NCBI GenBank assembly: GCA_020060625.1 | Contig: JAGUZU010000087.1 | Coordinates: forward strand, 8,500 to 72,499 | From: Anaerolineales bacterium | Lineage (GTDB): Bacteria; Chloroflexota; Anaerolineae; Anaerolineales; Villigracilaceae | DNA: 64,000 bases | Direction of reading: 5' to 3' | Part shown: piece by piece, positions 1 through 64,000 of the stretch | How the letters are laid out: each line of letters starts with the position of its first letter | Position numbering within the stretch: the stretch's first letter is position 1 | The notes under the pieces: generated by a model | Told to the model about the DNA's origin: nothing | The model's input: the letters and a program-made list of their open reading frames with translations, nothing else | The model's database searches: none | Program-made: the position numbers and the translations under genes

Positions 1-1
1 G

Positions 2-733
2 CAGTCTGCTCTTAACCCTGTCTTCCGTTCGGGGGATCAGATATCCGAAGTGCTGGGCATTCACCAGAAGTTTGGCAGGGAGGCGGGCAGGGTGCGCGCG
101 GTTGAACTTTTGAAGCAGGTGGGAATTCCCGACCCGGAGCGGCGCGCGGCTTCCTATCCTCATGAACTTTCGGGCGGTATGGCGCAGCGTGTGATGATCG
201 CCATGGCGCTTGCCTGCGTGCCGGACCTGCTTATTGCAGACGAACCCACCACCGCCCTGGACGTTACCATTCAGGCGCAGATTCTGGATCTGATGCGTGA
301 AATGCGCAGCCAACTCAGTTCGACCATGATTCTTATTACGCATGATCTTGGGGTGATCGCCGAAATGGCGGATCGCGTGGCGGTTATGTATGCCGGTGAG
401 ATCGTGGAGGAATCTGCTGTGGCTGCGCTCTTCGACAATGCCCTGCATCCGTACACGAAGGGATTGATCGGTTCTGTTCCCGTGCTGGGCGAGATCCGCG
501 AGCGGTTGGAGGTCATTCCGGGTTCGGTGCCGAACCTGATCAACCTGCCGAATGGCTGCCGCTTTGCCCCGCGCTGCGCGGCTCGCGTGGAACATGGGCT
601 GACGATCTGCACGGAACGCGATCCCGAATTGATCGAAATCGAGGAAGGTCACAAGGTTCGCTGCTGGCTTTATCAGGACGGGGAGGGTCATGCCGCGCCC
701 ATTAAACATGCCGGTCAATCCACAACGAAGTGA
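2..733 (+). CDS. Oligopeptide/dipeptide ABC transporter ATP-binding subunit (OppD/DppD-like), 5' end cut by window edge
   Basis: Frame stays open back to nt 2 (listed ORF 50..733 begins at an internal GTG). ABC signature ELSGGMAQR, Walker [14 protein letters not shown]-loop ITHDLGV, C-terminal oligopeptide-ABC tail HPYTKGL...CRFAPRC. Confidence 0.9.
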
Positions 734-747
734 AACGGACATAAAGA

Positions 748-1728
748 ATGCAGAATCAAGATAACAACAATCTGTTGACGGTAAAGGACCTGACCAAATA
801 TTTTCCCGTCCGCTCCGGGGTGCTTCAGCGGGTTTCCGCATGGGTGAAGGCAGTGGACAAGGTCAGTTTTTTTGTCAAAAAAGGCGAAACGCTGGGCATG
901 GTGGGCGAATCGGGCTGCGGCAAGACGACGATAGGGCGTTCCATTTTGCGCCTGATCGAGCCGACTTCCGGCGAAGTGTCCTTTAATGGGAAGGACGTTC
1001 TCAAAATGAATGCGAGGGAATTGAAATCCCTGCGCCGCGATATGCAGATCATCTTTCAAGACCCGTATGCCTCCCTGAACCCGCGCATGCCGATCGGCGA
1101 ATCAGTCATGGAAGGGTTGAACATTCACAGCATCGGCACCCCGAAGGAGCGCTGGGAGGTCGTCATTGACATGCTCAAGAAGGTGGGGCTGGAAGAATAC
1201 CATGCCCGCCGTTATCCGCATGAATTTTCGGGCGGTCAGCGCCAGCGCATTGGGATTGCGCGCGCGCTGGCGTTGCAGCCCAAGTTTATCGTCTGCGACG
1301 AGCCGGTCTCCGCGCTGGATGTTTCCATTCAGTCGCAGGTTTTGAATATCCTCAAGGACTTGCAGGGAGAGTTTGGGCTTACCTATTTGTTCATTGCCCA
1401 CAACTTGAGCGTGGTGGAGCATATTTCCGACCGCGTGGCGGTGATGTATCTTGGCAAGGTCGTCGAGTTGGCGGACCGCGAGGCGCTTTATCGCGAGCCG
1501 CTGCACCCCTATACCAAGGCGCTACTTTCCGCCATTCCGATTCCCCACCCGAAGATAAAACGCGAGCGCACCATTCTCAAAGGCGACGTGCCGAGTCCGC
1601 TCAACCCGCCGAGCGGATGCCGTTTTCACACCCGCTGCCCGATTGCGGTGGAACGCTGTTCGCAGGAAGAGCCTGAGTTCAGGGAAGCCCGCGCGGGTCA
1701 TTGGGTTGCCTGCTGGCTTGTGGAATAA
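748..1728 (+). CDS. Oligopeptide/dipeptide ABC transporter ATP-binding subunit (OppF/DppF-like)
   Basis: Walker [10 protein letters not shown], signature [15 protein letters not shown], Walker [14 protein letters not shown]-terminal HPYTKALL...CRFHTRCP tail. 15 nt after previous ABC gene. Confidence 0.92.
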
Positions 1729-1744
1729 TGGCTTCAAAGATGCG

Positions 1745-1776
1745 AGAGACTGCATGAGTGCGGTCTCTTTTTATTT
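1745..1776 (+). terminator. Rho-independent terminator candidate after the ABC ATPase genes
   Basis: AGAGAC / GTCTCT stem with 12-nt loop followed by TTTTATTT. Confidence 0.55.
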
Positions 1777-1854
1777 CGGAGGGCAACGTGGGTATAATTG
1801 CCGAATTGTCATGTATTCATGCCGCGCTCAACCCGCAATGCCGGATAGGAAATC

Positions 1855-3768
1855 ATGAATAAGAAAATTATTCTTTTCTTCTTTGCAACCGCATTCATCC
1901 TTGCTGGATGCCTTCGATTCCAATCCCAGACCGAAACGCCGACATTAACCTTCACGGCTCTGCCGACCCAAATACCGGAGCCTGCCGCCGAAACCGCCCT
2001 CACCGTCTGCCTTGGGCGGGAACCCAACACGTTGTATCCGTTTGGCGAGTTGAACTCAGCCGCGCAGAGCGTGCTGGCTGCCATTTATGACGGTCCCTTC
2101 GACACACTCGGCTATGAATACCAGCCCGTGATCCTGACGCAAATGCCGTCGCTCGAAAACGGGGACGCGCAAATCGTCAGCATAACCGTGCAGGATGAAA
2201 GTCTGGTGGTGGATGCGGAGGGGAATCTCGTCCAGTTGGAGGCGGGGACGCAGGTTCGCCCGTCGGGCTGCCGCAGCGACGATTGCGTCGTCACATTCGA
2301 TGGAACCGGCTCGCTTGAAATGGATCAGATGGTGGTCACGTTCCGTATGCGTCCAAACCTCACATGGTCCGACGGCACGCCTCTCACCGCGGACGACTCG
2401 GTGTTCGCATTTGAGATTCTTCAAAACGCCGACGAATATTTGATCGAACGCACCCAGGCATACGAAGCCGCCGACGCGCAAACCCTGCAATGGTGGGGCA
2501 TCCCCGGTTTTATTGATCCGACCTATTCTACAAATTTCTGGTCTCCTGCGCCAAAGCACTTATGGGGCGAGTTCACTTCGGAAGAACTGCCGTCCGTGGA
2601 CATCGCCGCCCGTTCGCCCGTTGGCTGGGGGGCATATCAGATCGAAGAATGGATACCGGGCGATCATATCACGTTGACGAAGAACCCCTATTACTATTTG
2701 AACGAAAGCGGCTACCCCGCGACGGACATTGTCAACATCCGCTTCATCCCGGACCCGGACACGGCTCTGACCGAGTTGATCGCATCACGCTGTGACATTC
2801 TCGATCCCTCCATCAACCTCGATAGCCACCTCGGTTTGCTGCTGGAAATGCAAGCCGCCGAACAGGCGCAGGTCTTCGTCGCCGGCGGCACGACCGTTGA
2901 ATGGCTTGGGCTGGGGCTTGCGCCCGCATCCTACGACGACGGTTATGATCAATCGAAAGACAGGCAGAACTTCTTTGCCGACAAACACACCCGCGCAGCC
3001 ATTGCATACTGCCTCGACCGCCAAGCCATTGTGGATAATGTGTTGTTTGGCATGACCACCGTCCCGGCGGGCTATGTGCCTGCCGAACACCCGGCTTTCG
3101 ACCCGAACCTTCCGCAGATTTCGTACGACCCGGAAACGGGGCGTTCCTTCCTCGAACTGGCTGGCTGGCGGGACGCGGACGACGACCCCGCCACACCCAT
3201 GCGCGCGGTCAATGTCCGCAATGTGGCATATAACACGCCTCTTCAACTGGATTACTACACAACCGGCTCGACCCAGCGCAAACAGATCGTGGAGATCATC
3301 GAAAAATCGCTCGCGGAATGCGGCATCGGGCTCAACGTGATCTATCTTTCATCAAACGAACTTTATACGGGCGGACCAAACGGAGTTCTCTTCGGGCGCA
3401 ATTTCGATCTGGCGGAATATGCAATGGGCGTGGAAGGCATTGAGCCGCCCTGTAACTGGTTTGCCAGCGACGGGATTCCCACCGAGGATAACTCATGGGC
3501 TGGGACGAATATCACGGGCTTCAGCAGCGAAGCCTACGATGAGGCGTGCCGCGAAGCGCAATCATCCCTGCGCGACGAACAAACCTACATCGCCACTCAC
3601 CGCCAGGCGCAGGTCATCCTTTCCGATGAACTTCCCGCCATTCCGCTTTTTCATCGTCTGAAGATTGCCGTGGCGCGCCCCGACGTGTGCCACTTCGACC
3701 TCGACCCGAGCGCCAACTCTCTTTGGAATATCGAATCCATTGGCAAGGGAGAAACCTGTCAAAAATGA
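1855..3768 (+). CDS. ABC transporter substrate-binding lipoprotein, family 5 (peptide/nickel type)
   Basis: Signal peptide with lipobox (FILAGC). Length and motifs (ITLTKNPYY, RQAIAYCLDR) typical of family-5 SBPs. Adjacent to Opp-like ATPases. Confidence 0.8.
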   Translation: MNKKIILFFFATAFILAGCLRFQSQTETPTLTFTALPTQIPEPAAETALTVCLGREPNTLYPFGELNSAAQSVLAAIYDGPFDTLGYEYQPVILTQMPSLENGDAQIVSITVQDESLVVDAEGNLVQLEAGTQVRPSGCRSDDCVVTFDGTGSLEMDQMVVTFRMRPNLTWSDGTPLTADDSVFAFEILQNADEYLIERTQAYEAADAQTLQWWGIPGFIDPTYSTNFWSPAPKHLWGEFTSEELPSVDIAARSPVGWGAYQIEEWIPGDHITLTKNPYYYLNESGYPATDIVNIRFIPDPDTALTELIASRCDILDPSINLDSHLGLLLEMQAAEQAQVFVAGGTTVEWLGLGLAPASYDDGYDQSKDRQNFFADKHTRAAIAYCLDRQAIVDNVLFGMTTVPAGYVPAEHPAFDPNLPQISYDPETGRSFLELAGWRDADDDPATPMRAVNVRNVAYNTPLQLDYYTTGSTQRKQIVEIIEKSLAECGIGLNVIYLSSNELYTGGPNGVLFGRNFDLAEYAMGVEGIEPPCNWFASDGIPTEDNSWAGTNITGFSSEAYDEACREAQSSLRDEQTYIATHRQAQVILSDELPAIPLFHRLKIAVARPDVCHFDLDPSANSLWNIESIGKGETCQK

Positions 3769-3790
3769 TTAGGTTTTGAAAAGCGGACTT

Positions 3791-3819
3791 TGCTATAATC
3801 AATTTATTCATTGATGAAT
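3791..3819 (+). promoter_or_regulatory. Extended -10 (TGCTATAAT) followed by a 14-nt palindrome ATTCATTGATGAAT (possible operator) upstream of the response-regulator gene
   Basis: TGCTATAAT at 3791-3799. Perfect inverted repeat ATTCAT-TG-ATGAAT at 3806-3819. About 50 nt upstream of the ATG at 3871. Confidence 0.35.
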
Positions 3820-3870
3820 TCATTCCCACATCCGCGCGGACACCCTGCCGGATGACAAGGACAGGAATTT

Positions 3871-4935
3871 ATGGATCGTAAAATTTTGATCGTGGACGAC
3901 CAGCGGGACATCATTCGGCTGCTTCATTCGACGCTGGATGCGCTCAAGAACGACGACCTCAAAATATTCGAAGCCCCGTCAGGTGAGGAAGCGCTTCTCG
4001 AATCCACCCGCCATTCCATAGACCTGCTTATCGCCGATTACAAACTCCCCGGCATAAGCGGCGTGGAACTCATGCACAAGGTGCGCGCCCGCCACCCCGA
4101 GGTCAAGGTCATTTTCATCACCGGCATGACCGATAAAAAAATGCGCGACGAAATGCTCAACGCGGGCGCGCTTGCCGTTTTCGACAAACCCATCCCCATG
4201 GCGGATTTTCTGGATGTGGTCGAACGCGGGCTGGGACTCGTCCAAACCATCTTTCCCTCCGAACCGCGGGGCGAACAAGTGGAAGAACGCCACAGCCGCG
4301 TCTCTGATCTGCTTGCCAACTTCAGGCAGGATGTCAGCGCTGATGCGGTTTTCCTGCTCAATGACCGCGGGCTGGTGCAGGCGCGCACAGGCTCCCTGCA
4401 CGACTCCAGCATGGAAGTTTCGCTCATCTCCTCCTTGATGGCGATCCATACTGCCAGCCTGAAGGTCGCCCGTCACAACCATCAGGAAATGCCGAATGCC
4501 TACCACGTCTTCAGCGGCGGAGATCACGACCTACTCTTCATCCCCGTCACGCCGCTTTACGCCCTGCTCGTCGCCGGGGTGGGACTCGTCACCGAGGAAC
4601 GCATCCTTGAAACAATTGGCGGACTGAGCGCATTGCGAGGCGAAATTGAAAAGGCGCTCAAATCCATGGGCGTGACCGGCGAATTAAAGACCGCTTCGGA
4701 ATCCGCGCGAAAACCTGCTCCCAAAAAGCAAACCGACCAGCTCGCCCAAGCCGCTCCCGCCCCTGAAATGGAAGCCTTGCTCAACCAGGCTGTCACCAAA
4801 AAGACGAAAATCCAAAATGCGGACGATTTTTGGACGCAAGCCGCAGAAAAACATGCCGCAAAACCCGCCAACGAAGATGTTATTACATTGGAGGAGGCTC
4901 GCAAACTCGGCATCATTCCCGGTGAAAAGCAATAA
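3871..4935 (+). CDS. Response regulator: CheY-like receiver plus uncharacterised C-terminal domain (roadblock/LC7-like suspected) and a Lys/Ala/Pro-rich tail
   Basis: ILIVDDQRD, DLLIADYKLPGISG, VIFITGM receiver motifs. No recognisable DNA-binding output. Confidence 0.8.
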   Translation: MDRKILIVDDQRDIIRLLHSTLDALKNDDLKIFEAPSGEEALLESTRHSIDLLIADYKLPGISGVELMHKVRARHPEVKVIFITGMTDKKMRDEMLNAGALAVFDKPIPMADFLDVVERGLGLVQTIFPSEPRGEQVEERHSRVSDLLANFRQDVSADAVFLLNDRGLVQARTGSLHDSSMEVSLISSLMAIHTASLKVARHNHQEMPNAYHVFSGGDHDLLFIPVTPLYALLVAGVGLVTEERILETIGGLSALRGEIEKALKSMGVTGELKTASESARKPAPKKQTDQLAQAAPAPEMEALLNQAVTKKTKIQNADDFWTQAAEKHAAKPANEDVITLEEARKLGIIPGEKQ

Positions 4936-4960
4936 AACTGTGATAAAATCTTGCCCGCAC

Positions 4961-5031
4961 TGGGGCATGGTGCAATGGCAGCACACCAGCCTTTGGAGCT
5001 GTGGATCTTGGTTCGAATCCAGGTGCCCCAG
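4961..5031 (+). tRNA. tRNA-Gln (anticodon TTG)
   Basis: Hand-folded cloverleaf: acceptor TGGGGCA/TGCCCCA, D arm GTGC-AATGGCA-GCAC, anticodon arm CCAGC-CTTTGGA-GCTGT (loop anticodon TTG), 4-nt variable loop, T arm CTTGG-TTCGAAT-CCAGG, discriminator G. UGGGG...CCCCAG ends are typical of bacterial tRNA-Gln. Confidence 0.88.
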
Positions 5032-5062
5032 CCTGAACCCATCCGCGATGCGGACGATTTTC

Positions 5063-5116
5063 AAACAGGATTTGTTGCGGAGCGATGTACAGCCCGCGCA
5101 AATCCTGTTTTTGTTC
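5063..5116 (+). terminator. Hairpin plus T-run after tRNA-Gln
   Basis: AAACAGGATTTG ... CAAATCCTGTTT 12-bp stem followed by TTGTT. Loop is long (24 nt). Confidence 0.45.
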
Positions 5117-5126
5117 TAGGAGAATT

Positions 5127-6491
5127 ATGAAGAGTACCGCAATCCTTCTCGCCGCCGGGCAGGGGACGCGCATGAAATCATCCCTGCCAAAGGTGTTGCA
5201 TCCCATTGCGGGCAAGCCCATGATCTGGCATGCCCTGCGCGCGATCCAGCAATCCACCACCGAAAAACCCGTCGTGGTGGTCGGTCACGGCGCGGACGAG
5301 GTAAAAGCCTGGCTTGGCGAATCAGCCCAAACCGTCTTGCAGGAGCCGCAGCTTGGCACGGGACATGCCGTGATGCAAGCCGAGTCCTTGTTAAAGGGAA
5401 AGAACGATCTCGTCGTCGTCTGCTACAGCGACATGCCCCTCCTGCGCGGCGAGACCTTGCAGCAATTGGTGGAAACGCAGGAAAAGAACAGCGGACCCAT
5501 TTCGATGCTGACCGTCATTGCGGATGACCCGCGCGGGTTCGGGCGCGTCATCCGCAGGGACGACGGCTCGGTGGAAGCCATTGTGGAGGAATATGTCGCC
5601 ACACCCGAGCAGTTACAGGTCAAGGAACTGAACGTGGGCGGTTATTGTTTCGACGCGAACTGGCTCTGGGACGCCCTGCATCGCATCCCGAAAAATCCTC
5701 AAAAAGGCGAATATTATCTGACGGATACCGTCGAACTGGCGACCAGGGACGGCTTGTCCGTCCAAGCCAATGTGATGGACGATCTCGAAGAGACGATTGG
5801 AATCAACACCCGCGCGCATCTTGCGGAGGTGGAAGCCGCCATGCGCCGCCGCATCACTCAGGAACACATGCTCAATGGCGTGACGATGATGGATCCCGCC
5901 TCCACTTATATCGAAGTAGACGTGAAGATCGGCAGGGATACCATCCTCATGCCGAATACGTACCTGCACGGCAAGACCGAGATTGGCGAAGCCAACGTGA
6001 TCGGACCAAACACCATCATCCGCGATTCAAAGATCGGGAATCGCTGTAAGATACTCGCCTCGGTGATGGAAGGCGCGACGCTCGAAGACGATGTGGATAT
6101 GGGTCCGTTTGCGCGGCTGAGAAAGGGAGCGCATTTGGGCAGCCACGTCCGCATGGGGAATTTTGGCGAGGTAAAGGATTCGTACCTTGCCGAAGGCGTG
6201 AAAATGGGACATTTCTCGTACGTCGGCAACGCGCAAATCGGCGCGAATACCAACATCGGCGCGGGGACCATCACCTGCAATTATGACGGAGAAAAGAAGC
6301 ACAACACCGAGATCGGCGAAGATGTCTTCATCGGTTCGGATACCATGCTGGTCGCGCCGTTGAAGATCGGGGATGGCGCGCGCACGGGCGCGGGCGCAGT
6401 GGTGACAAAAAATGTGGCGGACGACACGCTTGTGGTCGGTATGCCCGCGCGCGCGATCAAGAAACTGGAACGAAAATCAAAAAAGAAATAG
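5127..6491 (+). CDS. glmU: Bifunctional UDP-N-acetylglucosamine pyrophosphorylase / glucosamine-1-phosphate N-acetyltransferase
   Basis: LAAGQGTRMKS nucleotidyltransferase motif and C-terminal left-handed beta-helix hexapeptide repeats. ATG at 5127 preceded by AGGAGA (listed ORF starts earlier at 5085). Confidence 0.93.
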   Translation: MKSTAILLAAGQGTRMKSSLPKVLHPIAGKPMIWHALRAIQQSTTEKPVVVVGHGADEVKAWLGESAQTVLQEPQLGTGHAVMQAESLLKGKNDLVVVCYSDMPLLRGETLQQLVETQEKNSGPISMLTVIADDPRGFGRVIRRDDGSVEAIVEEYVATPEQLQVKELNVGGYCFDANWLWDALHRIPKNPQKGEYYLTDTVELATRDGLSVQANVMDDLEETIGINTRAHLAEVEAAMRRRITQEHMLNGVTMMDPASTYIEVDVKIGRDTILMPNTYLHGKTEIGEANVIGPNTIIRDSKIGNRCKILASVMEGATLEDDVDMGPFARLRKGAHLGSHVRMGNFGEVKDSYLAEGVKMGHFSYVGNAQIGANTNIGAGTITCNYDGEKKHNTEIGEDVFIGSDTMLVAPLKIGDGARTGAGAVVTKNVADDTLVVGMPARAIKKLERKSKKK

Positions 6492-6498
6492 GCAGCCC

Positions 6499-6903
6499 AT
6501 GATCACCAAAGCAGAAAAGCAATCCCTGATAGACCTTGCCAACGAAGCCCGCCGCCGCGCGTATGTGCCTTATTCGCATTACCCTGTCGGCGCGGCGCTG
6601 CGGACGAAAAGCGGAAAACTTTACACGGGTGTCAATGTGGAAAACGCCGCCTACCCGCAGACAATGTGCGCCGAGCGTGTCGCTATTTTCAAAGCCGTTT
6701 CCGAAGGCGAAACTGAATTTGAAGTGATCTCCGTTGTCACCAAGAACGGCGGCTCGCCCTGCGGCGGATGCCGGCAGGTGTTGGCGGAATTCGGGCTGAA
6801 TACCATTGTCCTGATGGCAAATGAGGATGGGAAATTGGTGAAGGAAATGACCGTCAGCGAGTTGCTCCCTGAAGCGTTCACGCCAAAACATCTCATCAAG
6901 TAG
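6499..6903 (+). CDS. cdd: Cytidine deaminase
   Basis: Zinc-binding motifs CAERVAIFKAV and PCGGCRQVL. ATG at 6499 just after the glmU stop (listed ORF 6412 start overlaps glmU). Confidence 0.9.
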   Translation: MITKAEKQSLIDLANEARRRAYVPYSHYPVGAALRTKSGKLYTGVNVENAAYPQTMCAERVAIFKAVSEGETEFEVISVVTKNGGSPCGGCRQVLAEFGLNTIVLMANEDGKLVKEMTVSELLPEAFTPKHLIK

Positions 6904-6947
6904 ACAGATACACACGATACAACTGTATACCTGTTTACTCTGTTTAC

Positions 6948-7721
6948 TTGTATACTTTCCCCATGACCGACTTCCGCTCCTTCCGCGCTTCCGCCGTTGT
7001 CCTCCGCCATGCGGATTGGGGCGAAGCCGACCAACTGCTCACGCTCTACACCCGCGAGCGGGGCATGGTGCGCGCGATTGCGAAAGGCGCGCGAAAGATC
7101 ACCTCGCGCAAGGGCGGACATTTGCAGCCCTTCACCTACATCACGGTCCAACTCGCAAAGGGGCGCGACCTGCTGATCGTCACGCAGGTGGAAACGATCA
7201 ACGCATTTCTTCCCCTGCATGACGACCTCGTCAAAACAAGTCATGCCGCATACACGGTGGAGCTGCTTCTGCGCTTTTCCTACGAAGACGAAGGTGCAAA
7301 TCCATCCATTTTTCGGCTGCTCGTGGAAACATTGGATCGCATCGAAAAAGAAACCGATGCGTGGCTTGCCGTCCGTTATTATGAAGTGAGATTGCTCGAT
7401 GCTGTGGGATTTCGCCCGCAATTATTCGAATGTGCCAATTGCCGACGCGAGATTTTCGCGGAAGACCAGTTCTTTTCGTTCACGGCGGGCGGGGTCATCT
7501 GTCCGCGCTGCGGCGGGGGGCTGCCCAACCTGCCGAAGATTTCGCTGGAGGCGCTCAAGTATCTGCGCCATTTCCAACGCTCGAGCTACAGAGATGCCTC
7601 TCGCGCGAATCCCAGCCTCGAGGTCCGGAAAGAGGCGGAAACGCTCATGCAGGGATACTTCACATATTTGCTGGAACGCAGCTTGAACACCCCGGGCTTC
7701 ATCAAAAAAATCAAATCGTAA
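6948..7721 (+). CDS. recO: DNA repair protein RecO
   Basis: N-terminal OB-fold motif (AVVLRHADWGEADQLLTLYTRERGMVRAIAKGARK) and zinc motif CANCRRE...CPRCGG. Alternative start at 6963. Confidence 0.9.
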   Translation: MYTFPMTDFRSFRASAVVLRHADWGEADQLLTLYTRERGMVRAIAKGARKITSRKGGHLQPFTYITVQLAKGRDLLIVTQVETINAFLPLHDDLVKTSHAAYTVELLLRFSYEDEGANPSIFRLLVETLDRIEKETDAWLAVRYYEVRLLDAVGFRPQLFECANCRREIFAEDQFFSFTAGGVICPRCGGGLPNLPKISLEALKYLRHFQRSSYRDASRANPSLEVRKEAETLMQGYFTYLLERSLNTPGFIKKIKS

Positions 7722-7750
7722 ACCTGCCCTGAACCTGGCCGGAGGGTCGC

Positions 7751-7788
7751 AAAAAGGGACAGCTTATTTGCCGTCCCTTTTTCTTTTA
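7751..7788. terminator. Bidirectional hairpin between convergent recO and the PHP gene
   Basis: AAAAAGGGAC ... GTCCCTTTTT stem, T-runs on both strands. Overlaps the last codons of the PHP gene. Confidence 0.5.
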
Positions 7789-8534
7789 ATCCTCTGCTGT
7801 AGGGTTTTGGTCATCGGCTGGGTATCTATTTCCCCGGAAGCCGAGCGGGCATCGGAGGCGTAACCCAGCCTTCGCATGGCGATCCGCCGCGCCCAACTGA
7901 AGATGGCGCGCGCCGATTCCTCCCCGTCGTAAGGGATGGGGAGGGTGGCGTTGGTTTCGAGCGCGGCGCGCAGTTCCCGGGCGGTTTTGCCGGCAAACTC
8001 GATGCGCCCCGCGCCGACCGCCCAATAGATGTGCGCGTCGCTGGAGGCGATCCTTGCCAGCGGCAGGTATGCCGAAATTTTGCGGGCGACCTTGTCGAAG
8101 GCTTGCGTGCCCATGTTGTGCGTTTCGATGCCCTTCAACACGTCCTTGGCGCGCGGATGGGCGAGCGCCCTCAGCACGGCTTTCATCGAAAGGCTGTTGG
8201 GCAGGTTGTTGAACGGGTGCGGGGCGATGGCGATGCCCCCCTGCCGTCCAATGTGCAGGAGCGTATCCACGATGGACATCCCCGCGGGCGGGAGGGTCTT
8301 GATGTACAGAGCCACCAAATGCCCGTCCTCGGTGGAGACTTCCGCACCGGGGACGACCTCGACGCCGTAGGCGGGCGCAATCTGCTGCGCTTCCAGCGAA
8401 CCCCTGAATTCGTCGTGATCGGTGATGGCGATTACATCCAAGCCGACGTCCATTGCCTGTTTGAGGATGGCATGAACGGTGGCGGTTGCGTCGTGGGAAT
8501 AGATGCTGTGAATGTGAAGGTCTGCGGTGCCCAT
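7764..8534 (-). CDS. PHP-domain metal-dependent phosphoesterase
   Basis: ADLHIHSIYSHD, VIAITDHD, IAPHP, SSDAH histidine-rich PHP motifs. Confidence 0.85.
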   Translation of the reverse strand: MGTADLHIHSIYSHDATATVHAILKQAMDVGLDVIAITDHDEFRGSLEAQQIAPAYGVEVVPGAEVSTEDGHLVALYIKTLPPAGMSIVDTLLHIGRQGGIAIAPHPFNNLPNSLSMKAVLRALAHPRAKDVLKGIETHNMGTQAFDKVARKISAYLPLARIASSDAHIYWAVGAGRIEFAGKTARELRAALETNATLPIPYDGEESARAIFSWARRIAMRRLGYASDARSASGEIDTQPMTKTLQQRIKRKRDGK

Positions 8535-8569
8535 TGCATTGTCCTATGATGTTATGCGCGCAGCGAAAT

Positions 8570-9754
8570 TCATTTCGCGCTTCCGGCGGAAGGCCAGCCC
8601 TGCGGTACGCCTTTTTTACTCCAATTCAAAACGAATATCCAGGCTGCAAGCAGGACGACGGGTTTCATCAACCGCCAGAGCAGGATTTGGAACCACTTCC
8701 ATTTGAAGGAATAGACGACCTGGGCAATAACCCAGCGCGCGAACAGGGTTTGACCAAGCCCGCTTCGTACCAGCCGACGCTTGTACCTGCTGAATGAGAA
8801 TTCGCCACGCTGAAACGACTCGGCGATCTCCTGCGCGGCGACCGCGCCGCAGCCCAGCGCCATGCTGATGCCTTCGCCGAAGACCGGGTCCGCGCCGACG
8901 GCATCGCCAACGAGCAGCACGCGCGGAACGGACGCCTTGTTCCACGGGCTGTACCAGCGGATGGGGTGACCTTTGATTTCGTACTCGTTCAAGTCGAAGC
9001 CGCGGCGTTTCATCTCTTCGGCGAGCGGTTCTTTCAATGCCGGGCGTTTCCGGTCTGCGAGCAGGTTTGTATCGTAGACGCCCCAACATCGCATGGACTG
9101 ACCCTTGACCTGCGTGGGGAAGTCCCAGACGTAGCCTGCGATGTTGTTGGGAACGGGGAAGAAATCGAAGAACGCCACCCCCTCCCGTCCTCCACCAATA
9201 CTGGGGGAGGGTTGGGCGGGGGTCAAAACTTCCAATACCCTTGCCGTGTAAACGGGATCGTTTGGAAAGATACAGCGACGTGTGACTCCATTCGAACCGT
9301 CCGCGCCGACGACGACCTGTGCGCGAAATTCTCCTTGATCGGTTTCGACGATAGCGCAATCTTCACGCGGCTGAACACTTTTTACAACGATTCCCTCTCT
9401 AATCTCTATTCCCCTGCCCTCTGTTTTTTTTGCCAGCCAGTGATCGAACTCGTCGCGGCGGATGATGCGGATGGCGTGACGCTTTCGGATGCGGACGTTC
9501 AACCCTTTGCCTGCGAAGTCGAAGCGCGCGGATTTGGCATCCACGTGCGGGACTTCGCTCACGTCCAGCCCGAGGCGTTCGAGGATGATCTCGGCGTCGA
9601 TAACCAGCCCGCCGGCGCAAAGTTTCAGGCGTGGATAATGTTCCTTTTCGAGAACCAGGATGCGGGGAGTGAGAGGCGGGGCAAACTTTGCCAGATGAAG
9701 CGCAGTGGAGAGTCCGCCCGGTCCGCCGCCGAGGATGAGGATGTCTTTATCCAT
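8570..9754 (-). CDS. FAD-dependent oxidoreductase, geranylgeranyl-reductase-like, with hydrophobic C-terminus
   Basis: ILILGGGPGGLSTA dinucleotide-binding motif, VVGADGSNGVTRR, LVGDAVG. Start taken at MDKDILIL (ATG 9754-9752), which overlaps the upstream stop as TGATG. The listed ORF extends to 10069 over the upstream gene. Confidence 0.8.
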   Translation of the reverse strand: MDKDILILGGGPGGLSTALHLAKFAPPLTPRILVLEKEHYPRLKLCAGGLVIDAEIILERLGLDVSEVPHVDAKSARFDFAGKGLNVRIRKRHAIRIIRRDEFDHWLAKKTEGRGIEIREGIVVKSVQPREDCAIVETDQGEFRAQVVVGADGSNGVTRRCIFPNDPVYTARVLEVLTPAQPSPSIGGGREGVAFFDFFPVPNNIAGYVWDFPTQVKGQSMRCWGVYDTNLLADRKRPALKEPLAEEMKRRGFDLNEYEIKGHPIRWYSPWNKASVPRVLLVGDAVGADPVFGEGISMALGCGAVAAQEIAESFQRGEFSFSRYKRRLVRSGLGQTLFARWVIAQVVYSFKWKWFQILLWRLMKPVVLLAAWIFVLNWSKKGVPQGWPSAGSAK

Positions 9755-11121
9755 CACGCATACGCGCCGGACCAGGTCTCGAAGCGCCGCCCATCGTGTT
9801 CTTCCGGCGTGTAGAACGTGAGGTAGGTGAGCGCCTGGTACGGCACGAACTTTTGTTCCCTGGGGTTTTGAATGGCGAGGTCGTAATAGGAATGCCACGT
9901 GCCTGCGTTGAAATAGACCTGGCTTTCGGGGTTTGAGGCTGCAAAGGTCATTCCCAGCGGCACCACTTCGTAATGATGCGTATGCCCGTACACGATGTGC
10001 TGGGCTTTGCCGTTGAGGTAAAACGGCTCTTTCAACGCATAATTGGCGAAAGAATGTTTTCCGCCCCACATCTTCTTGCGCACCCAGATGACGACATCGT
10101 TGATGGTCGAGAAGGAGGCGCGCCCTGAGATCTTCACGATCAGTTCCATCGCGTCCACCACATCGAAGCGGAAGGCTTTATCCGCTTCGCGCACGAAATC
10201 CATTTGCAGAAATTCATCGGCGATCTCGTCCCAAACCTGCTTCAACTCATCCTCCAGCGGATGCTCGCCGGCGTAGTGGCGGATCTGTCCGCTGATCCAC
10301 AACGGCGCCGCCAGCACCGGGCGGATGTTGGCGATCTTGCGCAAACTGTCTATGATGCCGGAGGGCAGCAGGTCGCCGTACCGTTTTTGCACTTCCACCG
10401 GAAAGCGGTTGCAGACGTCCATGGTGAAGGCGTCGCCGACCGTGCCGTGGTCGCGTCCCTTTTCCTTATCGAAGTTGAACTTGTCGTACATGTCGCCGTG
10501 CCGCGCAAAGACTTTATGACGCTCGAACAACTCTTGCAGGAGCGGGGATTCATCCGCTTCATACGGGAACGGGGAGGCTGGGTTGCTCAACCCCATCCTT
10601 TGAATCATCTCGAGGCGGATTCTGTCGAAGGCTTCGCCTTTGAGGTGGTAATACCAATCGTGGTTGCCCACCATGTAATGGATGCGTACTTTGAGCGGAA
10701 TCTGCTCTGCGGTTTGGAAATCGGGCTTGCCGTCGCGGGTGGCGGGCGCGAGTTGAATCTTTTCTCCGCTGGCGAGGCGGCGCAGGATGTCCATGGCTTC
10801 CTGATTTTCATCGAGGATCGCGCGTGTGACTTCGAGAAGCTTGGGCGCATAATGCGGATTGGACGGATCGGACCAGGGTCGGATGTAGTTGGAATCTCCG
10901 GGGGTGGTATCCAGCCAGCGGGTGGAGTGAAGCGGGTCGAGGACGTCGCCCATCAGGAGGACATCGAGGTTTTCGATGGGGCGGTATTTTCCGTCCTTGC
11001 GAACGGATGCGAAGCGGGCGGTTTCGGTGAGGCGGCGCGCGAACAGCCGAAACGCGCTGGCGGAAATTGAATCGGCGGTGGTTCCGTCTCCAAGGTGAAG
11101 GTCGCTGACGATGACTAACAT
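9754..11121 (-). CDS. Calcineurin-like metallophosphoesterase (455 aa)
   Basis: VSDLHLGDG, LLMGDVLD, MVGNHDWY, VYGHTHH motifs in canonical order. Confidence 0.85.
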   Translation of the reverse strand: MLVIVSDLHLGDGTTADSISASAFRLFARRLTETARFASVRKDGKYRPIENLDVLLMGDVLDPLHSTRWLDTTPGDSNYIRPWSDPSNPHYAPKLLEVTRAILDENQEAMDILRRLASGEKIQLAPATRDGKPDFQTAEQIPLKVRIHYMVGNHDWYYHLKGEAFDRIRLEMIQRMGLSNPASPFPYEADESPLLQELFERHKVFARHGDMYDKFNFDKEKGRDHGTVGDAFTMDVCNRFPVEVQKRYGDLLPSGIIDSLRKIANIRPVLAAPLWISGQIRHYAGEHPLEDELKQVWDEIADEFLQMDFVREADKAFRFDVVDAMELIVKISGRASFSTINDVVIWVRKKMWGGKHSFANYALKEPFYLNGKAQHIVYGHTHHYEVVPLGMTFAASNPESQVYFNAGTWHSYYDLAIQNPREQKFVPYQALTYLTFYTPEEHDGRRFETWSGAYA

Positions 11122-11174
11122 GATTTCTCCTCGGCGTGAATTATAGCGCGATTGACTTGGCTGACCGCATGTTT

Positions 11175-11298
11175 GTTGGATGATAAGGAAAAGCCTTGTG
11201 GTGAGCGAAGCCGAACCATCCTCCCCGGGCAGGATTTCGACATTCCCTTCGGTCGCAACCTACCAGATTGGGAATTGGAAATCCGCGAAGCGGTATAA
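11175..11298 (+). pseudogene. Internal fragment of a TIR-domain gene (codons equivalent to WLDKEK...LLPGQDWELEIREAV), interrupted by short insertions
   Basis: Nucleotide and peptide similarity to 14752-14815 of the full-length TIR gene and to 12113-12212. No start codon of its own. Ends in TAA inside GGTATAAT. Confidence 0.7.
11194..11220 (+). repeat. 27-nt insert CCTTGTGGTGAGCGAAGCCGAACCATC inside TIR fragment (copy 1 of 2)
   Basis: Same insert at the same codon position in the fragment at 12135-12161 (2 mismatches). Absent from the full-length gene. Confidence 0.75.
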
Positions 11299-11304
11299 TT
11301 GTCA
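11292..11304 (+). promoter_or_regulatory. Conserved cassette left end GGTATAATTGTCA (contains a -10-like TATAAT)
   Basis: Identical 13-mer at 13090-13102, in both cases at the junction between a TIR fragment and the first cargo gene. Confidence 0.4.
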
Positions 11305-11322
11305 TTGTTCAGGAGAAAGACA

Positions 11323-11541
11323 ATGACTGTTTATCCACATCCATACACAAAAAAAATTTCCCAGGAAATCGAAAAGACACCAGATGAGTATTTGCCCGCC
11401 TTATTGGAAATGATTCGCCTGTTCCGTGAGACCGTGACACTTAAACCCGCCGACGAAAGTTTTGCGCAGGGCTGGAAAGAGGCGATGAACAACGAATTGC
11501 TCCCGCTCGATCAACTTTGGGAAGGGATAGATGCCCGATAG
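11323..11541 (+). CDS. Small hypothetical protein (72 aa), antitoxin-like, first gene of the hicBA cassette
   Basis: ATG at 11323 preceded by AGGAGA. No family recognised. Confidence 0.5.
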   Translation: MTVYPHPYTKKISQEIEKTPDEYLPALLEMIRLFRETVTLKPADESFAQGWKEAMNNELLPLDQLWEGIDAR

Positions 11542-11565
11542 CCTAAAGTGAAAAGAGGCAGTTTT

Positions 11566-11763
11566 ATGAAATACAAAATCCGACTCGAAGAAACAGACGA
11601 GGGCTTTGCCGTTTGGGTTCCTGGCTTGCCAGGTTGCTGGTCGCAGGGAGAGACGGAAGAGGAAGCCATCGAAAACATCAAGGACGCGATCAAAACATAT
11701 CTCGAAACCATTGAAATCTTGAACCAGAATGAGGAAACCCGCATTGTGGAGGTTCCAGTTTAA
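11566..11763 (+). CDS. hicB: HicB-family antitoxin
   Basis: MKYKIRLEETDEGFAVWVPGLPGCWSQGETEEEAIENIKDAI is the UPF0150/HicB N-terminal signature. Listed ORF starts at 11548. Confidence 0.8.
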   Translation: MKYKIRLEETDEGFAVWVPGLPGCWSQGETEEEAIENIKDAIKTYLETIEILNQNEETRIVEVPV

Positions 11764-11765
11764 TC

Positions 11766-11978
11766 ATGCCCAAATTGGCGGGAATTCCACACCAGCGGGC
11801 GGTAAAAGCATTCGAGAAAGCGGGGTTTCGCGTCATCCGCGAAGGGAAACATATCTCGATGGCAAAAGATGATCGTATTATCATCATCCCGCGCAATAAC
11901 CCGATCAACGCCTTCACCATGGGCGGAATTATCAAGGACGCGGGGTTGACCATCGACGAGTTCAAGAAATTGTTGTAA
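11766..11978 (+). CDS. hicA: HicA-family mRNA interferase toxin
   Basis: KAFEKAGFRVIREGKHISM...IIPRNNPI...IIKDAGLTIDEFKKLL matches the YcfA/HicA pattern. Starts 2 nt after hicB. Confidence 0.8.
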   Translation: MPKLAGIPHQRAVKAFEKAGFRVIREGKHISMAKDDRIIIIPRNNPINAFTMGGIIKDAGLTIDEFKKLL

Positions 11979-11980
11979 CT

Positions 11981-12212
11981 ATGACAACAGATAAACGCCC
12001 CCTCAAAGTCTTCCTGTGCCATATTATCCCCTTGTGGGACGCCCACGCGGACCGTGACGCCGTCCGCGCACTGCCGTAGGACGCGCCTGACGGACGATGG
12101 CGTGGACCGCTTCGCGTGGCTGGACAAAGAGAAACCTTGTGGTGAGCGCAGTCGAACCATCCCCGGCGCGGACTGGGAATTGGAAATCAAAAAAGCCGTG
12201 CGCGAAAAGTGA
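11981..12212 (+). pseudogene. Decayed 5' part of a TIR-domain gene (MTTDKRPLKVFLCH ... WLDKEK ... DWELEIKKAVRE)
   Basis: Own ATG. A roughly 18-nt insertion after CH, a premature TAG, a frame change and the 27-nt insert. Collinear with codons 1 to about 65 of the full-length gene. Confidence 0.75.
12135..12161 (+). repeat. 27-nt insert CCTTGTGGTGAGCGCAGTCGAACCATC inside TIR fragment (copy 2 of 2)
   Basis: See 11194-11220. Confidence 0.75.
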
Positions 12213-12225
12213 GTATAATAAAACC

Positions 12226-12489
12226 ATGACCACTTATACGCGAAAACGCCCCACGTACAAAACGGCTTTGGAACTGGCTCGCCAATTATCTCTGCGGGAC
12301 CAGCGGCGTTTGCGCGCGGAACTGGCAAGATTGTCTTCAACCAGATTCGTGCGTCCGTCCCGTGATCCCAAGGTCAGGCGTTCTGCGCTTCTGCTTGCAA
12401 ACGAGATACGAAAAACAGTGCAGTCTGCCACGGCAAAACAATCGCTTGATGATGGGATGCGCCAATTGCGGGGACGTTCATGGTCGTGA
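12226..12489 (+). CDS. Putative antitoxin (87 aa, basic) partnered with the following PIN gene
   Basis: ATG at 12226. 10-nt overlap with the PIN gene. No family recognised. The listed ORF 12097 start runs through the TIR fragment. Confidence 0.5.
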   Translation: MTTYTRKRPTYKTALELARQLSLRDQRRLRAELARLSSTRFVRPSRDPKVRRSALLLANEIRKTVQSATAKQSLDDGMRQLRGRSWS

Positions 12490-12935
12490 TCGACTCGGAT
12501 GTATTGCTTCTGGCTTTTGCATACCCCAACGATGACCGCCAGAGTGTAAATTTGAAATTTCTTGAAGCCGTTCAAACTGCCCAGCCTGCCACCACGATCT
12601 ACAACGTGATGGAAGTCCTTGGGCAGTTGTCTTTTAATCTTTCGGAAGAACAATTGGAAGGCTGGCAGGATTGGCTTGTCAATGCCTACAATCTGACCGT
12701 TATCTGGGACGCCGACTCAAAAGAGAAAATTGACCCTGAAACGTGGCGCGAAATCATTTACGAGCGTCCATTTCAGAAAATGCGAAGTGCCCGCATGGCG
12801 TTCATGGATGCCTTGATTATTTCGGCTACGGAATATGCTCCAGATGTGGATTGTTTCGTGACGTGGAATGCCAAACACTTCAAAGGAAAAACGGATTTAA
12901 CGGTTTTGACCCCCGAAGAATATTTGGCAAGATAG
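12480..12935 (+). CDS. PIN-domain ribonuclease toxin (VapC-like)
   Basis: Acidic quartet candidates VIDSDVLL, NVMEVL, FMDALI, TWNAKHF. Confidence 0.7.
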   Translation: MVVIDSDVLLLAFAYPNDDRQSVNLKFLEAVQTAQPATTIYNVMEVLGQLSFNLSEEQLEGWQDWLVNAYNLTVIWDADSKEKIDPETWREIIYERPFQKMRSARMAFMDALIISATEYAPDVDCFVTWNAKHFKGKTDLTVLTPEEYLAR

Positions 12936-12963
12936 TTTTCATTACCACCAAAACGGGACGGAT

Positions 12964-13074
12964 ATGACCGAGACCAAGCGACCTCTGAAAGTATTTTTAT
13001 GCCACGCCCACGCGGACCGGGACGCCGTCCGCGCACTATACACGCGCCTGACGGACGATGGCGTGGACGCATAA
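12964..13074 (+). pseudogene. 36-codon 5' stub of a TIR-domain gene (MTETKRPLKVFLCHAHADRDAVRALYTRLTDDGVDA-stop)
   Basis: About 87 percent identical by eye to the stub at 13840-13950, including about 14 nt upstream (AAAACGGGACGGAT). Stop codon sits where the intact gene continues with TGG. Confidence 0.8.
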
Positions 13075-13089
13075 CCCCATAATTTGGGC

Positions 13090-13102
13090 GGTATAATTGT
13101 CA
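13090..13102 (+). promoter_or_regulatory. Conserved cassette left end GGTATAATTGTCA (second copy)
   Basis: Identical to 11292-11304. 11 nt upstream of the PIN gene ATG. Confidence 0.4.
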
Positions 13103-13113
13103 CTGGAATTCAA

Positions 13114-13557
13114 ATGACCAAAATCTATCTCGATACATGCTGTCTTAATCGCCCATTCGATGACCAAACTCAAGAGAGGATTCGTCTTGAGGCGGAAGCA
13201 GTATTGGCAATTCTGTCTCGAATTGAAAAAGGTGACTGGGATTGGGTTGGAAGCGATGTATTGACTGACGAGATCGAACAGACGCCAGACACTCAAAAAT
13301 TAAGCCGCTCAAAATTGCTGTCAGGTTTCATTGATGAAAATGTGGAGATCGGCGAAAAAGAAATCAAGCGAGCGGCAGAATTACAGAAAGCAGGCTTTCA
13401 AATCTTCGATGCCTTGCATCTTGCCTCTGCTGAAAGCGCAAACGCGGACGTTTTTCTTTCGACCGATGACCGCCTGTTGAAACTGGCGAAACGAATATCG
13501 AAACGATTGAAAATACGAGTAATGAACCCTCTTGCCTGGGTAGAGGAGATGATCTGA
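13114..13557 (+). CDS. PIN-domain toxin
   Basis: IYLDTCCLNRPFDD, FDALHLASAE, FLSTDDRL motifs. ATG at 13114 (listed ORF from 13084). Confidence 0.7.
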   Translation: MTKIYLDTCCLNRPFDDQTQERIRLEAEAVLAILSRIEKGDWDWVGSDVLTDEIEQTPDTQKLSRSKLLSGFIDENVEIGEKEIKRAAELQKAGFQIFDALHLASAESANADVFLSTDDRLLKLAKRISKRLKIRVMNPLAWVEEMI

Positions 13558-13778
13558 TGAATGCACAAACAATGTCTCTTGAACAAATCCGCATCGCTGG
13601 CATGGAAGCGCTGGCGCGTGAACTTGGTATTGTGGGTATGGTGCGCTTCCTCCAGCAATTTGAAACGGGACACGGCGACTACTCCAAAGATCGCCACAAA
13701 TGGCTCGACGACCAAGACTTGGATACCATTGTCAAGCGGATTCAAGAGAAAAGGGAAACCAACAAGAAAGCGAAATAA
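13557..13778 (+). CDS. Putative antitoxin (73 aa) overlapping the PIN gene stop (TGATGA)
   Basis: Start overlaps upstream stop. Small helical protein (LEQIRIAGMEALARELGIVGMVRFLQQFETGHGDYSKDR). Family not identified with certainty. Confidence 0.55.
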   Translation: MNAQTMSLEQIRIAGMEALARELGIVGMVRFLQQFETGHGDYSKDRHKWLDDQDLDTIVKRIQEKRETNKKAK

Positions 13779-13839
13779 CCTGAAACGGCGCGTTCCTTGT
13801 GGTGGCGCGTCGTTTTTCATTCACTAAAACGGGACGGAT

Positions 13840-13950
13840 ATGACCGAAGCCAAGCGACCATTGAAGGTATTTTTATGCCATGCCCACGCGGACCGGGACG
13901 CCGTCCGCGCACTGTACACGCGGCTGACAAACGATGATATGGACGCGTGA
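13840..13950 (+). pseudogene. 36-codon 5' stub of a TIR-domain gene (MTEAKRPLKVFLCHAHADRDAVRALYTRLTNDDMDA-stop)
   Basis: Direct repeat of 12964-13074. Breaks at exactly the same codon. Confidence 0.8.
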
Positions 13951-13965
13951 CAAAAAGGCGGAATT

Positions 13966-14583
13966 ATGAATTGGGCAGATGAAAACCAGGAGTGGAAAAG
14001 ACAGCAGGAACAAAAGGTAAAGACAAAAGAATCGCGAGAAAAATTTAAAGCAGCTTCTGGCAATACTGCTGAATGGAATCGCGTATACAAAAATTATCTT
14101 TCTTCTCAAATCTGGCGAGAAATAAAGAGAAGGAAATTCAAACAAGTGGGGTATAAATGTGAAAGATGTGGAGCCGAATATATTAATGAGGCTGGATTGC
14201 AAGTTCATCATCTAAACTATGATCGCGTAGGTGGGCTTGAAAGGGATGGCGATCTTCAAATTGTTTGTGCAGGGGAATGTCACGAAGACGCCGATGAAGA
14301 ACGGGTTGAATCTGAGAGAAGATACGCAGAATATGAGCGTTGGTTTGAAAATTGGGGTACAAAAGTATATAAAGATGAGTGGGCAATGAAGAAATATGAT
14401 GATGAAATGCAAATGCGTGAAGAGTTTTGTGAATACGCCTATAAAATATGGTGTAAAAAGAACAACAAGGCTTATCGGTCTTATTTGAAAATCCCTGATG
14501 AATTTGTTGAATTGCTGGAGAGTGGCTTGTATGATGAATACGAAGAAGAATCTTATGATGACGATTTTTCTTGGTATAGGTAA
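13966..14583 (+). CDS. HNH-endonuclease-like protein with acidic C-terminal tail
   Basis: YLSSQIWREIKRRKF..CERCG...LQVHHLNYDRVGGLERDGDLQIVCAGECH is the phage-type HNH layout (CxxC ... HH ... CxxCH). Visibly AT-rich. Confidence 0.65.
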   Translation: MNWADENQEWKRQQEQKVKTKESREKFKAASGNTAEWNRVYKNYLSSQIWREIKRRKFKQVGYKCERCGAEYINEAGLQVHHLNYDRVGGLERDGDLQIVCAGECHEDADEERVESERRYAEYERWFENWGTKVYKDEWAMKKYDDEMQMREEFCEYAYKIWCKKNNKAYRSYLKIPDEFVELLESGLYDEYEEESYDDDFSWYR

Positions 14584-14644
14584 TCAACTAGAAAACTTCT
14601 TTTCAGTTGTATAATTTCGTTACTCCTTAGCGGGAAACCTCCCT

Positions 14645-15825
14645 ATGCCCGAACCCAAGCGCCCCCCCTCAAAGTCTTTCTCTGCCACGCACACAGCGAC
14701 AAAAATGCAGTGCGCTCTTTATATTCGCGTCTTAAGCGGGAAGGTGTTGACGCCTGGCTTGATAAGGAAAAGCTTCTTCCAGGTGCAGATTGGGAATATG
14801 AAATTCGCAAGGCTGTACGTGAAGCAGATGTAGTGGTGGTTTGCCTCTCAAAGCAGTTCAACCAAGCGGGGTTTCGACAGAAAGAAGTACGCCTTGCCCT
14901 TGATACCGCCATGGAAAAACCCGAAGGCGAGATTTTTATCATCCCTGCGCGCTTGGAGGAATGTGACAATCTCGAAAGCCTGAGAAAATGGCATTGGGTG
15001 GATTTATTTGAATCAGACGGTTATCAAAGCCTTGCGAGTACATTGAAAGCGCAGGCAGAGAAAGTCGGTGTAACCTTACAGATGAAACGTTCCAGAAAAT
15101 CGAAACCTATTGTGCAACTGCAGAAGAAACAGGGCATTTCAGAAAAAGCGATTTCATCAAGTGGCGTGGGGATTGGTGATGGAGTGTCTGAAAGTGTAAT
15201 TGTTACAGGTCATGGAAACGTTATCAATTTTGGCAATTCTGTGAGTTTTCCACCTTCCGAGAAACCAGAACAAGGCTCTGTTAAAACGAACTTGCATATT
15301 CAGTGGGTACCAACGGATGAATTGTATGATGGAAAGCCATACATAAGTATTGACATAACAAACAGGGAAAATCGCCTTGTCAGATGTCGTTGCTATATCA
15401 AGTCTTTGGGGCTAAACGGAATTACCCGTGACGACATAAAGCACGAAATTGTAAAGCATACAAATCGAGTTTCGTGGTCAGGTGGTTCAGATGAGGAAGT
15501 AGGAATTAAACATATTGATCCAAGGGGCTTCGGGAGAATAAATTTGGCGTCTTTGGACTCCCAAGATTTTATTCGGCGTCCTTTGCAGTTTGAAACCGCA
15601 AAGGGTGCTCAATTCAAAGACAAAGATGGTAGATACTTACCGTTTGGGAGATACATGGTTGAACTTGGATTGGCTTGTAGCGCTGATGGGAGAGATTTTA
15701 CGGAGATACCCATCAAGATAGGATTTGAATATATTGAGGAAAGAGTTCCCTTTGAGGATGATAGAATAAAAAACGGAATAACGATAAATAGAGTATTACG
15801 TCTTTTGGAAATAAAGCCAAAATAA
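14645..15825 (+). CDS. TIR-domain protein with uncharacterised beta-rich C-terminal domain. Reading frame broken in a C7 tract (14662-14668)
   Basis: ATG 14645 (MPEPKRPP) is in frame 2. The TIR core PLKVFLCHAHSDKNAVRSLYSRLKREGVDAWLDKEKLLPGADWEYEIRKAVREADVVVVCLSKQ...FRQKEVRLAL is in frame 1. The ORF track therefore splits it into 14645..14833 and 14710..15825. All fragment copies carry C5 at this position. Confidence 0.75.
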
Positions 15826-15852
15826 TTTGGTGAGACGATAAATCAGTAAAGC

Positions 15853-15933
15853 ATGGATACTAACAAACGCCCCCTCAAAGTCTTCTGCCACGCCCACGCG
15901 GACAAGCCGAAGGTGATGGAACTCCAGCTTTGA
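15853..15933 (+). pseudogene. 26-codon stub of a TIR gene 5' end (MDTNKRPLKVF-CHAHADKPK...)
   Basis: 21-nt identity AAACGCCCCCTCAAAGTCTTC with the fragment at 11991. One codon deleted, then diverges. Confidence 0.65.
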
Positions 15934-16006
15934 ACCGCAACTCAGATGGAGAATGGACTCAACCCCATTCTCCATCTTCCATTACCCATCAGTTATAATC
16001 CCCCCG

Positions 16007-16046
16007 CAACTTCAAACTGAATACTGACCACTGGTTACTCAAAACT
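16007..16046 (+). repeat. Heptamer array (nnACTnn) x6 forming the leader of the orphan glyQS 5' copy
   Basis: caacttc aaactga atactga ccactgg ttactca aaactat: strict 7-nt phasing of ACT, running into the ATG at 16047. Confidence 0.7.
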
Positions 16047-16108
16047 ATGCCTTCCTCTTTCCAATCCATCATCCTCAACCTCCAAGACTTCTGGGCATCG
16101 CACGGATG
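16047..16108 (+). pseudogene. Orphan 5' end of glyQS ([20 protein letters not shown])
   Basis: Collinear with 16904-16975 of the intact glyQS ([22 protein letters not shown]). Homology stops at CACGGATG, 2 nt before the vapC stop codon. Confidence 0.85.
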
Positions 16109-16110
16109 GG

Positions 16111-16515
16111 TTACATCGCTCTTAACAGATCAATGAATTCGCGCGCAGTGATGATGGGGATTTCTCTGAACGAGCTGATTTCCAGCAGGTGATTATCCCC
16201 GCTGACAACGTAATTTACTTTCCCAGCCACTGCCGCTTCGAGAAATTTATTATCTGTGGGGTCAGCCACGATGACAAGAATTTCCTCTTCTGGCGTAACG
16301 AACTCGGCGATTCGCAAAAGATAATCGGTGGCGGCAATAATTTCGCTTTTCGGGATTTTGAATTTTGGGCGATTGATAACATCCAGATATTCATGTGCAA
16401 CCGCTTCTGTCACAATCAGTTTGAATTTCCCCGCTTTCCATTCGTCAATGATTACGCCCAATCTTCCGCCCAACGTGGCGGAAATAAAAATATTTGTATC
16501 CAAAACCACGCGCAT
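16111..16515 (-). CDS. vapC: PIN-domain toxin VapC
   Basis: VVLDTNIFISA, TEAVAHEY, VADPTDNKFLEAAV, VSGDNHLL motifs. AT-rich. Confidence 0.8.
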   Translation of the reverse strand: MRVVLDTNIFISATLGGRLGVIIDEWKAGKFKLIVTEAVAHEYLDVINRPKFKIPKSEIIAATDYLLRIAEFVTPEEEILVIVADPTDNKFLEAAVAGKVNYVVSGDNHLLEISSFREIPIITAREFIDLLRAM

Positions 16516-16748
16516 TATTTGCCGTCCCGTACCGCGCGGATTTCGGCCTCTATGTCTTCATCGGTAATGTTCATTTCTTGCGCCCGCGCGCGTATGGATT
16601 TCAAGGCTTTATCGAAGCGTTCTTCCAGTTCTTTTTCTTCGGTTGGAATGCTTAATTTTAAGTAGCGAATAAAAGCCAGCACGTCTGCATAACGGGTTTC
16701 TGGCAACGTGGAAATTTCAAGCATGATGGTTTGTTCTAAATTGGTCAT
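16515..16748 (-). CDS. Antitoxin partner of VapC (77 aa)
   Basis: Stop overlaps the vapC start by 1 nt. Small acidic helical protein. Confidence 0.6.
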   Translation of the reverse strand: MTNLEQTIMLEISTLPETRYADVLAFIRYLKLSIPTEEKELEERFDKALKSIRARAQEMNITDEDIEAEIRAVRDGK

Positions 16749-16852
16749 GTTTCACCTCGTTAAAATTATTATACCTGCAATAAATGCCCTCGAAACAGAA
16801 CCAATTTCCACCGTCGCGTGAAACGCAAATCTTCCATCACCTTTCCATCAGT

Positions 16853-16858
16853 TATAAT
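16853..16858 (+). promoter_or_regulatory. -10 hexamer TATAAT of glyQS (duplicate copy at 15994-15999)
   Basis: CATCAGTTATAATCCC block conserved in both glyQS upstream copies, about 45 nt before each ATG. Confidence 0.45.
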
Positions 16859-16861
16859 CCC

Positions 16862-16903
16862 ATCCGTAATCCAAAATCGTAAATCTGAAATCGAAAATCC
16901 TAC
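16862..16903 (+). repeat. Heptamer array (ATCnnnA) x6 forming the whole glyQS leader
   Basis: atccgta atccaaa atcgtaa atctgaa atcgaaa atcctac then ATG. Exactly 42 nt, no Shine-Dalgarno motif. Confidence 0.75.
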
Positions 16904-19900
16904 ATGACACAAAAAGCCTCTTTCCAATCCATCATCCTCAAACTACAAGACTTCTGGGCATCGCACGGATGCCTGATCACACAGCCCTACTACACCCAGG
17001 TTGGCGCAGGGACGATGAACCCTGCCACCTTCCTGCGCGTGCTCGGACCCGAACCGTGGAACGTCGCCTACGTCGAGCCGTCTGTCCGTCCCGATGACGG
17101 GCGTTACGGCGAGAACCCCAACCGCTTCCAACTCCACACTCAATTTCAGGTCATCCTCAAGCCCGACCCCGGAAACCCGCAGGAACTCTATCTCGAGTCG
17201 CTCAAAGCCCTCGGCATCGACCCGCGCCAGCACGACATCCGCTTCGTGGAAGATAACTGGGAGCAACCCGCCATCTCCGCCTGGGGCTTGGGCTGGGAGG
17301 TCTGGCTCGACGGACAGGAGATCACGCAGTTCACCTACTTCCAGCAGATGGGCGGCGTGACGCTCGACCCCGTCTCGGTTGAGATCACCTACGGTCTCGA
17401 ACGCATCCTCATCGCGCTCAACAACGCCAAAGCCATCTGGAACGAAGAGTTCGGCGCAGGCGTCACCTATGGCGAGATCCGCCGTCAGGAAGAGTTCGAA
17501 CACTCCAAATATTATTTTGAAACCGCCGACATTGACCGCGTCCGCGCCATGTACGATCTCTTCTCCGCCGAAGCCGACGCCTGTCTCGCCGCCGGTCTCA
17601 TCGTCCCCGCGCACGACTACGTCCTCAAATGCTCGCACTCCTTCAACATCCTCGACACTCGCGGAGCCATCTCCGTCGCCGAACGTCAAGCCTTCTTCCG
17701 CCGCATCCGCGAACTCGCAAGGGGAGTGGCGCTCGCGTATGAAGAGCAGAGGAAGAATCTTGAGTATCCGCTATTGAAAGAAAAGGGAATAGTGAATAGT
17801 GAATTGGGCAAGGCATCCCTTCCTATTCCCCATTCCCCATTACCTTTCTTGCTTGAAATCGGTGTCGAAGAACTTCCAGCAGACGACGTCAATACCGCCT
17901 ACGCAGCCTTATCTGCCCGTGTGCCGACTCTTCTCAAGGAACTGAATCTCACTCATGGCGACGTCCGCATCTTCACAACCCCGAGGCGGATTGTCGTTTC
18001 AGTAGCCTCTCTCTCCCCGAATCAGCCTGACCGCGAAGACCTTGTCAAAGGTCCCCCCGCCGACAAAGCCATTGTAGGACAAGGCTCTGCCTTGTCCACC
18101 CCCGCCGAAGACGTAAGTCGGATTGCCAATCCGACCTACACTCAGGCGGCGATTGGCTTCGCCAAAAAGAACGGCATCAACGTCGAAGACCTGCAAGTCC
18201 GCGAAGAAGGCAATAACAAATACGTCTTCGCCCTCGTCAAGCAGACTGGACGCCCCACGCCCGAAGTCCTCGCCGAAGCATTGCCCAAGTTGGTGGCGGA
18301 TATCAAGTTCGAGAAGTCCATGCGCTGGAACGACTCCGGCGTCTCCTTCTCGCGTCCCATCCGCTGGTATGTGGCTCTGCTCGGTGACATGGTCATCCCG
18401 TTCGAATATGCTGGCGTCGTTTCTGGCAACGTCTCTCGCGGACTCCGCCCCTACGACTCGCCAGAGATCAAAATCACATCCGCCGACAAATACTTCGACA
18501 TCATCCGCGAAGCGGGCATCATTCTCGATAAAGAAGAACGCAAAGCCGCCATCGTGGAGCAAGTCAAACAAGCCGCGGCGCTGGTCGGCGGGGAAGCCAT
18601 CATCGAAGACGGTTTATTAAACGAAGTCACCAACCTCATCGAATTGCCCACCGCCGTTATGGGTGGATTCAACGAAGAATTCCTTTCATTGCCGCGCGAT
18701 GTGTTGATCTCGGTGATGAAGAAACACCAACGCTATTTTCCAGTTCAAAGTTCAAAGTCGAAGGTTGCAGGTTCGTCTGACCTTCAATTTTCAACCTTCA
18801 ACCTTTTACCCAATTTTATAGCCATCCGCAACGGCGACGACATGCACATCGACACCGTCCGCGAAGGAAACGAACACGTCCTCGGCGCGCGCTTTGCGGA
18901 TGCGAACTTTTTCGTCCGTGAAGATGTGAAACTCAAGCTCGAAGAATATCGCCCGAAACTTGCTTCGCTGACCTTCCACACCAAGCTCGGCTCCATGCTC
19001 GATAAATCCGACCGCATGTTGAAACTCGGCGCGGAAATCGGCGCAATGCTGGGTTACAAGAAGGATGACGTGACCGGCATCAAAAACCTTGCGCGCGCGG
19101 TCTATCTCTCCAAAGCCGATTTGGTCACGCAGATGGTCACCGAAATGACGTCCCTGCAAGGCATCATCGGCGGAGAATATGCCTTGCGAAGCGGCGAAGA
19201 CCCCGAAGTGGCGCAGGCGATTGCCGAACAGTATCAAACCGTGCCGGGATCGAAGATCGGTCTCGCGCTTGCGCTGACAGACAGGCTTGACTCCCTCATC
19301 GGTCTTTTCGCGGCGGGACTCGCTCCCACCGGCGCGAAAGACCCGTTCGGTCTGCGCCGTGCCGCGATTGGAGTCGTCCAGCCGCTCATCGAACATGACG
19401 TGGACTTCGATCTTGCGGAAGCGATCAAGAAATCCGCCATGACTCAACCCATTGAAGTCAGCGATGAAGCGCAGGCAAAAATTCTGGAATTTATCGCGGG
19501 GCGTCTGTCTGTGGTGTTGAAAGATGCAGGCTACAAACATGACGTCGTCGAAGCCGTGCTGGCGGCGTGGCGCCGCGGCGCCGCTAACCCGGCGGCGTCT
19601 GCCCGGGCGGTGAAGCAGTTGTCGGCTTGGGTCGGAGGCGAAGACTGGCGCGAAATCCTGCCTGCGTTCGCGCGTTGTGTCCGCATCACCCGCGATCAAA
19701 AACAGACGTTCAAAGTGAACGAGAATGCCTTTGTCGAAAAAGAGGAAAAGGATTTATTCAAGGCGTTGGAGAAGGCGGAAAAGTCCAAACGCGCCGAAGG
19801 CTCGGTGGATGATTTCCTGAATGCTTTCGTGCCGATGATTCCCGCTGTCAACGCCTTCTTCGACAAAGTGCTGGTGATGGCGGAGGATGTAAAGGTCAAA

Positions 19901-19981
19901 GAGAACCGGCTTGGCTTGTTGCAGCGCATCGCCGCGCTCGCAAGCGGCATTGCCGACCTGAGCAAACTCGAAGGGTTCTAA
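16904..19981 (+). CDS. glyQS: Glycine--tRNA ligase, fused alpha and beta subunits
   Basis: N-terminal GlyQ ([17 protein letters not shown]...YFQQMGG...) through about residue 290, a linker, then GlyS ([13 protein letters not shown] ... [10 protein letters not shown] ... [11 protein letters not shown] ...). Single 1025-aa ORF. Confidence 0.92.
17786..17848 (+). repeat. 63-nt heptamer array (9 x 7 nt = 21 codons) forming the GlyQ-GlyS linker
   Basis: ggaatag tgaatag tgaattg ggcaagg catccct tcctatt ccccatt ccccatt acctttc. Left units (GAATnGT) and right units (CCnATTC) are roughly complementary. Confidence 0.65.
18743..18805 (+). repeat. 63-nt heptamer array (9 x 7 nt) in frame inside the GlyS part
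   Basis: gttcaaa gttcaaa gtcgaag gttgcag gttcgtc tgacctt caatttt caacctt caacctt. Encodes [21 protein letters not shown] between the conserved QRYFP and LPNFI motifs. Confidence 0.65.
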
Positions 19982-20004
19982 TTCGGAAAAACCCATGCCG
20001 CCGC

Positions 20005-20046
20005 AAAACCGCAGGGTCGCAGACGCGACCTTGCGGTTTTATTTTG
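20005..20046 (+). terminator. Rho-independent terminator after glyQS
   Basis: AAAACCGCAGGGTCGC aga GCGACCTTGCGGTTTT then ATTTT. Confidence 0.75.
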
Positions 20047-20058
20047 CCGAACCATCAA

Positions 20059-20067
20059 ATGCTATAA
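20059..20067 (+). promoter_or_regulatory. Extended -10 TGCTATAAT upstream of dnaG
   Basis: Same 9-mer as at 3791. 13 nt before the dnaG ATG, implying a very short leader. Confidence 0.35.
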
Positions 20068-20079
20068 TTCAACCGCGCC

Positions 20080-21978
20080 ATGTCACAGATTGATGAGATC
20101 AAATCCAAGATAGATATTGTAGACCTCGTTTCCGAGGCTGGCGTGAAACTGCGCCATGCGGGGAAAAATTACACCGGCTTCTGCCCCTTCCACGATAACA
20201 AACACACGCCCGCCTTTGTCGTCTGGCCCGAGACCGGCACGTGGCGCTGTTTCGGCGCGTGCAACGAAGGCGGCGACATCTTCAAGTTCGTAATGAAACG
20301 AGAGGGGGTTGATTTCAAGGAAGCCCTCCAAAAACTTGCCGCGCGCGCGGGTGTGGAGTTGAAGGAGTTCCAGCGCGAAAGCCCCGAACAACGCGAGGCG
20401 TATGACAACCTCCGCAAACTGCTCGAGGACGCGGTTATCTTTTATCGAAATCACTTGCTCGCCAACGCGGATGTTCTCGATTACCTGCGCGAAAAACGCG
20501 GACTGACCGACGCCTCCATCGAGACCTTTGGGCTGGGTTATGCTCCCAATGCCTGGGATTCCGCCTTGACCTTTTTCACGGGGCGCGGCTACTCCCAGCA
20601 GGATTTGTTCGATGCGGGTCTGCTCTCCGAACGCGAAAGCGGCGGCTATTACGACAGGTTCCGTCACCGCATCATGATTCCCATCCGCGATGAGAACGGA
20701 CGCATGGCGGGTTTTGGCGCGCGCATCGTCAACCCGGACGATGTGCCGAAGTTTTTGAATTCTCCTGAAACCGCCATCTTCAGCAAAGGACGCCTGCTTT
20801 ACGGCTTGGACCGCGCCCGCAAACCCATCCGCGCGGCAGACCAGGCGGTGATCGTCGAAGGCTATCTCGATGTCATCGCCCTGCATCAGGCGGGCTATCA
20901 GAACGTCGTCTCGCCGATGGGTACGGCGCTCACCGAAGACCAGCTGCGTTTGCTCAAACGTTCCACGCGGCGCATTGTCCTTGCGCTCGACCCGGATACC
21001 GCCGGTCAGAAAGCCGTTTTGCGCGGGTTGGAAGCGGCGCGTTCGGCGATGGATAAGGAAGGCGAACTTGGTTTCGACGCGCGCGGATTGCTCCGCAACG
21101 AATCCCGTTTACAGGCAGATCTGCGCGTCGCATCCATCCCCGACGAACTCGACCCCGATGAGATCGTGGCGCGAGATAAAGAGGAATGGGCGCGGATCGT
21201 CGGGAATGCCAAACCCATCGTCACGCATGTGATGGAAACTCTGGCAGCGGGGCGGGATTTGAACGACGCGAAGGTGAAGAACCAGATCGCGGCGCAGGTG
21301 CTTCCGCTGATTGACGATCTGGGAAGCCCGCTGGAACGAGATACCTACCGTCAGGCGCTGGCGAGAATGCTGCGGGTAAGTGAAGGCGCGTTGATGGGGG
21401 CGCAGGCTCGAGGTCCGGTGGTGAGGCGCAGACCGAGGGGGATGACGTCGCAGCCGAACGCCGATGCGTCCGTTGCGGCGGTCAATCCGCGCTTGAAGAT
21501 CGAAACCTATTGCCTGGGTGTTTTGTATCGCAAGCCTGAGTTGTTGTATCGCGTGGATCGCAAACTGGAGGAGTTCGGTCTCAGCCCATTGGCGGCGGAG
21601 GATTTCGAGTATACTGACCATCAATTGTTGTTTGGAATCATGCGTCTTGCCGTGGAACAGGACGAAAAGGATCACCAGCATTATTTTGCGGGTCAATTGA
21701 CCGAAACGTTGACCCCGCTCGTCGAGAGTTTATTGCTGCAAACGGATGGGAGCGACACGCGCGAGGACAAACTGGCGGACGACCTGCTTGACCGTTTTCT
21801 CGACCTGCGCCGCGCCCATGCGATGACCAGCGTGAACCAACTGCGCTTTATCCAGGAGGAGCGTCAGCAGGAGGGCGGCGCAAATCTTAAAACATACATC
21901 GAACAGACGGGTCAATACATGCGCCTGATCCAAAAGATAGACCAGGCAAAGCGAGGATTATCGAAAAGAAGAACGTGA
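20080..21978 (+). CDS. dnaG: DNA primase
   Basis: Zinc finger CPFHDNKHTPAFVV...CFGAC, RNA polymerase core, TOPRIM VIVEGYLDVIAL...LDPDTAG. Confidence 0.92.
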   Translation: MSQIDEIKSKIDIVDLVSEAGVKLRHAGKNYTGFCPFHDNKHTPAFVVWPETGTWRCFGACNEGGDIFKFVMKREGVDFKEALQKLAARAGVELKEFQRESPEQREAYDNLRKLLEDAVIFYRNHLLANADVLDYLREKRGLTDASIETFGLGYAPNAWDSALTFFTGRGYSQQDLFDAGLLSERESGGYYDRFRHRIMIPIRDENGRMAGFGARIVNPDDVPKFLNSPETAIFSKGRLLYGLDRARKPIRAADQAVIVEGYLDVIALHQAGYQNVVSPMGTALTEDQLRLLKRSTRRIVLALDPDTAGQKAVLRGLEAARSAMDKEGELGFDARGLLRNESRLQADLRVASIPDELDPDEIVARDKEEWARIVGNAKPIVTHVMETLAAGRDLNDAKVKNQIAAQVLPLIDDLGSPLERDTYRQALARMLRVSEGALMGAQARGPVVRRRPRGMTSQPNADASVAAVNPRLKIETYCLGVLYRKPELLYRVDRKLEEFGLSPLAAEDFEYTDHQLLFGIMRLAVEQDEKDHQHYFAGQLTETLTPLVESLLLQTDGSDTREDKLADDLLDRFLDLRRAHAMTSVNQLRFIQEERQQEGGANLKTYIEQTGQYMRLIQKIDQAKRGLSKRRT

Positions 21979-22039
21979 CGTTTCGAGGGTTTAACATTGT
22001 AGGAAATGCAAGTTCATTGGAGTTTGGAAAGGGAAGCCA

Positions 22040-23659
22040 ATGCCTGCGAAAAGAAAATCGAAACCCAAAACCAAACCAGGACAAAAACAGGGAACGAAAA
22101 AAAAGCGGACGAAGGTCGAACGCAAACCCGTCGGGACCCTTTCTGTGGGAAATGTGTTGAGTTTGCTCTCTGCGGGCGGGACGCCCGCGCTGGAAGCCGG
22201 GACGGACGATTTTATCGAGCCTGATGAATCCCTGCTTGCCCAGCAGGAGGATGAACTGGATGACGCTTTGCCATTGCAGGCGCGGGATACGTCCGAACTT
22301 TCTGAAGACCCTGTGCGTTTGTATCTGCGGGAGATCGGGCAGGTAAAACTGCTCGATTCCGACAGCGAGTTCCGCCTTGCCACGCTCATCGAGGCAGACC
22401 GGCTGATTGGCGCGCTCCGAAAATTGAAACACCGCAGGGGGGTCTCGGAGGCTTGTTCTGTTTATCATTCGATCCTCTCGGATATGCTTACTTCGTGGGA
22501 ACGGCTTGTTGAAGACGCGGAACGGCTCAGCCATGAACCTCCCAACCTTGCCCTGGTGATCGCCGAATCCCAGACGCTTCACGCGGGTTGGGAATTTGAT
22601 TCGCCATCCTATCTCCGCGCCTACCTCGATAACGGTAATTGGGGGAGCGACCATCTCTGGGATAACCTCGCCAGGCATGCGTACAGCGTCTTCCTTAACC
22701 TGTACCTGCTCCCGTTCAAATACGCGGAGTGGCTGCTGGCGCGCGTCCGGGAGCAGCATGCTTTTCCCACGCAGCGCACCCTGTATCGCAACCTGCCGTC
22801 CGATAAGGAACTGCTCGAGGAAATGGAATCCATTCACAGCCGGGCAACGGAGGCGAACCAGGCGCTTATCCGCGCAAACCTGCGGCTGGTGGTGAGCGTC
22901 GCCAAACGTTATCTTGGGCGCGGCATTCCCCTGCTCGATTTGATTCAGGAGGGGAACATGGGGCTGTTGCGCGCCATCGGCAAGTTCGACCCGCGGCGCG
23001 GGTTCAAGTTCAGCACGTATGCAACGTGGTGGATCCGCCAGTCCATCAACCGTTCGATTGCGGAACAGGCGCGGACGATTCGCATCCCCGTCCATTTGTT
23101 TGAATCCATTTCGCGGATTTTGCGCGCGCAGAGATATCTTACCCAGACCTTCGGGCGCGAGCCAACGAATGAAGAATTGGCGCTCGAGGTGGGTTATCTT
23201 TCCGCGTCGGATGTGCAAGTCATTCTCCGCGCCCATGCGGAAAACAAACCCGTCAAACCGGAATTGCAAAAAAAGCTGGACATCGCCTCGCAAAAAGTGA
23301 CGCGCGCGCTTCGTTCGGCGGAGGAGACGGTTTCCCTGGAAGGACCGGTGGGGGACGATGAATCCAGCGCGCTTGGCGATTTCATCGAGGACATCGATGC
23401 GCCTTCGCCGATGGACGCTGCCGCGAAGGAGATGCTGCGCGAGCAGGTGCAGCACGCCCTCGAGGCGCTTTCCGAGCGCGAGCGCGAAGTGTTGGAACTG
23501 CGCTTCGGTTTGAAGGATGGCAAGGAGCATACGCTCGAGGAAGTCAGCCGCTACTTCGACGTGACGCGCGAGCGTATCCGGCAGATCGAGGCGAAGGCGC
23601 TGCGGAAACTGCGGCATCCCGCGCGGAGCCGCGAGTTGAGGGATTATTTGGGGGATTAA
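22040..23659 (+). CDS. rpoD: Primary RNA polymerase sigma factor (sigma-70 group 1) with Lys-rich N-terminal extension
   Basis: Region 2 [16 protein letters not shown]...[36 protein letters not shown], region 3, region 4 [30 protein letters not shown]. Follows dnaG as in many bacteria. Confidence 0.93.
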
Positions 23660-23849
23660 TGCGCCTTCCGCGCGCGATGGGGCGATTTAGTTTGCGGACA
23701 CAACAAAAAATTGCCCCCGTTATTTGTCTTTTTTACCGCAATATGACAATTATCACCAATTTTGTGAAAAGTAGCACTTTTACTGGTCTGTGAAAAACCT
23801 TTGTGATATACTTCGCAAAACTGTACCAGATTTCACGCATCAATGAGGT

Positions 23850-24212
23850 GTGTACATGTTATTGGAATACCTTGCCATTGCGGTGATGATCGCAACAGCC
23901 ACCTTGATCGCCTTTATCGCCATTGGACTGGGGGAATTATTCGGACCAAAGAAAAAATCTGCAACAAAAGACATGCCATACGAATCAGGCATGAACCCCT
24001 ACGGTGAAGGAACGCGCCGTATGCCTGTGCGCTTCTACCTGGTCGCCGTGTTGTTCATCCTTTTCGATATTGAAGTCGTATTCTTTCTGCCGTGGGCAAT
24101 CGCGTTCCGTCAGTTGAAGATATTCGGCTTGATCGAAATGATCGTGTTTATTGTTGTCCTGCTTATCGGTTATGTGTACGCATGGAAGAAGGGAGCGCTC
24201 GAATGGGAGTAG
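23850..24212 (+). CDS. nuoA: NADH-quinone oxidoreductase subunit A
   Basis: Three-TM small protein with YESGM and [12 protein letters not shown] motifs. Start GTG 23850 or ATG 23856 after GAGG. Confidence 0.88.
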
Positions 24213-24691
24213 AGCAGAAACTCGGAAATATGGGCGTGGTCACCACCACGCTGGAAAACATGGTCAACTGGTCGCGCACAAATGCGATGTGGCCCATGCT
24301 GTTCGGGCTTGCCTGCTGCGCCATCGAGATGATGTCGGCGCAGGCGCCGCATTATGACATGAGCCGCTTTGGCATGGAGTTGATGCGCGCCAGCCCGCGC
24401 CAGTCTGATTTGATGATCGTGGCGGGACGCGTCTCCAAGAAGATGGGACCCGTCCTGCGCCGTTTGTACGACCAGATGCCCGAGCCCAAGTGGGTAATCG
24501 CCATGGGCGACTGCGCCTCGTGCGGCGGCGTGTTCAATAACTATGCCATTTATCAGGGCGTGGATGAAGTTGTGCCGGTGGATGTGTACGTGGCGGGCTG
24601 CCCGCCGCGTCCCGAAGCGTTGATCCATGGCGTGCTGACCGTCCACGAAAAGGTGAAGGCGCAAAAGCTCAAGGATTTGGCAAAAAGTTAA
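24203..24691 (+). CDS. nuoB: NADH-quinone oxidoreductase subunit B
   Basis: Cluster N2 cysteines [30 protein letters not shown] 24203 overlaps nuoA by 10 nt (listed ORF starts at 24092). Confidence 0.92.
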
Positions 24692-24692
24692 T

Positions 24693-24781
24693 GTCGCTGT
24701 GGGGAGGGGGATCGTCCCGGCGAAGCAACCTTCATGTCACAAAGGAGATTGCCTCGCGGCGCGAGGCGCGCTCGCAATGAC
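24693..24781. repeat. Hairpin repeat, 'GTCATTGCGAG ... GGAGATTGCTTCG ... CTCGCAATGAC' family, in the nuoB-nuoC spacer
   Basis: Right half AGGAGATTGCCTCGCGG...GCGCTCGCAATGAC matches copies at 46437-46466 and 48538-48577. Left half degenerate. Confidence 0.6.
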
Positions 24782-24793
24782 AGGGTATAGATT

Positions 24794-25306
24794 ATGGATA
24801 AAAAACTCGAACCAATCGTAAAAACGATGCAGGAAAAATTCAGCGCGGCGCATGAAGAATTCCGCGGTGAAGTGCATGTGTTCGTCAACCCCGAACAGAT
24901 CGTGGATGCGCTGACCGTTCTGCGCGATGAATACAAATTCGAACTACTCTCGGCGTTGACGGCGGTGGATTATTATCCGCAGACCTCGCCGCGCTTTCAC
25001 GTCGTCTACCAGCTCACGTCGCTGGCGAACAATGTGTCGGTGCAGGTGAGGGTCCCGGTCGATGGAGACAGCCCAAAAGTCCCGACAGCGGCGCGCGTGT
25101 ATGCGACGGCGAACTGGCGCGAGCGCGAACTCCTCGACATGTTCGGCATCGAATTCGAGGGTCATCCCGATCCGCGCCGCATCCTCATGCCGGAGGAGAC
25201 CGAAGGACATCCGCTGCGAAAGGATTTTCCGCTTGGGTATGAAGAGCCGCAGTTTACGTTCAACTTTGAAGAGATCGATTTGCGCAAGCCGTACGTAAAG
25301 GAATAA
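24794..25306 (+). CDS. nuoC: NADH-quinone oxidoreductase subunit C
   Basis: 30-kDa subunit motifs ANWRERELLDMFGIEFEGHPDPRRIL. Separate from nuoD. Confidence 0.9.
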   Translation: MDKKLEPIVKTMQEKFSAAHEEFRGEVHVFVNPEQIVDALTVLRDEYKFELLSALTAVDYYPQTSPRFHVVYQLTSLANNVSVQVRVPVDGDSPKVPTAARVYATANWRERELLDMFGIEFEGHPDPRRILMPEETEGHPLRKDFPLGYEEPQFTFNFEEIDLRKPYVKE

Positions 25307-25308
25307 TC

Positions 25309-26538
25309 ATGGCACAGCTTGAAGAAGTCGGCGTAGAAAAATATAAACACCTGGTTTCGGAACGGGCGCTTACCGGCGAAACCATGCTTTTGAACATGGG
25401 ACCCCAGCATCCATCCACGCACGGTGTTTTGCGCCTGTTGCTGGAACTGGATGGCGAGATCGTCGTCAACTGCATTCCCGATGTCGGGTTCCTGCACACG
25501 GGCATCGAAAAGAACATGGAAGCCAAGACCTACCAAAAGGCTGAAGTGATGACCGACCGCCTCGATTACATGAACCCAATCGGCAACAACCTTGCCTATG
25601 TGATGGCGGTGGAAAAATTGGTGGATGTGGATGTGCCGCCGCGGGCGCAGGCATTGCGTGTGATTCTGACGGAACTCCAGCGCATCGCCTCCCATTTGGT
25701 CTGGCTCGGCACTTCGGGCCTCGACCTCGCTGCGATGTCCATGTTCCTTTATTGTTTCCGCGAGCGCGAGCAGATTTTGGACATTTTCGAGCTGGTCTCC
25801 GGTCAACGCATGATGACGACCTACATCCGCCCTGGCGGTGTCTGGCGCGATGTGCCGGTGGAGTTCGAAAACGCTGTCCGCGACTTTATAAAGATCTTCC
25901 CCAAGCGCGTTGATGAATATGAAAGTCTGTTGACCAAAAACCCGCTTTTTATTGACCGCACAGTTGGCATTGGTATTTTGAGTCGGGAAGTCGCCTTATC
26001 TCACGGGGTGACGGGTCCCATGCTCCGCGCTTCCGGCGTGGATTGGGACTTGCGTAAGGCGCGCCCCTACATGGGGTATGAGCAATACGATTTTAATGTG
26101 CCTGTGCGTCCGGAAGGCGATACGTACGCCAGGTATCTCGTCCGTGTGCGGGAATTGCGCGAGTCGTTGAAGATCGTGGAACAGGCATTAAACAGACTGC
26201 CGATGGGTCCTGTGCGCTCGGAGAATCGAAAAATCGTCCCGCCGCCGCGCTCGGAGATCGGCGTGAGCATGGAGGCGCTGATCCATCACTTCAAGCTGTG
26301 GACGGAGGGTTTCCCTGCCCCCAAAGCATCCGTTTACAGCGCAGTCGAGTCGCCGCGCGGCGAGTTGGGCGTCCTGCTCGAAGGTGATGGCGGGCCCAAA
26401 CCTGTGCGCGTCCACATGCGCACCCCCTCATTTGATAATCTTTCCGTGCTGCCTGAAATCGTCAAGGGGCATTTGGTGGCGGACCTGGTTGCCGTCCTCG
26501 CGTCCACAGACATTGTCCTCGGAGATATTGACCGATGA
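25309..26538 (+). CDS. nuoD: NADH-quinone oxidoreductase subunit D
   Basis: 49-kDa subunit motifs NMGPQHPSTHGVLRL, HTGIEK, RPGG, SPRGELG, IVLGDIDR. Confidence 0.93.
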   Translation: MAQLEEVGVEKYKHLVSERALTGETMLLNMGPQHPSTHGVLRLLLELDGEIVVNCIPDVGFLHTGIEKNMEAKTYQKAEVMTDRLDYMNPIGNNLAYVMAVEKLVDVDVPPRAQALRVILTELQRIASHLVWLGTSGLDLAAMSMFLYCFREREQILDIFELVSGQRMMTTYIRPGGVWRDVPVEFENAVRDFIKIFPKRVDEYESLLTKNPLFIDRTVGIGILSREVALSHGVTGPMLRASGVDWDLRKARPYMGYEQYDFNVPVRPEGDTYARYLVRVRELRESLKIVEQALNRLPMGPVRSENRKIVPPPRSEIGVSMEALIHHFKLWTEGFPAPKASVYSAVESPRGELGVLLEGDGGPKPVRVHMRTPSFDNLSVLPEIVKGHLVADLVAVLASTDIVLGDIDR

Positions 26539-27044
26539 GCCTTGAGAAAAAATATCCGAAGGAAATAAAACAAATCCTTTCCAAATATCCGCCGGAACAT
26601 AAACGCTCGGCGGTCATGCCGCTTTTGTATCTTGCCCAGCGTGAAGAGGGCTATATCACAAAGGAGGCGATGAAGGACATTGCTCATCTGTTGGATATAA
26701 CCGAAACGGATGTTGCCTCCATTGTCGGGTTTTATACGCTCTACCACGATAAGAGGGAAGGCAAGTATCGGATGCAGGTCTGCACCGACCTGCCGTGCGC
26801 CTTGCGAGGCGCGGATGAATTCCTCGAAAACCTGTGCGAAAACCTCGGCATCAAGGTTGGCGAGACGACGGAAGACGGGCTGGTTACGCTGGAATCCGTC
26901 ATGTGCCTGGCAGCGTGTGATCGCGCGCCCATGTTCCAGACGCAGGGACCTGACGGGATCAAGTACCATGAATACATGACGGTGGACCGCACGATGGAAT
27001 TGATCGAAGCATTGAAGAAGGCGGAGTCGGAGGTGGAGAAATGA
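26535..27044 (+). CDS. nuoE: NADH-quinone oxidoreductase subunit E
   Basis: 2Fe-2S motifs VCTDLPCALRG and CLAACDRAP. 4-nt overlap with nuoD. Confidence 0.9.
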   Translation: MSLEKKYPKEIKQILSKYPPEHKRSAVMPLLYLAQREEGYITKEAMKDIAHLLDITETDVASIVGFYTLYHDKREGKYRMQVCTDLPCALRGADEFLENLCENLGIKVGETTEDGLVTLESVMCLAACDRAPMFQTQGPDGIKYHEYMTVDRTMELIEALKKAESEVEK

Positions 27045-28279
27045 CCCACGTCCTTTTACGTCATCGCGATATTCCCGATATCAATACGCTGAATGTTTAC
27101 AAGAAGAACGGCGGTTTTGACGCGTTCAAACGAGCCGTCACTAAAATGAAGCCAACCGAAGTGACGGACGTGGTCAAGAACTCCGGTCTGCGCGGACGCG
27201 GGGGGGCGGGCTTTCCCACTGGCATGAAGTGGGCGTTCATCGACAACAGGAACTGGCCCCATTATGTGGTGGCAAATGCGGATGAGTCCGAGCCGGGCAC
27301 GTTCAAAGACCGCGAGATCATGGAGGGGAATCCCTTTCAATTTTTGGAGGGGGTCGCCATCGCCAGTTACGCCATCGGCGCAAACGTGGCGTACGTCTAT
27401 TTGCGCGGCGAGTTTTGGCAGGTTGCCGCCTTCCTCGATGAAAAGATCGCGGAGATGGAAGAGGCAGGTTATCTCGGGAACAAACTTTTCGGCACAGACT
27501 ACTCGCTGAAAATCTACACCCACCTCGGCGCAGGCGCGTACATCTGCGGCGAAGAAACCGCCCTGCTCGAATCCCTCGAAGGCAAACGCGGACAGCCGCG
27601 CGTGCGTCCGCCCTTCCCGCCCTCGTATGGTCTTTATGGCAAGCCGACTGTCATCAACAACGTGGAAACCCTTGCCAACGTTCCGATGATCCTTGCCAAT
27701 GGCGCGGACTGGTACAAAAGCATGGGAACAGCCGATAGCGCCGGCGTGAAAATCTTCTCGCTTTCGGGGCGCGTGCGCAAACCCGGAAATTATGAGCTGC
27801 CTTTCGGCGCGACTTTCCGCGAGTTGATCTACGAACACGGCATGGGCATTCAGGAGGGCAGGTCAGTCAAAGCCATCATGCCCGCGGGAGCCTCCTCTTC
27901 GCTGATCGTGGTGGACGATAAAGTGCTGGATACTCCGATGGACTATGCCACCGTCCGCACGCTCGGCGCGGACCTCGGATCTGCTTCCGTGATCGTGCTG
28001 GATGACACTGTGGATATTGACTGGGTCGTCAACAAGACCATTCATTTCTTCAAGCACGAGTCCTGCGGCAAATGCACCCCCTGCCGCGAAGGCAATTACT
28101 GGATGCGGCATCTTACGGAACGCATTCATTCAGGCGGCGGCTCGTCAGGCGACGTGGACCTGCTTTTGAACGTCGCCAAACAGATGCAGGGCAAATGTCT
28201 GTGCGCGCTGGGCGAATTCTCCACCATGGCGGTCGTAACCGGCATCGAACGCTTCCCGCAGGATTTCAAGAAGGCATAA
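27041..28279 (+). CDS. nuoF: NADH-quinone oxidoreductase subunit F
   Basis: GLRGRGGAGFPTG, NADESEPGTFKDR, ESCGKCTPCREG. Confidence 0.93.
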   Translation: MTHVLLRHRDIPDINTLNVYKKNGGFDAFKRAVTKMKPTEVTDVVKNSGLRGRGGAGFPTGMKWAFIDNRNWPHYVVANADESEPGTFKDREIMEGNPFQFLEGVAIASYAIGANVAYVYLRGEFWQVAAFLDEKIAEMEEAGYLGNKLFGTDYSLKIYTHLGAGAYICGEETALLESLEGKRGQPRVRPPFPPSYGLYGKPTVINNVETLANVPMILANGADWYKSMGTADSAGVKIFSLSGRVRKPGNYELPFGATFRELIYEHGMGIQEGRSVKAIMPAGASSSLIVVDDKVLDTPMDYATVRTLGADLGSASVIVLDDTVDIDWVVNKTIHFFKHESCGKCTPCREGNYWMRHLTERIHSGGGSSGDVDLLLNVAKQMQGKCLCALGEFSTMAVVTGIERFPQDFKKA

Positions 28280-28281
28280 GA

Positions 28282-28330
28282 CGATATTCGATACCGGATA
28301 TTCGAATATCGAATAACGAGTATCGTTTTT
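28282..28330 (+). repeat. Heptamer array in the nuoF-nuoG spacer
   Basis: cgatatt cgatacc ggatatt cgaatat cgaataa cgagtat cgttttt. Partly self-complementary (GATATTCGAATATC). Confidence 0.75.
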
Positions 28331-28344
28331 TTTTCGGAGACTTA

Positions 28345-30792
28345 ATGAGCAAACAGGTCACAATAACAATCAACGGAACGCAAGTAACCGTACCCGACGG
28401 CACGCTGGTTGTGGACGCGGCAAAGATGGCGGGCATTGATATCCCCGTCTTTTGCCATCACCCCAAATTGGAGCCGGTCGGCATGTGCCGCATGTGCCTG
28501 GTTGAGATCGGCAGACCCATGCTCGACCGCAACACCGGGCAGGTGGTGATGGAAAACGGTCAGCCCAAGATCCAGTTCATGCCCAAACTCGAAACCGCCT
28601 GCACCAACCGCGTTTCGGAAGGCATGGTGGTGATGACCACTTCCGACAAGGCAATGGATGGACAAAAAGGCACGGTTGAGTTCCTGCTCACGTCGCATCC
28701 GCTGGATTGTCCGGTCTGCGACAAGGGCGGCGAATGCCCGCTTCAAAACCTGACCATGCAGTTTGGTCCGGGCAGGAGCCGCTTCATCTACGACGAAAAA
28801 CTGCGTCTCGAAAAACAAGTTCCGCTCGGCGAATTGATCTGGCTCGACCGTGAACGCTGCATCCAATGCGCCCGCTGTATCCGTTTTCAGGATGAAATCG
28901 CCGGGGAAGCCGTTCTCGGCTTCGACGAGCGCGGACGCAACACCCAGATCGTCTCATTATCGGACCCCGGATTTGATTCTGTTTTCTCAGGCAACACCAC
29001 CGACATTTGCCCTGTCGGCGCTTTGACCACGGCAGACTTCCGCTTTGGGGCGCGCCCCTGGGAGTTGAAAGCGCAAGCCTCGATTTGTACGCAGTGCCCT
29101 GTTGGCTGCAACACCACGCTCAACACGCGGCGCGAAGCCAAGGCGGGCGGCGACATTGTAGTGAAACGCGTCATGCCGCGCCAGAACGAGGAAGTGAACG
29201 AGATCTGGCTGTGCGACAAGGGACGCTTTGCCCACCATTATCTGGAGAGCAAAAAACGCCTTACCCGACCCATGATCCGCAAGGACGGCAAACCAACCCG
29301 CGCCTCATGGGATGCCGCAACCAAACTCGCCGCCGACAACTTTGCGAAGGCGAAGAAGGATTTTGTCCTGTTGGCTTCGGGCAGGCTTTCCAATGAAGAC
29401 CTGTTCAACCTCAAGTCGCTGGCGGATACGGCGGGCGGCAAAGCCATCCTGTATTCCGACATGGGCGGCGGCGAATTGACGCAGTTGGTCGGTGTGGGCG
29501 CAGGCACGAATATCGGCGCGATGGGGAAGGGCGATGCCATCCTCGTGATCGCCTCCGACCTGTACGAAGAGGCGCCGATCTGGTGGCTGAGGGTCAAGCA
29601 GGCGGCGGACCGCGGCGCGACGCTGATTGTCGCCAACCCGCGCGAAACAAAACTGGATCGTTTTGCCAGATACACCATCCGTTACGCGTACGGCGATGAG
29701 GTCAAGACCGTTTCAAGTTTCGGCAAGAAAAGCAAAATTTCAGACGAGTTTGCAAAAGCCAAAAATGCGATTGTATTCTTCGGCAGTGAAGGGCTGGGCG
29801 TGAATGGCGTGTCCGCGCTGGCTTCTTCGTGCGCCAGCCTGCTGAAGGAATCGGATCATGTTGGACGCCCCAATAATGGGCTGATCGGCGTGTGGCAGAG
29901 AGCCAACGATCAGGGCGCATTCGAGATCGGTTTCCGCCCGGAAGCCAATCTGGCGAAGGCTTTGAAAGGCAGGGCGGTTTACATTGTGGGCGCTGACCCG
30001 GCGGGCGACAGCCCCGCTTTGGCAAAAGCCCTTGACGGCGCGAAGTTCGTTGCGGTACAGGATATTCTGGAAACCGCTACCACCGAGATTGCGGATGTCG
30101 TCTTTCCGGCGCAGGCGTTTACCGAACGCGAGGGAACGTATGTTTCCGGCGAACGCCGCGTGCAGCGTTTTTACGCTGCCGTGCCTGTGAAAGGCAGCAG
30201 CAAGCCCGACTTTGCGATCACTTCGATGATCGCAAAGCAGATGGGCATTATCCTCGAGGGTACGTCGCCTTCGGTGGTGTTCGACATCCTTGCCAATTCG
30301 ATTGATGCCTTCAATGAGTTGAACTATGAAAGACTCGCCGAAGTGCGCGGACAGTGGCCCATTGTCGGGCGCGGCGACTTGTATTACGGCGGCACGACCT
30401 ATGAAAACACGCAAGGCTTGGGCGTGCAACTCGTCCCGATGGCTCAGGTTATGGGAACGGTACGCATTCCCAAAGTCAGAAAAGAGGCGGCTCTTCGTCC
30501 CAAGGAAAAGGAATTGCTGGCTGTGCCGGTCAATAAATTATACGATCTCGGCGCGACCGTCCGCTCCGCTGAATTGCTCGGCGGGCGTATTGGAGAAGCA
30601 ACCATCTTCCTGCATTCGTCCACTGCGAAGAAGCTGGGTGTGGAAGAAGGCAAGCCTGCGAAAATTTCCTTTGGCGGTGTGAGTGTGGAAGCGGTTGTGA
30701 AGTTCGACGATACGATTTCAACGGGTGTGGCGCTGGCGCCGCGCAGTATGGGCATTCCCATTCGTGAACCTGTTGTCTCAAAGGTGAAGTGA
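28345..30792 (+). CDS. nuoG: NADH-quinone oxidoreductase subunit G
   Basis: MSKQVTITINGTQV start at ATG 28345 after GGAG. Fe-S motifs CHHPKLEPVGMCRMC, HPLDCPVCDKGGEC, CIQCARCIRF, CPVGAL. The listed ORF 28072 start overlaps nuoF. Confidence 0.92.
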   Translation: MSKQVTITINGTQVTVPDGTLVVDAAKMAGIDIPVFCHHPKLEPVGMCRMCLVEIGRPMLDRNTGQVVMENGQPKIQFMPKLETACTNRVSEGMVVMTTSDKAMDGQKGTVEFLLTSHPLDCPVCDKGGECPLQNLTMQFGPGRSRFIYDEKLRLEKQVPLGELIWLDRERCIQCARCIRFQDEIAGEAVLGFDERGRNTQIVSLSDPGFDSVFSGNTTDICPVGALTTADFRFGARPWELKAQASICTQCPVGCNTTLNTRREAKAGGDIVVKRVMPRQNEEVNEIWLCDKGRFAHHYLESKKRLTRPMIRKDGKPTRASWDAATKLAADNFAKAKKDFVLLASGRLSNEDLFNLKSLADTAGGKAILYSDMGGGELTQLVGVGAGTNIGAMGKGDAILVIASDLYEEAPIWWLRVKQAADRGATLIVANPRETKLDRFARYTIRYAYGDEVKTVSSFGKKSKISDEFAKAKNAIVFFGSEGLGVNGVSALASSCASLLKESDHVGRPNNGLIGVWQRANDQGAFEIGFRPEANLAKALKGRAVYIVGADPAGDSPALAKALDGAKFVAVQDILETATTEIADVVFPAQAFTEREGTYVSGERRVQRFYAAVPVKGSSKPDFAITSMIAKQMGIILEGTSPSVVFDILANSIDAFNELNYERLAEVRGQWPIVGRGDLYYGGTTYENTQGLGVQLVPMAQVMGTVRIPKVRKEAALRPKEKELLAVPVNKLYDLGATVRSAELLGGRIGEATIFLHSSTAKKLGVEEGKPAKISFGGVSVEAVVKFDDTISTGVALAPRSMGIPIREPVVSKVK

Positions 30793-30793
30793 T

Positions 30794-31942
30794 ATGGATT
30801 GGACGATCTGGCTTGAATGGTTTCTCAAAGGCTTGATATTATGCCTGCTTCTGCTGACAGGCTTTGCATACCTGACGCTGTATGAACGCCGTGCGCTGGC
30901 GCGCATTCAGATTCGCGTGGGACCGAATCGCGCCGGGCCCCAGGGTCTGCTCCAACCCATTGCGGATGCGATCAAACTGATCTTCAAGGAAGAACTGACC
31001 CCTGCAAAAGTTTATCGGTTTGTCTTCATTCTTGCGCCCGTGCTGACGGTGGTGCCTTCGCTGATCATTGCGGCGGTAATCCCGCTTGGGACATCGTTCA
31101 TGCTGTTTGGGCGCGAAATCACGTTGTACGTTGCGAATTTGAATGTGGGCGTTTTGTACCTGATGTCCATTGCTTCGATTGCGGTGTATGGTATTGTGCT
31201 GGCGGGATGGTCGAGCAATAACAAGTATGCCATGTTGGGCGGCATCCGCTCTTCCGCGCAGATGATCTCGTATGAGATCTCGCTGGGGTTGTGTTTTGCA
31301 ATCGCCATTCTGCTGGGTAATTCGATGAACCTGAACGATCTTGTCGAAGCCCAGAGAAATATATGGTTTGTGGTTGTTCAGCCTGCGGGCGCATTGGTCT
31401 TCATGTTTGTGGTTTTGGCGGAGGTGAATCGCGCGCCGTTCGACATGCCCGAAGCCGAGCAGGAATTGACAGCGGGCTATCACGCCGAATATTCGGGCAT
31501 GAAGTTCGCCCTGTTCTTCATGGCGGAATACCAGAAGATGATTGTGGTCTCGATGATTGGCGCGACGCTGTTCTTCGGCGGATACCGCGAACCCTGGTTT
31601 ATGACGGGATGGTTGAATGGGCTGTTCAGCGTGGATCGGTTCTGGTTCCTGGGACCGGCTTATCTTTTCATCAAGGTCATTCTTCTGCTGTTCTTCATGA
31701 TCTGGATCCGCGCCACCTGGCCCCGCATCCGGTATGACCGCCTGATGGCGCTGGGCTGGAAAATCCTCCTGCCGTTGACGCTGGTCATCGCGTTTATCAC
31801 TGCCACGGGCATTCTGCTCCAGCAGGAGTTGAACAATCCGCTGTTCTATTGGAGTATTCCCATTCTTTCCATTATCTGTTTACTGGCGGCGGTCGCTTTT
31901 ATTTATCGCGACTTGAGGAGAAAATCTCATGGGCGTTTTTGA
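30794..31942 (+). CDS. nuoH: NADH-quinone oxidoreductase subunit H
   Basis: Polytopic membrane protein with [56 protein letters not shown]. Confidence 0.93.
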
Positions 31943-32450
31943 TCCCATTATCGAACTTTCGAGAGGGCTGGGCGAAACGCTTCGTTCGTTCCTGTTCGAG
32001 AAGACCGTAACCTATCAATATCCCGAAGAGAAGCGGCCCGTCCGCCCGCGTTTTCGCGGACGTCACGTGTTGAAGCGTTACGACAATGGCTTGGAAAAGT
32101 GCATCGGATGCTCGCTATGCGCCGCCGCCTGCCCCGCGGATGCGATCTTCGTGGAAGCCTCGGAAAACACCGATGAAAAACGCTTCTCACCCGGAGAGCG
32201 GTATGCCTCCACCTACGAGATCAACATGCTCCGCTGTATCTATTGCGGCTTTTGCGAGGATGCCTGCCCGACGGAGGCGATTGTGCTGGGCGATAACTAC
32301 GAACTATCCTTCACCGACCGCAAACAGGCGATCTACACCAAGGATTTGTTGTTGGAGCCTGTCCCGTCCGAGCAGATGCTCACGCCGCGCAAGGTGGAGC
32401 CGCGCGCGTTCACACGATCCGTGCCGGAGATGAAAGACCCTACGGACTGA
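31929..32450 (+). CDS. nuoI: NADH-quinone oxidoreductase subunit I
   Basis: Two 4Fe-4S ferredoxin motifs [12 protein letters not shown] and [12 protein letters not shown]. Confidence 0.92.
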
Positions 32451-32506
32451 CGATTTACGATTTCAGATTTTCGATTGTTCCGCGCATCGTCAGTCGAAAA
32501 TCGTAA
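32451..32506 (+). repeat. Heptamer array / long imperfect hairpin in the nuoI-nuoJ spacer
   Basis: cgattta cgatttc agatttt cgattgt tccgcgc atcgtca gtcgaaa atcgtaa. ATTTACGATTT pairs perfectly with AAATCGTAAAT. Confidence 0.75.
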
Positions 32507-32516
32507 ATGGAGAAAT

Positions 32517-33041
32517 ATGACCTCTGACTTGATTGTTTTCCTCGTCCTTTCCCTCGTTGCGATTTCCGCCGCATTGGGGATGTTGTTCAGCCGCAATGCG
32601 GTCTATTCGGCGTTGTTCCTGGTGTTGAATTTCGTCACAGTGGCGGTATTCTATCTTTTGCTGGGCGCGCCCTTCATCGCCATGACGCAGGTCACGGTGT
32701 ACGCGGGCGCGATCATGGTGTTGTTTCTCTTCGTCATTATGCTCCTCGGCGCGGAAAACCTCCCGCCTTCCGACGCGCTCCCCTGGCAGAAGCCGCTGGC
32801 GGTGCTGCTCTCCGCCATTCTTGCGGTCGAAGCGATCTATCTCCTGTTCATGAACGCCCGCACAAATATGGCGATTGCCGCCCCTGAAGCCTCGGTTAAC
32901 ACGATGGAAAACCTGCGCGAAATGGCAATGACATTATTCAACCAGTTTCTCCTGCCTTTCGAAGTCACGTCCATATTGTTGCTGGTTGCCATGGTCGGCG
33001 CCATCGTGCTGACCAAACAGGAAAAAGGAGGACGAAGTTAA
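32517..33041 (+). CDS. nuoJ: NADH-quinone oxidoreductase subunit J
   Basis: Five-TM protein with [20 protein letters not shown] 32517 after GGAGA (listed ORF from 32475). Confidence 0.88.
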
Positions 33042-33343
33042 TGGTCCCCGTTGATTATTACATTGCCTTATCCGCGATCCTATTTGTCATCGGCTCGCTC
33101 GGTGTGCTTTCGCGCCGTAACCCGCTCATCATCTTCATGTCCATCGAGTTGATGCTCAATGCGGCGAACCTCGCCTTCGTGGCATTTGCCAGAATGTACG
33201 ATAGTTTCAGCGGACAGATCTTCGTCTTCTTCGTCATCGCGGTTGCGGCGGCAGAGGTGGCGGTGGGGCTTGCGCTGATTGTGGAAATTTTCAAAACCCG
33301 CAAGAACATCAATGTGGATGAGATGAATTCTCTAAAAGGATAA
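33041..33343 (+). CDS. nuoK: NADH-quinone oxidoreductase subunit K
   Basis: 100-aa three-TM protein, [26 protein letters not shown]. Confidence 0.9.
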
Positions 33344-33344
33344 T

Positions 33345-33386
33345 TCGATATTCGATGCTCGATGATCGAATATCGAGTATCGAATT
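33345..33386 (+). repeat. Heptamer array in the nuoK-nuoL spacer
   Basis: tcgatat tcgatgc tcgatga tcgaata tcgagta tcgaatt. The ends AATTCGATATTCGAT / ATCGAATATCGA..ATCGAATT are inverted repeats. Confidence 0.75.
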
Positions 33387-33398
33387 ACGGAGAATGTT

Positions 33399-35546
33399 AT
33401 GCACTTAAGCGAAACAGTACATACGGGCTTTTATTTCCTCGCTCCCTGGCTGGTGCTTGCGCCCGTCACCGGCTTGTTGGTCAACGCCGCGTTCGGGCGT
33501 CGGATGAGCGAAACGCTGATCGGCGCAGTGGCAAGCCTGGCGTCGGGCGCGGCGTTCGTCGTATCCATCCTGCTGGCGTACTCGGTGTCGGTCAATCACG
33601 GGCTGGCGGTCAGCGTGCCGTTCCTCGAATGGATTCACATCGGCAGCCTCGAACTCGACTGGACCTTCCGCGTGGACTCGCTTTCGACCACGATGATGGT
33701 CGCCGTTACAGGCGTGGGAACTCTCATCCACATCTACGCGATTGGATACATGCACGAGGATGTCCGCTTCAAGCATCAGGAAGGACGCTTCGCCCGCTTC
33801 TTCGTCTTCATGAACCTGTTTATCGCTGCGATGATGATCCTCGTCTCGGGCGACTCCTACTTAATGCTTTTCGTCGGCTGGGAAGGCGTGGGACTTTGCT
33901 CCTTCCTCCTCATTGGCTTCTGGTTCGAGATGGATACACTCGCCCGACCCTCCTGGGCAAACTCGGACGCTGCAAAGAAAGCCTTCATCACCAACCGCGT
34001 GGGCGACTTCGGTTTCCTGATCGCGGGCTTTTTGATGTTCTGGTATCTCGGCTCATTCCAATTTGACGAAGTGTTTGCCGCCGCGCCCGCCATTGCGGAA
34101 GCAGCCCCCTGGGTCATCGTGGCGATCACGCTTTTTATGCTTGTCGGCGTTGCCGGTAAATCCGCGCAAATTCCGCTTTATATCTGGCTTCCCGACGCAA
34201 TGGCAGGTCCCACGCCTGTCTCTGCTCTCATCCATGCCGCCACGATGGTGACGGCGGGCGTGTATCTCGTGGCGCGCTCGGCTCCGCTTTACACGCTGGT
34301 TCCCGAAGCGCAATACATCGTGGCGATGGTTGGCGCAGGGACGGCGCTCTTCGCCGCGACGATTGCCGTCGGTCAGTATGACATCAAGAAAGTGCTTGCC
34401 TATTCCACCATCTCACAACTCGGCTTCATGGTTGCCGCGGTTGGGATGGGCGCGTACGTGGCGGGGATGTTCCATCTTGTCACGCACGCCTTCTTCAAGG
34501 CGTTGTTGTTCCTTTCCGCCGGCTCGGTCATCCTCGGGCTCGAGCGCGGACATCATCATCTCGCGCATCATGGTCACGATAAGAAACCACTCAAAGGAAA
34601 AAAGAAAAAAGAAGAGCATGGCGGTCACGACGACCATGGAGAAGTCTTCGACCCCGGCGATATGCGCAACATGGGCGGCATCCGCAAGACCATGCCTGTC
34701 ACGTTCTGGCTGTACATGATCGGCACGCTGGCATTGGCGGGCATTTTCCCGTTCGCGGGTTTCTGGTCGAAGGATGAAATTCTGCTCGATGCCAGCCTGC
34801 ATTACCCCAGCGTTTATTGGCAGTTGACCATCGCCGCCTTCTTCACTGCCTTCTACATGGGACGCCAAATCTGGATGGTCTTCTTCGGCAAGGCACGGAC
34901 AGACGCCGCCAAACATGCGGAAGAAAGCCCAAAGATTATGACCGTGCCGCTTATGGTGCTGGCAGGCTTGAGCGTAGTCGGAGGCGCGTTGAACCTTCCG
35001 TTTGAAGGCTTCCATAACCTGAGTCACTGGCTGGAATATACGCTTGGCGAAGTCCATGCGCTTCCGCTCGATTTGCAGGTTGCGGGCATATCCACCGCGC
35101 TGGCGTTGCTTGCCATTTTTATTTCATGGCTGATCTACGGACGTAATCCGCTCAAGGCTGGTCAGACCGATCCATTGAAGAAGCCGCTTGGTTTCCTGTT
35201 CACAGGCATGGAAAACAAATGGTTCGTGGACGAAGGCTATGGCGTTTTGATCATCACGCCGTTCAAAAAGATTTCGCAGTTCCTGGCGGATGTGATTGAC
35301 TGGCGCTTCTGGCACGACTTTGTGCATGATACGGTCATTGCCGGAACCTATAACTGGATCAGCAATATTGCGCTCGACCGCTATGCCGATCAGCGCGGCA
35401 TTGACGCCTTTGCCAACTGGCTCGGCACGACAACGCAATGGATTTCCAACCATGTGCGTAAAGTCCAAAACGGATTTGTGCGTTCGTACGCGCTTTCCGT
35501 TTTGCTGGGCGTTGTCTTGATTTTGGGTTATTTGATTTTGAAATAA
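33399..35546 (+). CDS. nuoL: NADH-quinone oxidoreductase subunit L (with His/Lys-rich insertion)
   Basis: Antiporter-like subunit with WEGVGLCSFLLIGFW, PDAMAGPTPVSALIHAATMVTAG, KVLAYSTISQLGFM and a long C-terminal lateral helix region. Confidence 0.92.
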   Translation: MHLSETVHTGFYFLAPWLVLAPVTGLLVNAAFGRRMSETLIGAVASLASGAAFVVSILLAYSVSVNHGLAVSVPFLEWIHIGSLELDWTFRVDSLSTTMMVAVTGVGTLIHIYAIGYMHEDVRFKHQEGRFARFFVFMNLFIAAMMILVSGDSYLMLFVGWEGVGLCSFLLIGFWFEMDTLARPSWANSDAAKKAFITNRVGDFGFLIAGFLMFWYLGSFQFDEVFAAAPAIAEAAPWVIVAITLFMLVGVAGKSAQIPLYIWLPDAMAGPTPVSALIHAATMVTAGVYLVARSAPLYTLVPEAQYIVAMVGAGTALFAATIAVGQYDIKKVLAYSTISQLGFMVAAVGMGAYVAGMFHLVTHAFFKALLFLSAGSVILGLERGHHHLAHHGHDKKPLKGKKKKEEHGGHDDHGEVFDPGDMRNMGGIRKTMPVTFWLYMIGTLALAGIFPFAGFWSKDEILLDASLHYPSVYWQLTIAAFFTAFYMGRQIWMVFFGKARTDAAKHAEESPKIMTVPLMVLAGLSVVGGALNLPFEGFHNLSHWLEYTLGEVHALPLDLQVAGISTALALLAIFISWLIYGRNPLKAGQTDPLKKPLGFLFTGMENKWFVDEGYGVLIITPFKKISQFLADVIDWRFWHDFVHDTVIAGTYNWISNIALDRYADQRGIDAFANWLGTTTQWISNHVRKVQNGFVRSYALSVLLGVVLILGYLILK

Positions 35547-35551
35547 AATCT

Positions 35552-35599
35552 CCCTCACCCCACCCCCTTCTCCCACTGGGAAAGGGGCAGGGGTGAGGG
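35552..35599. repeat. Hairpin repeat, 'CCCTCACCCC ... GGGGTGAGGG' family, nuoL-nuoM spacer
   Basis: CCCTCACCCCACCCCCTTCTCCCACTGGGAAAGGGGCAGGGGTGAGGG. Related copy in the next spacer. Confidence 0.7.
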
Positions 35600-35613
35600 C
35601 ACGAGGATAGAAC

Positions 35614-37128
35614 ATGGAATTTCTTTTGCAACCTCTTACACTCCTGACCTTCTTCCCGATCTTGGGCGTGCTTGTGATCCTCTTCATGAATTCCGAAATG
35701 AAGAACGCCATTCGCTGGGTCGCGCTGGTCACATCCCTGCTGACGTTCGGCATTTCGTTGTGGGTCTTCTCGATGTTCAGCGCGTCGAACCCCGACCTGC
35801 AACTGGAAGCCAAATATCCGTGGATCCACGTTGCAGGCTGGAACATTTACTACTACCTCGCCGTGGACGGTCTGAGCGTTCTGCTTGTTCTGCTCACCGC
35901 CTTCCTTACGCCGATCTCCATCCTTTCCACCTGGACTGCTGTGGAAGAGCGCGTGAAGGATTTCATGCTCTTCTTCCTCCTCCTGGAAGTCGGCATGACG
36001 GGCGTGTTCCTGGCGCAGGACTTGTTCCTGTTCTACATTTTTTGGGAATTCACCCTCGTGCCGATGTACTTCCTCATCGGCATCTGGGGCGGACCGCGCC
36101 GCGTGTATGCCGCGATCAAGTTCTTCCTCTACACCATGGCGGGTTCCATTTTGATGCTGCTCGCCATCATCTATCTCGGTATCAAAGCGGACACCTTCAA
36201 TCTGCCCACCATGCTTGTCCGCCTGCCTGACCTATACGCCACAGGCGCGATTACGGCTGGCACACAGATGTTCCTCTTCCTCGCGTTTACCGCCGCTTTT
36301 GCCATCAAGGTCCCAATGTGGCCCCTCCATTCGTGGCTGCCCGATGCTCACGTGGAAGCGCCGACGGCTGGCTCCGTCATCCTTGCGGGCGTCCTGCTGA
36401 AGATGGGAACGTATGGCTTCCTGCGCTTCAATATTCCGCTTTTCCCGAACGCCGCCATCCAAGCCGCCCCATGGATCGCGCTCTTTGCGACCATCGGCAT
36501 TATTTACGGCGCGGCGGTCTCCTTCGCGCAGGCGGATGTAAAGAAACTGGTCGCTTACTCCTCGGTGAGCCACCTCGGTTTCGTTATGCTCGGTCTTTTT
36601 GCGCTCAATGCCGAAGGCGTGGCTGGCGCAATTTTGCAGATGGTCAATCACGGTCTCAGCACGGGAGCGTTGTTCCTTCTCATCGGCATGATCTACGAGC
36701 AGACTCACACCCGCGAGATCAAAGTCTATGGCGGCTTGTGGAAGATCACGCCGATCTTCGGAACCATCATGCTCATCGCCTCGCTCTCCTCGATGGGTTT
36801 GCCCGGTCTTAACGGCTTTGTGGGTGAGTTCACCATCCTGCTTGGCGCGTTTGGCTCGAAAGCCATCGGCAGCCCCTGGTTCGCGGGTATCTCCGCCATC
36901 GGCGTCATCATGGCGGCGATCTACATCCTGTACATGTTCCAAAAGGTTTTCCTCGGTCCCGCAGGCGAAGTGACCCATCACCACGAACTCAAAGACCTCA
37001 ACTGGCGCGAGATTCTCACCGTCGTGCCGCTGGTCATCTTTATGTTCTGGATCGGTTTGTACCCCAAACCCTTCTTCGATATCCTCGCCCCCGCGGTTGA
37101 GAAACTACTTTCTGCATTGCCTTTGTAA
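35614..37128 (+). CDS. nuoM: NADH-quinone oxidoreductase subunit M
   Basis: FYIFWEFTLVPMYFLIG, HSWLPDAHVEAPTAGSVILAGVLLKMG, KKLVAYSSVSHLGF. Confidence 0.92.
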   Translation: MEFLLQPLTLLTFFPILGVLVILFMNSEMKNAIRWVALVTSLLTFGISLWVFSMFSASNPDLQLEAKYPWIHVAGWNIYYYLAVDGLSVLLVLLTAFLTPISILSTWTAVEERVKDFMLFFLLLEVGMTGVFLAQDLFLFYIFWEFTLVPMYFLIGIWGGPRRVYAAIKFFLYTMAGSILMLLAIIYLGIKADTFNLPTMLVRLPDLYATGAITAGTQMFLFLAFTAAFAIKVPMWPLHSWLPDAHVEAPTAGSVILAGVLLKMGTYGFLRFNIPLFPNAAIQAAPWIALFATIGIIYGAAVSFAQADVKKLVAYSSVSHLGFVMLGLFALNAEGVAGAILQMVNHGLSTGALFLLIGMIYEQTHTREIKVYGGLWKITPIFGTIMLIASLSSMGLPGLNGFVGEFTILLGAFGSKAIGSPWFAGISAIGVIMAAIYILYMFQKVFLGPAGEVTHHHELKDLNWREILTVVPLVIFMFWIGLYPKPFFDILAPAVEKLLSALPL

Positions 37129-37134
37129 TTCTTG

Positions 37135-37181
37135 CCCTTGCCCCCAACCCCTCTCCCATTGAGAGGGACAGGGGTGAGGGG
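37135..37181. repeat. Hairpin repeat of the same family, nuoM-nuoN spacer
   Basis: CCCTTGCCCCCAACCCCTCTCCCATTGAGAGGGACAGGGGTGAGGGG. Inner stem CCTCTC/GAGAGG. Confidence 0.7.
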
Positions 37182-37192
37182 ATGGAGCGTTC

Positions 37193-38638
37193 ATGACGCA
37201 GCCTCAATTTACAGATTTTTACACCATTCTTCCATATCTCATCCTCACCGTGTGGGCGTGCCTGCTTTTGCTGGTGGATCTCTTCATTCCGAAAAACCGT
37301 AAAAGTATCACCGCGCTCCTCTCGGCAGTGGGGCTGACGGGCGCGCTGGGATATTCCATCACACAGATCGGTCTCTCCAGCGCGGGTTTCAACCGCATGG
37401 TCTCGCTGGATGGATTCTCCACATTCGCCAACATCCTCCTCCTCATGAGCGGCTTGTTCGGCGTGGCGCTCGCCTATGGTTACACCAAACGCATGGGCAT
37501 TGAACGCGGCGAATTCTATATCCTCCTGCTTTTCAGCGTTTCCGGCATGATGCTCATGGCGCAAGCCAGCGACCTGATTGTCGTCTTCCTCGCGCTCGAA
37601 CTGCTTTCCATTCCGCTTTACGTCCTTTCCGCCATCGCCCGCAAACTCGACTCCGAAGAATCAGGTCTCAAATACTTTTTACTTGGCGCATTCGCCAGCG
37701 GATTTGTGGTGTACGGGACGGCTCTCATCTTCGGCGCGACCGGCTCCACCAACCTTGCCGACATCTTCGCCAAAGCCGCCTCCGGCGAGACCTCGAACCT
37801 GCTCCTCACCATCGGGGCGGCGCTGCTCCTCGTCGGGTTCGGCTTCAAGGTGGCGGCGGTCCCCTTCCACATGTGGACTCCCGACGTTTACCAGGGCGCG
37901 CCGACGGCGGTCACCGCTTTTATGGCAGCGGGCGCAAAGATTGCGGGTTTCGCGGCATTGTTTCGCGTATTCTCCACCGCCTTCCCCGCCCTCGCCGCCG
38001 ATTTCACCGACATCCTCTGGGCGCTCTCCGCCCTGACGATGATTGTAGGCAATCTGATCGCCATCTCGCAGACCAACATCAAACGCATGCTGGCGTACTC
38101 CGCCATTGCCCATGCTGGCTACATCCTTATGGCGTTCGTCCCCTACGGAAACGCGGACGTTGCCCCCGTCGCCATTGCAGCAGGCTTGTTCTACCTTGCC
38201 GCCTACGCCGTGACGAACTTCGGTTCATGGGGTGTTGTGATCGCGCTTGAACAAGCCGAAGGCAGGGGGCTTGAAATTGCGGATTACGCCGGTCTGGCGA
38301 AGAAGCATCCCGCCCTCGCCGCCGCCATGACCGTCTTCATGCTTTCCCTTATCGGCTTCCCCCCAACCATCGGGCTGGTGGGCAAGTTCTACCTCTTCCG
38401 TTCCGCTATTGCGGGCGGTTTCACAGGACTTGCCCTCATCGGCGTGGTTACATCATTGATCTCCGCATTCTACTACTTGCGCGTCGTCGTCAACATGTAC
38501 ATGAAGGAAGGCGATCCTGTTGTCGAACGCGAACCTTTGCTTGGCTTCACAACCGCGGTAATGGCAATCGTCACCGTGGCGCTAAGTTTCGTTCCGCAGT
38601 TCCTATTCCTGCTGGCAGGCACGGCAGTTTTGCGATAG
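37193..38638 (+). CDS. nuoN: NADH-quinone oxidoreductase subunit N
   Basis: FLALELLSIPLY, PFHMWTPDVYQGAPT, KRMLAYSAIAHAGY. Confidence 0.92.
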   Translation: MTQPQFTDFYTILPYLILTVWACLLLLVDLFIPKNRKSITALLSAVGLTGALGYSITQIGLSSAGFNRMVSLDGFSTFANILLLMSGLFGVALAYGYTKRMGIERGEFYILLLFSVSGMMLMAQASDLIVVFLALELLSIPLYVLSAIARKLDSEESGLKYFLLGAFASGFVVYGTALIFGATGSTNLADIFAKAASGETSNLLLTIGAALLLVGFGFKVAAVPFHMWTPDVYQGAPTAVTAFMAAGAKIAGFAALFRVFSTAFPALAADFTDILWALSALTMIVGNLIAISQTNIKRMLAYSAIAHAGYILMAFVPYGNADVAPVAIAAGLFYLAAYAVTNFGSWGVVIALEQAEGRGLEIADYAGLAKKHPALAAAMTVFMLSLIGFPPTIGLVGKFYLFRSAIAGGFTGLALIGVVTSLISAFYYLRVVVNMYMKEGDPVVEREPLLGFTTAVMAIVTVALSFVPQFLFLLAGTAVLR

Positions 38639-38662
38639 CGGAAATAATGCGAAATCAACCAA

Positions 38663-38698
38663 CCCTGAGCGCTCTCGCTGCTCGGGGTTTTTGTTTTA
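38663..38698 (+). terminator. Rho-independent terminator after nuoN
   Basis: CCCTGAGC gctctcgct GCTCGGGG followed by TTTTTGTTTT. Confidence 0.7.
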
Positions 38699-38765
38699 TC
38701 TAAGGTTTGCTCCCGTTGTGAAAAAAGCGTATACTGAAATTGGCACACACAGAAAGGATGAATCC

Positions 38766-39182
38766 ATGACGAAACAAATCGGCGTTTGGATTGACCATAA
38801 AAGGGCGGTGATCCTGACGGTGAGCGAACACAGTGAAGATATGCAAAAAATCGAATCGGGCATTGAACATCTCCGCCTGCGCGGGGTGACACGTTCACGC
38901 TCGCCGTACAGCGCCCAATACCAAAAAGGAGACGACCAGCTGGACAAACAGTACGACGGCTATCTCAACAAATATTATGAAAGCGTGCTTGCCCGTCTGC
39001 GCGGCGCGGACGCGCTTCTGATTTTGGGTCCCGGCGAGGCGAAGATGGAATTGAAGAAACGCCTCGAACGGGGGAAGACCTGTCCGCCGATTTCGGGCGT
39101 TTTCCCCGCCGACAAGATGACCGACCGTCAATTTGCGGCGAAAGTACGGAGACATTTTGCGGAGGTCGGAGAAGCCGTCTAA
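38766..39182 (+). CDS. Hypothetical protein (138 aa). Host-attachment / eRF1-like fold suspected only
   Basis: ATG 38766 after AAAGGA. VWIDHKRAVIL and LLILGPGEAKMELKKRL resemble that family, weak. Listed ORF from 38691. Confidence 0.5.
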   Translation: MTKQIGVWIDHKRAVILTVSEHSEDMQKIESGIEHLRLRGVTRSRSPYSAQYQKGDDQLDKQYDGYLNKYYESVLARLRGADALLILGPGEAKMELKKRLERGKTCPPISGVFPADKMTDRQFAAKVRRHFAEVGEAV

Positions 39183-39215
39183 TGCCGGGCAGGTTTCAGG
39201 TCGAGAGTGAAGCGG

Positions 39216-39248
39216 ACAGGACGGGCTTGCGCCCGTCCTGTTTCTGTT
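39216..39248 (+). terminator. Rho-independent terminator
   Basis: ACAGGACGGGC ttgc GCCCGTCCTGT then TTCTGTT. Confidence 0.7.
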
Positions 39249-39324
39249 AATTAGTTCCGCCGTCAAACTAATTCTTCGGCGTCAAAATTCACTATTGTTG
39301 CCTTTTACGGTATCATTCCCCGCT

Positions 39325-41457
39325 ATGGAATTTATCACATCCCCTTCACAAAAATTTGACCTTCCCAAACGCATCGCGCGTTTGGGAGAACTTGCCACAA
39401 ATCTGTGGTGGACCTGGAACCCCGAAGCGGCGCGCCTGTTTGGGCGGCTCGACTATGACCTGTGGGAACGTCTTGGTCACAACCCCATCCGCCTGTTGAA
39501 TGAGATCGAACATGCGCGTTTGAAACAATCCGCCAAGGATGCGGATTATCTGGCATTGTATGACGCGGTCTTTGAAAGGTTCGATGCTTATTTCAAAAAG
39601 CAGGCATGGACGCAGAAGGCGCATCCCGAATTGAAAAACCCGGTCGCCTATTTTTCGATGGAGTACGGCTTGCATGAAACGCTTCCCATTTATTCGGGCG
39701 GGCTCGGCGTGCTTTCCGGCGACCACCTCAAGGAAGCCTCCGATCTTGGGCTGCCGCTGGTCGGCGTCGGCTTTATGTACGCGCAGGGATATTTCTCCCA
39801 GCGCATCAGCGAAGACGGCTGGCAGGAGGCGCTCAACAACTTCCTCACCTTCGATGACCTGCCCGTCGCGCTCGTTACCAAAGATGGCGAGCCTGTTGCC
39901 ATCGAAATCAATTTCCCCGACCGCGCAATCCGCGCCCAGATTTGGGAAGTGCGCGTCGGGCGGGTGCCGCTTTACCTGCTCGATTCGAACGTGGAAGGCA
40001 ACGACGAATACGACCGCCTGCTGACAGCGCGTTTGTACTGGTCTGACCTCGACCGCCGCATCATGCAGGAAATCCTTTTGGGGATCGGCGGAGTCCGCGC
40101 CCTGCGCGCGTTGGGATACGACCCCGCCGTCTGGCACATGAACGAGGGACACGCCTCCTTCCTGACCCTGGAGCGGATTCGTGAACTTGTGGCTGGCGGC
40201 AACACCTTTGCCGACGCCGCCAGGCAGACGCTTTCACAAAACGTCTTTACCACGCATACGCCCGTCCCGGCTGGCAATGACGAATTCCCGCTCTGGCTGG
40301 TGGAAAAATATCTCGCGAATTACTGGGGCGAACTTGGCATCACCCGCGAGGAATTCATGGAGGTTGCCAAACACAGCCATCCGCACGGCGAGACGTACTC
40401 CATGCCGATCCTTGCCTTGAAATTATCAGGCGGCAGCAACGCCGTCTCTGAACTGCATGGCGAAGTCTCGCGTGAGATGTGGAAATCCTTGTGGAGCGAC
40501 CGCCCTGTGAAGGACGTGCCGATTGATCACATCACCAACGGAGTCCACACCGCGAACTGGCTGGCGCGCCGCATGAACATCCTGCTGGAGAAATACCTCG
40601 GCGCGGACTGGTACGACAATCTGGACGACCCGAAGTTGATGCAGAAGCTCGATACCATTCCCGACGAGGAATTATGGAAGGTTCGCCTGCATCTCAAACG
40701 CAAGCTGGCGTTCTACCTGCGCGAGCGCGTCCGTGACCGCTGGACGCATGGCGGATTCCATCCCGTGCAGGTGGTCTCCTCCGGCGTGCTCATCAACCCC
40801 TACGCGCTGACCATCGGCTTTGCGCGCCGCTTCGCCACCTACAAACGCGCCAGCCTCGTCTTCTCGGATGTGGAACGCCTGCTGGAAATCATCAACCGCC
40901 CGAACATGCCTGTGCAGATCATCTTCGCAGGCAAGGCGCATCCCGCCGACGAGCCGGGCAAGCAGTTGATCCAGAAGGTCTATCGCACCGTCAAGAAAGC
41001 CGAAACGGGCGGACGCCTCGTCTTCCTCGAAGATTACGACATGAACCTTGCCCGTTACCTCGTGCAGGGCGTGGATGTGTGGATGAACACGCCGCGCCGT
41101 CCTTATGAAGCGAGCGGAACATCGGGGATGAAAGCTGCCATCAACGGCGCGCTGAACTTCTCCATTTTGGATGGCTGGTGGCGCGAAGCGTACAACGAGC
41201 GCAACGGCTGGGCGATTGGCGAAGAGAAACCATACGAATCCGCTGAAACACAGGATGCTGCCGATGCGGAAAGCCTGTATCGCGCGCTCGAACATGAGAT
41301 CATCCCGCTGTATTACGACCGGAACTCAAAAGAAATGCCCCTTGATTGGATCGCCCGCGCAAAGGACGCGATGAAGACGGTCATTCCGCAGTTTTCCACC
41401 CGCCGCATGGTCAAGGAATACGTGGAGAAGTTCTACGCGCCCGCGGCAAAGAAATAA
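39325..41457 (+). CDS. glgP: Alpha-glucan (glycogen/maltodextrin) phosphorylase, GT35
   Basis: N-terminal LATNLWWTWNPEA (DUF3417-type), GGLGVLSGDHLKEASDLGLP, PLP-lysine region EASGTSGMKAAINGALNFSILDGWW. Start probably ATG 39325 (listed 39295). Confidence 0.9.
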   Translation: MEFITSPSQKFDLPKRIARLGELATNLWWTWNPEAARLFGRLDYDLWERLGHNPIRLLNEIEHARLKQSAKDADYLALYDAVFERFDAYFKKQAWTQKAHPELKNPVAYFSMEYGLHETLPIYSGGLGVLSGDHLKEASDLGLPLVGVGFMYAQGYFSQRISEDGWQEALNNFLTFDDLPVALVTKDGEPVAIEINFPDRAIRAQIWEVRVGRVPLYLLDSNVEGNDEYDRLLTARLYWSDLDRRIMQEILLGIGGVRALRALGYDPAVWHMNEGHASFLTLERIRELVAGGNTFADAARQTLSQNVFTTHTPVPAGNDEFPLWLVEKYLANYWGELGITREEFMEVAKHSHPHGETYSMPILALKLSGGSNAVSELHGEVSREMWKSLWSDRPVKDVPIDHITNGVHTANWLARRMNILLEKYLGADWYDNLDDPKLMQKLDTIPDEELWKVRLHLKRKLAFYLRERVRDRWTHGGFHPVQVVSSGVLINPYALTIGFARRFATYKRASLVFSDVERLLEIINRPNMPVQIIFAGKAHPADEPGKQLIQKVYRTVKKAETGGRLVFLEDYDMNLARYLVQGVDVWMNTPRRPYEASGTSGMKAAINGALNFSILDGWWREAYNERNGWAIGEEKPYESAETQDAADAESLYRALEHEIIPLYYDRNSKEMPLDWIARAKDAMKTVIPQFSTRRMVKEYVEKFYAPAAKK

Positions 41458-41464
41458 AAGGATT

Positions 41465-41535
41465 CACCACAGAGGTCACGGAGTTCACAGAGAAAAAACC
41501 GTAAAAATCTCCGTGATCTCTGTGCGCTCTGTGGT
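41465..41535. repeat. Hairpin repeat, 'CACCACAGAG ... CTCTGTGGTG' family
   Basis: CACCACAGAGGTCACGGAG ... CTCCGTGATCTCTGTGCGCTCTGTGGT. Related copies at 59067-59130, variants at 58916-58971 and 48366-48427. Confidence 0.7.
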
Positions 41536-41547
41536 AAAAGAGAGTCT

Positions 41548-41892
41548 ATGTTGCCCGAAATCACAGTCACTGAACTTGCCGAAAAGCTCAAATCCGAAGA
41601 AAGATTCATCCTGCTGGATGTGCGCGAACTCGCAGAGTTGAATCATGCCAAAATCGAAGACACCAGGCTTGAGGTCGCGCCTTTGAGCCGGTTGGCGAGC
41701 GGGGGACCGGGCGCATTGCCCGAGTCGGTCAAAGCGCAGGAACTGCCTGTCTATATCATCTGTCATCACGGCAGCCGCAGTATGCAGGTGACCGTATGGC
41801 TGGCGCAGCAGGAATTTAAAAACGTCTTCAACGTGCGCGGGGGGATCGACGAATACGCGCGCAAAGTGGATTCTTCGGTAGGTATGTATTAA
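41548..41892 (+). CDS. Single-domain rhodanese sulfurtransferase
   Basis: Active-site loop ICHHGSRS and C-terminal GGIDEY. Confidence 0.85.
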   Translation: MLPEITVTELAEKLKSEERFILLDVRELAELNHAKIEDTRLEVAPLSRLASGGPGALPESVKAQELPVYIICHHGSRSMQVTVWLAQQEFKNVFNVRGGIDEYARKVDSSVGMY

Positions 41893-42286
41893 CTCTGTAC
41901 TTTAAACCAGACTGCCACCCTTGCGGGTGGCAATCGTGGGGCGCTGTGGCTTCCCGAAGGTACAGGCGTGCTTCCTGCCTGAATTACTTGAGGAGGGATG
42001 CCACAGCGCTGGGTTTAATGCTACTATCCATGAGAGACATCACCTCCTCCTTTCTATAGGATGGCGGTTCAATTTGTTTGCCCCCAAGCGATGGCAGAAG
42101 TATGTCACAAAATAATTTGGGTGTCAATGGCGCGGAATTCGATTCTCACAAATTTGTAATCATCGTCCGGTTGCGCCCAAATCCTCCACATTTTTGAGAT
42201 TTCTGACACCTTTTGATAGACTCCGCAAGTCTTGCAGGGCTATCCTTGCCCAAATCCGCAAACCCTCGTGGTAAAAGGAGCAATCA

Positions 42287-43876
42287 ATGAAAACCAATCC
42301 CAACAAACTCTGGATCATCGCCCTTGCCCTCGGCTGGCTCTTCGACTTCCTCTTTTGGAAGCACATCCCCGGCATCAACTTTGCCGTCTTCTGGACGGCT
42401 TGTGTGATTGCCGCCTTCTACCTGTTGCTGAGCGACGGGCTTCGCCCGCATCGCGCCAGCCTCATCCTGCTCCCGCTTTTCGGCTTCTTCGCCGCTGTGA
42501 CCTTCATCCGCGCCGAGCCGATGACGACCTTTCTCGCCTATACCTTCACCATGTTCACGCTCACCATCCTTGCGCTCACTTATCTTGGCGGACGCTGGGT
42601 GCAATACACCCTCGCAGATTACTTCGCGAAACTTTTCGCGCTGGCTGGAAGCATGATCGCCCGCCCATTGACCTTCACCACTGACGCGCGAAAGGCGCAG
42701 GCGGAGGCGGGCGGGCAAACTCCGAAGTTCAATCTCTGGCCCCTCGTGCGCGGAATCCTGATCGCCCTGCCGGTTGTGGCGATCTTCGCCTCCCTGCTCG
42801 CCTCCGCAGACGTGGTCTTCGGGCAGCGGCTGGATGATTTCGTCGAACTCTTCAAACTCGAGAAACTGCCCGAATACATCTTCCGCCTGATCTACATTCT
42901 TGTCATTGGCTATGCCCTTGCGGGGATCGTTTTACACGCCGCTTTTTCATCGAAGGATGAAAAGCTGGTTGGCGAAGAAAAGCCATTTATCCCGCAGTTT
43001 CTCGGCTTCATCGAATCTGGCATTGTGCTGGGGAGCGTGGTCGTGCTGTTCGCCGTTTTTGTGACCATCCAATTCCAATACTTCTTTGGCGGCGAGACGA
43101 ACATCAACGTCGAAGGCTATACCTACGCCGAATACGCCCGCCGCGGATTTGGCGAACTGGTCGCGGTGGCATTCTTCGCCCTGCTCATGCTGCTGACTTT
43201 GAGCGCCGTCACCAAACGCGAGACCGAATCACAGCGCAGGATATTCTCGGGCTTGGGCATTGCGCTCGTCGCTTTGTTGTTGGTGATGCTTATATCGGCG
43301 TATCAACGTCTCGTTTTGTATGAGGCGGCGTATGGCTTCTCACGCCTGCGCGCCTACACCCACGTCTTCCTCGTCTGGATCGGTCTGCTCCTCGTCGCCG
43401 TCATCGCCCTTGAAATTCTGCGCAAGGAGCGGATGTTCGCCTTTGCCATGCTGATCGCTTCCTTTGGCTTTGCCGTTACACTGCCCATCCTGAACGTGGA
43501 TGCGTTCATCGTGAATCAAAACATTCAGCGCGAACTGAATGGAGGCGAGGCTGAAGACCTGGACTCGCAATACTTCATCGAACTCTCCGATGACGCCGTG
43601 CCCGCGCTCGTGGGCTTGCTTCGCGCTTCGACCCTGCCTGATTCCGTCCATGAGAAGGTGGGCGCGGCTCTGGCTTGCATCCGCCACCAGCGCGGACAGA
43701 ACGACCGCGACCAGTCATGGCAATCCTTCCACTTCGCCCGCCTCAACGCGGACAAGGCTTTGGCTTCGGTGAAGGTTGATCTCGACGAATACGAAATAGT
43801 GGATGCGGAATGGCCTGTGATGGCAATCGCCCCCTCCGGCACGGAATATTCCTGCTGGCGGTATTATTACGATTAG
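42287..43876 (+). CDS. Polytopic membrane protein, DUF4173/DUF4153-like
   Basis: About 10 predicted TM helices. N-terminus LWIIALALGWLFDFLFW is typical of that family. Function unknown. Confidence 0.65.
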   Translation: MKTNPNKLWIIALALGWLFDFLFWKHIPGINFAVFWTACVIAAFYLLLSDGLRPHRASLILLPLFGFFAAVTFIRAEPMTTFLAYTFTMFTLTILALTYLGGRWVQYTLADYFAKLFALAGSMIARPLTFTTDARKAQAEAGGQTPKFNLWPLVRGILIALPVVAIFASLLASADVVFGQRLDDFVELFKLEKLPEYIFRLIYILVIGYALAGIVLHAAFSSKDEKLVGEEKPFIPQFLGFIESGIVLGSVVVLFAVFVTIQFQYFFGGETNINVEGYTYAEYARRGFGELVAVAFFALLMLLTLSAVTKRETESQRRIFSGLGIALVALLLVMLISAYQRLVLYEAAYGFSRLRAYTHVFLVWIGLLLVAVIALEILRKERMFAFAMLIASFGFAVTLPILNVDAFIVNQNIQRELNGGEAEDLDSQYFIELSDDAVPALVGLLRASTLPDSVHEKVGAALACIRHQRGQNDRDQSWQSFHFARLNADKALASVKVDLDEYEIVDAEWPVMAIAPSGTEYSCWRYYYD

Positions 43877-43932
43877 TCCGCGCTGCGTCGTTGCGGGCGA
43901 AGCAATTTCAATATATTGGAGGGATATTGCAT

Positions 43933-43969
43933 AAGCGACCTGACTGTTTCTAAAACAGACAGGTCGCTT
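43933..43969. terminator. Bidirectional hairpin between convergent genes
   Basis: AAGCGACCTGaCTGTTT cta AAACAGaCAGGTCGCTT followed by T. Confidence 0.6.
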
Positions 43970-44017
43970 TAGATAATGGAAAAGGCGTTGTGGATTCTTA
44001 TCCTAACGCGTTTAGGG

Positions 44018-44842
44018 CTATTTATTGGCTTCGTTTCCCACCCCTACCTGAAACTGAACGATCCGATCCAGCCGAAACGTGCGTTCGGCTGCGCGGGTGT
44101 GGCAATAGGCTTGCAGGTAAATATAATCCGCCAAGCCGATCACTTCCTTCGGCGTGATCCAGCGTTCGGAAGTCTCGCCGTCCTTGTCCATGTATTTGAT
44201 GAACAGGCGTTTCCCGCTCGTAATGGCTTCGCTCAACTCGGTCGGCAGGTACACGCCTTCGGGCGGCCAGGCGGGCGAATTGTAAATGCCGATGAAATCC
44301 TCCAGCGACTTGCCGATGGACTTGAGCGAATCGGTCATGGCGAAGAACAGGTTCTTCATCGTGATCGCATCGGCAAGCGCCTGCGAGCCGTCCATGTTGG
44401 CAGTCACGTTGAAATCCCGCGCGAGATGTTTCAGGCTGTATGATGGCAGGTCGTAGAACTGGCGCGACATTAACAGTGTATCAATCAGGTTGGGGAATTC
44501 GACGGCGCGATTCAACTTGCGATATTCGTTATCGAGGAATTGGATATCGAACTTGGCGTTGTGACAGACGACCACCGCCTCATTTAACAACGGGTCGAGT
44601 TGCTCGGTGATCTCCGCAAACTTCGGCGCCGCTGACAGCTTTGACTCGTCCAAACCATTGACGTGAACCGCTGACGGCGAAAGAGTCCGCTCGGGGTTGA
44701 TGAGCAGGTCGAGGGTCCGTTTGACGCGTTTGCCTTCGGTCAGCACAACCGCGATCTGGCAGATGCGGTCTCCGAACCAGGGCGAAAGTCCGGTCGTTTC
44801 GATATCCAAAAAAGCGAAGCGGGCATTTGCGATGTTAAGCAT
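44018..44842 (-). CDS. DnaQ-like 3'-5' exonuclease fused to a C-terminal WYL domain
   Basis: Exo[10 protein letters not shown], Exo[15 protein letters not shown], ExoIII region [10 protein letters not shown]-terminal [24 protein letters not shown]...[20 protein letters not shown] is a WYL-type signature. Confidence 0.8.
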
Positions 44843-44925
44843 GGCTATTATTTTACCCCGCCAAACCCCGCTTCAAATCAGATACAATCAGGGAATTCCG
44901 AACAGTATCACGGAGAAACGAATCC

Positions 44926-45561
44926 ATGCAAAACCCTGAAACGAACGAAGATTTCGACGAACGCCCAACGTTCAACGAAGATATTGACACCCCTGCCATT
45001 GAAGAGGCAGTCCGTGCGATGCTGACCGCCTTTGGCGAAAACCCCGACCGTGAAGGGTTGGTCAACACGCCCAAGCGCGTCGCGCGCATGTACCCCGAAC
45101 TGCTCAGCGGATACCGCACCGACGTGCATAAACTCGTCAACGGCGCGATCTTCAATGTCACCTATGATGATATGGTCATTGTGCGCGACATCGAATTCTT
45201 TAGCCTGTGCGAACATCACATGCTGCCGTTCGTGGGACGCGCCCATGTCGCTTATATTCCAAACGGGCAGGTGATCGGTCTCTCGAAAATCCCCCGCATC
45301 GTGGATATGTACGCCCGCCGCCTTCAAGTGCAGGAACGCATGACGCGCCAGATCGCCGACTTCCTTCACGACCTGCTCAAGCCGCAGGGCGTGGCGGTGG
45401 TCATCGAGGCGCTGCATCTGTGCGCGATGATGCGCGGTGTGAGAAAACATGACGCGCGCATGACCACTTCTTCCATGCTTGGTAGTTTTCGCAAGAGCAT
45501 CAACACCCGCCAGGAATTTCTGGATCATCTCGACCGCGGCGCGGAACCGCTCAGGATATGA
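44926..45561 (+). CDS. folE: GTP cyclohydrolase I
   Basis: [50 protein letters not shown]. Confidence 0.93.
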
Positions 45562-46033
45562 CAACACCCTCCCGCTTTCGCATCCATACCTGACGTTTGA
45601 CCTGCTCTGCCACCCGGGCAAGCGTCTCGCCCCGGGCTGGATGGATGAAATCGGGCAGTAATTCCGCCAGCGGCACGATGACGAAGGCGTACTCCCAAAA
45701 ATCCGCGTTGAGCGGGGTTTCGTCATAGAGTTCGATGTCAATATCAATGGGACGGGGCGCGTTCTTCTCCGCGCTCCGCACCCTGCCAAGTTTTGCTTCG
45801 ATGGGGCGGATGACGGTTTCTTTAAATTCGACGGGTCCCAGCGGGGTGAGAAACAATGCGCAGGCGTTCAAGAAATTCGGTCCATCGAACCCCACTGATT
45901 CCGTTTCCCACACCGACGATACAGCCTCGACTTTCCCAACCTCTTGAAGCATTTGTATCGCCTTTGGCAAATTGACCTCCGCCCCAATGTTCGAGCCGAG
46001 GCTCAAATAAGCGCGATGCAGGTCACTCGTCAC
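45551..46033 (-). CDS. folK: 2-amino-4-hydroxy-6-hydroxymethyldihydropteridine pyrophosphokinase
   Basis: [10 protein letters not shown] start, [11 protein letters not shown]-type motif ([13 protein letters not shown]). Overlaps folB. Confidence 0.88.
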
Positions 46034-46379
46034 GGCTGCGCTCCACCTCCACGCCTACGGATTTTGCAAAGCGCACCGCGCCGGGCTTCTCCACCCGCAC
46101 GATGACCTTATTCACCAAACCATCTTCGAGACATAGTTTTGCAAGGTCATTTGCCAGCGCTTCCACGGTCAAACGCGCGGCGGTTTCGGCGTGGGTTTGC
46201 ACCTTCTTTGCCAACGCGCTGTAATCCACGCTGTATGCGATGTCGTCCGTTTCACCGGCGCGCGAGGTGTCGGTGAACACGGTCATGTTGATCAAAATGT
46301 CCTGCGCCTTTTCCCGCTCCCAATCACGGATGCCGATAATGCCGCGCGCGAGCAGGTCTTTGATGAATACTTTGTCCAT
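46023..46379 (-). CDS. folB: Dihydroneopterin aldolase
   Basis: MDKVFIKDLLARGIIGIRDWEREKAQDILINM...DYSAL pattern. 118 aa. Confidence 0.85.
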   Translation of the reverse strand: MDKVFIKDLLARGIIGIRDWEREKAQDILINMTVFTDTSRAGETDDIAYSVDYSALAKKVQTHAETAARLTVEALANDLAKLCLEDGLVNKVIVRVEKPGAVRFAKSVGVEVERSRDE

Positions 46380-46392
46380 GAATTCTCCTTAT

Positions 46393-46466
46393 GTCATTGC
46401 GAGGGCGAAGCCCAAAGCGATCTCGAACTTTGAATGAGGAGATTGCTTCGCTGCGCTCGCAATGAC
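46393..46466. repeat. Complete hairpin repeat of the GTCATTGCGAG family
   Basis: GTCATTGCGAGGGCGAAGC ... GCTTCGCTGCGCTCGCAATGAC inverted arms. Confidence 0.75.
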
Positions 46467-46469
46467 AAG

Positions 46470-47192
46470 CTAAAGTAAATGCCTTCCACCATCTACATGA
46501 ATGATTTCACCTGTGATATAGGCGGGACCCGTCAATAAAAACAATAGCGCGTCTTCGGCTTCGCCCGCCTCGCTCCAGCGTTTGGCTGGCACGGCTTCGA
46601 TGATCTTTTCACTTGCCGATGATGAATCCGCGGGCGGGAGGATTGCTCCCAACGCCAGCCCATTGACGGTGATATCCGGGGCGAGCGCCGCCGCCAGAGA
46701 TTTTGTCATCGCTGCAAGCGCGGATTTGGTGACAGTGTAGGGGAAATGGTCCGCGCCGGGGCGCAATGCGCGCCAATCGAGGATGTTGACGATACGCCCT
46801 TCTTTGACATGTTTTGCAAACGCCTGACTAAGCAAAAACGGCGCAGTGAGGTTGATATTCAAATGGCGATTCCAATCTTCCAGCGTGGTGTCATGGACTG
46901 TGAGCGGCTCGAAAATGGATGCGCTGTTGACCAGCGCGTAGAGCGGGCTCAATTCGCTGGCGCGTTCGATTAATTGCAAAACGTTTTCGGGTTGGGAAAA
47001 GTCCGCAGCGAGCGCCCAAGCCCGGCGTCCGAATGAGGCGATTTCTTGTCTGACGGATTCGGCTTCTGCGGGGGAATGTCCATGATGGAGGATGACATCC
47101 GCGCCCGCTTTCACGCAGGCGAGCGCGAAGAGACGCCCCAGGCGGCGGGCGGCTCCGGTGACGAGGATTGTCTTGCCTTTCAGGTCGTTCAT
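46470..47192 (-). CDS. Short-chain dehydrogenase/reductase, pteridine-reductase-like by context
   Basis: ILVTGAARRLGR cofactor motif, NSAS, YTVTKSAL catalytic YxxxK. Start taken at MNDLKGK (47192), listed ORF extends to 47309. Confidence 0.8.
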   Translation of the reverse strand: MNDLKGKTILVTGAARRLGRLFALACVKAGADVILHHGHSPAEAESVRQEIASFGRRAWALAADFSQPENVLQLIERASELSPLYALVNSASIFEPLTVHDTTLEDWNRHLNINLTAPFLLSQAFAKHVKEGRIVNILDWRALRPGADHFPYTVTKSALAAMTKSLAAALAPDITVNGLALGAILPPADSSSASEKIIEAVPAKRWSEAGEAEDALLFLLTGPAYITGEIIHVDGGRHLL

Positions 47193-47335
47193 TAGGTTGA
47201 TTTTATCATTTCCAAAAAAGATGGGTTTTATCCTATTCTTGACGTCCCTTTTTTGTGGTGATAACATGACCCGAAACGTTGCAGAGACTGCCGATGTTTT
47301 GCTCTTCAAAATTTATTTGAGAAAGGCGCAAACGT

Positions 47336-48346
47336 ATGACCAGGAATCAAAACGTTCCAAGTTACACCGGGGATATTGCCGAACAACACATTGACCCATC
47401 CCGCGAGTATTCAGCCGAAAATCAGGAGATTGAATTTTCCCGCGAACAGCACGCCATCTGGGCGGACCTGTTCGCGGGTGTTCATCAGCCGTATCTGTTG
47501 GAGCATATTTGCGATGAGTGGAAGACGGGGGTGGAGTTACTGCGACTCAACCCGAAGGGTATTCCCACCGTAAAGCATTTGATAGACCAGATCACGCCGC
47601 GCACGGGCTGGCATATCGAGCGCACGGTCATCCGTTACACGCTGGCGGATGACTGGTATAAGAAGTTCGCCCAGCGTGTATTTTTGATTACGGACTATTT
47701 GCGCGCGCGCGACCAGATGGAGTTCACGCCGGAACCCGACATGTTCCACGACATCTTCGGGCACCTGCCGTTCCTGACGCAAAAATTCTACGCCGACATC
47801 GAGGACAAGTTCGCTCCCGCCTACATGAAGGCGACGACGGAGGAACGCGAGGTCATCAAACGTTTGGCATGGTACAGCACGGAGTTTGGTCTGTTGGTGC
47901 AGGATAACCGCTTTACCGTTTTTGGCGCGGGGATCATCTCCGGGCGCAAGGAATTGACGCGCACGATCATGGAGTTCTACCGCCTCGGTCGTGACAATGT
48001 GATTGACTACACCCAGCCGATCTTTCCTCAACTCCGGGAGCGTTTCCAGGCAAACAAGACCAACCTGCACCGCATCATTGACGGGGTGAACTCGCTTCAT
48101 CAAAAGGGACAGATGTCCTCCGCCGACGAAGGCTGGAACGTGGTGCTCGGGTTGTACAAGAGTCTGGGTATCGAGCCGAAGGGAATTTTCGGCGGCGAGG
48201 TGATTCTGGTTCCGTTCAATGTCGAGACGATCTCGCGTATCCCGAAGACGGTCTACGCCTTTAACCCGATGCTCTTCGTATGCGAGTCGCTGGAGCAGAT
48301 GGATGCGATCCTCGATTCGTATTTGAAGCCGATTGCAATGCGGTGA
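47336..48346 (+). CDS. phhA: Aromatic amino acid (phenylalanine-4-) hydroxylase-like protein with C-terminal extension
   Basis: Iron-binding motif PDMFHDIFGHLPFL and LAWYSTEFGLL. Pterin genes adjacent. Confidence 0.8.
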   Translation: MTRNQNVPSYTGDIAEQHIDPSREYSAENQEIEFSREQHAIWADLFAGVHQPYLLEHICDEWKTGVELLRLNPKGIPTVKHLIDQITPRTGWHIERTVIRYTLADDWYKKFAQRVFLITDYLRARDQMEFTPEPDMFHDIFGHLPFLTQKFYADIEDKFAPAYMKATTEEREVIKRLAWYSTEFGLLVQDNRFTVFGAGIISGRKELTRTIMEFYRLGRDNVIDYTQPIFPQLRERFQANKTNLHRIIDGVNSLHQKGQMSSADEGWNVVLGLYKSLGIEPKGIFGGEVILVPFNVETISRIPKTVYAFNPMLFVCESLEQMDAILDSYLKPIAMR

Positions 48347-48365
48347 AAGAGTCGGTGGCAAACAC

Positions 48366-48427
48366 AAAGGACATCAGGGACACGAAGGAAAATTTTCTTG
48401 TTAACCTTCGCGCATCTCGTGTCCTTT
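48366..48427. repeat. Hairpin repeat AAAGGACAtcagGGACACGAAGG ... CCTTCGcgcatctCGTGTCCTTT
   Basis: Inverted arms read directly. Variant of the CACAGAG-type family. Confidence 0.6.
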
Positions 48428-48436
48428 ATGTTTTAA

Positions 48437-48590
48437 TTCTCTACCGTACATCCATGTCAAATCATGTCGTTGCGAGCCGCCGCTCTTGGTTTTTGGCGGC
48501 GCGGCAACCTCCCTTTGACTGGAATTCTCCAAATAACAGGAGATTGCTTCGGGGAGATCACCCTCGCAACGACATTTGTACGGTAGAGAA
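48437..48590. repeat. Nested roughly 150-nt hairpin element (outer arms TTCTCTACCGTACA / TGTACGGTAGAGAA enclosing a GTCGTTGCGAG-family element)
   Basis: Outer 14-nt perfect inverted repeat plus inner ATGTCGTTGCGAG ... CTCGCAACGACAT arms. Confidence 0.7.
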
Positions 48591-48774
48591 CAGGATTTTA
48601 GAAACCGTCTGGTCATACAGGAAGGATCGCCCTGTGACAAACAAACCGATCGCTCGGAGGGCGACCCTCCCTTTGCGCAACATTATGCTTTCCGATTTTG
48701 ACGGGTCGCCCCTATTGCGTAAGATGCGTTAATAAAGCAACCGCCGCTTTCACCACCTGACAAGGAGCATTCTC

Positions 48775-50859
48775 ATGGCTGGACCATACCACTTCCAATG
48801 GCAAAACCCCGTTCTGTTGAAAGACATCTATCCGATGCGCATTCCCAAACTGCGCGACTTCCTCCTCTTCTACAAGGAAGCCGACCTGTGGGCGCAGTAC
48901 AAGGACAAGGACATCTCCACCCTCGCGGCGGACGTTGCGGAATACGAAAAAGGGATGGACGACGCCCGCGCCGCCGAATTCAAACAGTATTCCACGCTCA
49001 AAAATTATTTCATGACGAAGGACGTCAAGGGCTTTTTCGTTAAATACAACCCGCAGGAGCCGGAGGCGCTGGCGCTGATCCAAAAGAACCACGACCTCTT
49101 TATCGCCTCCTGGCCCAAGGACATCCGCGGCGAGCGCGGCTTCATTCAAATGCGCGTCGAGTCGTTCAAGACCCAGCTGGGCTTCCTGCGCGACCGCATC
49201 CGCTATTTACAGCGCCAGTTGGAAGGGATGCCGCCCGAACACCCGAACCGTTCCAAAGTGGAAGCCGAGTTCAAACTCAAGAACGAATCCGCCCTGCCGA
49301 TGGTGCTGGAGGAGATGGAAAAACTGCGCCAGTTCGACGAAACCTACGACAAGGTCGGAGAGCCGAAACTGGAATGGTACAAACTCAGCAAGGCAGACCC
49401 GAACTACAAGACCACCGAAGAGGAATTCCTGGTCAACTACGACCCGAAGACACCTGTTACCGTGAAGGACATTGTCCGCCTGAAGGTGGAACAGTACGCC
49501 AAAACGCTCGCAGGCAGGGATCAATATCAACTGCTGGCGGAGATCCGCGCGCGGTTCGAGAAGGAGCCGAAACGCTTCCCGCTCTGGCTGCAATATATGA
49601 TCGTCCATTTTTCGGGGATGCGGTACAAGTCCGCGCACGGCTCGTGGGCAGACCCAAAAGACCTGCTCGCGCGCCTGCGCGTGGATGAGATCAAAAAGGC
49701 GCAAGCCGCGCTCAGCGATGCCGAAGTGACCGCGAAATGCCAGGAAAAGATCGCGCAGTATGACCCGGCATTTACCGGAACCAAACCCAAACTTGCATCC
49801 GCCACAGAGAAAGTATGGACGGATCGAATCGCGCGTCACATGCAGGGCGTCAAAGCAAATGGACCGCAGTCCAAACGGATTGGCTTGGACGGGCTGGTGG
49901 AGGAAGAGGTCAAGTACGAGTACATGTCCATGACGACCGACCAGGCTTTGGCGAAGTTGGAGGCGATGAAAGACAGCCTCCCAGCCTGGGCGTGGAAGAT
50001 GATCGTCATGCTCACGCCGCTGCGGGTCAACCACGTCAAACAGGCAGGCTGGGAAACCTTCACGCCCGAGGAAGATAAAATCCGTTTTGCCGACACAAAG
50101 CTCTACCCCGTCCTCAGCAAATGGGCGGCGGATAACATCGGCAATTGGCGGGCTGAGCATGGGCATACCCAGGAACTGATCGTCACGCGCGCGGTTTGCA
50201 ACGAGACCGCCGAACATGCCCAGCACATCCGCGGGCACCTCCCCCCCGGCGGGCTGACCGACAATGCCGCGCGTTACGTCAAACTCGCCGCCGAAAAATC
50301 GCCCGGCGCATATTTCATCAAACCCGCCAGCGCGGAGCATTACACACAAGGCGCGAGCATCTTCTGGCTGAGGTTCGTCAACAGCCAGCCGAGTCAATGG
50401 CAGATCCCCAAACCGACGCAGGACGCGAACGGCGTGGGCTTGATCCCTGCGGAATATCTCGGCAAACGTCCCCAACCCAAAGGCGGAAAGAACGCCCCGC
50501 CGCCCGTTGTGCCGTGGGAATACAAAGGCGGCGGCATGACCCGCGCCCGCACCACCATGGACGCGAACAAACAGAAATCCACGCAAACCCAGTGGCTGCG
50601 CTGGATCCACGAAGCCACCGTCATCGAAGTGGTGGATACCGCCGACGGCGCGTACGTGTACACCTTCGAAACCTCCCTGCCCGACGACTTCCGCGGCACC
50701 TCCTGCCTCGGCGTTTTCCGCAACACCCTGCGCTGGAATCTCGACGACGGCGCGGAAGATGCGTACAACCGTTCGTTCGTGGGATACGCCCCCGAAGGTC
50801 AAATCCCGCTCGATAACGTCAAGCCGATGATGGATTGGAATCGAATCATTTTGAAATAG
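48775..50859 (+). CDS. Large hypothetical protein (694 aa), no family recognised
   Basis: Long ORF with balanced, protein-like composition, preceded by GGAGCA. The antisense ORF (49207..50916) is Arg/Gly/His-rich shadow-like. Confidence 0.6.
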   Translation: MAGPYHFQWQNPVLLKDIYPMRIPKLRDFLLFYKEADLWAQYKDKDISTLAADVAEYEKGMDDARAAEFKQYSTLKNYFMTKDVKGFFVKYNPQEPEALALIQKNHDLFIASWPKDIRGERGFIQMRVESFKTQLGFLRDRIRYLQRQLEGMPPEHPNRSKVEAEFKLKNESALPMVLEEMEKLRQFDETYDKVGEPKLEWYKLSKADPNYKTTEEEFLVNYDPKTPVTVKDIVRLKVEQYAKTLAGRDQYQLLAEIRARFEKEPKRFPLWLQYMIVHFSGMRYKSAHGSWADPKDLLARLRVDEIKKAQAALSDAEVTAKCQEKIAQYDPAFTGTKPKLASATEKVWTDRIARHMQGVKANGPQSKRIGLDGLVEEEVKYEYMSMTTDQALAKLEAMKDSLPAWAWKMIVMLTPLRVNHVKQAGWETFTPEEDKIRFADTKLYPVLSKWAADNIGNWRAEHGHTQELIVTRAVCNETAEHAQHIRGHLPPGGLTDNAARYVKLAAEKSPGAYFIKPASAEHYTQGASIFWLRFVNSQPSQWQIPKPTQDANGVGLIPAEYLGKRPQPKGGKNAPPPVVPWEYKGGGMTRARTTMDANKQKSTQTQWLRWIHEATVIEVVDTADGAYVYTFETSLPDDFRGTSCLGVFRNTLRWNLDDGAEDAYNRSFVGYAPEGQIPLDNVKPMMDWNRIILK

Positions 50860-50894
50860 GCGAAACGCAAAACGTAAAACGCGAAACGCAAAGC
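50860..50894 (+). repeat. Heptamer array immediately upstream of the TolB-like gene
   Basis: gcgaaac gcaaaac gtaaaac gcgaaac gcaaagc then AA-ATG. Confidence 0.75.
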
Positions 50895-50896
50895 AA

Positions 50897-51955
50897 ATGC
50901 CCTCCCGAGCGCTCACATGGATCGAATCCCTTCTGCTTGCCGGTCTGGGGGTTGGCTTCCTTGCGCTTTGCCTGTTGGTCGGTTACGCCGTCATCGTCGT
51001 TGCCAGCGAACCATTGGAATCACCCACGCCCACACCGGATCCGCCTCCTGCCGCCACCGCCGCTGTTGAGACCTTGATCCTCCCCACCGACCTTGCCACG
51101 CTTCCTCCGACCTTCGACCTGCCCACTCCGACCGAATTTATTCCCACGCCCCAGCCGACCTACAACGACTCCCCGCCGCCTGTTGGAAAAATCGCCTTCA
51201 CCTGCTACGTCCAGCAGATTGACCAGATCTGCCTGCTCAACGCGGACGGCAGCGGGCGCAAACAGTTGACCAGTCTCAAAGCCACCGCGTTCTATCCCTC
51301 CGTTTCACCCGATGGCGAAACCGTCTACTTCTCCTCGCGCGAGGGCGGCAATTTTGAAATCTACTCCATTGACGGCAACGGGGATAATCTGACGAAACTG
51401 ACGAATGCCATCGGCGCGCTCTACGCCCCCGAACTCTCCCCGGACGGCGAGTGGATCGTCTTCACCAAGCACGGAGACGGTCTCTGGAAAATGCGCCCCG
51501 ACGGATCGGGTATCCAACGCATCACGAACAAGGACGACATTGACCCCGCGTGGTCGCCCGACGGTTCGATGATCTCTTTTGCGTCCTCACGGGCGGGCGC
51601 GCGCCAACTCTTCATCATGAACGCGGACGGCTCAAATGTTCAGCAGGTCACTGACCTGACGAACATGGGCGGACGCAACACCTGGTCGCCGGACGGCGCG
51701 AAACTGGCTTTTTATCGAGGTCCGCAGGGCGACCGGAACATCTACGTCATCAACCTGGACGGCACGGGTCTGGTCAAACTCACGAACGGCGGCGACAACC
51801 TCGCCCCGTCCTGGTCGCCCGACGGCAATTGGATCGCGTTCACATCCTTTCGGGACGGGAATAACGAAATCTACATGATGCACCCCGACGGCACCGGCGT
51901 GACCCGCCTGACGAACAGTCCCATTTCGGATTGGCAGCCGAGGTGGGGGAGGTAG
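50897..51955 (+). CDS. Membrane-anchored TolB-like beta-propeller (PD40/WD40-like repeats)
   Basis: N-terminal TM, Pro/Thr linker, then repeated SPDG motifs (VSPDGETVYFSS, LSPDGEWIVFTK, WSPDGSMISFAS, WSPDGAKLAFYR, WSPDGNWIAFTS). Confidence 0.8.
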   Translation: MPSRALTWIESLLLAGLGVGFLALCLLVGYAVIVVASEPLESPTPTPDPPPAATAAVETLILPTDLATLPPTFDLPTPTEFIPTPQPTYNDSPPPVGKIAFTCYVQQIDQICLLNADGSGRKQLTSLKATAFYPSVSPDGETVYFSSREGGNFEIYSIDGNGDNLTKLTNAIGALYAPELSPDGEWIVFTKHGDGLWKMRPDGSGIQRITNKDDIDPAWSPDGSMISFASSRAGARQLFIMNADGSNVQQVTDLTNMGGRNTWSPDGAKLAFYRGPQGDRNIYVINLDGTGLVKLTNGGDNLAPSWSPDGNWIAFTSFRDGNNEIYMMHPDGTGVTRLTNSPISDWQPRWGR

Positions 51956-51958
51956 TCG

Positions 51959-52999
51959 CTACCTCCCAAACTCCACCACGAAATAATCCCCATACGAACC
52001 GTTCGAAAAGTACGCGTATCCCACGCCCATTTCGCCTGACTTGGCGTTCAGAATGGCGTCGCGATGGACTTGATCGTTCATCCACCACGTCATCGCCGCC
52101 TGCGGACCGCCTCCGCCGTAGATGATCTCCTCGGTGAATGCGCCGCCGTATCCCGCCGCCAGCGCGCGCGCGTATGCGGATGAACCGTCCGAGCCGGTGT
52201 GACTGATCATGCTGTTGCACGCCATGTCCGCGGCGTGGGCTTGGGCGGCGTTCGCCAGCAGGGAATTGATCGTCAAGGCGGGCAAGCCAGCCTTGGAACG
52301 CTCCTCGTTGATCTTCGCCGCGATCTGGTTGACGTAGTCCGCGTTCTGGCTGTAATTGCAATTTCCGCCCCCGCCTGTCGAAGCGGATGGCGTGTTGGCA
52401 TTGCCCGCGCTGGTCGGCTGCGGCGAACCGTTCCCAACGGTGATTTTCACCCAAAACGTCCTTTCGGTTCCGATCAGCACGTCCCTGCCGTTCGGGTCGT
52501 TCAGCGTGAAGTAACCGGTGAAAGCGCCATTGATCGTGGGCGCGGTCAGCGGCACGGAGACTTGGACAATGTCCTTCGGAAGCGTATCAGGTATCGGCGC
52601 GGAGAGAGGCGCGTTCATCTGGTCGCCCGCGGCGAACTTGAGCGAGTATCCGATCCATGGGCAGGTTCCCGTGTTTTGGAATTCCCACGTCTTCGTAAAT
52701 TTTTCCCCGGGGTTGACGCGCGTTCCATCTTGAATGGTCACGTCGCGCAGGAGGACGGCGCTGTTGGTGCAGTTCGGCGGGATGGTGACGGACAACGTGG
52801 GCGTGAGCGTGACTTCCGGCGCGCGCGTGATGGTGGGCGGCACGTAGCCGGATTTGGTCGGCGCGAGCGTGGCGGTGACGAAGCCGGAAGGGACGGGCGT
52901 GTCTGCCTCTTCCACCTCCACTGAAATGCAGGAGGAGAAAAGAAGCGCAAGTGTAAAAACGAGTAAGACTTTCCTGAACATGAAACTCCATTTACGCAT
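51959..52999 (-). CDS. Secreted lipoprotein with NBR1-like Ig domain and C-terminal CAP/SCP (YkwD-like) domain
   Basis: Lipobox LFSSC. FTKTWEFQNTGTCPW motif. C-terminal INEERSKAGLPAL...HTGSDGSS...WMNDQVHRDAIL...GVGYA. Confidence 0.7.
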   Translation of the reverse strand: MRKWSFMFRKVLLVFTLALLFSSCISVEVEEADTPVPSGFVTATLAPTKSGYVPPTITRAPEVTLTPTLSVTIPPNCTNSAVLLRDVTIQDGTRVNPGEKFTKTWEFQNTGTCPWIGYSLKFAAGDQMNAPLSAPIPDTLPKDIVQVSVPLTAPTINGAFTGYFTLNDPNGRDVLIGTERTFWVKITVGNGSPQPTSAGNANTPSASTGGGGNCNYSQNADYVNQIAAKINEERSKAGLPALTINSLLANAAQAHAADMACNSMISHTGSDGSSAYARALAAGYGGAFTEEIIYGGGGPQAAMTWWMNDQVHRDAILNAKSGEMGVGYAYFSNGSYGDYFVVEFGR

Positions 53000-53009
53000 T
53001 ACGCGGCTC

Positions 53010-55205
53010 TCAAAACATCATGAGCTGCCCAGCTGCCTTCTCCACCGGGTCGCTGGCGATCTGCTCCTCGAATGTTTCTCGCGTCAAAATCGGGACCTCG
53101 AACAGGCTCCGCAGTAAACGATATTTTACAAGCCTATACTTTTTCAATTGCTCTTTCAGGGACGGGTCGCGCTCCTGTTTGTGCGCCACCAGCGCGGCGC
53201 GTCCGCCTGGAATGACGATGATGGTTTGCGAATCCGCTCCCTCCAACGCGCGGCGGACCAGCGCCGAAACCAGCACGTAAAACCTTCGCGCAGGCTTTCC
53301 ATGTTCAAGCCACGTCAGCGTTTTGTCGTCTTTCGATGAAGCGTAATCGAGCCGTCCCCCGATCTCTTCCAGCAGGTTGAACATATTCGCCATTTCCCCG
53401 CGTCGCGCGGATGCCACGTCTTCTTCGCGCAGCGACCAGTTTGCGCCGTCCTTTCTCGCGTATGAATTCAAAACCGCGTAGATCAAACCTTTGGACGGCG
53501 TCATCAACCCGGCGAATTGATTGTTCAATTCCTCCTCCACTTCGAGGAAGATGGCGGTTCGTTGCTTTTGAAGATAACTTACGATGGCGACCTCCACGCG
53601 GTCGGCTAGGGAATCGTTTTTCGAGACCAACCCCCACATCCCCGTGTCCACGCCTTCGCCCGTCGAATAATGGATGAAACTCTTATCCCTTCTCAATGCG
53701 GATTCGAGCAAGCCGTTCGTTTTGCGCATGGCTTCATCGAACTCATCTTCCATTTGTTTCAACGCATTTGACTCCGCCAGCGCGATCAAGCCCGCCGTGT
53801 GCGGGTGTAAATATCCAACCGGCTCGCCTCGCGCCGCCAAAAAACCGCGCATCGCGTTGCGGACGAGTTCAACATCCGCAGGCGAATTTTCTGTCGGTTG
53901 CGCGCTCCTCCAAACGACCTGCATCGCGTCATGTTCCGTGCGCAGGGCAATGCTTTCCAGTTTGAAACCGGCGGCGTGCGCGGCAGTCAGCGCGGAAGTC
54001 GCAAAGGCAGGCTCCGGCTCGGCGAGTAAACCGAACATTGGCACGTCGTCGGCGAGCAGGTCGTTCAAATGCCTGAACATCGCATTCAACGCGGTCGCAT
54101 TCCAAGCCCAATCATACCGCCTGCGGCGCAGCGCGGCTTTATACGGCTCCACCGCCTCTTTGCCCCACAACCATCCCGCCCACAACGCCGAAAACGTCCA
54201 GAACGCCTGGTTGGGACGCGGTACCGAACCGATGATCGCAGCAATTGGAATCTCGCGTTTGACTTTATGCGCCAGGTCCGACAGGCGCCCTTCATAGATG
54301 CAGATTCCGCCGCTCTCTGGAAGTTTTTTGGGCCACGCCTCACACACGACGGGCGAGCCTGATCCTGCAAACAAACCGACTCCACGCTCCAGCGCCATCC
54401 ACACGTTGTTCTCGCGGAATTGATTTGGCGTGCTTAACTGCTTCGGGCGCGGACGCTCCGCCGGATGCCCCCAAAGCGTGTTGCCCGCGTCGCACGCCAA
54501 CAGGACGAGCGCGGTCAACGCCCGCCTGCGCGCTTCGGATAGTTTCAAACTGTCCAACCGGTTGATGACCGTGCCAAGCGCATACAGCGGGCGCGGTAAA
54601 TAATGTTCAATGGCTTCTTCGGCATAGATGCGGTCTTCGTCCTTCAACGAAACCACGCGCTCGAACAGGCGCGAGCGGTGCAGGGTGTCCGTCGCGGCGA
54701 TTTTCCTGGCGCGTTCCCGGTCTTCATCGGTGGTTGTGCGTTCGCCCGAGTCGCCGCAATGTTTGCATTCGTAGATGCGCGCATAGGGCGTCTCTTCACC
54801 TTTGCGCCAGAGATAGGCTTGCGCATGGATTTGTTTTTCGCATTTTTCGCATGTGGTCAGATACAGGGATTGCAAGTGGACTTCGAGCCGTTCCTCCCCC
54901 TTTTTGACCGCGCCCAGATCCGCGAGCGCGGCGACGAATTCCGACTCGGGCGGCGGGTCGGCGAAGACCTCCAGCAGAAAGCGCGTGACCGGGTTGTTCG
55001 CCGTCACCAGCACGCGGTATCCGCTGCGCGCGGCTTCCAGCGTAAGCTTCGGGGAGAATCCGAATGGGTCGAGCAGCCAGGCGGAGGGTTGGTCGAGGCG
55101 CGCGAGCCAGGCGGAGACGACTCCCTCCTCCAGCGCGGGCAGGAAGCGGGCGAGCGGTCCCGAATCTGCGGGTTTGAATCCTGGAATGTAAGGCTGATGG
55201 TCCAT
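53010..55205 (-). CDS. Large conserved-hypothetical protein (731 aa). Degenerate Zn-ribbon DNA-methylase-like N-terminal region suspected
   Basis: Start taken at MDHQPYIPG (ATG 55205), 1 nt after the upstream GT stop. LLDPFGFSPKLTLEAARSGYRV resembles methylase motif I. CEKCEK...CKHCGD zinc ribbon. No intact (D/N)PPY. Confidence 0.55.
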   Translation of the reverse strand: MDHQPYIPGFKPADSGPLARFLPALEEGVVSAWLARLDQPSAWLLDPFGFSPKLTLEAARSGYRVLVTANNPVTRFLLEVFADPPPESEFVAALADLGAVKKGEERLEVHLQSLYLTTCEKCEKQIHAQAYLWRKGEETPYARIYECKHCGDSGERTTTDEDRERARKIAATDTLHRSRLFERVVSLKDEDRIYAEEAIEHYLPRPLYALGTVINRLDSLKLSEARRRALTALVLLACDAGNTLWGHPAERPRPKQLSTPNQFRENNVWMALERGVGLFAGSGSPVVCEAWPKKLPESGGICIYEGRLSDLAHKVKREIPIAAIIGSVPRPNQAFWTFSALWAGWLWGKEAVEPYKAALRRRRYDWAWNATALNAMFRHLNDLLADDVPMFGLLAEPEPAFATSALTAAHAAGFKLESIALRTEHDAMQVVWRSAQPTENSPADVELVRNAMRGFLAARGEPVGYLHPHTAGLIALAESNALKQMEDEFDEAMRKTNGLLESALRRDKSFIHYSTGEGVDTGMWGLVSKNDSLADRVEVAIVSYLQKQRTAIFLEVEEELNNQFAGLMTPSKGLIYAVLNSYARKDGANWSLREEDVASARRGEMANMFNLLEEIGGRLDYASSKDDKTLTWLEHGKPARRFYVLVSALVRRALEGADSQTIIVIPGGRAALVAHKQERDPSLKEQLKKYRLVKYRLLRSLFEVPILTRETFEEQIASDPVEKAAGQLMMF

Positions 55206-55206
55206 C

Positions 55207-56175
55207 TCATACCAGCGCTTTGCTGATGGCTTTACGCGGGGCGGCGTACAGGTCAATTTCGATGGCGGAAAGCAGGATTTGAATTCCAAGAATGACGGCA
55301 AGCGTCGGCAGGATGACCGTGCCGGTGGGCGCGGCAATACCCAGTTTGGCGTATTGGATCCATTTTGTGACGCCGAAGATGAGACCGAATAAAAGGAGCG
55401 GGACGCCGGTTGCAAAATAAATGGAGATCATCGAAAAATCGAAGATGAAATATTTGAGGACGATGCGCCTCAAAAGCGTGCGCGCGAGTTTGAACGGAAA
55501 TTGGAACAAAACGCGGCGGATGGAAAGACTGGAAGTTTCGTTTCCGTAACGGGCGGGGATGGTCACGTCCATGACGAAGGCATCGAGCAGGTAGAGGTGT
55601 GAGAGCATGGACGTTTCAAAGAAATAGCCCTTGTCTATTTTCTCGAGGGGGATCTGCGCCAGCACATCGGCGCGGATGGCGAAATAGCCGTTGGTCGGGT
55701 CGAAGAGATTCCAGTAGCCGGTGGCGGCTTTGGTAAGGAAACTCAAACCGAGGTTGCCGATGCGGCGGATGACGGGCATCTGTTGCAGGGCGTGAAAATC
55801 GCGGAAGCGGTTGCCCTTTGCGTAATCGGCGCTGCCCTCGATGAGCGGCGTGATGAGCGCGGGGATGCGCGCCGGGTCCATCTGCCCGTCGCCGTCCACT
55901 TTGACGACGATCTGCGCGCCGAGTTCCAGCGCCTTGCGAAAGCCGGTGAGCATCGCGCCGCCCACGCCCTGGTTTTGCTCGTGCCGGATGAGGCGGATGC
56001 GTTTGTCCTTTTTGGCGGAGGCAGTTACGAGGTCCGCGGTAGAGTCGGGCGAAGCGTCATCCACCACGATGATGGCGCGGACATAGGACGGAATTCCGCG
56101 CAAAACGGCTTGGATGTCCCGCTCCACGCGGTAGGCTGGGATGACGACGGCGATTTTGAATCTCGAAAAACGCAT
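55207..56175 (-). CDS. Family 2 glycosyltransferase with C-terminal TM helices
   Basis: VVIPAYRVERDI, VVDDASPDST, VKVDGDGQMDP motifs. Start at MRFSRFK (56175), since the listed 56304 start would overlap the divergent gene. Confidence 0.85.
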   Translation of the reverse strand: MRFSRFKIAVVIPAYRVERDIQAVLRGIPSYVRAIIVVDDASPDSTADLVTASAKKDKRIRLIRHEQNQGVGGAMLTGFRKALELGAQIVVKVDGDGQMDPARIPALITPLIEGSADYAKGNRFRDFHALQQMPVIRRIGNLGLSFLTKAATGYWNLFDPTNGYFAIRADVLAQIPLEKIDKGYFFETSMLSHLYLLDAFVMDVTIPARYGNETSSLSIRRVLFQFPFKLARTLLRRIVLKYFIFDFSMISIYFATGVPLLLFGLIFGVTKWIQYAKLGIAAPTGTVILPTLAVILGIQILLSAIEIDLYAAPRKAISKALV

Positions 56176-56226
56176 GATCAAAATTGTAATCGAAAAGGTG
56201 ATAGAATTCGTGCGAGGATAAAATAA

Positions 56227-57378
56227 ATGGCTACCGGGGAACGGATACTCATCGTCGAAAACGACCCAACCATTGCGGATTTGATCGGCAGGCAAGCGCT
56301 CCAACCGCTTGGCTATCAGGTGACTGTGATGCGCGATGCCGCATCCGCGCTGAAACAGGCGCTTCAGACTCCCCCGGACCTGATTCTATCCAGTTTGAAT
56401 TTCCCCGGTTTGAGCGGTAAAGACCTGCTGACGGCGCTGAATTCGAAAAATGTGAAGTCGCCCGTCCTCGTGATCGCCGAAAAGGGGCAGGAAATGGACG
56501 CGATCCAGGCGTTCCGTCTTGGCGCGATGGACGTGCTTTTCTGGCCCCTGCGCGATGCCGAAGTCGTTGCCATCGTGGAACGCGCCCTGCGTCAAACGCA
56601 GGAGGCGCGTGAAAGACAAAAACTGGACCGCCAATTGAAGGCGACGAACGAGCAATTACAAAAAAGGCTGAGAGACCTGACCACGATCCTTGCCACTGCA
56701 AAGGCGGTGGTTTCGGTCACCGACCAGCGGAAGTTGTTCGACCGCATCCTTGAAAGCGCCATCCAGGTGACCGAAGCGGACATGTGCTGGCTGATGTTGA
56801 AAGAGGAACGGAAGAACGTCTTTTACATGCGGGCGCACCGCAACCTGCCCGCTGCCTGGGCGGCAAAAATAAACCAGCCTGTGGATGACGGGATCAGCTC
56901 GCTGGTGGCGCTTTCTGGTGAAAGCCTGCTGATGAACGGCTCGCCGCTGCAAAAATTCAAACTGGCGGCGCTTGGCAAGGCGGCTGGGGTGATTCCCATC
57001 AAGATACAGGGAGAGGTGATCGGACTGTTCATCGTTGCGCGCAAAGAGGATCGCGGTTTTTCACACGAAGAACAGACCCTGCTCGAAGCGATGGCGGATT
57101 TCGCCTCCATTTCGCTGGTGAACGCAAGGTTGTTTCGCGCCCTGCAAGACACCGTCGAAAGCGCTCGCGCGGGCGAGAAACATCGTTACGCCGCGCTTGA
57201 ATCCCTGCGCGAGGCGATACAAGGTGAAGTACAATCGGCAGGTTCCCGCCTTAACCTGCTTCTGACAGAGATGCCGGGAGCCTTGACTGAAGAACAGAGA
57301 AAGAACCTGGAAGCGGCACAAGCGACGTTGCGGCGACTTCTGTATTCCTCTGAGAAGACGGTCCCGCCCTCGAAATAA
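56227..57378 (+). CDS. Response regulator: receiver plus GAF domain
   Basis: ILIVENDPTIADL, DLILSSLNFPGLSG, VLVIAEKG receiver motifs. Coiled coil, then a GAF-like region. Confidence 0.8.
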   Translation: MATGERILIVENDPTIADLIGRQALQPLGYQVTVMRDAASALKQALQTPPDLILSSLNFPGLSGKDLLTALNSKNVKSPVLVIAEKGQEMDAIQAFRLGAMDVLFWPLRDAEVVAIVERALRQTQEARERQKLDRQLKATNEQLQKRLRDLTTILATAKAVVSVTDQRKLFDRILESAIQVTEADMCWLMLKEERKNVFYMRAHRNLPAAWAAKINQPVDDGISSLVALSGESLLMNGSPLQKFKLAALGKAAGVIPIKIQGEVIGLFIVARKEDRGFSHEEQTLLEAMADFASISLVNARLFRALQDTVESARAGEKHRYAALESLREAIQGEVQSAGSRLNLLLTEMPGALTEEQRKNLEAAQATLRRLLYSSEKTVPPSK

Positions 57379-57399
57379 AAGAGTTTTATTTTGGAGAAC

Positions 57400-58851
57400 A
57401 TGGCAAAACAGGAAATGATCTTGCTGGCGATGGACCCATCGCCCACGCTGGATTTGATGCAGCGCGCCCTGTCGGCGGCGGGGTTTGAAGTCGCCATCGT
57501 CCATAACCGCCCGGCGCTGGATAAATCCGTGCAGGAGGCGATCCCGTCGTTGATGCTCATCGGTGATACGTTCGCAGGGCAGGACGGGCTGACCGTTTCG
57601 AGCGAGATGCTTGCGCGTTTTCCCACGCTCCCGATCATCCTTTATGCGAATCAGGACACAACCGGGCTTGCCAAATCCATATTGAAGAAGGGGTTGAGCG
57701 GCTATCTCTATCCGCCGCTCAAAATGGCGGACATTGTGGATGAAGTTCAACGGTGTCTTGTCCGCGCGCGGACGCTGGGGGATTGGCTGCGGCGCGAGGT
57801 CAAGCGCACAACGGCGTCGCTGGAGGAAAAAGCCCATATCTCCGAAACAGAACGGGTCAAGTTGGAGGCGATCATTGCGAACATCCAGGACGGCGTGATC
57901 GTCATGGATGAGGGTCAGAATATCCTGTTGATCAACCGGGCGGTGCGGGAGATATTCAATCTTGGCGAAGAAACGCCGCTGACGGGAAAGTCCCTGAAGG
58001 CGGTCATCACGAACGACGACTTGCATGCCTTGTTGGATCGTACCAATGAGGGCGTGTTGAAATATCACGAAATCAATTTCGACGACGGGCGGGTCTTCAA
58101 TGCGCAATATACGCCCATTCCGAAGATCGGCAGCGCGGTAACCATGCAGGATATTTCCTATTTGAAGGAACTCGACCGCATGAAGAGCGATTTTATTCAC
58201 ACGGTTTCCCACGACCTGCGCTCCCCGTTGACATCCATTCTCGGTTACATGGAATTGATCGAACGCACCGGACCGTTGAACCAGAATCAACAGGAATTCA
58301 TGCAGCGGCTTCAGGGAAGCGTCCAGCATATTACCAGTTTGGTCAACGACCTGCTCGACCTGGGGCGGTTGGAGGCGGGTTTCGATACGCGCCGCGAGAC
58401 CGTGTATCTTGAAAACGTTCTCCGGTACTCGCTGGATATGTTCGATACGCAGATCAGGAAGAAGAAGATACAACTGGATGTGGAGATCGCCCCGGGCTTG
58501 CAGCCCGTGCGCGCAAATCCCATCCGCATCCGCCAAATGCTGGATAACCTCCTCGGCAATGCGATCAAATACACCCCGAACGAAGGGCGCATCCGCGTGC
58601 GCATCTCCATGGAGGAGGAGCAGGTTGTGCTTCGCGTGGAGGATACGGGTCCCGGAATTCCGCCCGACGAGCAGAATCGCATTTTCGAAAAATTCTATCG
58701 CGCCTCGAACCGCCCTGATGACGTGACCGGCTCCGGGCTCGGGCTGGCAATCGTCAAATCCATTGTGGATAGTCACCAGGGGCGGGTATGGGTGGAATCG
58801 ACGCTGGAGCGCGGGTCCACGTTTGCCGTCCTTTTGCCGGCGGGGGAGTAG
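57400..58851 (+). CDS. Sensor histidine kinase with N-terminal receiver-like domain and PAS domain
   Basis: H-box FIHTVSHDLRSPLTSILGY, N-box NLLGNAIKYTP, G1 DTGPGIP, G2 GSGLGLAIV. ATG 57400 after GGAGA. Confidence 0.88.
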   Translation: MAKQEMILLAMDPSPTLDLMQRALSAAGFEVAIVHNRPALDKSVQEAIPSLMLIGDTFAGQDGLTVSSEMLARFPTLPIILYANQDTTGLAKSILKKGLSGYLYPPLKMADIVDEVQRCLVRARTLGDWLRREVKRTTASLEEKAHISETERVKLEAIIANIQDGVIVMDEGQNILLINRAVREIFNLGEETPLTGKSLKAVITNDDLHALLDRTNEGVLKYHEINFDDGRVFNAQYTPIPKIGSAVTMQDISYLKELDRMKSDFIHTVSHDLRSPLTSILGYMELIERTGPLNQNQQEFMQRLQGSVQHITSLVNDLLDLGRLEAGFDTRRETVYLENVLRYSLDMFDTQIRKKKIQLDVEIAPGLQPVRANPIRIRQMLDNLLGNAIKYTPNEGRIRVRISMEEEQVVLRVEDTGPGIPPDEQNRIFEKFYRASNRPDDVTGSGLGLAIVKSIVDSHQGRVWVESTLERGSTFAVLLPAGE

Positions 58852-58915
58852 TTTTTCGATAATTCACCTAAGTTGTCACCTTCAAAGGGGTAATAGGAAA
58901 TTCGCCTGTTTTGAA

Positions 58916-58971
58916 CCGCCGAGGCGCAGAGGGCGCGGAGTTCTTCATGAATTTCTCTGCGACTCTGCGGT
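58916..58971. repeat. Hairpin repeat ACCGCcgagGCGCAGAG ... CTCTGCGactCTGCGGT
   Basis: Inverted arms read directly. Lies just after the kinase gene and may also act as its terminator. Confidence 0.55.
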
Positions 58972-58980
58972 AAAAAAGTA

Positions 58981-59008
58981 GATAAGGTAGCAACTTAGTA
59001 CCTTATCA
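58981..59008. repeat. Perfect 9-bp palindrome GATAAGGTA-n9-TACCTTATC. Its right arm is the left copy of a 14-nt inverted repeat bracketing the nuclease islet
   Basis: TTAGTACCTTATCA at 58995-59008 and its reverse complement at 60842-60855. GATAAGGTA also recurs directly at 60843-60851. Confidence 0.7.
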
Positions 59009-59066
59009 ATGAAATTCTTGTTTTTTGCCTGCACTGTGACGCAGGCACACGTGTGCAAGGTTTTTT

Positions 59067-59130
59067 CCACCACAGAGAACACGGAGATCACGGAGAAACC
59101 CTTTTTGAAATCTCTGTGCGCTCTGTGGTG
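59067..59130. repeat. Hairpin repeat of the CACCACAGAG family
   Basis: CCACCACAGAGAACACGGAGATCACGGAG ... TCTCTGTGCGCTCTGTGGTG. Confidence 0.7.
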
Positions 59131-59368
59131 AAATCTCTTTCGGCTTGTCCGAGTTAGGTTATTCCAATTAAAAATGCTGCCGCCGGGAAACCCAGCGGCA
59201 GCTTTCGCCAAAGGAGGAGACAGGGGTGAGCATTGGAGGTGTCTTCTTGCCGTCTCCTGATTCATGTTAATCCATGTTTCTCTTTTTCACCATGTCAAAT
59301 GTCACAGATTGAAAGTGATAATATTCACAAACTGTCACAGGATATTCAAAAAGTCTTTTGTCTTGAGG

Positions 59369-59986
59369 TTATTCAAGGTTTAACACAGTTTGACGTATTT
59401 CCTGCCAAAATTGCAAATGTTCTCTTTTGATACCGCTTGCACGCTGATATTCAAATTCAAGCCATTTGGTGTATTCGTCAATAATATCCTGGGGATTGCT
59501 TATTAAGCGCATGTAATATTTCAACGATGGAATAACGCCATTGACAATAATCTGGCATGAGTGAATTTTCTTGTATTTTTCTATTTCCTGCATAACTGCT
59601 TCGTGGTCGTCAAAATTCGGCTCGCTCGTTGTCAAAATGTAATAGCGGTCAATATCTGTATTTCTGATTTTTCGATAAGCCACGCCAACCATATCGGCGG
59701 TGATTGGCTTGTTATGTTTAACTTCAACCGATTCAAAGCAGGAATTATCAGCATTGTTCACATCAATATCACCCAGAGATTTTGATCTTGAATCGGGGCT
59801 TGTATGTGCTTCCAAGGGCGCGAGGAACTTCCCAGAGTATCTTCTGGATTCATTTACGAGAACAATATACATAGAATACATCGCCAGGACAAACAACTTT
59901 CTGCTGGCAAATTTAGCACATGAGAGATATTGAGATATCGCCTTCGTCGCATCGTCAGGATAAACTTTATTGAAGTTAATCTGCAT
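59369..59986 (-). CDS. PD-(D/E)xK-type nuclease candidate (205 aa)
   Basis: GDIDV ... ESVEVKH fits the D...(D/E)xK catalytic core. AT-rich. 11-nt overlap with the upstream PLD gene. Confidence 0.55.
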   Translation of the reverse strand: MQINFNKVYPDDATKAISQYLSCAKFASRKLFVLAMYSMYIVLVNESRRYSGKFLAPLEAHTSPDSRSKSLGDIDVNNADNSCFESVEVKHNKPITADMVGVAYRKIRNTDIDRYYILTTSEPNFDDHEAVMQEIEKYKKIHSCQIIVNGVIPSLKYYMRLISNPQDIIDEYTKWLEFEYQRASGIKREHLQFWQEIRQTVLNLE

Positions 59987-60842
59987 TGCTAAGTTTCCAT
60001 TTACTATCTACTCTCACAACCTTCCCATTCTCTTGTAAATACTCTTGCGCCCTGCGGACATAGTGCTTCCACTTTTTCCCATAATGTTGCCCGTTAATTA
60101 CCCGGTCAATAGAGTCGTCGCAAATGTCAGGATGAATCAATTGAACTTCTCTGTGTATCTGCCCCGTCGTGAGTCCGTCTTTATGTTTTTGAAGAACGAA
60201 CAAGATGGTGTCGCAAAATAAAGCGTTGACAGTTTTCCCTTTACGTATTCTATTGGCAAGTAAAACATCTTGTAATTCCTCTTGAGATTGTTGGGCTTTC
60301 CTTTGCAACGATTTAGTTGCATTGTTGACTTCAATTCCTTTCTTATTTTGCGCGAGTTCGTCAATTTTATTTTCAACAATATCCAGAAACTCGCGAGAAA
60401 CAACGCCGCCCAAATTCATATATGCATATATGTCGTCTAAAATTACCTGTACGGCGTTTCCTCCATTGATGACGACGCCATATTCATAATTTTTCCATAA
60501 CCCTCCATTTGTAAGGTTTGCCGACGTTACCAATGCAGTGGATTTATCAGCGACAAACACTTTCGCGTGCAAATAAGGCAGGCTAACTATAGACGTGGTC
60601 TGAAATTCATCAAGCAATAAACGCAGCGCTGAAGTATCAAGGCTTTTTGATAGGACATTTTCTACTGAGACATTCGTTAACACCGATACTTTTGTTATAG
60701 ATGGCGATTTTATTGCGATAAGCCAATCTATTGCCGCCTTTTTGATATATGGCGAAGCGATTATCAGGTCTGATTGACATTTGTCAATTAAACGCTGTAG
60801 ATGAGGCTGTATTGGGGATGAGATTAGCTGGAAATTTTCCAT
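59976..60842 (-). CDS. Single-HKD phospholipase-D-family nuclease fused to a C-terminal winged-helix (Mrr_N-like) domain
   Basis: HAKVFVADKSTALVTSAN fits HxK(x)4D(x)6(G/T)SxN. Central coiled coil. C-terminal LTTGQIHREV...WKHYVRRAQEYLQENGKV resembles restriction-system wHTH. Confidence 0.7.
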   Translation of the reverse strand: MENFQLISSPIQPHLQRLIDKCQSDLIIASPYIKKAAIDWLIAIKSPSITKVSVLTNVSVENVLSKSLDTSALRLLLDEFQTTSIVSLPYLHAKVFVADKSTALVTSANLTNGGLWKNYEYGVVINGGNAVQVILDDIYAYMNLGGVVSREFLDIVENKIDELAQNKKGIEVNNATKSLQRKAQQSQEELQDVLLANRIRKGKTVNALFCDTILFVLQKHKDGLTTGQIHREVQLIHPDICDDSIDRVINGQHYGKKWKHYVRRAQEYLQENGKVVRVDSKWKLSNAD

Positions 60843-60930
60843 GATAAGGTACTAAAGAAAGCCCCGCCCAACCCTCGATAAACAACTTCGAACTCGCGTC
60901 CGCCGGTGATGGAACAGGCAAAATAAACGT

Positions 60931-61539
60931 TCATTTGCGCGGCAGGCGGGAGAGAATGGACGAATCGCGTTTTCTCTGCGAAGGGTCGGCGGCTTTGCCG
61001 GAGCGCATGCTTTCCAACTCGGCGCTGAGCCGCATCCAGTCGTTGACCAAAATGACGAGGTGCGGGCTTTTATCCTTGAAGAATAACGGGGATAGAAAAA
61101 AACGCAGCGCAGTCCGCGACATGGGCAATGCGTTCAACTCGATGACAATGGCAGTCAGCCTTGCCAGCGGCTCGATGATCTCCGCCTGCGATTTCGAGAC
61201 GCTCTTCGGAGGAAACAAACCGCCCATGGTGGAGGGCGAACTGCGCCGGATTCTCTTATAGGAAATATTCAAACGCAGGAAGGGCGTTGCCAGCCGCAGG
61301 TGATCGCTGAACGGTTGAACGTAGGCGCTTTTTCGAAACACAAGCAACAACAGCCCGAGGAAAACATTCAAGCCTCCCACGCTTGCAAGGGCGAGCCAGC
61401 GCCATTGTTCGAACCCCCACGAATACACCGCCCAAGCCAGCCCGAGCAGGGCAAACCCAAGCACAAGCACCGCGGGCCACCAGCGGTTGACCATGTGGGT
61501 ATAAATGACCAGTGGATAACGACGTCCGCCTTTTGCCAT
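60931..61539 (-). CDS. Membrane protein (2 TM plus cytoplasmic domain), function unknown
   Basis: Two hydrophobic helices near the N-terminus. Last gene of the ssb operon (2-nt gap to the translin-like gene). Confidence 0.55.
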   Translation of the reverse strand: MAKGGRRYPLVIYTHMVNRWWPAVLVLGFALLGLAWAVYSWGFEQWRWLALASVGGLNVFLGLLLLVFRKSAYVQPFSDHLRLATPFLRLNISYKRIRRSSPSTMGGLFPPKSVSKSQAEIIEPLARLTAIVIELNALPMSRTALRFFLSPLFFKDKSPHLVILVNDWMRLSAELESMRSGKAADPSQRKRDSSILSRLPRK

Positions 61540-61541
61540 GC

Positions 61542-62225
61542 CTATTGACTCCCCTTTGACTTGCGAACGCTTCCCTCCCGACCTTGAGCCTGTTCGCCGT
61601 TTAATTGAGCGATCAACTCCCCGATGGCTTGTTCAAGGTGCTCGCCCCGCAGGCTGAAGGTAATGTCGCCGCGCGTCTTTTCGATGATGCCGCGCGCCAG
61701 ATCGGTCTGCCGGCGCAGACCGTTGGTGATGGCGTCGGGGTAATCCATGGTGACCATCACGGAGTAGATATCGTCCATGTAACCGAGCAGGCGTTCCGCC
61801 TCTGCGGAATATCCGTGACGGAGGATGTCCAACGTGCGGCGGCGCAGTTCGCCGACAACTTCCGCCAAACCGTTGAGATAGGTCGCGGGTTCAACGACCA
61901 GTTCTTCGGGAGTCTGAAGCGGTTCGCTGCGGATCAGGGCGCAGGTGACGTTCGCTTCCACGAATTCCTTGAGCGCGTCCTGCGTGTATCCCGCGTAGTA
62001 AAGGTCGGGATGCGATGCGAGCGAGTCGCGCAATGTATCCGCAAGTTGACGCGCCTCGCTGAGTTGGGCGTTCATCGTTTCGGCGTCGTCGCGATGCACG
62101 GCGCGGATCGCCAGCGAACAGGCGCGCGTGAGTTGACGCGCCTGGGCTAACGCATGGTCGCGGGCGGTTGTGCGGGCATCGAAACTTTTTCGAATCTGTT
62201 CGGCGATGTGTTCCAGTTTGCGCAT
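61542..62225 (-). CDS. Translin-family nucleic-acid-binding protein
   Basis: All-helical 227 aa. YLNGLAEVVGELRRRTLD matches the COG2178/translin signature as I recall it. Confidence 0.6.
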   Translation of the reverse strand: MRKLEHIAEQIRKSFDARTTARDHALAQARQLTRACSLAIRAVHRDDAETMNAQLSEARQLADTLRDSLASHPDLYYAGYTQDALKEFVEANVTCALIRSEPLQTPEELVVEPATYLNGLAEVVGELRRRTLDILRHGYSAEAERLLGYMDDIYSVMVTMDYPDAITNGLRRQTDLARGIIEKTRGDITFSLRGEHLEQAIGELIAQLNGEQAQGREGSVRKSKGSQ

Positions 62226-62227
62226 GG

Positions 62228-62572
62228 CTATTCTTTGGGAGGTTCCGGGGGCGGCGGTCCTTGAAACGGGCGGAAGAGATTTTCAGCAAGCGTGCTGTTG
62301 GTGGGGACGTTGATCTCGCCGAATGCGGCTTCGTACCGCGCCAGGTTTTCCGTAAGCGCCCGTACCAGTAATTTTGCGCTGAGCGGCGTCATCACCACGC
62401 GCGCGCGGACTTTTGCGCGCGGTTCGCCGGGCAGGAGGTGCGCAAAGTCCATGACGATGTCGGAGGGAGAGTGCGCGATGCGGGCAAGGTTGGCGTAAAC
62501 GATCTCGAGGTCTGCGGGGAGTTCGAGCGCCGGACCGACAGGCTTGGGGGGAGGCGTTTGGGGAGTGGTCAT
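62228..62572 (-). CDS. DUF3467-like small protein
   Basis: YANLARIAHSPSDIVMDFAHLLPG...ARVVMTPLSAKLL pattern. Confidence 0.6.
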   Translation of the reverse strand: MTTPQTPPPKPVGPALELPADLEIVYANLARIAHSPSDIVMDFAHLLPGEPRAKVRARVVMTPLSAKLLVRALTENLARYEAAFGEINVPTNSTLAENLFRPFQGPPPPEPPKE

Positions 62573-62584
62573 GGGGCTGCTTCG

Positions 62585-63010
62585 TTAGAAGGGAATATCG
62601 TCTTCGGGGGGGATCTCCGCCATGTCCGCGCCGCCGCCTGAAACGGGACCGCTTTCCGTTTCTCCGCGGGCGGAAAGGAAGCGCACGGTTTGGGCGGTGA
62701 CTTCAAAGGAGGCTCCGGCGGTGCCATCCTGCTTGGTCCAGATGCGGGGTCCGCCTGTGGTTTTATCCGGCGTGAGGCGTCCTTCGATCAAGACCTTGGA
62801 ACCTTTCTTGAGATATTGGTTGCAGACTTCGGCGGTCTTGCCCCAGGTGGAGATGCGGAACCAGATGGTCTCCTTGACCTGCTCGCCGCTTCCGGAAGTG
62901 TATTGGCGGTTGGTCGCAACAGAAAATGAAGTGACAGCCTGACCGGAAGGCGTGTAGCGCATTTCCGGGTCCCTGCCTACGTTGCCTACGATGATGAGGG
63001 TATGGTACAT
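62585..63010 (-). CDS. ssb: Single-stranded DNA-binding protein
   Basis: OB fold IIVGNVGRDPEMRYTPSGQAVTSFSVATNR, Gly-rich linker, acidic tip DDIPF. Confidence 0.93.
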   Translation of the reverse strand: MYHTLIIVGNVGRDPEMRYTPSGQAVTSFSVATNRQYTSGSGEQVKETIWFRISTWGKTAEVCNQYLKKGSKVLIEGRLTPDKTTGGPRIWTKQDGTAGASFEVTAQTVRFLSARGETESGPVSGGGADMAEIPPEDDIPF

Positions 63011-63161
63011 GGGGGAACTCCTTGTGTTTGAGGTACCCGTCGAAAAACGGCGGGGAAAGCGTGACGGTTTCCATTTTACACTACTCGCCTTTTGTAAGAA
63101 AGTAATTTCAGAAACTGTCTTTACACAATAAATCGTTCAACAGACCCGGAGGAGAAAAGCC

Positions 63162-63695
63162 ATGACTGAAACCGCCCCAAAACGTTATCACCCCGCCCAT
63201 GTCGTCATCCACTGGCTGATGGCATTGCTTGTGTTTATGATGCTTGCCACTGGCAAGTTCGTGCTGCCGGGCGTTGCGCCGGAAGACCCGCAAAAGGCTG
63301 GAATGCTTCAGACCCATGCCTACACTGGCGGCGCGATCACCCTGCTGCTGATTGCCCGCCTTGTTCTGCGCTTTACGACCAAACGCCCCGCGCCCGCCGA
63401 CGCCGGGAACGCCTTCCTGAACTTTCTTGCCAGGGCTGTGCATTTTCTTTTGTATCTGCTGTTGATCGGCATGGCAGTGAGCGGACTTGGGTTGTTCCAA
63501 TTGGCGAACCTGCCTGCCGTGTTCAGCGGCGCCGCGCCGTATCCTTCCAACTTCTTTGATTACCTGCCGCGCGGCGGTCATGGACTTTTCTCCTGGCTAC
63601 TGCTGGCGCTGGTCTTACTGCACTTCGGAGCGGCAATGTTCCATCAATTCATCAAAAAGGACAACCTGCTGGGGCGCATGTGGTTTGGAAAGTAG
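63162..63695 (+). CDS. Cytochrome b561 family protein
   Basis: Four TM helices with conserved His (HVVIHWLMALL, HAYTGG, VHFLLY, LHFGAAMFH). Confidence 0.8.
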   Translation: MTETAPKRYHPAHVVIHWLMALLVFMMLATGKFVLPGVAPEDPQKAGMLQTHAYTGGAITLLLIARLVLRFTTKRPAPADAGNAFLNFLARAVHFLLYLLLIGMAVSGLGLFQLANLPAVFSGAAPYPSNFFDYLPRGGHGLFSWLLLALVLLHFGAAMFHQFIKKDNLLGRMWFGK

Positions 63696-63704
63696 GCTAA
63701 AATT

Positions 63705-63739
63705 ACTTCCGAAGTTGTGAGACTTCGGAAGTTTTTTTT
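63705..63739 (+). terminator. Rho-independent terminator
   Basis: ACTTCCGAAGT tgtgag ACTTCGGAAGT followed by TTTTTTT. Confidence 0.85.
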
Positions 63740-63749
63740 GGAGGCAAAC

Positions 63750-64000
63750 ATGACGGTAAAACATTCGAATGACGTGGAGGCGAAGAGCGTCGCGGCTGGA
63801 AAAGACACGACCATTCAGGTCCTGATCTCCTCACAGGAGGGACCGAACTTCGCCTTGCGGAAGTTTTCCATGCAGCCCGGCGGCGGGATGCCGCGCCACA
63901 CCAACACGCTGGAGCATGAGCAATACGTCCTGCGCGGCGAAGCGACGATTACCATCGGTGACGAAACGCATCACGTCCAGACCGGGGACGTGGTCTTCAT
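63750..64000 (+). CDS. Cupin-domain protein, 3' end beyond window
   Basis: ATG 63750 after GGAGG. GGGMPRHTNTLEHEQYVLRGEATITIGDE is a cupin motif 1. Open to the window end, so absent from the ORF track. Confidence 0.7.
   Translation, partial: MTVKHSNDVEAKSVAAGKDTTIQVLISSQEGPNFALRKFSMQPGGGMPRHTNTLEHEQYVLRGEATITIGDETHHVQTGDVVF

Follow-up and report, generated by a model that had tools for sequence, protein, structure and literature searches.

In an Anaerolineales bacterium, the interval between a metallophosphoesterase gene (MPE) and glyQS, which encodes glycyl-tRNA synthetase, is occupied by an array in which small toxin-antitoxin cassettes alternate with orphaned TIR-gene 5′ ends. We analyzed this array within a 64-kb stretch of DNA (the window), where the following features were found:

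9754–11121, − strand: MPE, an ORF with a weak Metallophos match; conserved left border of the hotspot
11152–11298, + strand: piece 1, decayed TIR remnant (profile positions 139–170 at 11263–11294)
11294–11978, + strand: cassette 1, with TATAAT at 11294, a small ORF (11323–11541), hicB (11566–11763) and hicA (11766–11978)
11981–12212, + strand: piece 2, decayed, TIR codons 1 to ~60 (profile positions 2–178 at 11982–12207)
12214–12935, + strand: cassette 2, with TATAAT at 12214, a putative antitoxin (12226–12489) and an overlapping putative PIN-like toxin (12480–12935)
12946–13075, + strand: piece 3, stub, repeat family D1 (profile positions 1–109 at 12964–13072)
13092–13821, + strand: cassette 3, with TATAAT at 13092, a PIN toxin (13114–13557; Pfam PIN 9e-8) and an antitoxin (13557–13778)
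13822–13951, + strand: piece 4, stub (profile positions 1–111 at 13840–13950)
13966–14583, + strand: HNH-type nuclease gene (Pfam 0.013; PADLOC ZorE HNH 3e-8; IscB HNH region 1e-6)
14610–15825, + strand: long TIR copy (profile positions 1–419 at 14645–15065; Pfam TIR_2 1.8e-27)
15853–15933, + strand: piece 6, stub of 26 codons (profile positions 6–58 at 15858–15907)
15965–16108, + strand: orphaned glyQS 5′ module, with TATAAT at 15994, a "type 1" 5′UTR and ATG at 16047 followed through 21 codons; repeat D6/D4
16111–16782, − strand: vapBC cassette, with a PIN_3 toxin (16111–16515; Pfam 2.5e-20), an antitoxin (16515–16748) and its own TATAAT
16783–19981, + strand: functional glyQS, encoding a 1025-aa GlyQ-GlyS fusion; upstream region of "type 2", TATAAT at 16853; conserved right border of the hotspot

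When the 64-kb window was scanned with a DNA profile derived from the 5′ ends of five full-length TIR genes, six elements and no more were recovered, each on the + strand and each where the original prediction had placed it, and the back-translated KRPLKVF motif occurred four times versus 0.01 expected (100 shuffles). These pieces are not copies of a single gene, as had been assumed, since identity ranges from 72% to 90% (87% between pieces 3 and 4, 90% between pieces 2 and 3, and 72%–73% between either piece 3 or 4 and the long copy); the stubs derive from differing functional TIR alleles. Because these source alleles are different from, and GC-richer than, the long copy, TIR gene bodies must have been replaced too.

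Preservation varies among the pieces. Piece 1 retains only codons ~37–58 (WLDKEK...DWELEIREAV), carries a loop insertion of ~60 nt containing a hairpin, and ends its ORF at the TAA within the TATAAT at 11294. Piece 2 has gained 18 nt after LCH and another 21 nt in the loop, is frameshifted and is interrupted by an in-frame stop at 12077. Pieces 3 and 4 are 130-nt repeats (87%–88% identical), the former consisting of 18 nt of upstream sequence and an intact 36-codon stub (12964–13074, ending GVDA-stop), and the latter likewise holding an intact 36-codon stub (13840–13950). Piece 6, missing its Leu codon and followed by a hairpin with no cargo, has an N-terminus (..DKPKVMEL) resembling that of a 503-aa TIR protein encoded next to glyQS in a related locus (L014). 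The long copy, first taken to be full length, has its own TATAAT (14610) and ATG (14645), but a run of seven C (14662–14668), where other TIR copies have five, puts that ATG in a different frame from the TIR sequence. Its TIR frame is uninterrupted across 14584–15825, with GTG at 14710 as first start codon, and encodes a TIR domain, to which PADLOC matches are confined, followed by ~250 aa that match nothing. At least five independent assemblies contributed 100%-identical contigs that share the 7-C run, which is therefore no assembly error; with its long copy frameshifted, the strain thus lacks an intact TIR gene.

Among the predicted cargos, hicBA (HicB_lk_antitox 2.6e-11, HicA_toxin 2.9e-8) and the PIN toxin at 13114–13557 were confirmed, the protein at 12480–12935 is putatively PIN-like by motif, family searches having given no match for the cassette 2 proteins, and the HNH signal of the 13966–14583 protein is weak. 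The small ORF of cassette 1 weakly matches the C-terminus of the RelN antitoxin, and the hicA stop lies 2 nt ahead of the next TIR ATG, a coupling also present in L006 and L055. The cassette 2 pair was found between stubs in eight other loci. Cassette 3, whose tail forms a hairpin and T-run ahead of the next stub, occurs in at least eight other loci, always with a stub 61–88 nt downstream. The HNH-type gene has the lowest GC content of the island (38%–40%), lacks its own TATAAT box, and was seen solely in contigs identical to the window.

The vapBC toxin stop codon lies 2 nt from a seventh stub, which belongs to glyQS and ends at 16108; it had been overlooked. The glyQS promoter, 5′UTR and first 21 codons at 15965–16108 recur at 16783–16971, with the vapBC pair in between. 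Coding sequence matches at 53 of 55 nt between the two copies and their promoter/UTR types differ, which shows that foreign DNA arrived and that no duplication in situ took place. The orphan is 90% identical to the glyQS upstream region of L014; the functional gene has an upstream region unlike the orphan's and of the type found in L055, L013 and L021, with homology to L055 beginning at 16783. Similar glyQS orphans exist in at least five other locus types, and glyQS stubs overall end at scattered codons (21, 37, 51, 54 and 76). The TIR 5′ end is thus no special landing pad, contrary to what had been suggested.

The locus is a lineage-wide hotspot, arranged as MPE ← array → glyQS in many relatives. 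Arrays occupy it in about 10 related MAG species, and MPE orthologues with 66%–92% identity border the same kind of array. The comparison of related genomes that had been proposed yielded both empty sites and differing cassette orders: L013 is empty, with about 320 nt between MPE and glyQS; TIR is absent from L015, L011 and L012; L014 holds at least four stubs, one TIR gene and glyQS; and stubs were also found in L016, L021, L055, L006 and L007. In a metagenome sample chosen by the stub motif itself, at least 120 contigs matched, with up to nine stubs per contig, whereas viral contigs gave 0 matches to the motif. The architecture, conserved across relatives, was also present on long contigs (0.2–4.9 Mb) of many MAGs. 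For the window strain, several independent assemblies (JGI, Logan) contain the 8.3-kb array with 100% identity, and as every public contig is 100% identical, zero variation was seen. Short-read contigs of this strain often break at stubs.

Across 128 loci, many on contigs of shared ancestry and hence not independent, we counted 346 TIR-5′ elements, among them 259 stubs and 54 elements that extend as far as the TIR domain's end. Within a contig the elements are all co-oriented, glyQS following downstream in that orientation, and intact TIR genes are usually glyQS-proximal (46 stubs precede the last intact TIR and 11 follow it). Cargo-free stub units are common (82 spacings of 100–300 nt). Nothing but 5′ ends has survived; the stubs stop mainly around codons ~36–43 and ~57–62, and nearly no element ends at codons 70–135. 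At 44% of junctions, and at 61% of those with cargo behind them, a perfect TATAAT is found no more than about 30 nt away, compared with 2% of random positions; its TAA is often in the stub's frame. The same cassette may follow differing stub ends (a DUF433 pair, hicBA, a PIN/antitoxin pair), and the DUF433 pair occurs in L008 without any stub. Identical cassettes were joined to stubs independently at the two hot regions, which may point to some more specific mechanism.

Recombination breakpoints and cassette indels sit in stubs, as anticipated for direct repeats acting as substrates of homologous recombination. Contigs 96%–99.9% identical differ by the presence or absence of whole cassettes with boundaries within stubs. 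Differences of ~1 kb (L064/L091 and L091/L163) and of a 186-nt stub unit (L096/L132) have crossovers in identical stretches inside stubs. Stubs account for 12.5% of the sequence; when contigs sharing at least 96% identity were compared, they contained 25 of the 36 internal homology breakpoints, at varied positions along the stubs.

Inspection of the window's island showed no integrase or transposase, and no recombinase was seen in the arrays (>120 loci) or in a 10-kb insert of L112. The repeats contain no Rfam family and no attC-like fold, folding no better than shuffled sequence (z −0.5 to −1.5; z>0 for the glyQS repeat), and no conserved core site was found at junctions. The sequence examined therefore holds neither recombinase genes nor att-like structures, and the original description stands: cassettes arrayed between direct repeats that are orphaned TIR 5′ ends, with no visible recombinase.

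The reading that we favor, with confidence about evenly balanced, is recombinase-free accretion by homology-anchored sequential displacement. New modules, mostly type II toxin-antitoxin pairs but in some cases nucleases or new TIR alleles, would enter ahead of the resident TIR gene or glyQS, bringing their own −10-type promoter, with entry anchored in sequence shared by donor and recipient (the highly conserved first 110–180 nt of TIR, or the glyQS 5′ end). Every event would strand the previous 5′ end, a start codon and 20–60 codons, upstream as an orphan. Existing stub/cassette junctions would make stubs portable homology arms, and recombination of one stub with another or with a TIR gene could delete, duplicate, transfer or reshuffle units, presumably in a RecA-dependent manner. 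The intermediate may be a looped-out circle re-entering via a single crossover, or a linear molecule that crosses over a second time, in a different stub or in glyQS. New junctions, probably including the first, would arise by rare illegitimate joining (HFIR-type or microhomology), stubs would later erode through frameshifts, small deletions and the insertion of hairpins, and toxin-antitoxin addiction may favor retention of additions. Double crossover or one-ended (HFIR-type) linear-DNA recombination explains the data as well as circles. Serial Campbell insertion into one persistent gene, as first envisaged, is a misfit for this window, given the origin of its stubs in alleles different from, and richer in GC than, the long copy. 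Several observations count against accretion: the window repeats are only 87%–96% identical, with perfect runs of 22–29 nt, so short and diverged that recombination there would be inefficient; homologous recombination with random illegitimate joins predicts no clustered ends; and the TATAAT at junctions, the independent joins at the two hot regions, the many cargo-free stub units and the lack of variation in the window strain also weigh against it.

The clustered stub ends and junction TATAAT, otherwise unaccounted for, make a dedicated mechanism possible. A trans-encoded site-specific system (integron-like, Xer-like or Y1/HUH, RAYT-like genes having been seen in some arrays) could place promoter-to-stop cassettes at defined TIR 5′ positions, the stubs being its attachment sites. 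Stub ends in two narrow zones and the 22-fold enrichment of TATAAT at junctions agree with this, as do cassettes that are minimal units in either orientation, exemplified by vapBC, whose limits lie 2 nt beyond the toxin stop at one end and about 16 nt ahead of its −10 box at the other. Further support comes from an identical junction, GGCGTGGAT meeting TGAGCGTTATAAT, ahead of three different cargos, from IS200-like Y1 transposase genes as cargo in 4–5 loci, and from a ~75-nt CGGAC-repeat palindrome that always adjoins stubs (15/15 clusters). However, junctions share no core, the offset between stub end and TATAAT runs from 0 to about 28 nt, ends vary inside each zone, and breakpoints are spread along stubs; together with the scattered glyQS ends, the lack of a recombinase in >120 loci or the examined part of the window, and the unremarkable folding of the repeats, this leaves such a system unlikely. 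We consider it rather improbable that full-length TIR paralogues once stood in tandem among toxin-antitoxin operons and lost their bodies by deletion with no insertion mechanism, selection having preserved toxin-antitoxin promoters and purged harmful partial TIR domains. Tandem full-length TIRs do occur in relatives (two in L006, L129 and L150; two to three in L130 and L143), piece 6 is a plain internal deletion with native sequence downstream and no cargo to its right, several short stubs resemble longer ones with microhomology deletions (L014 s1, L006), and the window's long copy is itself decaying. Yet deletion alone should also leave 3′ and internal fragments, whereas essentially 5′ ends alone were seen, with bimodal termini; intact genes are mostly glyQS-proximal; stubs bound cassette-sized indels between near-identical contigs; and glyQS, an essential single-copy gene, has like orphans with a foreign-type promoter/UTR.

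Selection for the stubs themselves, as 36–63-aa half-TIR peptides modulating TIR assembly or as regulatory DNA, the latter drawing on a GCGGAC-N9-GTCCGC inverted repeat within stubs related to the CGGAC-repeat palindrome, seems very unlikely. The ORF stays open to the junction in 129 of 174 stubs with a recognizable start, the junction often supplies an in-frame stop codon, CGGAC-repeat elements lie next to stubs only, and dN/dS is 0.18 among stubs versus 0.20 among intact genes, in a set filtered to intact, alignable copies. Nevertheless, low dN/dS is also expected if stubs recently belonged to working genes, about a quarter are broken (pieces 1 and 2, for example), and arrays hold up to nine copies with variable ends. 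That collapsed or chimeric repeats created the array during assembly or binning is extremely improbable: the window strain's contig breaks at stubs would fit, but the identity of the 8.3-kb array across independent JGI and Logan assemblies and the same architecture in long contigs of many MAGs argue otherwise.

Homology-anchored displacement, our preferred reading, is not the unprecedented concept that it was first held to be. For displacement of Rhs C-termini, the same model has been proposed, in which a circle carrying a homology patch and cargo enters by a single crossover with no recombinase (PMC2935791), and an HFIR version has been proposed for T6SS effector-immunity arrays (PMC5361080). 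Set beside the displacement arrays of Rhs, CDI and T6SS, the TIR/glyQS array is, on this reading, their 5′ mirror image.

Between a metallophosphoesterase-like gene (MPE) and a fused glycyl-tRNA synthetase gene (glyQS), the window carries a low-GC island (38–50% GC between the two genes vs. 55% in the whole window) in which pieces of a TIR gene alternate with compact cargo genes. A search of the 64 kb with a nucleotide profile made from five full-length TIR 5' ends returned exactly six TIR-5' elements, all on the plus strand; these are the six pieces of the original prediction, each recovered where it had been placed and joined by no further element. The back-translated KRPLKVF motif occurs four times in the window against 0.01 expected. 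We number the pieces 1 to 6 from left to right and refer to the piece at 14645–15825 as the long copy, to orphaned 5' ends of the TIR gene or of glyQS as stubs (pieces 3 and 4 have 36 codons), and to the genes between stubs as cassettes or cargo.

Features of the island in the window
9754–11121, minus strand, MPE, left edge of the island
11323–11978, small ORF, HicB and HicA, cargo between pieces
12226–12935, antitoxin-like ORF overlapping a PIN-like ORF
13114–13778, PIN toxin and antitoxin, cargo between pieces
13966–14583, HNH-like nuclease (weak), cargo between pieces
16904–19981, glyQS, right edge of the island
11294, 12214, 13092, 14610, 15994 and 16853, plus strand, TATAAT boxes, each at the start of a unit

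The toxin-antitoxin and nuclease cargos expected between the pieces were found as HicAB and a PIN pair; the HNH signal is weak, and the pair at 12226–12935 has no family match. Window cargo comprises the type II toxin-antitoxin families HicA/HicB, PIN and PIN_3, with small toxin and antitoxin genes adjacent. A second low-GC island at 59000–61000 (37–45% GC) holds a PLD-family nuclease gene (59976–60842), DrmC-like in PADLOC, and two ORFs lacking a family match, and may be another defence islet. At the other side of MPE, three contigs 99.6%–99.9% identical over this gene (L002–L004) lose all similarity directly after its stop codon (window 9754–9757), and these contigs, which come from other samples, carry a different gene in place of the FAD-dependent oxidoreductase; this divergence is a second strain-level recombination boundary.

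The pieces had been taken for one TIR gene repeated, which their divergence contradicts: pieces 3 and 4 are 87% identical and pieces 2 and 3 are 90% identical, whereas piece 3 or 4 shares only 72%–73% with the long copy, and the stubs are higher in GC than the long copy. Nor is the long copy an intact full-length gene, as first read. Its ATG at 14645 is out of the TIR frame owing to a run of seven C (14662–14668) where other TIR copies have five. Five or more independent assemblies have contigs that are 100% identical across this run, which shows the frameshift to be real. There is no intact TIR gene in the window's strain, and the run points either to a pseudogene that has become fixed or to a tract prone to slippage. 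PADLOC and NCBIfam matches of the long TIR protein are confined to the TIR domain (residues 2–130), and no partner gene of a named TIR defence system (e.g., ThsA, SAVED, pAgo) adjoins the window's TIR gene; given these results and the frameshift, Thoeris or another named TIR defence system was rejected.

The start of the housekeeping gene at the right border has been orphaned in the same manner. A promoter-like box, the 5'UTR and the first 21 codons of glyQS (15965–16108) are repeated at 16783–16971, with a minus-strand vapBC pair between the two copies and the downstream copy forming the intact gene. Orphan and working copy are identical at 53 of 55 positions of their coding overlap, yet have 5'UTRs of two different types, the orphan matching the sequence before glyQS in the related locus L014 at 90% identity and the upstream region of the working copy resembling those of L055, L013 and L021. 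The other UTR type of the orphan indicates that foreign DNA bearing its own glyQS start arrived, rather than a duplication in situ. Piece 6 is L014-like as well, and it and the glyQS orphan look like remains of an L014-like TIR-glyQS segment, as judged from sequence similarity. Orphaned glyQS starts were found in at least five further locus types, ending at codons 37, 51, 54 and 76, and in the two that were checked (L108 and L112) a minus-strand toxin-antitoxin pair comes next. The phenomenon is therefore not TIR specific, and the idea of the TIR 5' end as a dedicated landing pad is not supported. In L108/L179 the glyQS orphan and a ParE-like toxin-antitoxin pair are followed directly by glyQS; in L112/L083/L178 the same orphan and pair are followed by a 10.4-kb insert with TIR stubs, a PIN/antitoxin cassette, a 1267-aa NTPase-like protein and other genes, and no integrase.

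When the MPE protein was searched against species-representative genomes, 56 loci came up, the closest in Anaerolineales MAGs, and the order MPE, array, glyQS recurs in those Anaerolineales MAGs that have enough flank. The interval between the two border genes varies among these related loci (L-numbers).

Content of the MPE-glyQS interval in related loci
L014, four or more stubs followed by a 503-aa TIR and glyQS
L055, five stubs
L016, stubs with both decayed and intact TIR genes, plus a RAYT-like gene
L021, one TIR stub, a pseudo-fragment of glyQS and another TIR
L006, a stub, hicBA, a TIR (244 aa) and a TIR
L013, empty, ~320 nt between both genes
L015, L011 and L012, without TIR

Comparison of syntenic loci, which the original prediction had suggested as a check, thus revealed an empty site (L013) and differing cassette contents. 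The hicA stop lies 1–3 nt from the following TIR ATG in the window, L055 and L006, and in L006 that TIR is full length. A single metagenome scan found at least 120 contigs with a 24-nt stub motif; no viral contig in IMG/VR contains it, and a viral origin of the stubs was rejected on that basis. Among the matches listed, the profile detected 346 TIR-5' elements in 128 loci, of which 54 extend to where the TIR domain ends and 259 are stubs, with at most nine elements per contig, one strand only within each contig, and glyQS downstream on the same strand whenever the contig extends far enough. Start-to-start spacing is bimodal, with one mode at 100–300 nt (stub beside stub, n = 82) and the other at 600–1100 nt (one toxin-antitoxin pair). 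Cargo clusters are overwhelmingly type II toxin-antitoxin systems (DUF433 with a PIN-like toxin, VapBC, HicAB, MNT/HEPN, DUF2442/DUF4160, and further Fic/Doc, RelE, ParE and DUF4258), with IS200-like/RAYT genes and larger defence-like genes as occasional cargo. The same cassettes occur behind differing stub ends, in L008 with no stub at all before the cassette, and downstream of the PIN/antitoxin cassette there is invariably a terminator and then a "type A" stub. Exact-protein look-ups with the MPE, VapC and HNH proteins returned solely 100%-identical copies of the window's array, and no database record was found for the exact GlyQS protein.

Near-identical contigs reveal how such arrays change. 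The presence/absence variation of cassettes that had been anticipated was observed, as whole units distinguish contigs that are otherwise 96%–99.9% identical: ~1-kb cassettes in the pairs L064/L091 and L091/L163 and a 186-nt stub unit in L096/L132. Cassettes can be lost. The switch points between near-identical contigs lie in identical stretches within stubs, and homology breakpoints fall inside stubs in both partners at 25 of 36 internal points, although stubs make up 12.5% of the sequence. These breakpoints have varied stub coordinates, which is the signature of homologous recombination rather than of a fixed crossover site, and from such contig comparisons the stubs appear to be homologous-recombination substrates that permit exchange without a dedicated recombinase. 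The ORF is open up to the junction in 129 of 174 stubs, and dN/dS is 0.18 among alignable stubs vs. 0.20 among intact genes, both stub sets being biased toward intact copies; by appearance, every stub was once the beginning of a functional allele. Decay proceeds by microhomology deletions, frameshifts and small hairpin insertions.

Stub ends cluster at codons ~36–43 and ~57–62, the former peak reflecting in part alignments broken by loop insertions, yet with many genuine ends, and are almost absent at codons 70–135. Just 3' of each of the two zones is a GGACG(C)GTGG motif, a candidate Chi-like or pause site. An exact TATAAT, a −10-type box, lies within ~30 nt of 44% of 172 unique junctions at stub ends, and of 61% of the cargo-followed ones, compared with 2% of random positions, and its TAA often serves as the in-frame stop of the stub ORF. 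By direct search, six of the ten exact plus-strand TATAAT in the whole window lie in 11–17 kb, directly after pieces 1, 2 and 3 and before the long copy, the glyQS orphan and glyQS. No recognisable −35 element accompanies any of the six, which is why a sigma-70 consensus scan misses the junction boxes; promoter-like sites in that scan were not above shuffles. A −35 supplied by the stub was rejected on inspection, the spacing from TTGGAA/TTGGGA to TATAAT varying over 13–27 nt. Cargo-free tandem stub units start at a −10 box, and one junction, GGCGTGGAT joined to TGAGCGTTATAAT, precedes three different cargos, which have a ~35-nt promoter/UTR module in common. These regularities could stem from a few founder junctions spread by recombination, from selection against longer TIR fragments, from preferred illegitimate joining at easily melted −10 boxes, or from a dedicated enzyme acting in trans.

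Several small elements accompany the stubs. Many have an in-frame 21–60-nt insertion in a TIR loop (..KPCGERSRTILPGQGFD..NLP..) with a hairpin within it (GTCGAACC...GGTTTCGAC), seen at window 11190–11262 and 12135–12160 and in L055, L064, L132, L104, L119 and L007; the five full-length genes of the profile have no such insertion. Piece 2 contains an 18-nt insertion (ATTATCCCCTTGTGGGAC; window 12014–12033), whose sequence recurs in L055r (2224–2290 and 3755–3830) as a 19-nt inverted-repeat pair flanking a 19-nt core, CCCACGCGGACCGTGACCC; the core is present in either orientation, which suggests a small inversion. A ~75-nt imperfect palindrome of four (A/G)CGGAC and four GTCCG(T/C) repeats (L014r 243–316 and 2179–2252; L159, L142, L108 and others) was never more than 100 nt from a stub (15 of 15 clusters) and often precedes a TIR promoter, and stub coding sequence holds a related repeat, GCGGAC-N9-GTCCGC. 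This palindrome may be an operator or protein-binding array. A CGGAC-motif cluster at window 56032–56099 turned out to be ordinary coding sequence. A hairpin-rich 57–115-nt element, with no Rfam match, separates a stub that runs to codon 38 from one that starts again at codon 13, with in-frame readthrough (L132, oriented, 1275–1390 and 3560–3620; L064 55–110; L163, L086 and L121).

Machinery that might build such arrays was sought in the window and its relatives. The MPE-glyQS interval, both of the window and of related loci, contains no IntI-type tyrosine recombinase gene, and no recombinase was seen in the arrays, including the 10.4-kb insert between glyQS orphan and glyQS in L112/L083; the recombinase-free character claimed for the locus is thus borne out in the sequence examined. 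No attC-like fold was found, both strands of the 130-nt TIR repeats folding no better than shuffles (z −0.5 to −1.5) and the glyQS repeats, on both strands, likewise no better than shuffled sequence. An integron or CALIN array was therefore rejected, the repeats being homologous to TIR coding sequence and the junctions having no common core. Xer-dependent dif/pdif modules carry a 28-bp XerC-spacer-XerD site at either end of each module; no conserved 28-mer was evident by inspection across ~170 junctions, and a core (GTGCGCGAG..TGTATAAT) loosely resembling Escherichia coli dif, which may differ from the dif of this phylum, was seen in only one cassette type, the likeness not being conserved. 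No consistent restriction-site or palindrome junctions were found, and the arrays hold no cognate integrase with an identical att core of the CIME or tycheposon kind, glyQS stubs ending variously at codons 21, 37, 51, 54 and 76. In Rfam searches of the array and six related loci, flanking tRNAs were the sole matches to RNA or ribozyme families. The window has no Y1 transposase, RAYT-like ORFs (weak Y1_Tnp match) are cargo in only four to five other loci, and cassette ends have no common hairpin, so that IS200/IS605 or REP/RAYT elements, which have a Y1 transposase and ends defined by subterminal hairpins, were rejected. Such IS200-like/RAYT-like genes lie between stubs in L016r (4412–4951), L069, L075, L079 and L111, with REP-like palindromes (GTAGGGGCGAC..GTCGCCCCTAC) near them, and one such palindrome within a stub in L006.

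We give roughly an even chance to the reading that the array has grown by recombinase-free accretion, as a 5' mirror image of Rhs and type VI secretion system (T6SS) effector-immunity displacement arrays. Self-promoted modules would enter before the resident TIR gene or glyQS, the conserved gene start would provide the homology, and each entry would leave the earlier gene start orphaned upstream; the stubs would then be portable homology arms by which units are deleted, duplicated, transferred and reshuffled. As the stubs and long copy of the window are of different allele types, TIR bodies have been replaced too, and double-crossover or one-ended events fit this better than the serial Campbell-type insertion into one lasting gene that was first proposed. 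The original prediction is partly supported, in its homology-driven stacking that orphans 5' ends without a recombinase; its TIR-specific pad, intact gene and lack of precedent are not supported. Toxin-antitoxin addiction plausibly biases arrays toward retention, and we infer this role along with a circular intermediate and RecA dependence.

A dedicated enzyme acting in trans could account for the two truncation zones, the junction TATAAT, the cargo-free units starting at a −10 box and the junction common to three cargos, but the breakpoints are spread along the stubs with no fixed site and no recombinase was seen in the arrays, and we think such an enzyme unlikely. Pure decay of tandem TIR paralogues, if random, would have left 3' and internal fragments too, whereas only TIR 5' ends survive, and stubs lie upstream of the last intact TIR in 46 cases and downstream in 11 (loci holding both kinds of element); this origin seems quite improbable. 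We think it equally improbable that the stub, from the −10 box to TIR codon ~40 or ~60, acts as a recombination module in its own right, made and used by a process, perhaps linked to transcription initiation or guided by an enzyme, that joins the 5' region of a gene to melted −10 boxes. If it were, it would form, with RecA-driven exchange, an integron-like cassette system with the 5' end of a defence gene as "attC" and no integrase, and clustered ends, TATAAT with in-frame stops, cargo-free stub units and CGGAC palindromes would come from one mechanism.

If recombinase-free accretion is correct, displacement of the Rhs/T6SS style reaches beyond polymorphic toxin genes, and any conserved gene start may become a portable homology arm. 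Without a mobile-element enzyme, whole operons (addiction modules, defence genes) could be piled up, retained and exchanged at one set place in the chromosome. Lineages poor in classical mobile elements would thereby have a simple and general way of building toxin-antitoxin and defence islands, one that would also account for such islands adjoining essential genes like glyQS. The arrays are also a readable record of successive TIR alleles, and the two preferred truncation points and the −10 boxes at junctions are handles on the in vivo choice of illegitimate joins.

Among known systems, integrons are characterized by an IntI tyrosine recombinase and attI (absent in CALINs) and by attC hairpins with R''/L''-L'/R' boxes and a GTTRRRY core. 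The arrays described here resemble them in their co-oriented cassettes of ~0.6–1.1 kb separated by mutually similar 110–180-nt repeats, in self-promoted toxin-antitoxin cassettes (frequent in chromosomal integrons and CALINs) and in apparently polar insertion by one array end. However, they have no IntI, no conserved core triplet and variable boundaries, their repeats are coding gene 5' ends rather than structured attC sites, and they keep to a single chromosomal locus within a single bacterial order. Integrase-less islands that accrete in tandem at gene ends (CIME-type elements; tycheposon islands, which have partial tRNA repeats) rely on an integrase, tyrosine or other, for which a defined att core is the substrate, mostly at the 3' ends of tRNAs or genes. 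Here too a gene end is duplicated as direct repeats around cargo and the target restored by the incoming copy, the glyQS promoter and 21 codons being duplicated around vapBC with the downstream copy intact, and degenerate repeat arrays mark earlier events, but each unit is a single operon, and neither an integrase nor a core was found. Defence hotspots flanked by core genes are variable low-GC islands of defence and toxin-antitoxin genes between two housekeeping genes, and the window's island type is likewise empty in some relatives. To our knowledge, ordered strings of orphaned 5' ends of a flanking or resident gene have not been reported from described hotspots, and searches of the open-access literature turned up neither 5'-stub/toxin-antitoxin arrays nor TIR arrays of Anaerolineae. 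The arrays are real and widespread and, as far as these limited searches show, undescribed.

They are not a new category, since their logic has clear precedents; the supposed lack of precedent gives way to recombinase-free displacement already proposed for Rhs (PMC2935791) and T6SS loci (PMC5361080). T6SS effector-immunity arrays have been proposed to arise by homology-facilitated illegitimate recombination and then to spread by normal homologous recombination (Kirchberger et al. 2017; PMC5361080). On the reading favoured here, both array types grow stepwise at a chromosomal locus from a conserved anchor by illegitimate joining without an integrase, keep old units whose loss is costly (immunity there, antitoxin here), and spread as whole arrays by homologous recombination. 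There, however, with the anchor upstream, it is immunity genes on the downstream side of the effector that are orphaned, whereas here the 5' stubs are upstream and the kept units are addiction modules without a known tie to TIR function. In Rhs C-terminal displacement, a circle with a core fragment and a new tip has been proposed to enter by a single homologous crossover and to shunt the old tip aside (Jackson et al. 2009; PMC2935791). As in Rhs and CDI loci, an intact gene stands beside a string of fragments, each holding part of a conserved gene segment; no recombinase is present, fragment lengths vary, GC differs between conserved and incoming parts, and homologous recombination of the shared segment with a circle carrying segment and cargo is proposed to displace the older unit. 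Co-oriented tandem TIR-5' elements sharing this segment, the long copy included, number six in the window and, among the matches listed, at most nine per contig elsewhere. The differences are of polarity and content: what is conserved here is the gene's 5' end together with its start codon and the sequence before it; orphans lie mainly upstream (46 vs. 11) with the intact gene at the 3' end of the array, whereas Rhs orphans lie downstream; the cargo consists of separate self-promoted toxin-antitoxin operons instead of in-frame C-terminal toxin tips with immunity genes; and an unrelated housekeeping gene, glyQS, behaves likewise.

Follow-up and report, generated by a model that had tools for sequence, protein, structure and literature searches.

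We find that the two direct repeats flanking a PIN cassette in an Anaerolineales genome are the leftover 5' ends of immune-type TIR-domain genes, and that they stand in a longer row in which such truncated gene ends (stubs) are interspersed with small cassettes. Our preferred reading, to which we give a probability of roughly 0.55, is that ordinary recombination, with no dedicated integrase, both captures and shuffles these cassettes, using the conserved end of a neighboring gene as its anchor. Toxin-antitoxin (TA) and defence genes move readily between genomes, and the vehicle for most of them is not known; the arrays in many uncultured Anaerolineales suggest a simple route in which any conserved gene end beside a cassette can serve as a capture handle and each capture leaves a datable scar, the stub. 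If this is true, stubs would be a readable record of island growth, cassettes and hot spots could be found in metagenomes without an integrase search, and the arrays would offer a testable integron analogue that runs on general recombination.

The window (the whole 64,000-nucleotide stretch of DNA that was analysed) contains a 5.7-kb island located between a metallophosphoesterase gene and glyQS, with a GC content of 42-51% as against 55-60% in its surroundings. The island holds six stubs and five cassettes, among them HicAB, PIN pairs and an HNH gene, and each cassette has its own GTATAAT -10 box. All features given below lie on the + strand except cassette c5. We found no transposase, terminal repeats or RT in the island; the sole tRNA is at 4961 and no Rfam family threshold is reached inside the island, which, together with the lack of an integrase beside the arrays, led us to reject an integron or a tRNA/att island.

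At the left of the island, a TIR fragment (11152..11292, codons ~37-57; identified from sequence, ORF translation and repeat families D4 and D6) contains a 28-nt REP-like insert at 11194-11221, found in a 28-mer search, and ends GCG GTA, the GTA overlapping the -10 box of the next cassette. This cassette, c1 (11293..11980; GTATAAT at 11293), has three ORFs: a 72-aa ORF (11323-11541) with a weakly RelN-antitoxin-like C-terminus, HicB (11566-11763; Pfam HicB_lk_antitox, 2e-11) and HicA (11766-11978; Pfam HicA_toxin, 2.9e-8). Its junction with the stub recurs in L044 and L096 (L numbers denote the contigs and loci compared with the window). Stub 2 (11981..12206) is the decayed 5' end of a TIR gene (codons 1-59; tblastn query positions 1-25 and 27-59) and begins 2 nt past the HicA stop, a HicA-end/ATG junction that is kept in L018. 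It carries inserts of 18 nt (IIPLWD, 12021-12038), 6 nt and 28 nt, the last being REP-like (12135-12162). Y1 transposases and REP hairpins are found near the arrays in L099, L100 and L079. Cassette c2 (12213..12935; GTATAAT at 12213) consists of an 87-aa ORF (12226-12489) that overlaps a 151-aa ORF (12480-12935); profile searches gave no family match for either, and it is from the layout alone that we call the pair TA-like.

The repeats on either side of the PIN cassette had been described in an earlier note on this DNA as direct, as reaching upstream of the ATG and as ending at the same codon, and our analysis bears this out. Stub 3 (12946..13075; 18 nt of TIR leader, 36 codons, TAA) and stub 4 (13822..13951; 18 nt of leader, 36 codons, TGA) are 130-nt copies, the sole family that the repeat search returned at these positions, and by our own count 114/130 positions are identical (88%), with 17/18 identical in the part upstream of the ATG. 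In BLAST, with a single gap, the alignment reaches 135 nt (E = 4e-40). Both copies encode MTE(T/A)KRPLKVFLCHAHADRDAVRALYTRLT..DA and then a stop, which confirms them as truncated gene 5' ends, and the stops are created at the same codon: the junctions read GACGCA/TAA and GACGCG/TGA, where the intact gene has GACGCC TGG. Because both junctions fall after the same GACGC. codon, the breakpoints are not offset. The DNA to the right of the two junctions had been called unrelated, and so it is, except that both have T(A/G)AC and, as a remnant, GGCGG(T)A(T)AATT. The two copies differ by 10 synonymous and 4 non-synonymous changes (pN/pS 0.13). A DGR, with its template/variable repeat pair, was rejected since the mismatches are of all kinds, mostly synonymous and not adenine-specific, and since there is no RT. 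Within the inter-cassette repeats, which consist of TIR leader and coding sequence, we found no long inverted repeats and no conserved palindromic site; a 7-bp CGCGGAC..GTCCGCG pair is missing in many copies, which have GTGCGCGGA there.

Between the two repeats lies cassette c3 (13076..13821), with a left end TAAC..AATTTGGGCG of its own and its GTATAAT at 13091; the whole cassette, ends included, is conserved in 8 genomes. The PIN gene (13114-13557) matches Pfam PIN PF01850 (E = 6.6e-8, above the curated cut-off), and a 73-aa ORF (13557-13778) overlaps its stop (ATGA), a gene order with the toxin first. This small ORF has no family match in profile searches; it accompanies the PIN gene in the 8 distinct contexts examined and is decayed in L017 and L040. 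From the domain and the kept partner, c3 is predicted to be a type II toxin-antitoxin-like cassette (PIN/VapC-like). It ends in a GC hairpin and a T-run (~13783-13815), and its PIN protein has >2000 homologues at 75-95% identity. Upstream of its -10 box the cassette keeps 23 nt that belong to it, and it is attached to TIR codon 36 in the window, L012, L018 and L040, and to codon 57 in L062, L072 and L084; its end TGAC..AATTTGGGCGG is alike in the codon-36 and codon-57 forms.

To the right of stub 4 is a putative HNH-type nuclease gene (13966-14583, 205 aa), which with its flanks spans 13952..14604. The match is to the PADLOC ZorE HNH profile (2.9e-8) and, in NCBIfam, to the HNH part of IscB (1e-6, below the family cut-off), with no Pfam match at 0.01. 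Considered as a candidate free-standing homing endonuclease gene, it shows linkage to TIR genes: it stands directly upstream of the TIR gene in the window and in L099, and in L100 it adjoins a TIR stub and glyQS. The junction between stub 4 and the HNH gene is kept in L099, where c3 is absent. The c3 and HNH junctions can be aligned past the break, with TGAC..GGCGG..AATT in both, and are therefore probably one junction by descent; the common breakpoint of stubs 3 and 4 is most likely due to the descent of their junctions from one older junction. Judging by their presence in other genomes, both codon-36 junctions are old and inherited, and as evidence of recurrent site-directed cutting at this place, which is how they had been taken, they fail.

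The full-length TIR gene follows (14605..15825; a TIR_2 domain, Pfam 1.8e-27, and a C-terminal region of unknown kind), with its promoter TTGTATAAT at 14606-14614. A C7 run at 14662-14668 puts its ATG (14645) out of register with the TIR reading frame; in L099 the homologous leader has C5 and the frame is kept. Stub 5 (15854..15905) comprises the first ~15 codons of another TIR gene, matching the L018 TIR start (6736-6773), and is probably the former resident TIR gene of this site. We rejected an internally deleted TIR-FGE-sulfatase gene as its source: the start together with the downstream hairpin and promoter matches L018, but the tail is unlike the sulfatase 3' end.

Now we consider the last cassette, c5 (16111..16774, - strand; GTATAAT at 16774-16768), which has a 77-aa ORF (16748-16515) and a gene for a predicted PIN_3 toxin (16515-16111; Pfam PIN_3, 2.5e-20). 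In the window it is bracketed by copies of the glyQS 5' end: a stub (15975..16108) with a duplicated promoter (TTATAAT), leader and first ~20 codons, which aligns with the true promoter and 5' end at 16830..16971 (gene 16904-19981). The coding part (55 nt) is 96% identical and the leader has diverged; the leaders of glyQS are rich in AATC, and slippage may make them change quickly. The same bracketing is seen in L105, where the glyQS stub keeps 44 codons as against 21 in the window. Elsewhere c5 stands between two copies, 161 nt long and 84.5% identical, of the 3' end of a glycosyltransferase gene (L107, L108) or between TIR stubs (L109-L112), so that its flanks are stubs of three different genes, with an inverted orientation in one case. 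The L107 repeat has 15 synonymous and 10 non-synonymous differences (pN/pS 0.17) with both copies in frame. The repeat pairs (stubs 3 and 4, the L107 repeat, the glyQS stub) are not fresh in-place duplications. Three anchor genes for c5, and the joining of c3 at codon 57 or 36, do not fit a dedicated att site; the stub comes from whichever gene happens to be the neighbor. A glyQS breakpoint that seemed common to the window and L012 proved on close reading to be offset by ~6-9 nt.

Stubs are present at 47/83 Anaerolineales TIR loci (at least 4 stubs at 9 of them), and TA-cassette arrays split by TIR stubs occur in every PIN-homologue context examined, with cargo from the MNT/HepT, Fic/Doc, RelE, DUF5615/PIN_10, RHH, HicAB and PIN families. 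Leftovers that retain TIR codons 1 to N comprise the six window stubs and 93 in related loci, and it is these 93, from ~75 loci, that make up our survey of stub ends. The breakpoints had been thought far from random, and they are: 36/93 stubs end at codons 57-61 and 16/93 at codons 34-41, while only 6/93 extend past codon 61 in genes of 370-1000 codons; breakpoints in a divergent TIR family fall at the two clusters again. A breakpoint after AVRE that the two 'older' fragments were said to share holds as a class and not as an identical position, since 11152-11292 ends ..EAV (GCG GTA/TAAT, codon 57) and 11981-12206 ends ..AVRE (codon 59), an offset of ~2 codons. The stub ends, spread over >25 positions, have no shared motif, and no fixed crossover core is common to all repeats (c3 joins at two different codons, 36 and 57). 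For 40/93 stub ends a stop in frame occurs no further than 2 codons away, and the other two frames give counts of 21 and 9. We rejected the idea of a boundary of homology at codon 60: among 56 full-length TIR 5' regions identity is flat over nt 0-366, and in these same regions DNA identity upstream of the ATG is at chance level. That stub ends gather at two places in the TIR domain may reflect a nuclease target, or else selection acting on partial TIR proteins to remove them.

Leader copies start at -2, -9, -31 or with the promoter included, and often exactly where the TIR -10 box would end; cassette left ends are 0-25 nt from a -10 box, and the junction GCGCGAG/ATAATTGACGTATAAT precedes three unrelated cargos. 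Of the 93 stub ends, 38 have an exact TATAAT no more than 25 nt away, compared with 1.9% of random positions. The 13-mer GGTATAATTGTCA, which the earlier note reported at two cargo starts, is indeed present exactly twice (11292 and 13090), and the common word extends to 15 nt, GCGGTATAATTGTCA. As a sign of a site-directed process it does not stand up, because in essence it is promoter sequence, made up of a -10 box and a discriminator: every cassette promoter in the island is marked by GTATAAT, GGTATAATTG also stands before an ordinary transporter gene at 1791, and the PIN cassette in other genomes has GGTATAATTA(T/C)T at that place. The idea that a stub supplies the -35 box was rejected, as no GTATAAT box has a TTGACA-like hexamer 16-18 nt away.

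In the reading we prefer, arriving cassette DNA would share homology with the recipient only at the conserved end of the neighboring gene, which here would be the first ~180 nt of the TIR gene and elsewhere the glyQS 5' end or the glycosyltransferase 3' end. One side of the cassette would be closed through homologous exchange within that gene end, and the opposite side would be joined illegitimately a short way inside the same gene. Break repair, copy-choice on a foreign template and Campbell-type integration of a circularised fragment are possible routes, and all would give the same product: the cassette with a functional copy of the gene to one side and a truncated one to the other. Repeated rounds would then build the pattern stub-cassette-stub-cassette-gene, with shorter stubs presumably arising from longer ones by deletion on the junction side and stubs being refreshed, we suppose, via exchange with working TIR genes.

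The exchange step is seen directly in L014, which has one cassette (cB) twice: the cassette-proximal parts of the flanking stubs are alike in both copies, and in its distal part the second left stub agrees with the stub of L012, which is uninterrupted. This cassette was copied between stubs through homologous exchange. Stubs act as portable homology: from one TIR 5' copy to another, cassettes are transferred or copied by means of homologous recombination. A given cassette can have stubs of different length in different genomes (codon 57 or 36 for c3, 44 or 21 for the glyQS stub). In the window, L011 and L018 no gene flanking the arrays was found to encode a recombinase, although one could act in trans from elsewhere in the genome. 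The primary joint we infer and do not see, because in no pair of near-identical genomes did we catch a single insertion event; same-strain contigs that carry the window's own proteins (L001-L010) are all 100% identical to the window and so supply neither empty nor filled sites. The recombination model does not account for the pile-up of breakpoints at codons 57-61 and 34-41 with its sharp stop at 61, and it leaves unexplained why left ends lie near the -10 box and why GCGCGAG/ATAATTGACGTATAAT precedes unrelated cargos. The low pN/pS could alternatively come from gene conversion by working paralogues and not from imported flanks.

A further step, which we regard as possible and put forward tentatively, would make the conserved first ~180 nt of Anaerolineales TIR genes integrase-free recombination sites for a shared pool of TA and defence cassettes, with stubs as selfish homology arms. 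RecA-type exchange would admit stub-bearing cassettes into any genome with that multi-copy gene, and the same exchange would keep the stubs similar to working genes. The breakpoint classes would then mark a break or stall hot spot at ~codon 40 and ~60, just before strand beta-C, at positions conserved in two divergent TIR families; either a nuclease, for which the linked HNH protein is one candidate, or the stalling of forks at repressor-bound -10 regions may be the cause.

How else might such a row of gene ends be produced? An integron-like site-specific system, with its recombinase encoded elsewhere and the TIR 5' region or the GTATAAT box as its site, has the following in its favor: the two breakpoint clusters (36/93 and 16/93) and their recurrence in the divergent TIR family, the left ends at or just before GTATAAT (38/93 against 1.9%), the three unrelated cargos behind GCGCGAG/ATAATTGACGTATAAT, and the leader copies that begin exactly at the expected end of the TIR -10 box. 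We nevertheless consider it unlikely, since the arrays examined have no recombinase beside them, the >25 stub-end positions share no motif, c3 keeps 23 nt upstream of its own -10 box and joins two different codons, c5 is flanked by stubs of three genes and inverted once, and a conserved palindromic site is lacking, the 7-bp pair often being lost. Equally doubtful is the decay of a tandem array, in which TIR paralogues once alternated with TA cassettes and later lost their bodies, leaving the 5' ends. Tandem full-length TIR genes are indeed common (L023, L025, L041, L042), 20 stub-to-next-TIR distances are <130 nt without cargo between, stub length varies for the same cassette and stub 5 resembles the resident TIR gene minus its body. 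However, single-copy glyQS and glycosyltransferase genes are likewise partially duplicated around a cassette, random deletion would give all lengths when just 6/93 stubs exceed codon 61, every right-hand deletion end would need to halt within 25 nt of a promoter, and the L014 mosaic is an insertion by exchange, not a loss.

Two other explanations fare worse. The stubs might be functional, either as selected short translated leaders or peptides or as insulators against ribosomes or read-through before the next promoter, as the intact 36-codon ORFs of stubs 3 and 4 with their ribosome-binding leader and low pN/pS, the excess of in-frame stops (40/93 against 21 and 9) and persistence across cargo divergence of 75-95% identity would suggest. 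Many stubs, however, have REP-like inserts, frameshifts and internal stops (stub 2; L018, L040, L095), length and leader vary for the same cassette, and the glyQS and glycosyltransferase 3'-end stubs cannot share such a role, which makes this very improbable. Scarcely credible is a transposition-like duplication of the target in place, by widely staggered cuts that duplicate 130-200 nt each time, with the copies drifting afterwards. Direct target repeats of similar length (130-215 nt) do flank cassettes at three different genes, yet their differences are mostly synonymous (pN/pS 0.13 and 0.17) though at least one copy per pair is non-functional, flanking-repeat identity is 84-88% and no recent insertion with identical flanking repeats was seen. 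Moreover, the glyQS leader has diverged where its coding part has not, the right end of copy 2 is the older stub/HNH junction found without c3 in L099, and there is neither a transposase nor terminal repeats. An IS200/IS605-type mini element was rejected because the cassettes have no conserved left-end target tetranucleotide and no shared subterminal hairpins.

Literature searches for the stub-cassette architecture gave no match, and the arrays can be set beside several known systems. For the orphan immunity arrays of the Vibrio cholerae T6SS, illegitimate recombination facilitated by homology was suggested (PMC5361080), and on the displacement of rhs C-terminal regions that paper cites Jackson 2009. 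The displacement arrays of polymorphic toxin loci, which include orphan C-terminal modules of Rhs and CDI as well as the T6SS arrays, are like ours in having a gene family with a constant part in variable surroundings, successive acquisitions through homology in the constant part on one side and an illegitimate joint on the other, and a row of leftovers that keep pieces of the constant region, with no integrase known for them. In contrast, TIR stubs are 5' ends upstream, the mirror image of 3' ends downstream; their cargo is unrelated TA or HNH cassettes with their own promoters instead of a variable end plus immunity gene; and the process also uses unrelated anchors (glyQS, glycosyltransferase). 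Integron arrays, including chromosomal integrons and those with TA cassettes, share the rows of small, mostly same-oriented cassettes of 1-2 genes, a repeated element of 60-200 nt between cassettes, frequent TA cassettes, and cassettes that are common to several genomes and duplicated within arrays. The TIR arrays differ in having no attI, no attC-type palindromes and no intI beside the window, L011 and L018 arrays; what is repeated in them is the 5' coding end of the gene next door, every cassette brings a promoter of its own, and the L014 exchange falls inside ordinary homology.

SXT is one of the elements that target gene ends, in its case the 5' end of prfC. Tycheposons and other tRNA-targeting islands come with partial tRNA repeats in rows (bioRxiv 10.1101/2020.12.28.424599). 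Such elements resemble our arrays in the truncated target end on one side and the restored gene on the other, in the tandem accretion of repeat, cargo and repeat, and in that cargo-only units can be without a recombinase. They work, however, with a tyrosine recombinase and a fixed core, whereas in the TIR arrays breakpoints and leader boundaries are variable, three target genes serve a single cassette, and no integrase was found beside the arrays examined. The pdif modules of Acinetobacter plasmids are recombinase-less, often carry TA pairs and are reshuffled by a host recombination function. Like the cassettes here, they are small modules bounded by repeated sites; theirs are 28-nt XerC/D sites in alternating orientation, whereas those in the TIR arrays are direct copies of gene ends of 60-215 nt.

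Both central claims of the earlier note, that direct repeats of about 125 nt flank the PIN cassette (c3) and that both copies break off after the same codon, hold on exact alignment. A repeat search returns a single family (12946-13075 and 13822-13951, 130 nt, 88%), direct counting gives 114 identical positions of 130 (17 of the 18 upstream of the ATG), and BLAST, allowing one gap, carries the match on to 135 nt (E = 4e-40). Each copy, which we call stub 3 and stub 4, consists of an 18-nt leader, CAC[C/T]AAAACGGGACGGAT, and 36 codons for MTE[T/A]KRPLKVFLCHAHADRDAVRALYTRLT..DA. Without any offset, both terminate exactly where the full-length gene at 14645-15825, which carries a TIR_2 domain (E = 1.8e-27), has GAC GCC TGG. 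The copies differ by 10 synonymous and 4 non-synonymous changes (pN/pS 0.13). The two fragments described as older with a shared breakpoint do fall in one class, but their ends differ: codon 57 (GCG GTA joined to TAAT) and codon 59 (..CGC GAA joined to AAG TGA). The 13-mer GGTATAATTGTCA noticed at two cargo starts occurs exactly twice, at 11292 and 13090, and is a promoter word.

The repeats sit within a 5.7-kb island of 42-51% GC, against 55-60% around it, flanked on the left by a metallophosphoesterase-like gene on the minus strand (9754-11121) and on the right by glyQS (16904-19981), with dnaG and rpoD beyond. From left to right we find a TIR fragment of codons ~37-57 (11152-11292), cassette c1 with a 72-aa ORF, HicB and HicA (11293-11980), the decayed stub 2 with codons 1-59 (11981-12206), cassette c2 with 87-aa and 151-aa ORFs (12213-12935), stub 3 (12946-13075), c3 with the PIN gene and a 73-aa ORF (13076-13821), stub 4 (13822-13951), an HNH-type gene (13966-14583), the full TIR gene (14605-15825), stub 5 with codons 1-15 (15854-15905), a second copy of the glyQS promoter with the first ~20 codons (15975-16108), the inverted cassette c5 with a 77-aa ORF and PIN_3 (16111-16774), and the real glyQS promoter and gene (from 16830). 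Given the TIR stubs and the glyQS duplicate, the window therefore shows the pattern of gene-end copy, cassette and gene twice, each time with a different gene. A GTATAAT box starts c1, c2, c3, c5 and the full-length TIR gene, and five of the seven such words in the 64 kb fall inside the island; no GTATAAT box has a -35 hexamer at normal spacing. The word TTGAC(G/T)TATAAT, in which a -35-like word abuts the -10 box directly, is frequent in cassette and TIR promoters of related loci (e.g. L030 5850, L040 3575, L018 3830, L099 ~520). Just before the glyQS promoter stub lies a perfect 12-bp hairpin, GATGGAGAATGG..CCATTCTCCATC (15944-15978; kept in L018 at 8075-8110), probably the terminator of a former upstream gene.

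This island is one instance of a widespread build-up of toxin-antitoxin (TA) and defence cassettes beside conserved gene ends in Anaerolineales. Same-strain contigs, which carry the window's own proteins, are 100% identical to it and so offer no comparison. Homologues of the c3 PIN protein number more than 2000 across Anaerolineales and other Chloroflexota, many of them 75-95% identical to it, and every homologue context examined (L011-L016; L017; L018-L020) is an array of small cassettes with TIR stubs between them; L018 is syntenic with the window, glyQS included. A scan for the TIR N-terminus with one genome per species gave 78 loci, nearly all in Anaerolineales. Stubs occur in 47 of 83 non-redundant TIR loci, with at least two in 24 and at least four in 9. 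Between a stub and the TIR start that follows it lie either fewer than 130 nt or, in most cases, 350-1100 nt, the length of a single cassette. ORFs between stubs belong mainly to TA families (MNT/HepT, Fic/Doc, RelE, DUF5615/PIN_10, RHH, HicAB, PIN, DUF433, DUF4160/DUF2442), and 88 of 114 are oriented as the TIR gene. The relatives are metagenome assemblies throughout, in which repeats are liable to mis-assembly; on the window island itself, several independent assemblies agree at every base. Some loci hold stub-only tandems, with TIR 5' ends at ~160-290-nt spacing and no cargo between (L091 3135-3792, L097 8859-9219).

The breakpoint regularities are real. Stub ends, set by tblastn alignment ends and thus good to about ±2 codons, fall at TIR codons 10-20 in 6 of 93 cases, 21-27 in 7, 28-33 in 11, 34-41 in 16, 42-50 in 8, 51-56 in 3, 57-61 in 36 and beyond 61 in 6, in genes of 370-1000 codons. 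With at least 10 different junction sequences and cargos in it, the 57-61 class does not go back to a single event, and the same break positions (after WLD and after AVE) occur in a TIR family only ~51% identical (L109). DNA identity among 56 full-length TIR genes is flat over nt 0-366. An exact TATAAT lies within 25 nt of the stub end in 38 of 93 (1.9% for random positions), and an in-frame stop within two codons in 40 of 93 (21 and 9 in the other two frames). The junction GCGCGAG joined to ATAATTGACGTATAAT stands identical ahead of three unrelated cargos.

How, then, did two stubs in one island come to end at the same codon? The left junction of c3, ..GTGGACGC(A/G) joined to T(A/G)AC..AATTTGGGCGGTATAAT, is common to the window, L012, L018 and L040, and in L062, L072 and L084 the same c3 end (TGA(C/T/A)..TTTGGGCGGTATAAT) is joined to TIR codon 57; a 63-nt deletion between TG..TG could have turned the codon-57 form into the codon-36 form. 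L099 also has the junction of stub 4 with the HNH gene, GACGCG joined to TGACAAAAAGGCGGAATTATG, together with an HNH protein of 84% identity and, after it, again a TIR gene. Past the break, TGAC and GGCGG(T)A(T)AATT occur at the c3 and the HNH junction alike, which suggests a c3-type cassette whose body was replaced by the HNH unit; the two breaks would then probably be one break by descent. Of the site-directed process argued for earlier, non-random breakpoints across genomes thus stand, but the window's own pair is best explained by shared descent.

Comparison of cassettes across loci reveals that the stub originates from whichever gene neighbours the cassette. Cassette c5 lies between glyQS 5' copies in the window and L105 (stubs of 21 and 44 codons), is bracketed in L107 and L108 by a 161-nt repeat (84.5% identical) of a glycosyltransferase gene 3' end, and in L109-L112 by TIR stubs. 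The L107 pair differs by 15 synonymous and 10 non-synonymous changes (pN/pS 0.17) with both copies in frame, and the glyQS stub matches its gene at 96% over 55 coding nt with a leader that is not alignable. Differences so rich in synonymous changes, together with the leader mismatch, indicate that the copies of each pair diverged as working genes; the pairs thus did not start as identical copies that later drifted, and either one copy was imported with the cassette or stubs were converted by working genes. Homologous exchange within stubs moves cassettes: L014 has another cassette, cB, twice, with the cassette-adjacent stub segments common to both copies, and the outer part of its second left stub matches a stub that stands uninterrupted at the corresponding place in L012, as Campbell-type or unequal exchange would produce. 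Stub length also varies for a single cassette (the c3 and glyQS stubs described above), for which junction-side deletion is the simplest reading. Downstream of the glycosyltransferase remnant, L107 has a decayed TIR fragment (4640-4700, LDEEEL..GQ..), so that site once held a TIR array.

We favour, at a probability of about 0.55, homology-anchored capture with an illegitimate joint, followed by shuffling. Incoming cassette DNA and the recipient would have nothing in common but the conserved end of the neighbouring gene; homology there would resolve one side of the cassette, and an illegitimate joint slightly further inside that gene would, we infer, close the other. Copy-choice or break repair on a foreign template could serve, as could integration of a circularised fragment, and any route would leave the cassette between a working gene copy and a stub. 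Repeated captures would build the array; homologous exchange of stubs with one another and with TIR paralogues would shuffle cassettes and keep stubs gene-like, and deletions would shorten stubs.

An integron-like site-specific system would account for the clustered breakpoints and the boundaries at -10 boxes, but we consider it unlikely given the many different breakpoints, the three anchor genes of c5, the sequence that c3 has of its own upstream of its -10 box, and the lack of any integrase or other recombinase gene flanking the arrays in the window, L011 and L018. Equally doubtful is decay of tandem TIR gene arrays: tandem paralogues and shortened stubs are what it predicts, yet anchor genes can be single-copy, long stubs are absent and L014 is a mosaic. 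That stubs are functional seems improbable with REP inserts and frameshifts so frequent in them, and in-place target duplication, contradicted by the substitution pattern, is more improbable still.

Among known systems, the nearest analogues are the Rhs/CDI and Vibrio T6SS effector-immunity displacement arrays, for which homology-facilitated illegitimate recombination was put forward (PMC5361080); the window arrays are their mirror image, with 5' stubs piling up upstream and unrelated TA cassettes as the inserted units. Integron arrays are alike in layout, but the window arrays fail the defining tests (no intI, no attC). Gene-end-targeting islands and tycheposon rows also leave partial target copies, whereas the window arrays have no fixed core and no integrase beside them. 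Our literature search found no paper describing such a stub-cassette architecture, and this mode of accumulation is apparently undescribed.

REP-like footprints occupy fixed sites in TIR 5' copies at many loci (in the window 11194-11221, 12135-12162, 12021-12038 and 12108-12113), namely after KVF, LCH (IIPLWD), DRDPV (PQGDDM), VD (RF/RY), KEK (PCGERSRTI) and PGQ (GFDRLNLP); identical footprints in stubs of many genomes imply that the lineages of stubs have a long history and are shared widely. Some arrays have REP-associated Y1 (IS200-like) transposase genes and perfect REP hairpins immediately next to them (L099 2-343, L100 117-689, L079 7426-7797), and in L018 the -10 box of the PIN cassette is followed at once by an inserted ~120-nt element (5866-5985), whose inverted ends are ATTACAGCGC / GCGCTGTAAT.

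In the full-length TIR gene, a C7 run (14662-14668, region 14645-14710) puts the ATG out of the TIR frame; the run is present in all independent assemblies of the window strain, and the homologous L099 leader has five C and is in frame. The gene is thus either broken or slippage-switched in the C run. The HNH-type gene is rare (11 homologues found), has a TIR gene immediately downstream of it in the window (13966-14583) and L099 (693-1319), and in L100 (834-1481) adjoins a TIR stub plus glyQS; it could form a two-gene defence unit or be a homing-type nuclease linked to TIR genes. A second low-GC patch (59000-61000, 41-43% GC) is probably another defence islet, with a minus-strand gene for a PLD-type nuclease (59976-60842) that is DrmC-like according to PADLOC and with a 205-aa ORF without family match.

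Follow-up and report, generated by a model that had tools for sequence, protein, structure and literature searches.

The duplicated glyQS 5' end and the vapBC pair

The window analysed here, a stretch of 64,000 nucleotides (64 kb) from an Anaerolineales bacterium, contains an intact minus-strand vapBC pair with a PIN_3 toxin, which is flanked on both sides by the 5' end of glyQS. The promoter, the heptamer-repeat leader and the first 18-22 codons of this gene are present twice, at 15974-16108 (the orphan copy) and at 16832-16971 (the working copy). The features of this region are:

15853-15933, plus strand: TIR-gene 5' fragment 4 (26 codons, MDTNKRPLKVFCHAHADKPKV...), matched to the TIR N-terminus by tblastn
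15946-15975, plus strand: hairpin ATGGAGAATGG-ACTCAACC-CCATTCTCCAT upstream of the orphan promoter, read from the sequence
15974-16004, plus strand: orphan glyQS promoter, ATCTTCCAT...CCATCAGTTATAATCCC, with its -10 box at 15994-15999 (exact 17-nt repeat)
16005-16046, plus strand: orphan leader, six NNNNACT-type heptamers, read from the sequence
16047-16108, plus strand: orphan glyQS coding fragment (55 nt at 96% identity to 16917-16971; tblastn)
16111-16515, minus strand: vapC, PIN_3 toxin of 134 aa (Pfam PF13470 PIN_3, 2.5e-20; TIGR00305, 2.4e-14)
16515-16748, minus strand: putative vapB antitoxin, 77 aa, from the ORF list
16749-16781, minus strand: Shine-Dalgarno region and -10 box of vapBC, ATTGCAGGTATAAT, with TATAAT at 16768-16773 (minus-strand reading)
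16782-16831, no strand assigned: X-down element, AAATGCCCTCGAAACAGAACC...CGTCGCGTGAAACGCAAATC, between the vapBC -10 box and the glyQS promoter
16832-16863, plus strand: working glyQS promoter, -10 box at 16853-16858 (repeat match, family conservation, motif count)
16864-16903, plus strand: working glyQS leader, six NNNAAAT-type heptamers (TRF)
16904-19981, plus strand: glyQS, fused glycyl-tRNA synthetase alpha+beta, 1025 aa (Pfam tRNA-synt_2e, 2.4e-130; tRNA_synt_2f, 1.2e-179)

The blocks lie where the initial annotation had placed them, with a truncated and a complete glyQS 5' end on either side of the cargo and a -10 box in each. The coding blocks (16054-16108 and 16917-16971) agree at 53 of 55 positions (96%), and CCATCAGTTATAATCCC is identical at 15986-16002 and 16845-16861, preceded in both promoters by ATCTTCCAT. 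The promoter core ATCAGTTATAATC has two sites in the whole 64 kb, which are exactly these two promoters (chance expectation 0.03), and the motif is kept in front of glyQS across the family. Six 7-nt units had been described for each leader, and this is what we see: CGCAACT, TCAAACT, GAATACT, GACCACT, GGTTACT and CAAAACT in the upstream copy (16005-16046), and CCGTAAT, CCAAAAT, CGTAAAT, CTGAAAT, CGAAAAT and CCTACAT in the downstream copy (16864-16905), where TRF finds the same units and the sixth overlaps the first two bases of the glyQS ATG. The two leaders have only their periodicity in common, their sequences being unrelated. Unlike the T-box leader of Bacillus, the glyQS leader is about 45 nt long, unstructured and made of heptamer repeats, and a search of 10500-17500 gave no match to any Rfam model at E ≤ 1, the T-box riboswitch included.

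At the left junction the homology stops at 16108, 2 nt before the vapC stop codon (16111-16113), as noticed previously, and the orphan ORF of 29 codons (16047-16136) runs on antisense to the 3' end of vapC. The GC content is 39-48% in the insert versus 58-62% in glyQS. To the left of the orphan promoter, TIR fragment 4 is what remains of a TIR gene that formerly stood before the glyQS promoter, and in another assembly (L090) this remnant is likewise found to the left of the orphan. The hairpin next to it is found in the same context before the single glyQS promoter of eight further loci (L001, L005, L030, L036, L045, L050, L051, L067).

VapC covers the PIN_3 profile over its whole length and scores 53.6 bits with TIGR00305 (cutoff 29.15). 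There are 616 homologues at E ≤ 1e-10, with 75-91% identity among the 120 listed, and in every context fetched the VapC homologue is preceded by a 77-aa partner. In the window the two ORFs overlap by 1 nt. The 77-aa protein has no Pfam or NCBIfam match. Judged by its PIN toxin and by the coupled small upstream gene that is conserved together with it, the pair appears to be a type II toxin-antitoxin (TA) module, with the 77-aa protein as putative antitoxin. VapBC modules of the PIN_3/TIGR00305 kind are very abundant and multi-copy in the phylum, and the pair resembles them in having a PIN toxin after a small overlapping gene, an own promoter and a low GC content. The module itself is unremarkable. 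The window copy is missing the native 3' UTR and terminator that are present in L100-L102, and therefore faces the orphan glyQS promoter head-on. In front of vapB, the arrangement ATTGCAGGTATAAT...AACGAGGTGA..ATG is conserved in the window and in L081, L088, L090, L099, L101 and L102.

The X-down element (50 nt) is homologous to the region upstream of vapBC units in non-glyQS contexts. In 25 other loci, mostly without vapBC, it immediately precedes the glyQS promoter as well, and because of this homology and linkage the position of vapBC beside glyQS may be the older, resident state. The initial annotation had proposed that vapBC was placed, together with a replacement 5' end, inside glyQS; the architecture is as described, but the direction of the event does not follow from it, since X-down indicates that vapBC was possibly there already.

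Recurrence, age and the neighbouring TIR array

The locus was compared among 80 related Anaerolineales species, 71 of which offer at least 1.5 kb of sequence upstream of glyQS. An orphan glyQS 5' fragment is present 0.9-4.4 kb upstream of glyQS in 10 of the 80, which corresponds to 14% of the species with enough upstream sequence. An uninterrupted locus, for which a search had been suggested, is found in about 60 of the 71, and not one of these 71 shows the duplicated block without cargo, the arrangement that had been named as the mark of a simple tandem duplication. Each orphan comes with a -10 box of its own, and its leader type differs from that of the working copy in the same genome; both types occur as the single glyQS leader of other species: the NNNNACT type in L017, L041, L068, L072, L032 and others, and a near-identical counterpart of the working leader, including the MTQKAS start, in L001 and L051. 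The copies, already recognised as diverged, are thus different alleles and not the product of a duplication in situ. The ends of the orphan homology vary between 50 and 152 nt past the SFQ codon and fall into three groups, and no glyQS orphan exceeds about 51 codons. Across the events the duplicated segment consists of 130-250 nt of diverged allelic sequence, with no short identical core.

About nine cargo types can be distinguished, that of the window included, and five of them are not TA pairs. The TA-type cargos are the PIN_3 vapBC, a ParE-like pair, a nucleotidyltransferase pair (L018, L043) and a DUF433 + DUF5615 pair. The others are TIR-FGE genes, an FGE-sulfatase, a WD40 protein, a PocR/AraC regulator with a large protein (L054, L066) and a SpoIIE phosphatase. 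The cargos measure 0.7-4 kb and contain no mobility genes.

The order orphan-vapBC-glyQS recurs in at least three other assemblies (L081, L090/L091 and L099), so that four independent assemblies, from NCBI, JGI and Logan, contain the structure. L081 is collinear with the window over 15992-19981, with an identity per 100-nt window of 82-93% in vapBC (mostly 88-93%) and mostly 83-92% in the alpha part of glyQS. L090/L091 and L099 share the orphan-vapC junction region in differing states of erosion. Since the structure is common to all of these, the duplication event is old, one of the two origins that the initial annotation had considered. Neither a donor nor a recipient genome of the same species turned up: the best relatives have about 80% nucleotide identity over glyQS, and two metagenome scans were negative.

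The 3' end of the orphan is eroded, the window having lost about 50 nt. Within a genome, orphan and working copy agree at 52, 56 and 54 of 56 positions, compared with 48-51 of 56 between genomes, a pattern indicating that gene conversion has kept the coding block of the orphan like the working copy. The leader of the orphan is of the ACT type in the window and L081 and of the AAAT type in L090 and L099. Identity to the relatives at four-fold degenerate sites is mostly 0.75-0.95 in glyQS codons 0-300, which adjoin the variable island, and about 0.5 past codon 450. As the alpha part shows this excess of synonymous conservation to a rather similar degree in all pairs, it could reflect a constraint at the nucleotide level and not gene flow.

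The array next door, on the plus strand at 11182-15825, has the same architecture, as had been pointed out: 5' fragments of a TIR gene alternate with cassettes. Its parts are:

11182-11290, 11982-12210, 12964-13074 and 13840-13950: TIR 5' fragments
11323-11978: cassette with RelN-like protein, HicB and HicA
12226-12935: cassette with an 87-aa protein and a PIN-like protein of 151 aa
13084-13778: cassette with a PIN protein and a 73-aa protein
13966-14583: cassette with an HNH protein
14645-15825: full TIR_2 gene at the end of the array

Like the window, 56 of the 80 species (70%) have TIR 5' fragments in alternation with TA cassettes upstream of glyQS; the arrays are always on the glyQS strand and comprise as many as 7 fragments. 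With few exceptions, fragments of the window-type TIR gene do not exceed 66 codons, the longest having 82-89. Cassettes are gained or lost together with a fragment: cassettes A and C, which only a single fragment separates in L041, have cassette B and one additional fragment between them in the window. The cassettes extend from just before a -10 box to a stop codon with compact, sharp borders, and many types abut a fragment that ends at TIR codons 56-63, right beside a TATAAT box. Such clustered junctions would not be expected from random illegitimate joints alone and would need either later erosion with selection or a site preference.

A scan of all ORFs in 11121-16900 and of the flanking genes on both sides revealed no integrase, other recombinase or transposase over about 10 kb on the upstream side and 7 kb on the downstream side, where the neighbours are recO, dnaG and rpoD. 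No att core was found at the locus: the endpoints differ between events, and the repeated blocks are diverged alleles. The repeat units fold no better into attC-like structures than shuffled sequence (z from -1.55 to +1.49), and the cassette borders have no inverted repeats. In these features the locus resembles neither a site-specific element of the kind of SXT at prfC, for which an integrase within the distances scanned and constant junctions with a short core are lacking, nor an integron with an attC array. It corresponds instead to an orphan array: a conserved anchor gene has a variable module next to it, and truncated anchor copies, which come from different alleles, have been kept beside the modules.

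Possible origins of the locus

We consider it probable that the locus arose by homology-anchored, additive recombination between diverged alleles of the variable TIR/TA island, which lies directly upstream of the conserved glyQS in Anaerolineales (Villigracilaceae-like Chloroflexota). One end of the incoming DNA would have recombined by homology and the other would have been joined illegitimately, or else a circle would have entered through a single crossover. DNA from another lineage would in this way have been added instead of exchanged, which would have left a second, truncated set of glyQS promoter, leader and first codons (15974-16108) beyond vapBC, while the complete glyQS would have retained a promoter and stayed functional. 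The recurrence of such scars in related genomes would mark the place as a hot spot for additions of this kind. The structure then reached several lineages, either by descent or through transfer of the whole block in ordinary homologous recombination. Since then the orphan has eroded at its 3' end and gene conversion has homogenised its coding block, and its leader would have been swapped in some cases.

The TA pair itself might explain why the outcome was additive. Deletion or replacement of the resident pair, or its loop-out between the 55-nt direct repeats, would lead to killing by the remaining toxin, and only additive outcomes with a junction just outside the operon would survive. We therefore propose that the vapBC stretch has been retained because an addictive pair penalises its loss. 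That five of the nine cargos are not TA pairs counts against such a barrier to replacement.

The architecture as such does not settle which way the event ran. It fits slightly better that vapBC and X-down were resident by glyQS and that the orphan is the ragged right end of an imported upstream island, which may have carried at most about 250 nt of glyQS homology, too little to complete a homologous exchange. This preference counts on the homology and linkage of X-down and on the short maximum lengths of glyQS orphans and TIR fragments. The reverse is possible, although we regard it as doubtful: vapBC, X-down and the glyQS promoter, leader and first codons would have been imported, with a homologous right end in glyQS and an illegitimate left end, and the resident 5' end would have become the orphan. 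The architecture agrees with this exactly, the hairpin before the orphan is a setting in which native glyQS promoters are commonly found, a donor with vapBC, X-down and glyQS side by side is easily imagined, and the strongly conserved 5' part of glyQS would make a good anchor. However, the working leader and the MTQKAS start match L001 and L051 and hence look like the resident 5' end, even if leaders are clearly exchangeable; a joint inside an essential gene is required; and the ceiling of about 250 nt on orphan length lacks a mechanism, unless longer truncated proteins or repeats are selected against.

It is rather unlikely that the cassette travels on its own, recombination between orphan and working copy freeing a vapBC circle with one glyQS 5' copy that re-enters elsewhere by a Campbell-type crossover. 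Re-entry would recreate the same junctions and leave the promoter and leader of the recipient on the orphan, which would account for the same cassette with nearly the same junctions behind ACT-type (window, L081) and AAAT-type (L090, L099) orphan leaders. Gene conversion shows that the direct repeats are recombinationally active, and the cassettes of the TIR arrays are gained and lost singly, each with one fragment. But neither a circle nor an empty site has been observed, and vertical descent with replacement of the leader allele accounts for these data as well. The repeats are short, with 55 nt of high identity, a cell that loses vapBC should be poisoned, and an illegitimate event would still be needed to form the structure in the first place. 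Integration at an att site in the glyQS 5' end, with another in the TIR gene, by a recombinase encoded elsewhere and with restoration of the 5' end seems very improbable. The clustering of the junctions, at TIR codons 56-63 and in the three groups of glyQS orphan ends, and the sharply defined, compact cassette boundaries would suit it. The distances searched on both sides hold no integrase, endpoints of separate events lie up to 100 nt apart and vary even within the clusters, the duplicates are 130-250 nt of diverged alleles and not a short identical core, nothing folds like attC, and cargos go down to 0.7 kb and lack mobility genes. A local tandem duplication of the glyQS 5' region with later insertion of vapBC, or an assembly artefact, can hardly be upheld. 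It would readily explain coding blocks that are 96% identical, but that identity is due to gene conversion and the general conservation of the block, and the explanation is already contradicted by leaders of two allelic types with unrelated sequences, by the lack, among the relatives compared, of any with the duplicate minus cargo, and by the presence of the structure in four independent assemblies.

Additive recombination might be extended to the whole island, a suggestion that we make tentatively. TIR arrays and glyQS orphans would both be products of an integrase-free accretion of cassettes, in which TA operons cannot be replaced and exchanges end additively. Each exchange of islands between lineages would leave behind, as a boundary, a short piece from the 5' end of the anchor gene (TIR or glyQS), and these pieces would serve as portable homology through which single cassettes could loop out and in. 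The result would be an ordered, co-oriented, integron-like array, conserved across a family of Chloroflexota, whose construction would need nothing but general recombination machinery and TA addiction.

Known systems and significance

The closest parallel are the arrays of orphan immunity genes of the Vibrio cholerae T6SS, which have been attributed to homology-facilitated illegitimate recombination (Kirchberger et al. 2017, PMC5361080); the same idea is cited there for orphan toxin/immunity arrays of Rhs and CdiA. Both there and here a variable module lies beside a conserved anchor, modules were added and not exchanged, ordered leftovers remain, and one homologous and one illegitimate end are proposed, with no specific site or dedicated recombinase. 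The leftovers of the present loci are 5' fragments of the downstream anchor, however, with its promoter, leader and first codons, the mirror image of displaced 3' tips. In addition, a TIR gene and an essential housekeeping gene act as anchors, most of the cargo is TA and not effector/immunity, the retained genes are addictive instead of protective, and the host belongs to the Chloroflexota.

SXT reportedly supplies prfC with a new promoter and new N-terminal codons, and would in this respect be similar, with a conserved translation gene that carries foreign DNA in its 5' end and stays functional through a second 5' end. Elements of the SXT/R391 family of integrative conjugative elements sit in the 5' end of prfC (PMC2791158), and SXT is described as stabilised by the TA module mosAT (PMC2654960). 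In contrast to the glyQS locus, with no integrase, variable endpoints, diverged duplicates of 130-250 nt and cargos of 0.7-4 kb, SXT has a tyrosine integrase, short and nearly identical attP and attB sites, constant junctions, a size of about 100 kb and transfer genes.

Chromosomal integron arrays are said to contain TA cassettes as well. They have in common with the loci described here that small, co-oriented TA cassettes are ordered between repeated units and that the TA pairs plausibly resist deletion. In the present case, however, there is no IntI, no attI or attC and no folded site, the repeat is a fragment of a coding gene and of variable length, and each cassette has its own -10 box.

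In Streptococcus pneumoniae, merodiploids arise when the transforming cassette inactivates an essential gene (Johnston et al. 2013, PMC3784515). There, too, the disrupting DNA ends up beside an intact copy, and partly homologous DNA gives duplications and not replacements. Those duplications span 100-900 kb, are IS-bordered and unstable and arise by interchromatid crossing-over, whereas the one at glyQS comprises about 130 nt and is evolutionarily stable.

If the proposed origin is correct, the locus would be a natural record of foreign DNA that was added beside an essential gene with no mobile-element enzyme, and TA pairs would gain a concrete genomic role, in that they block replacement and force accretion. 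For the annotation of these genomes it would mean that short 5' gene fragments beside TA pairs are recombination scars and not genes. With orphans in 14% of the species that have enough upstream sequence and TIR-fragment arrays in 70% of the 80 species, such loci are frequent enough for statistics, and their fragment lengths, junctions and gene conversion could allow the rules of one-sided recombination to be measured in an uncultured phylum.

Duplicated glyQS 5' end around the vapBC module

In the window, the start of glyQS is present as two collinear copies with a spacing of 863 nt. The truncated upstream copy (the orphan, 15974-16108) and the working copy (16832 onward) both carry the promoter box ATCTTCCAT...CCATCAGTTATAATCCC and share an identical 17-nt stretch (15986-16002 and 16845-16861), and their coding blocks agree at 53 of 55 positions (16054-16108 and 16917-16971). 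The duplicated blocks described in the initial annotation are thus confirmed by the sequence, and the proposed architecture, with cargo between a truncated and a complete glyQS 5' end, is right. The leader of either copy consists of 42 nt in six heptamers, but the likeness between the two leaders is limited to this 7-nt periodicity, the upstream one being of the NNNNACT type and the downstream one of the NNNAAAT type. The homology of the orphan stops at 16108, 2 nt short of the stop codon of a PIN_3 gene on the minus strand, and the downstream copy runs on into glyQS, which encodes a 1025-aa fused glycyl-tRNA synthetase. The GC content of the insert is 39-48% compared to 58-62% in glyQS. The neighbours are core housekeeping genes, with recO upstream and dnaG and rpoD downstream.

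Genes of the vapBC module in the window
16111-16515, minus strand: vapC (Pfam PIN_3, 2.5e-20; TIGR00305, 2.4e-14)
16515-16748, minus strand: 77-aa gene, putative vapB, overlapping vapC by 1 base

The vapBC module itself is ordinary. In other contexts (loci L100-L102), vapBC units end with ...AACAGCGTAACCG, and a 3' UTR that carries a terminator comes next. Since the junction in the window lies directly after the TAACC of this end, the native 3' UTR is gone.

Two simple explanations of the duplication can be dismissed. The core promoter motif occurs in the 64 kb only in the two glyQS copies, with a chance expectation of 0.03 matches, and this rules out ATCAGTTATAATC as a generic dispersed promoter repeat. 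A tandem duplication is ruled out by the leaders, which are different allelic types, each being the sole glyQS leader in some other species, in line with the origin from different alleles suggested at the outset. None of the 80 related glyQS loci (L001-L080, one genome per species) has the duplicated block without cargo.

Orphans with other cargos and the TIR array

Of the 80 related loci, 71 of which extend 1.5 kb or more upstream, ten contain an orphan 5' fragment of glyQS at a distance of 0.9-4.4 kb upstream of glyQS proper. Each of these orphans comes with a separate TATAAT box, its leader type always differs from that of the working copy in the same genome, and in these ten loci its homology ends 50-152 nt past the SFQ codon. 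The cargos are diverse.

Cargo in the ten orphan-bearing loci
L013: WD40 protein
L015: ParE-like pair
L018 and L043: nucleotidyltransferase pair
L022: two TIR-FGE-sulfatase genes
L049: DUF433 and DUF5615 pair
L054 and L066: PocR/AraC regulator and large protein
L073: SpoIIE phosphatase
L074: FGE-sulfatase

The working glyQS of L018 and L043 lacks a separate -10 box, so that its transcription must start from the cassette or the orphan promoter.

The neighbouring TIR array (11182-15933) is the same phenomenon on a larger scale, and the initial annotation had already described its architecture as the same. TIR-gene 5' fragments starting at 11182, 11982, 12964, 13840 and 15853 alternate with four cassettes, and one full TIR_2 gene is also part of the array.

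Cassettes of the TIR array in the window
RelN-like/HicB/HicA
87-aa and PIN-like pair
PIN and 73-aa pair
HNH protein

TIR genes or fragments occur upstream of glyQS in 56 of the 80 species, always on the glyQS strand and with up to 7 fragments within 10 kb. The endpoints of the fragments span codons 16-66, and very few fragments are longer. The cassettes of the window are found again in the arrays of other species with about 80% identity. In L041, cassettes A and C (named in array order) are split by a single fragment, and the window has cassette B and one extra fragment between them, which suggests that cassettes are gained singly, each together with one fragment. The full TIR gene of the window shares only 62-67% identity with the fragments and is followed downstream by a further fragment-type remnant (15853-15933), which is also present in the JGI metagenome locus L090. 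Therefore, the full TIR gene itself is cargo. As to an age gradient along the TIR arrays, the fragment closest to the full TIR gene also resembles it most in L007, L041, L018 and L017, but not in the window, L013, L014, L016 or L030.

Several features of the array deserve mention in their own right. A comparable array exists at a different locus beside a TIR-FGE-sulfatase gene (L082-L085). The sole full-length TIR gene of the window starts at 14645 and has a run of seven C at 14664-14670, where other fragments have five C; codons 1-6 are thereby out of frame and the tblastn match picks up again at 14665. Possible readings are a pseudogene, a sequencing error and a switch prone to slippage. A 28-nt insert, CCTTGTGGTGAGCGMAGYCGAACCATCC, breaks the frame of TIR fragments at 11194-11221 and 12135-12162 and occurs at the same codon (after DKEK) in several species, among them L014 and L018. 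Another insert of about 20 nt, ATTATCCCCTTGTGGGACGC, follows the CH codons inside TIR fragments (12024-12043 in the window, L040, L045, L082) in both orientations and is at times doubled (GTCCCACAAGGGGATGATA in L082). The HNH-motif cassette protein (13966-14583, 205 aa) weakly matches ZorE (2.9e-08) and the HNH region of IscB (1e-06); it lacks a partner gene, and none of the 80 loci contains a relative of it.

The cassettes are extremely compact, reaching from about 10 nt ahead of the GGTATAAT box through to the stop codon, and many different ones adjoin a TIR fragment that ends at codons 56-63 with the motif ...GTGCGCGAR AGTG(AC)G TATAAT. Erosion plus selection may account for the compactness and the clustered endpoints, which may also reflect a site preference. 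The locus does not look like a site-specific element, since there is no integrase, recombinase or transposase over about 10 kb on the upstream and 7 kb on the downstream side, the junctions examined have neither a constant sequence nor a short identical core, and attC-like folding and flanking inverted repeats are lacking. An integron-like site was rejected because the repeated units show no excess single-strand folding on either strand and their borders no inverted repeats. The leaders and spacers did not match any Rfam element or T-box at E ≤ 1.

Age of the structure and direction of the event

The GlyQS relatives in the one-genome-per-species collections belong to Anaerolineales and Candidatus Villigracilis-like Chloroflexota, and the nearest genome in the collection is about 80% identical over glyQS. 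L081, an NCBI MAG found via a 90%-identical VapC, is collinear with positions 15992-19981 and has the order orphan promoter, ACT-type leader, orphan coding block, vapC, vapB, the same spacer, promoter, leader and glyQS. In 100-nt windows it is 82-93% identical to the window over vapBC (mostly 88-93%) and mostly 83-92% over the alpha part of glyQS. L090 and the Logan assembly L091 have the same structure, with TIR genes past the orphan. The orphan/vapC junction of L099 is near-identical to that of the window, with a TIR fragment and a PIN cassette instead beyond vapB. The orphan comprises 35 codons in L081, 29 in L090 and about 18-20 in the window and L099, and its 3' end is about 50 nt shorter in the window than in L081. 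By these comparisons, the structure predates the split of several lineages, and the orphan has been eroding. The structure is old, neither local nor an artefact, which agrees with the old event considered as one option in the initial annotation. A metagenome scan for same-species genomes with or without the insert gave no matches with the orphan-specific leader, and the 7 matches to the vapB/X-down junction were all unrelated chance hits.

The direction originally proposed, an insertion of vapBC together with a replacement promoter and 5' end into glyQS, is possible, and the architecture alone cannot decide it. However, X-down (16782-16831), a 50-nt stretch that separates the vapBC -10 box from the working glyQS promoter, aligns with the region upstream of vapBC units in unrelated contexts (L099, L101, L102). 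It also lies directly 5' of the glyQS promoter in 25 other loci, most of which lack vapBC. The position of vapBC beside glyQS therefore has the look of an old, resident state, lost in many cases at a later time. Moreover, no orphan is longer than about 250 nt, which would follow if the orphans were the ends of imported fragments with too little terminal homology for a full homologous exchange. The X-down likeness, its linkage to glyQS and the limited orphan length give a slight preference to a reading in which an upstream island was imported as far as a resident vapBC and left its ragged end as the orphan. The initial interpretation thus stands as to architecture, allele origin and age, and its direction is unproven. 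Alignment with relatives did not identify an ancestral copy, as each promoter context and each leader type is native in some species and the modules are mosaics.

In L041, L012, L016, L046 and L053 a conserved two-hairpin segment (AGTCCGCTTTGAGCGGACT...CCTGACGTTCCACGTCGGGG...), about 70 nt upstream of X-down, takes the place of vapBC at precisely the position at which the vapBC -10 region of the window starts.

Signs of ongoing homologous recombination and a proposed mechanism with glyQS as anchor

Promoter context, leader and start codons form a mosaic among species. Over a 56-nt coding block, orphan and working copy of the same genome agree at 52/56, 56/56 and 54/56 positions, but orthologous copies of different genomes at only 48-51/56, which indicates gene conversion. 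In the window and L090, the orphans agree in hairpin, promoter and upstream remnant but differ in leader type, which indicates that the leader was replaced by another allele. When the window is compared with many relatives at four-fold degenerate sites, identity is mostly 0.75-0.95 over glyQS codons 0-300, on the island side, and about 0.5 past codon 450, in the last 575 codons (18250-19981). This could be due either to repeated exchange between lineages or to a constraint at the nucleotide level; in both cases the 5' part of glyQS is an unusually good homology anchor. Silent-site conservation in the 5' third of the gene (16904-17800) is far above that of the rest.

Tandem-heptamer leaders occur in the window at 16005-16046, 16864-16905, 32448-32478, 33343-33394 and 50860-50897, in the flavours AAATCNN, NNNNACT, CCAATYY and CGAATAN. 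They lie directly before start codons, show no clear Shine-Dalgarno sequence and are predicted to lack structure. Such leaders precede glyQS in nearly all of the 80 relatives, with the type varying by species. Leader-like heptamer repeats are also found within glyQS, one at the alpha/beta junction and one at an insertion in the beta part (17784-17841 and 18742-18805), and both have the lowest identity and most indels relative to L081. A once intergenic leader that came to be read through may be the origin of the alpha-beta linker. A 30-nt hairpin, ATGGAGAATGG...CCATTCTCCAT, just 5' of the orphan promoter (15946-15975) varies in presence between species and sits between X-down and the promoter in L032 and L053, thus behaving like a small insertion.

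An additive, homology-anchored recombination between incoming DNA and the locus is consistent with the data. One end of the incoming DNA would recombine by homology, and the other would be joined illegitimately, or a circularised piece would enter by single crossover. We infer that the cause of the additive outcome is toxin-antitoxin (TA) addiction: a recombinant that loses the resident TA operon by exchange should die, and survivors would keep the operon with the junction pressed against its promoter or stop codon. Deletion of the operon via the 55-nt direct repeats would be blocked likewise. The same combination of a homologous and an illegitimate end has been put forward to explain the orphan arrays of T6SS effector-immunity, Rhs and CdiA loci (PMC5361080), and experiments in pneumococcus showed that, after recombination with partly homologous DNA, an essential gene can persist intact next to a disrupted copy (PMC3784515). 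A literature search on TIR or toxin-antitoxin arrays in Anaerolineae returned nothing relevant. Within the known orphan-array phenomenon, the recurring 5'-fragment scars and the arrays seen across the family are a new form, and they are of interest since they are frequent, ordered and testable.
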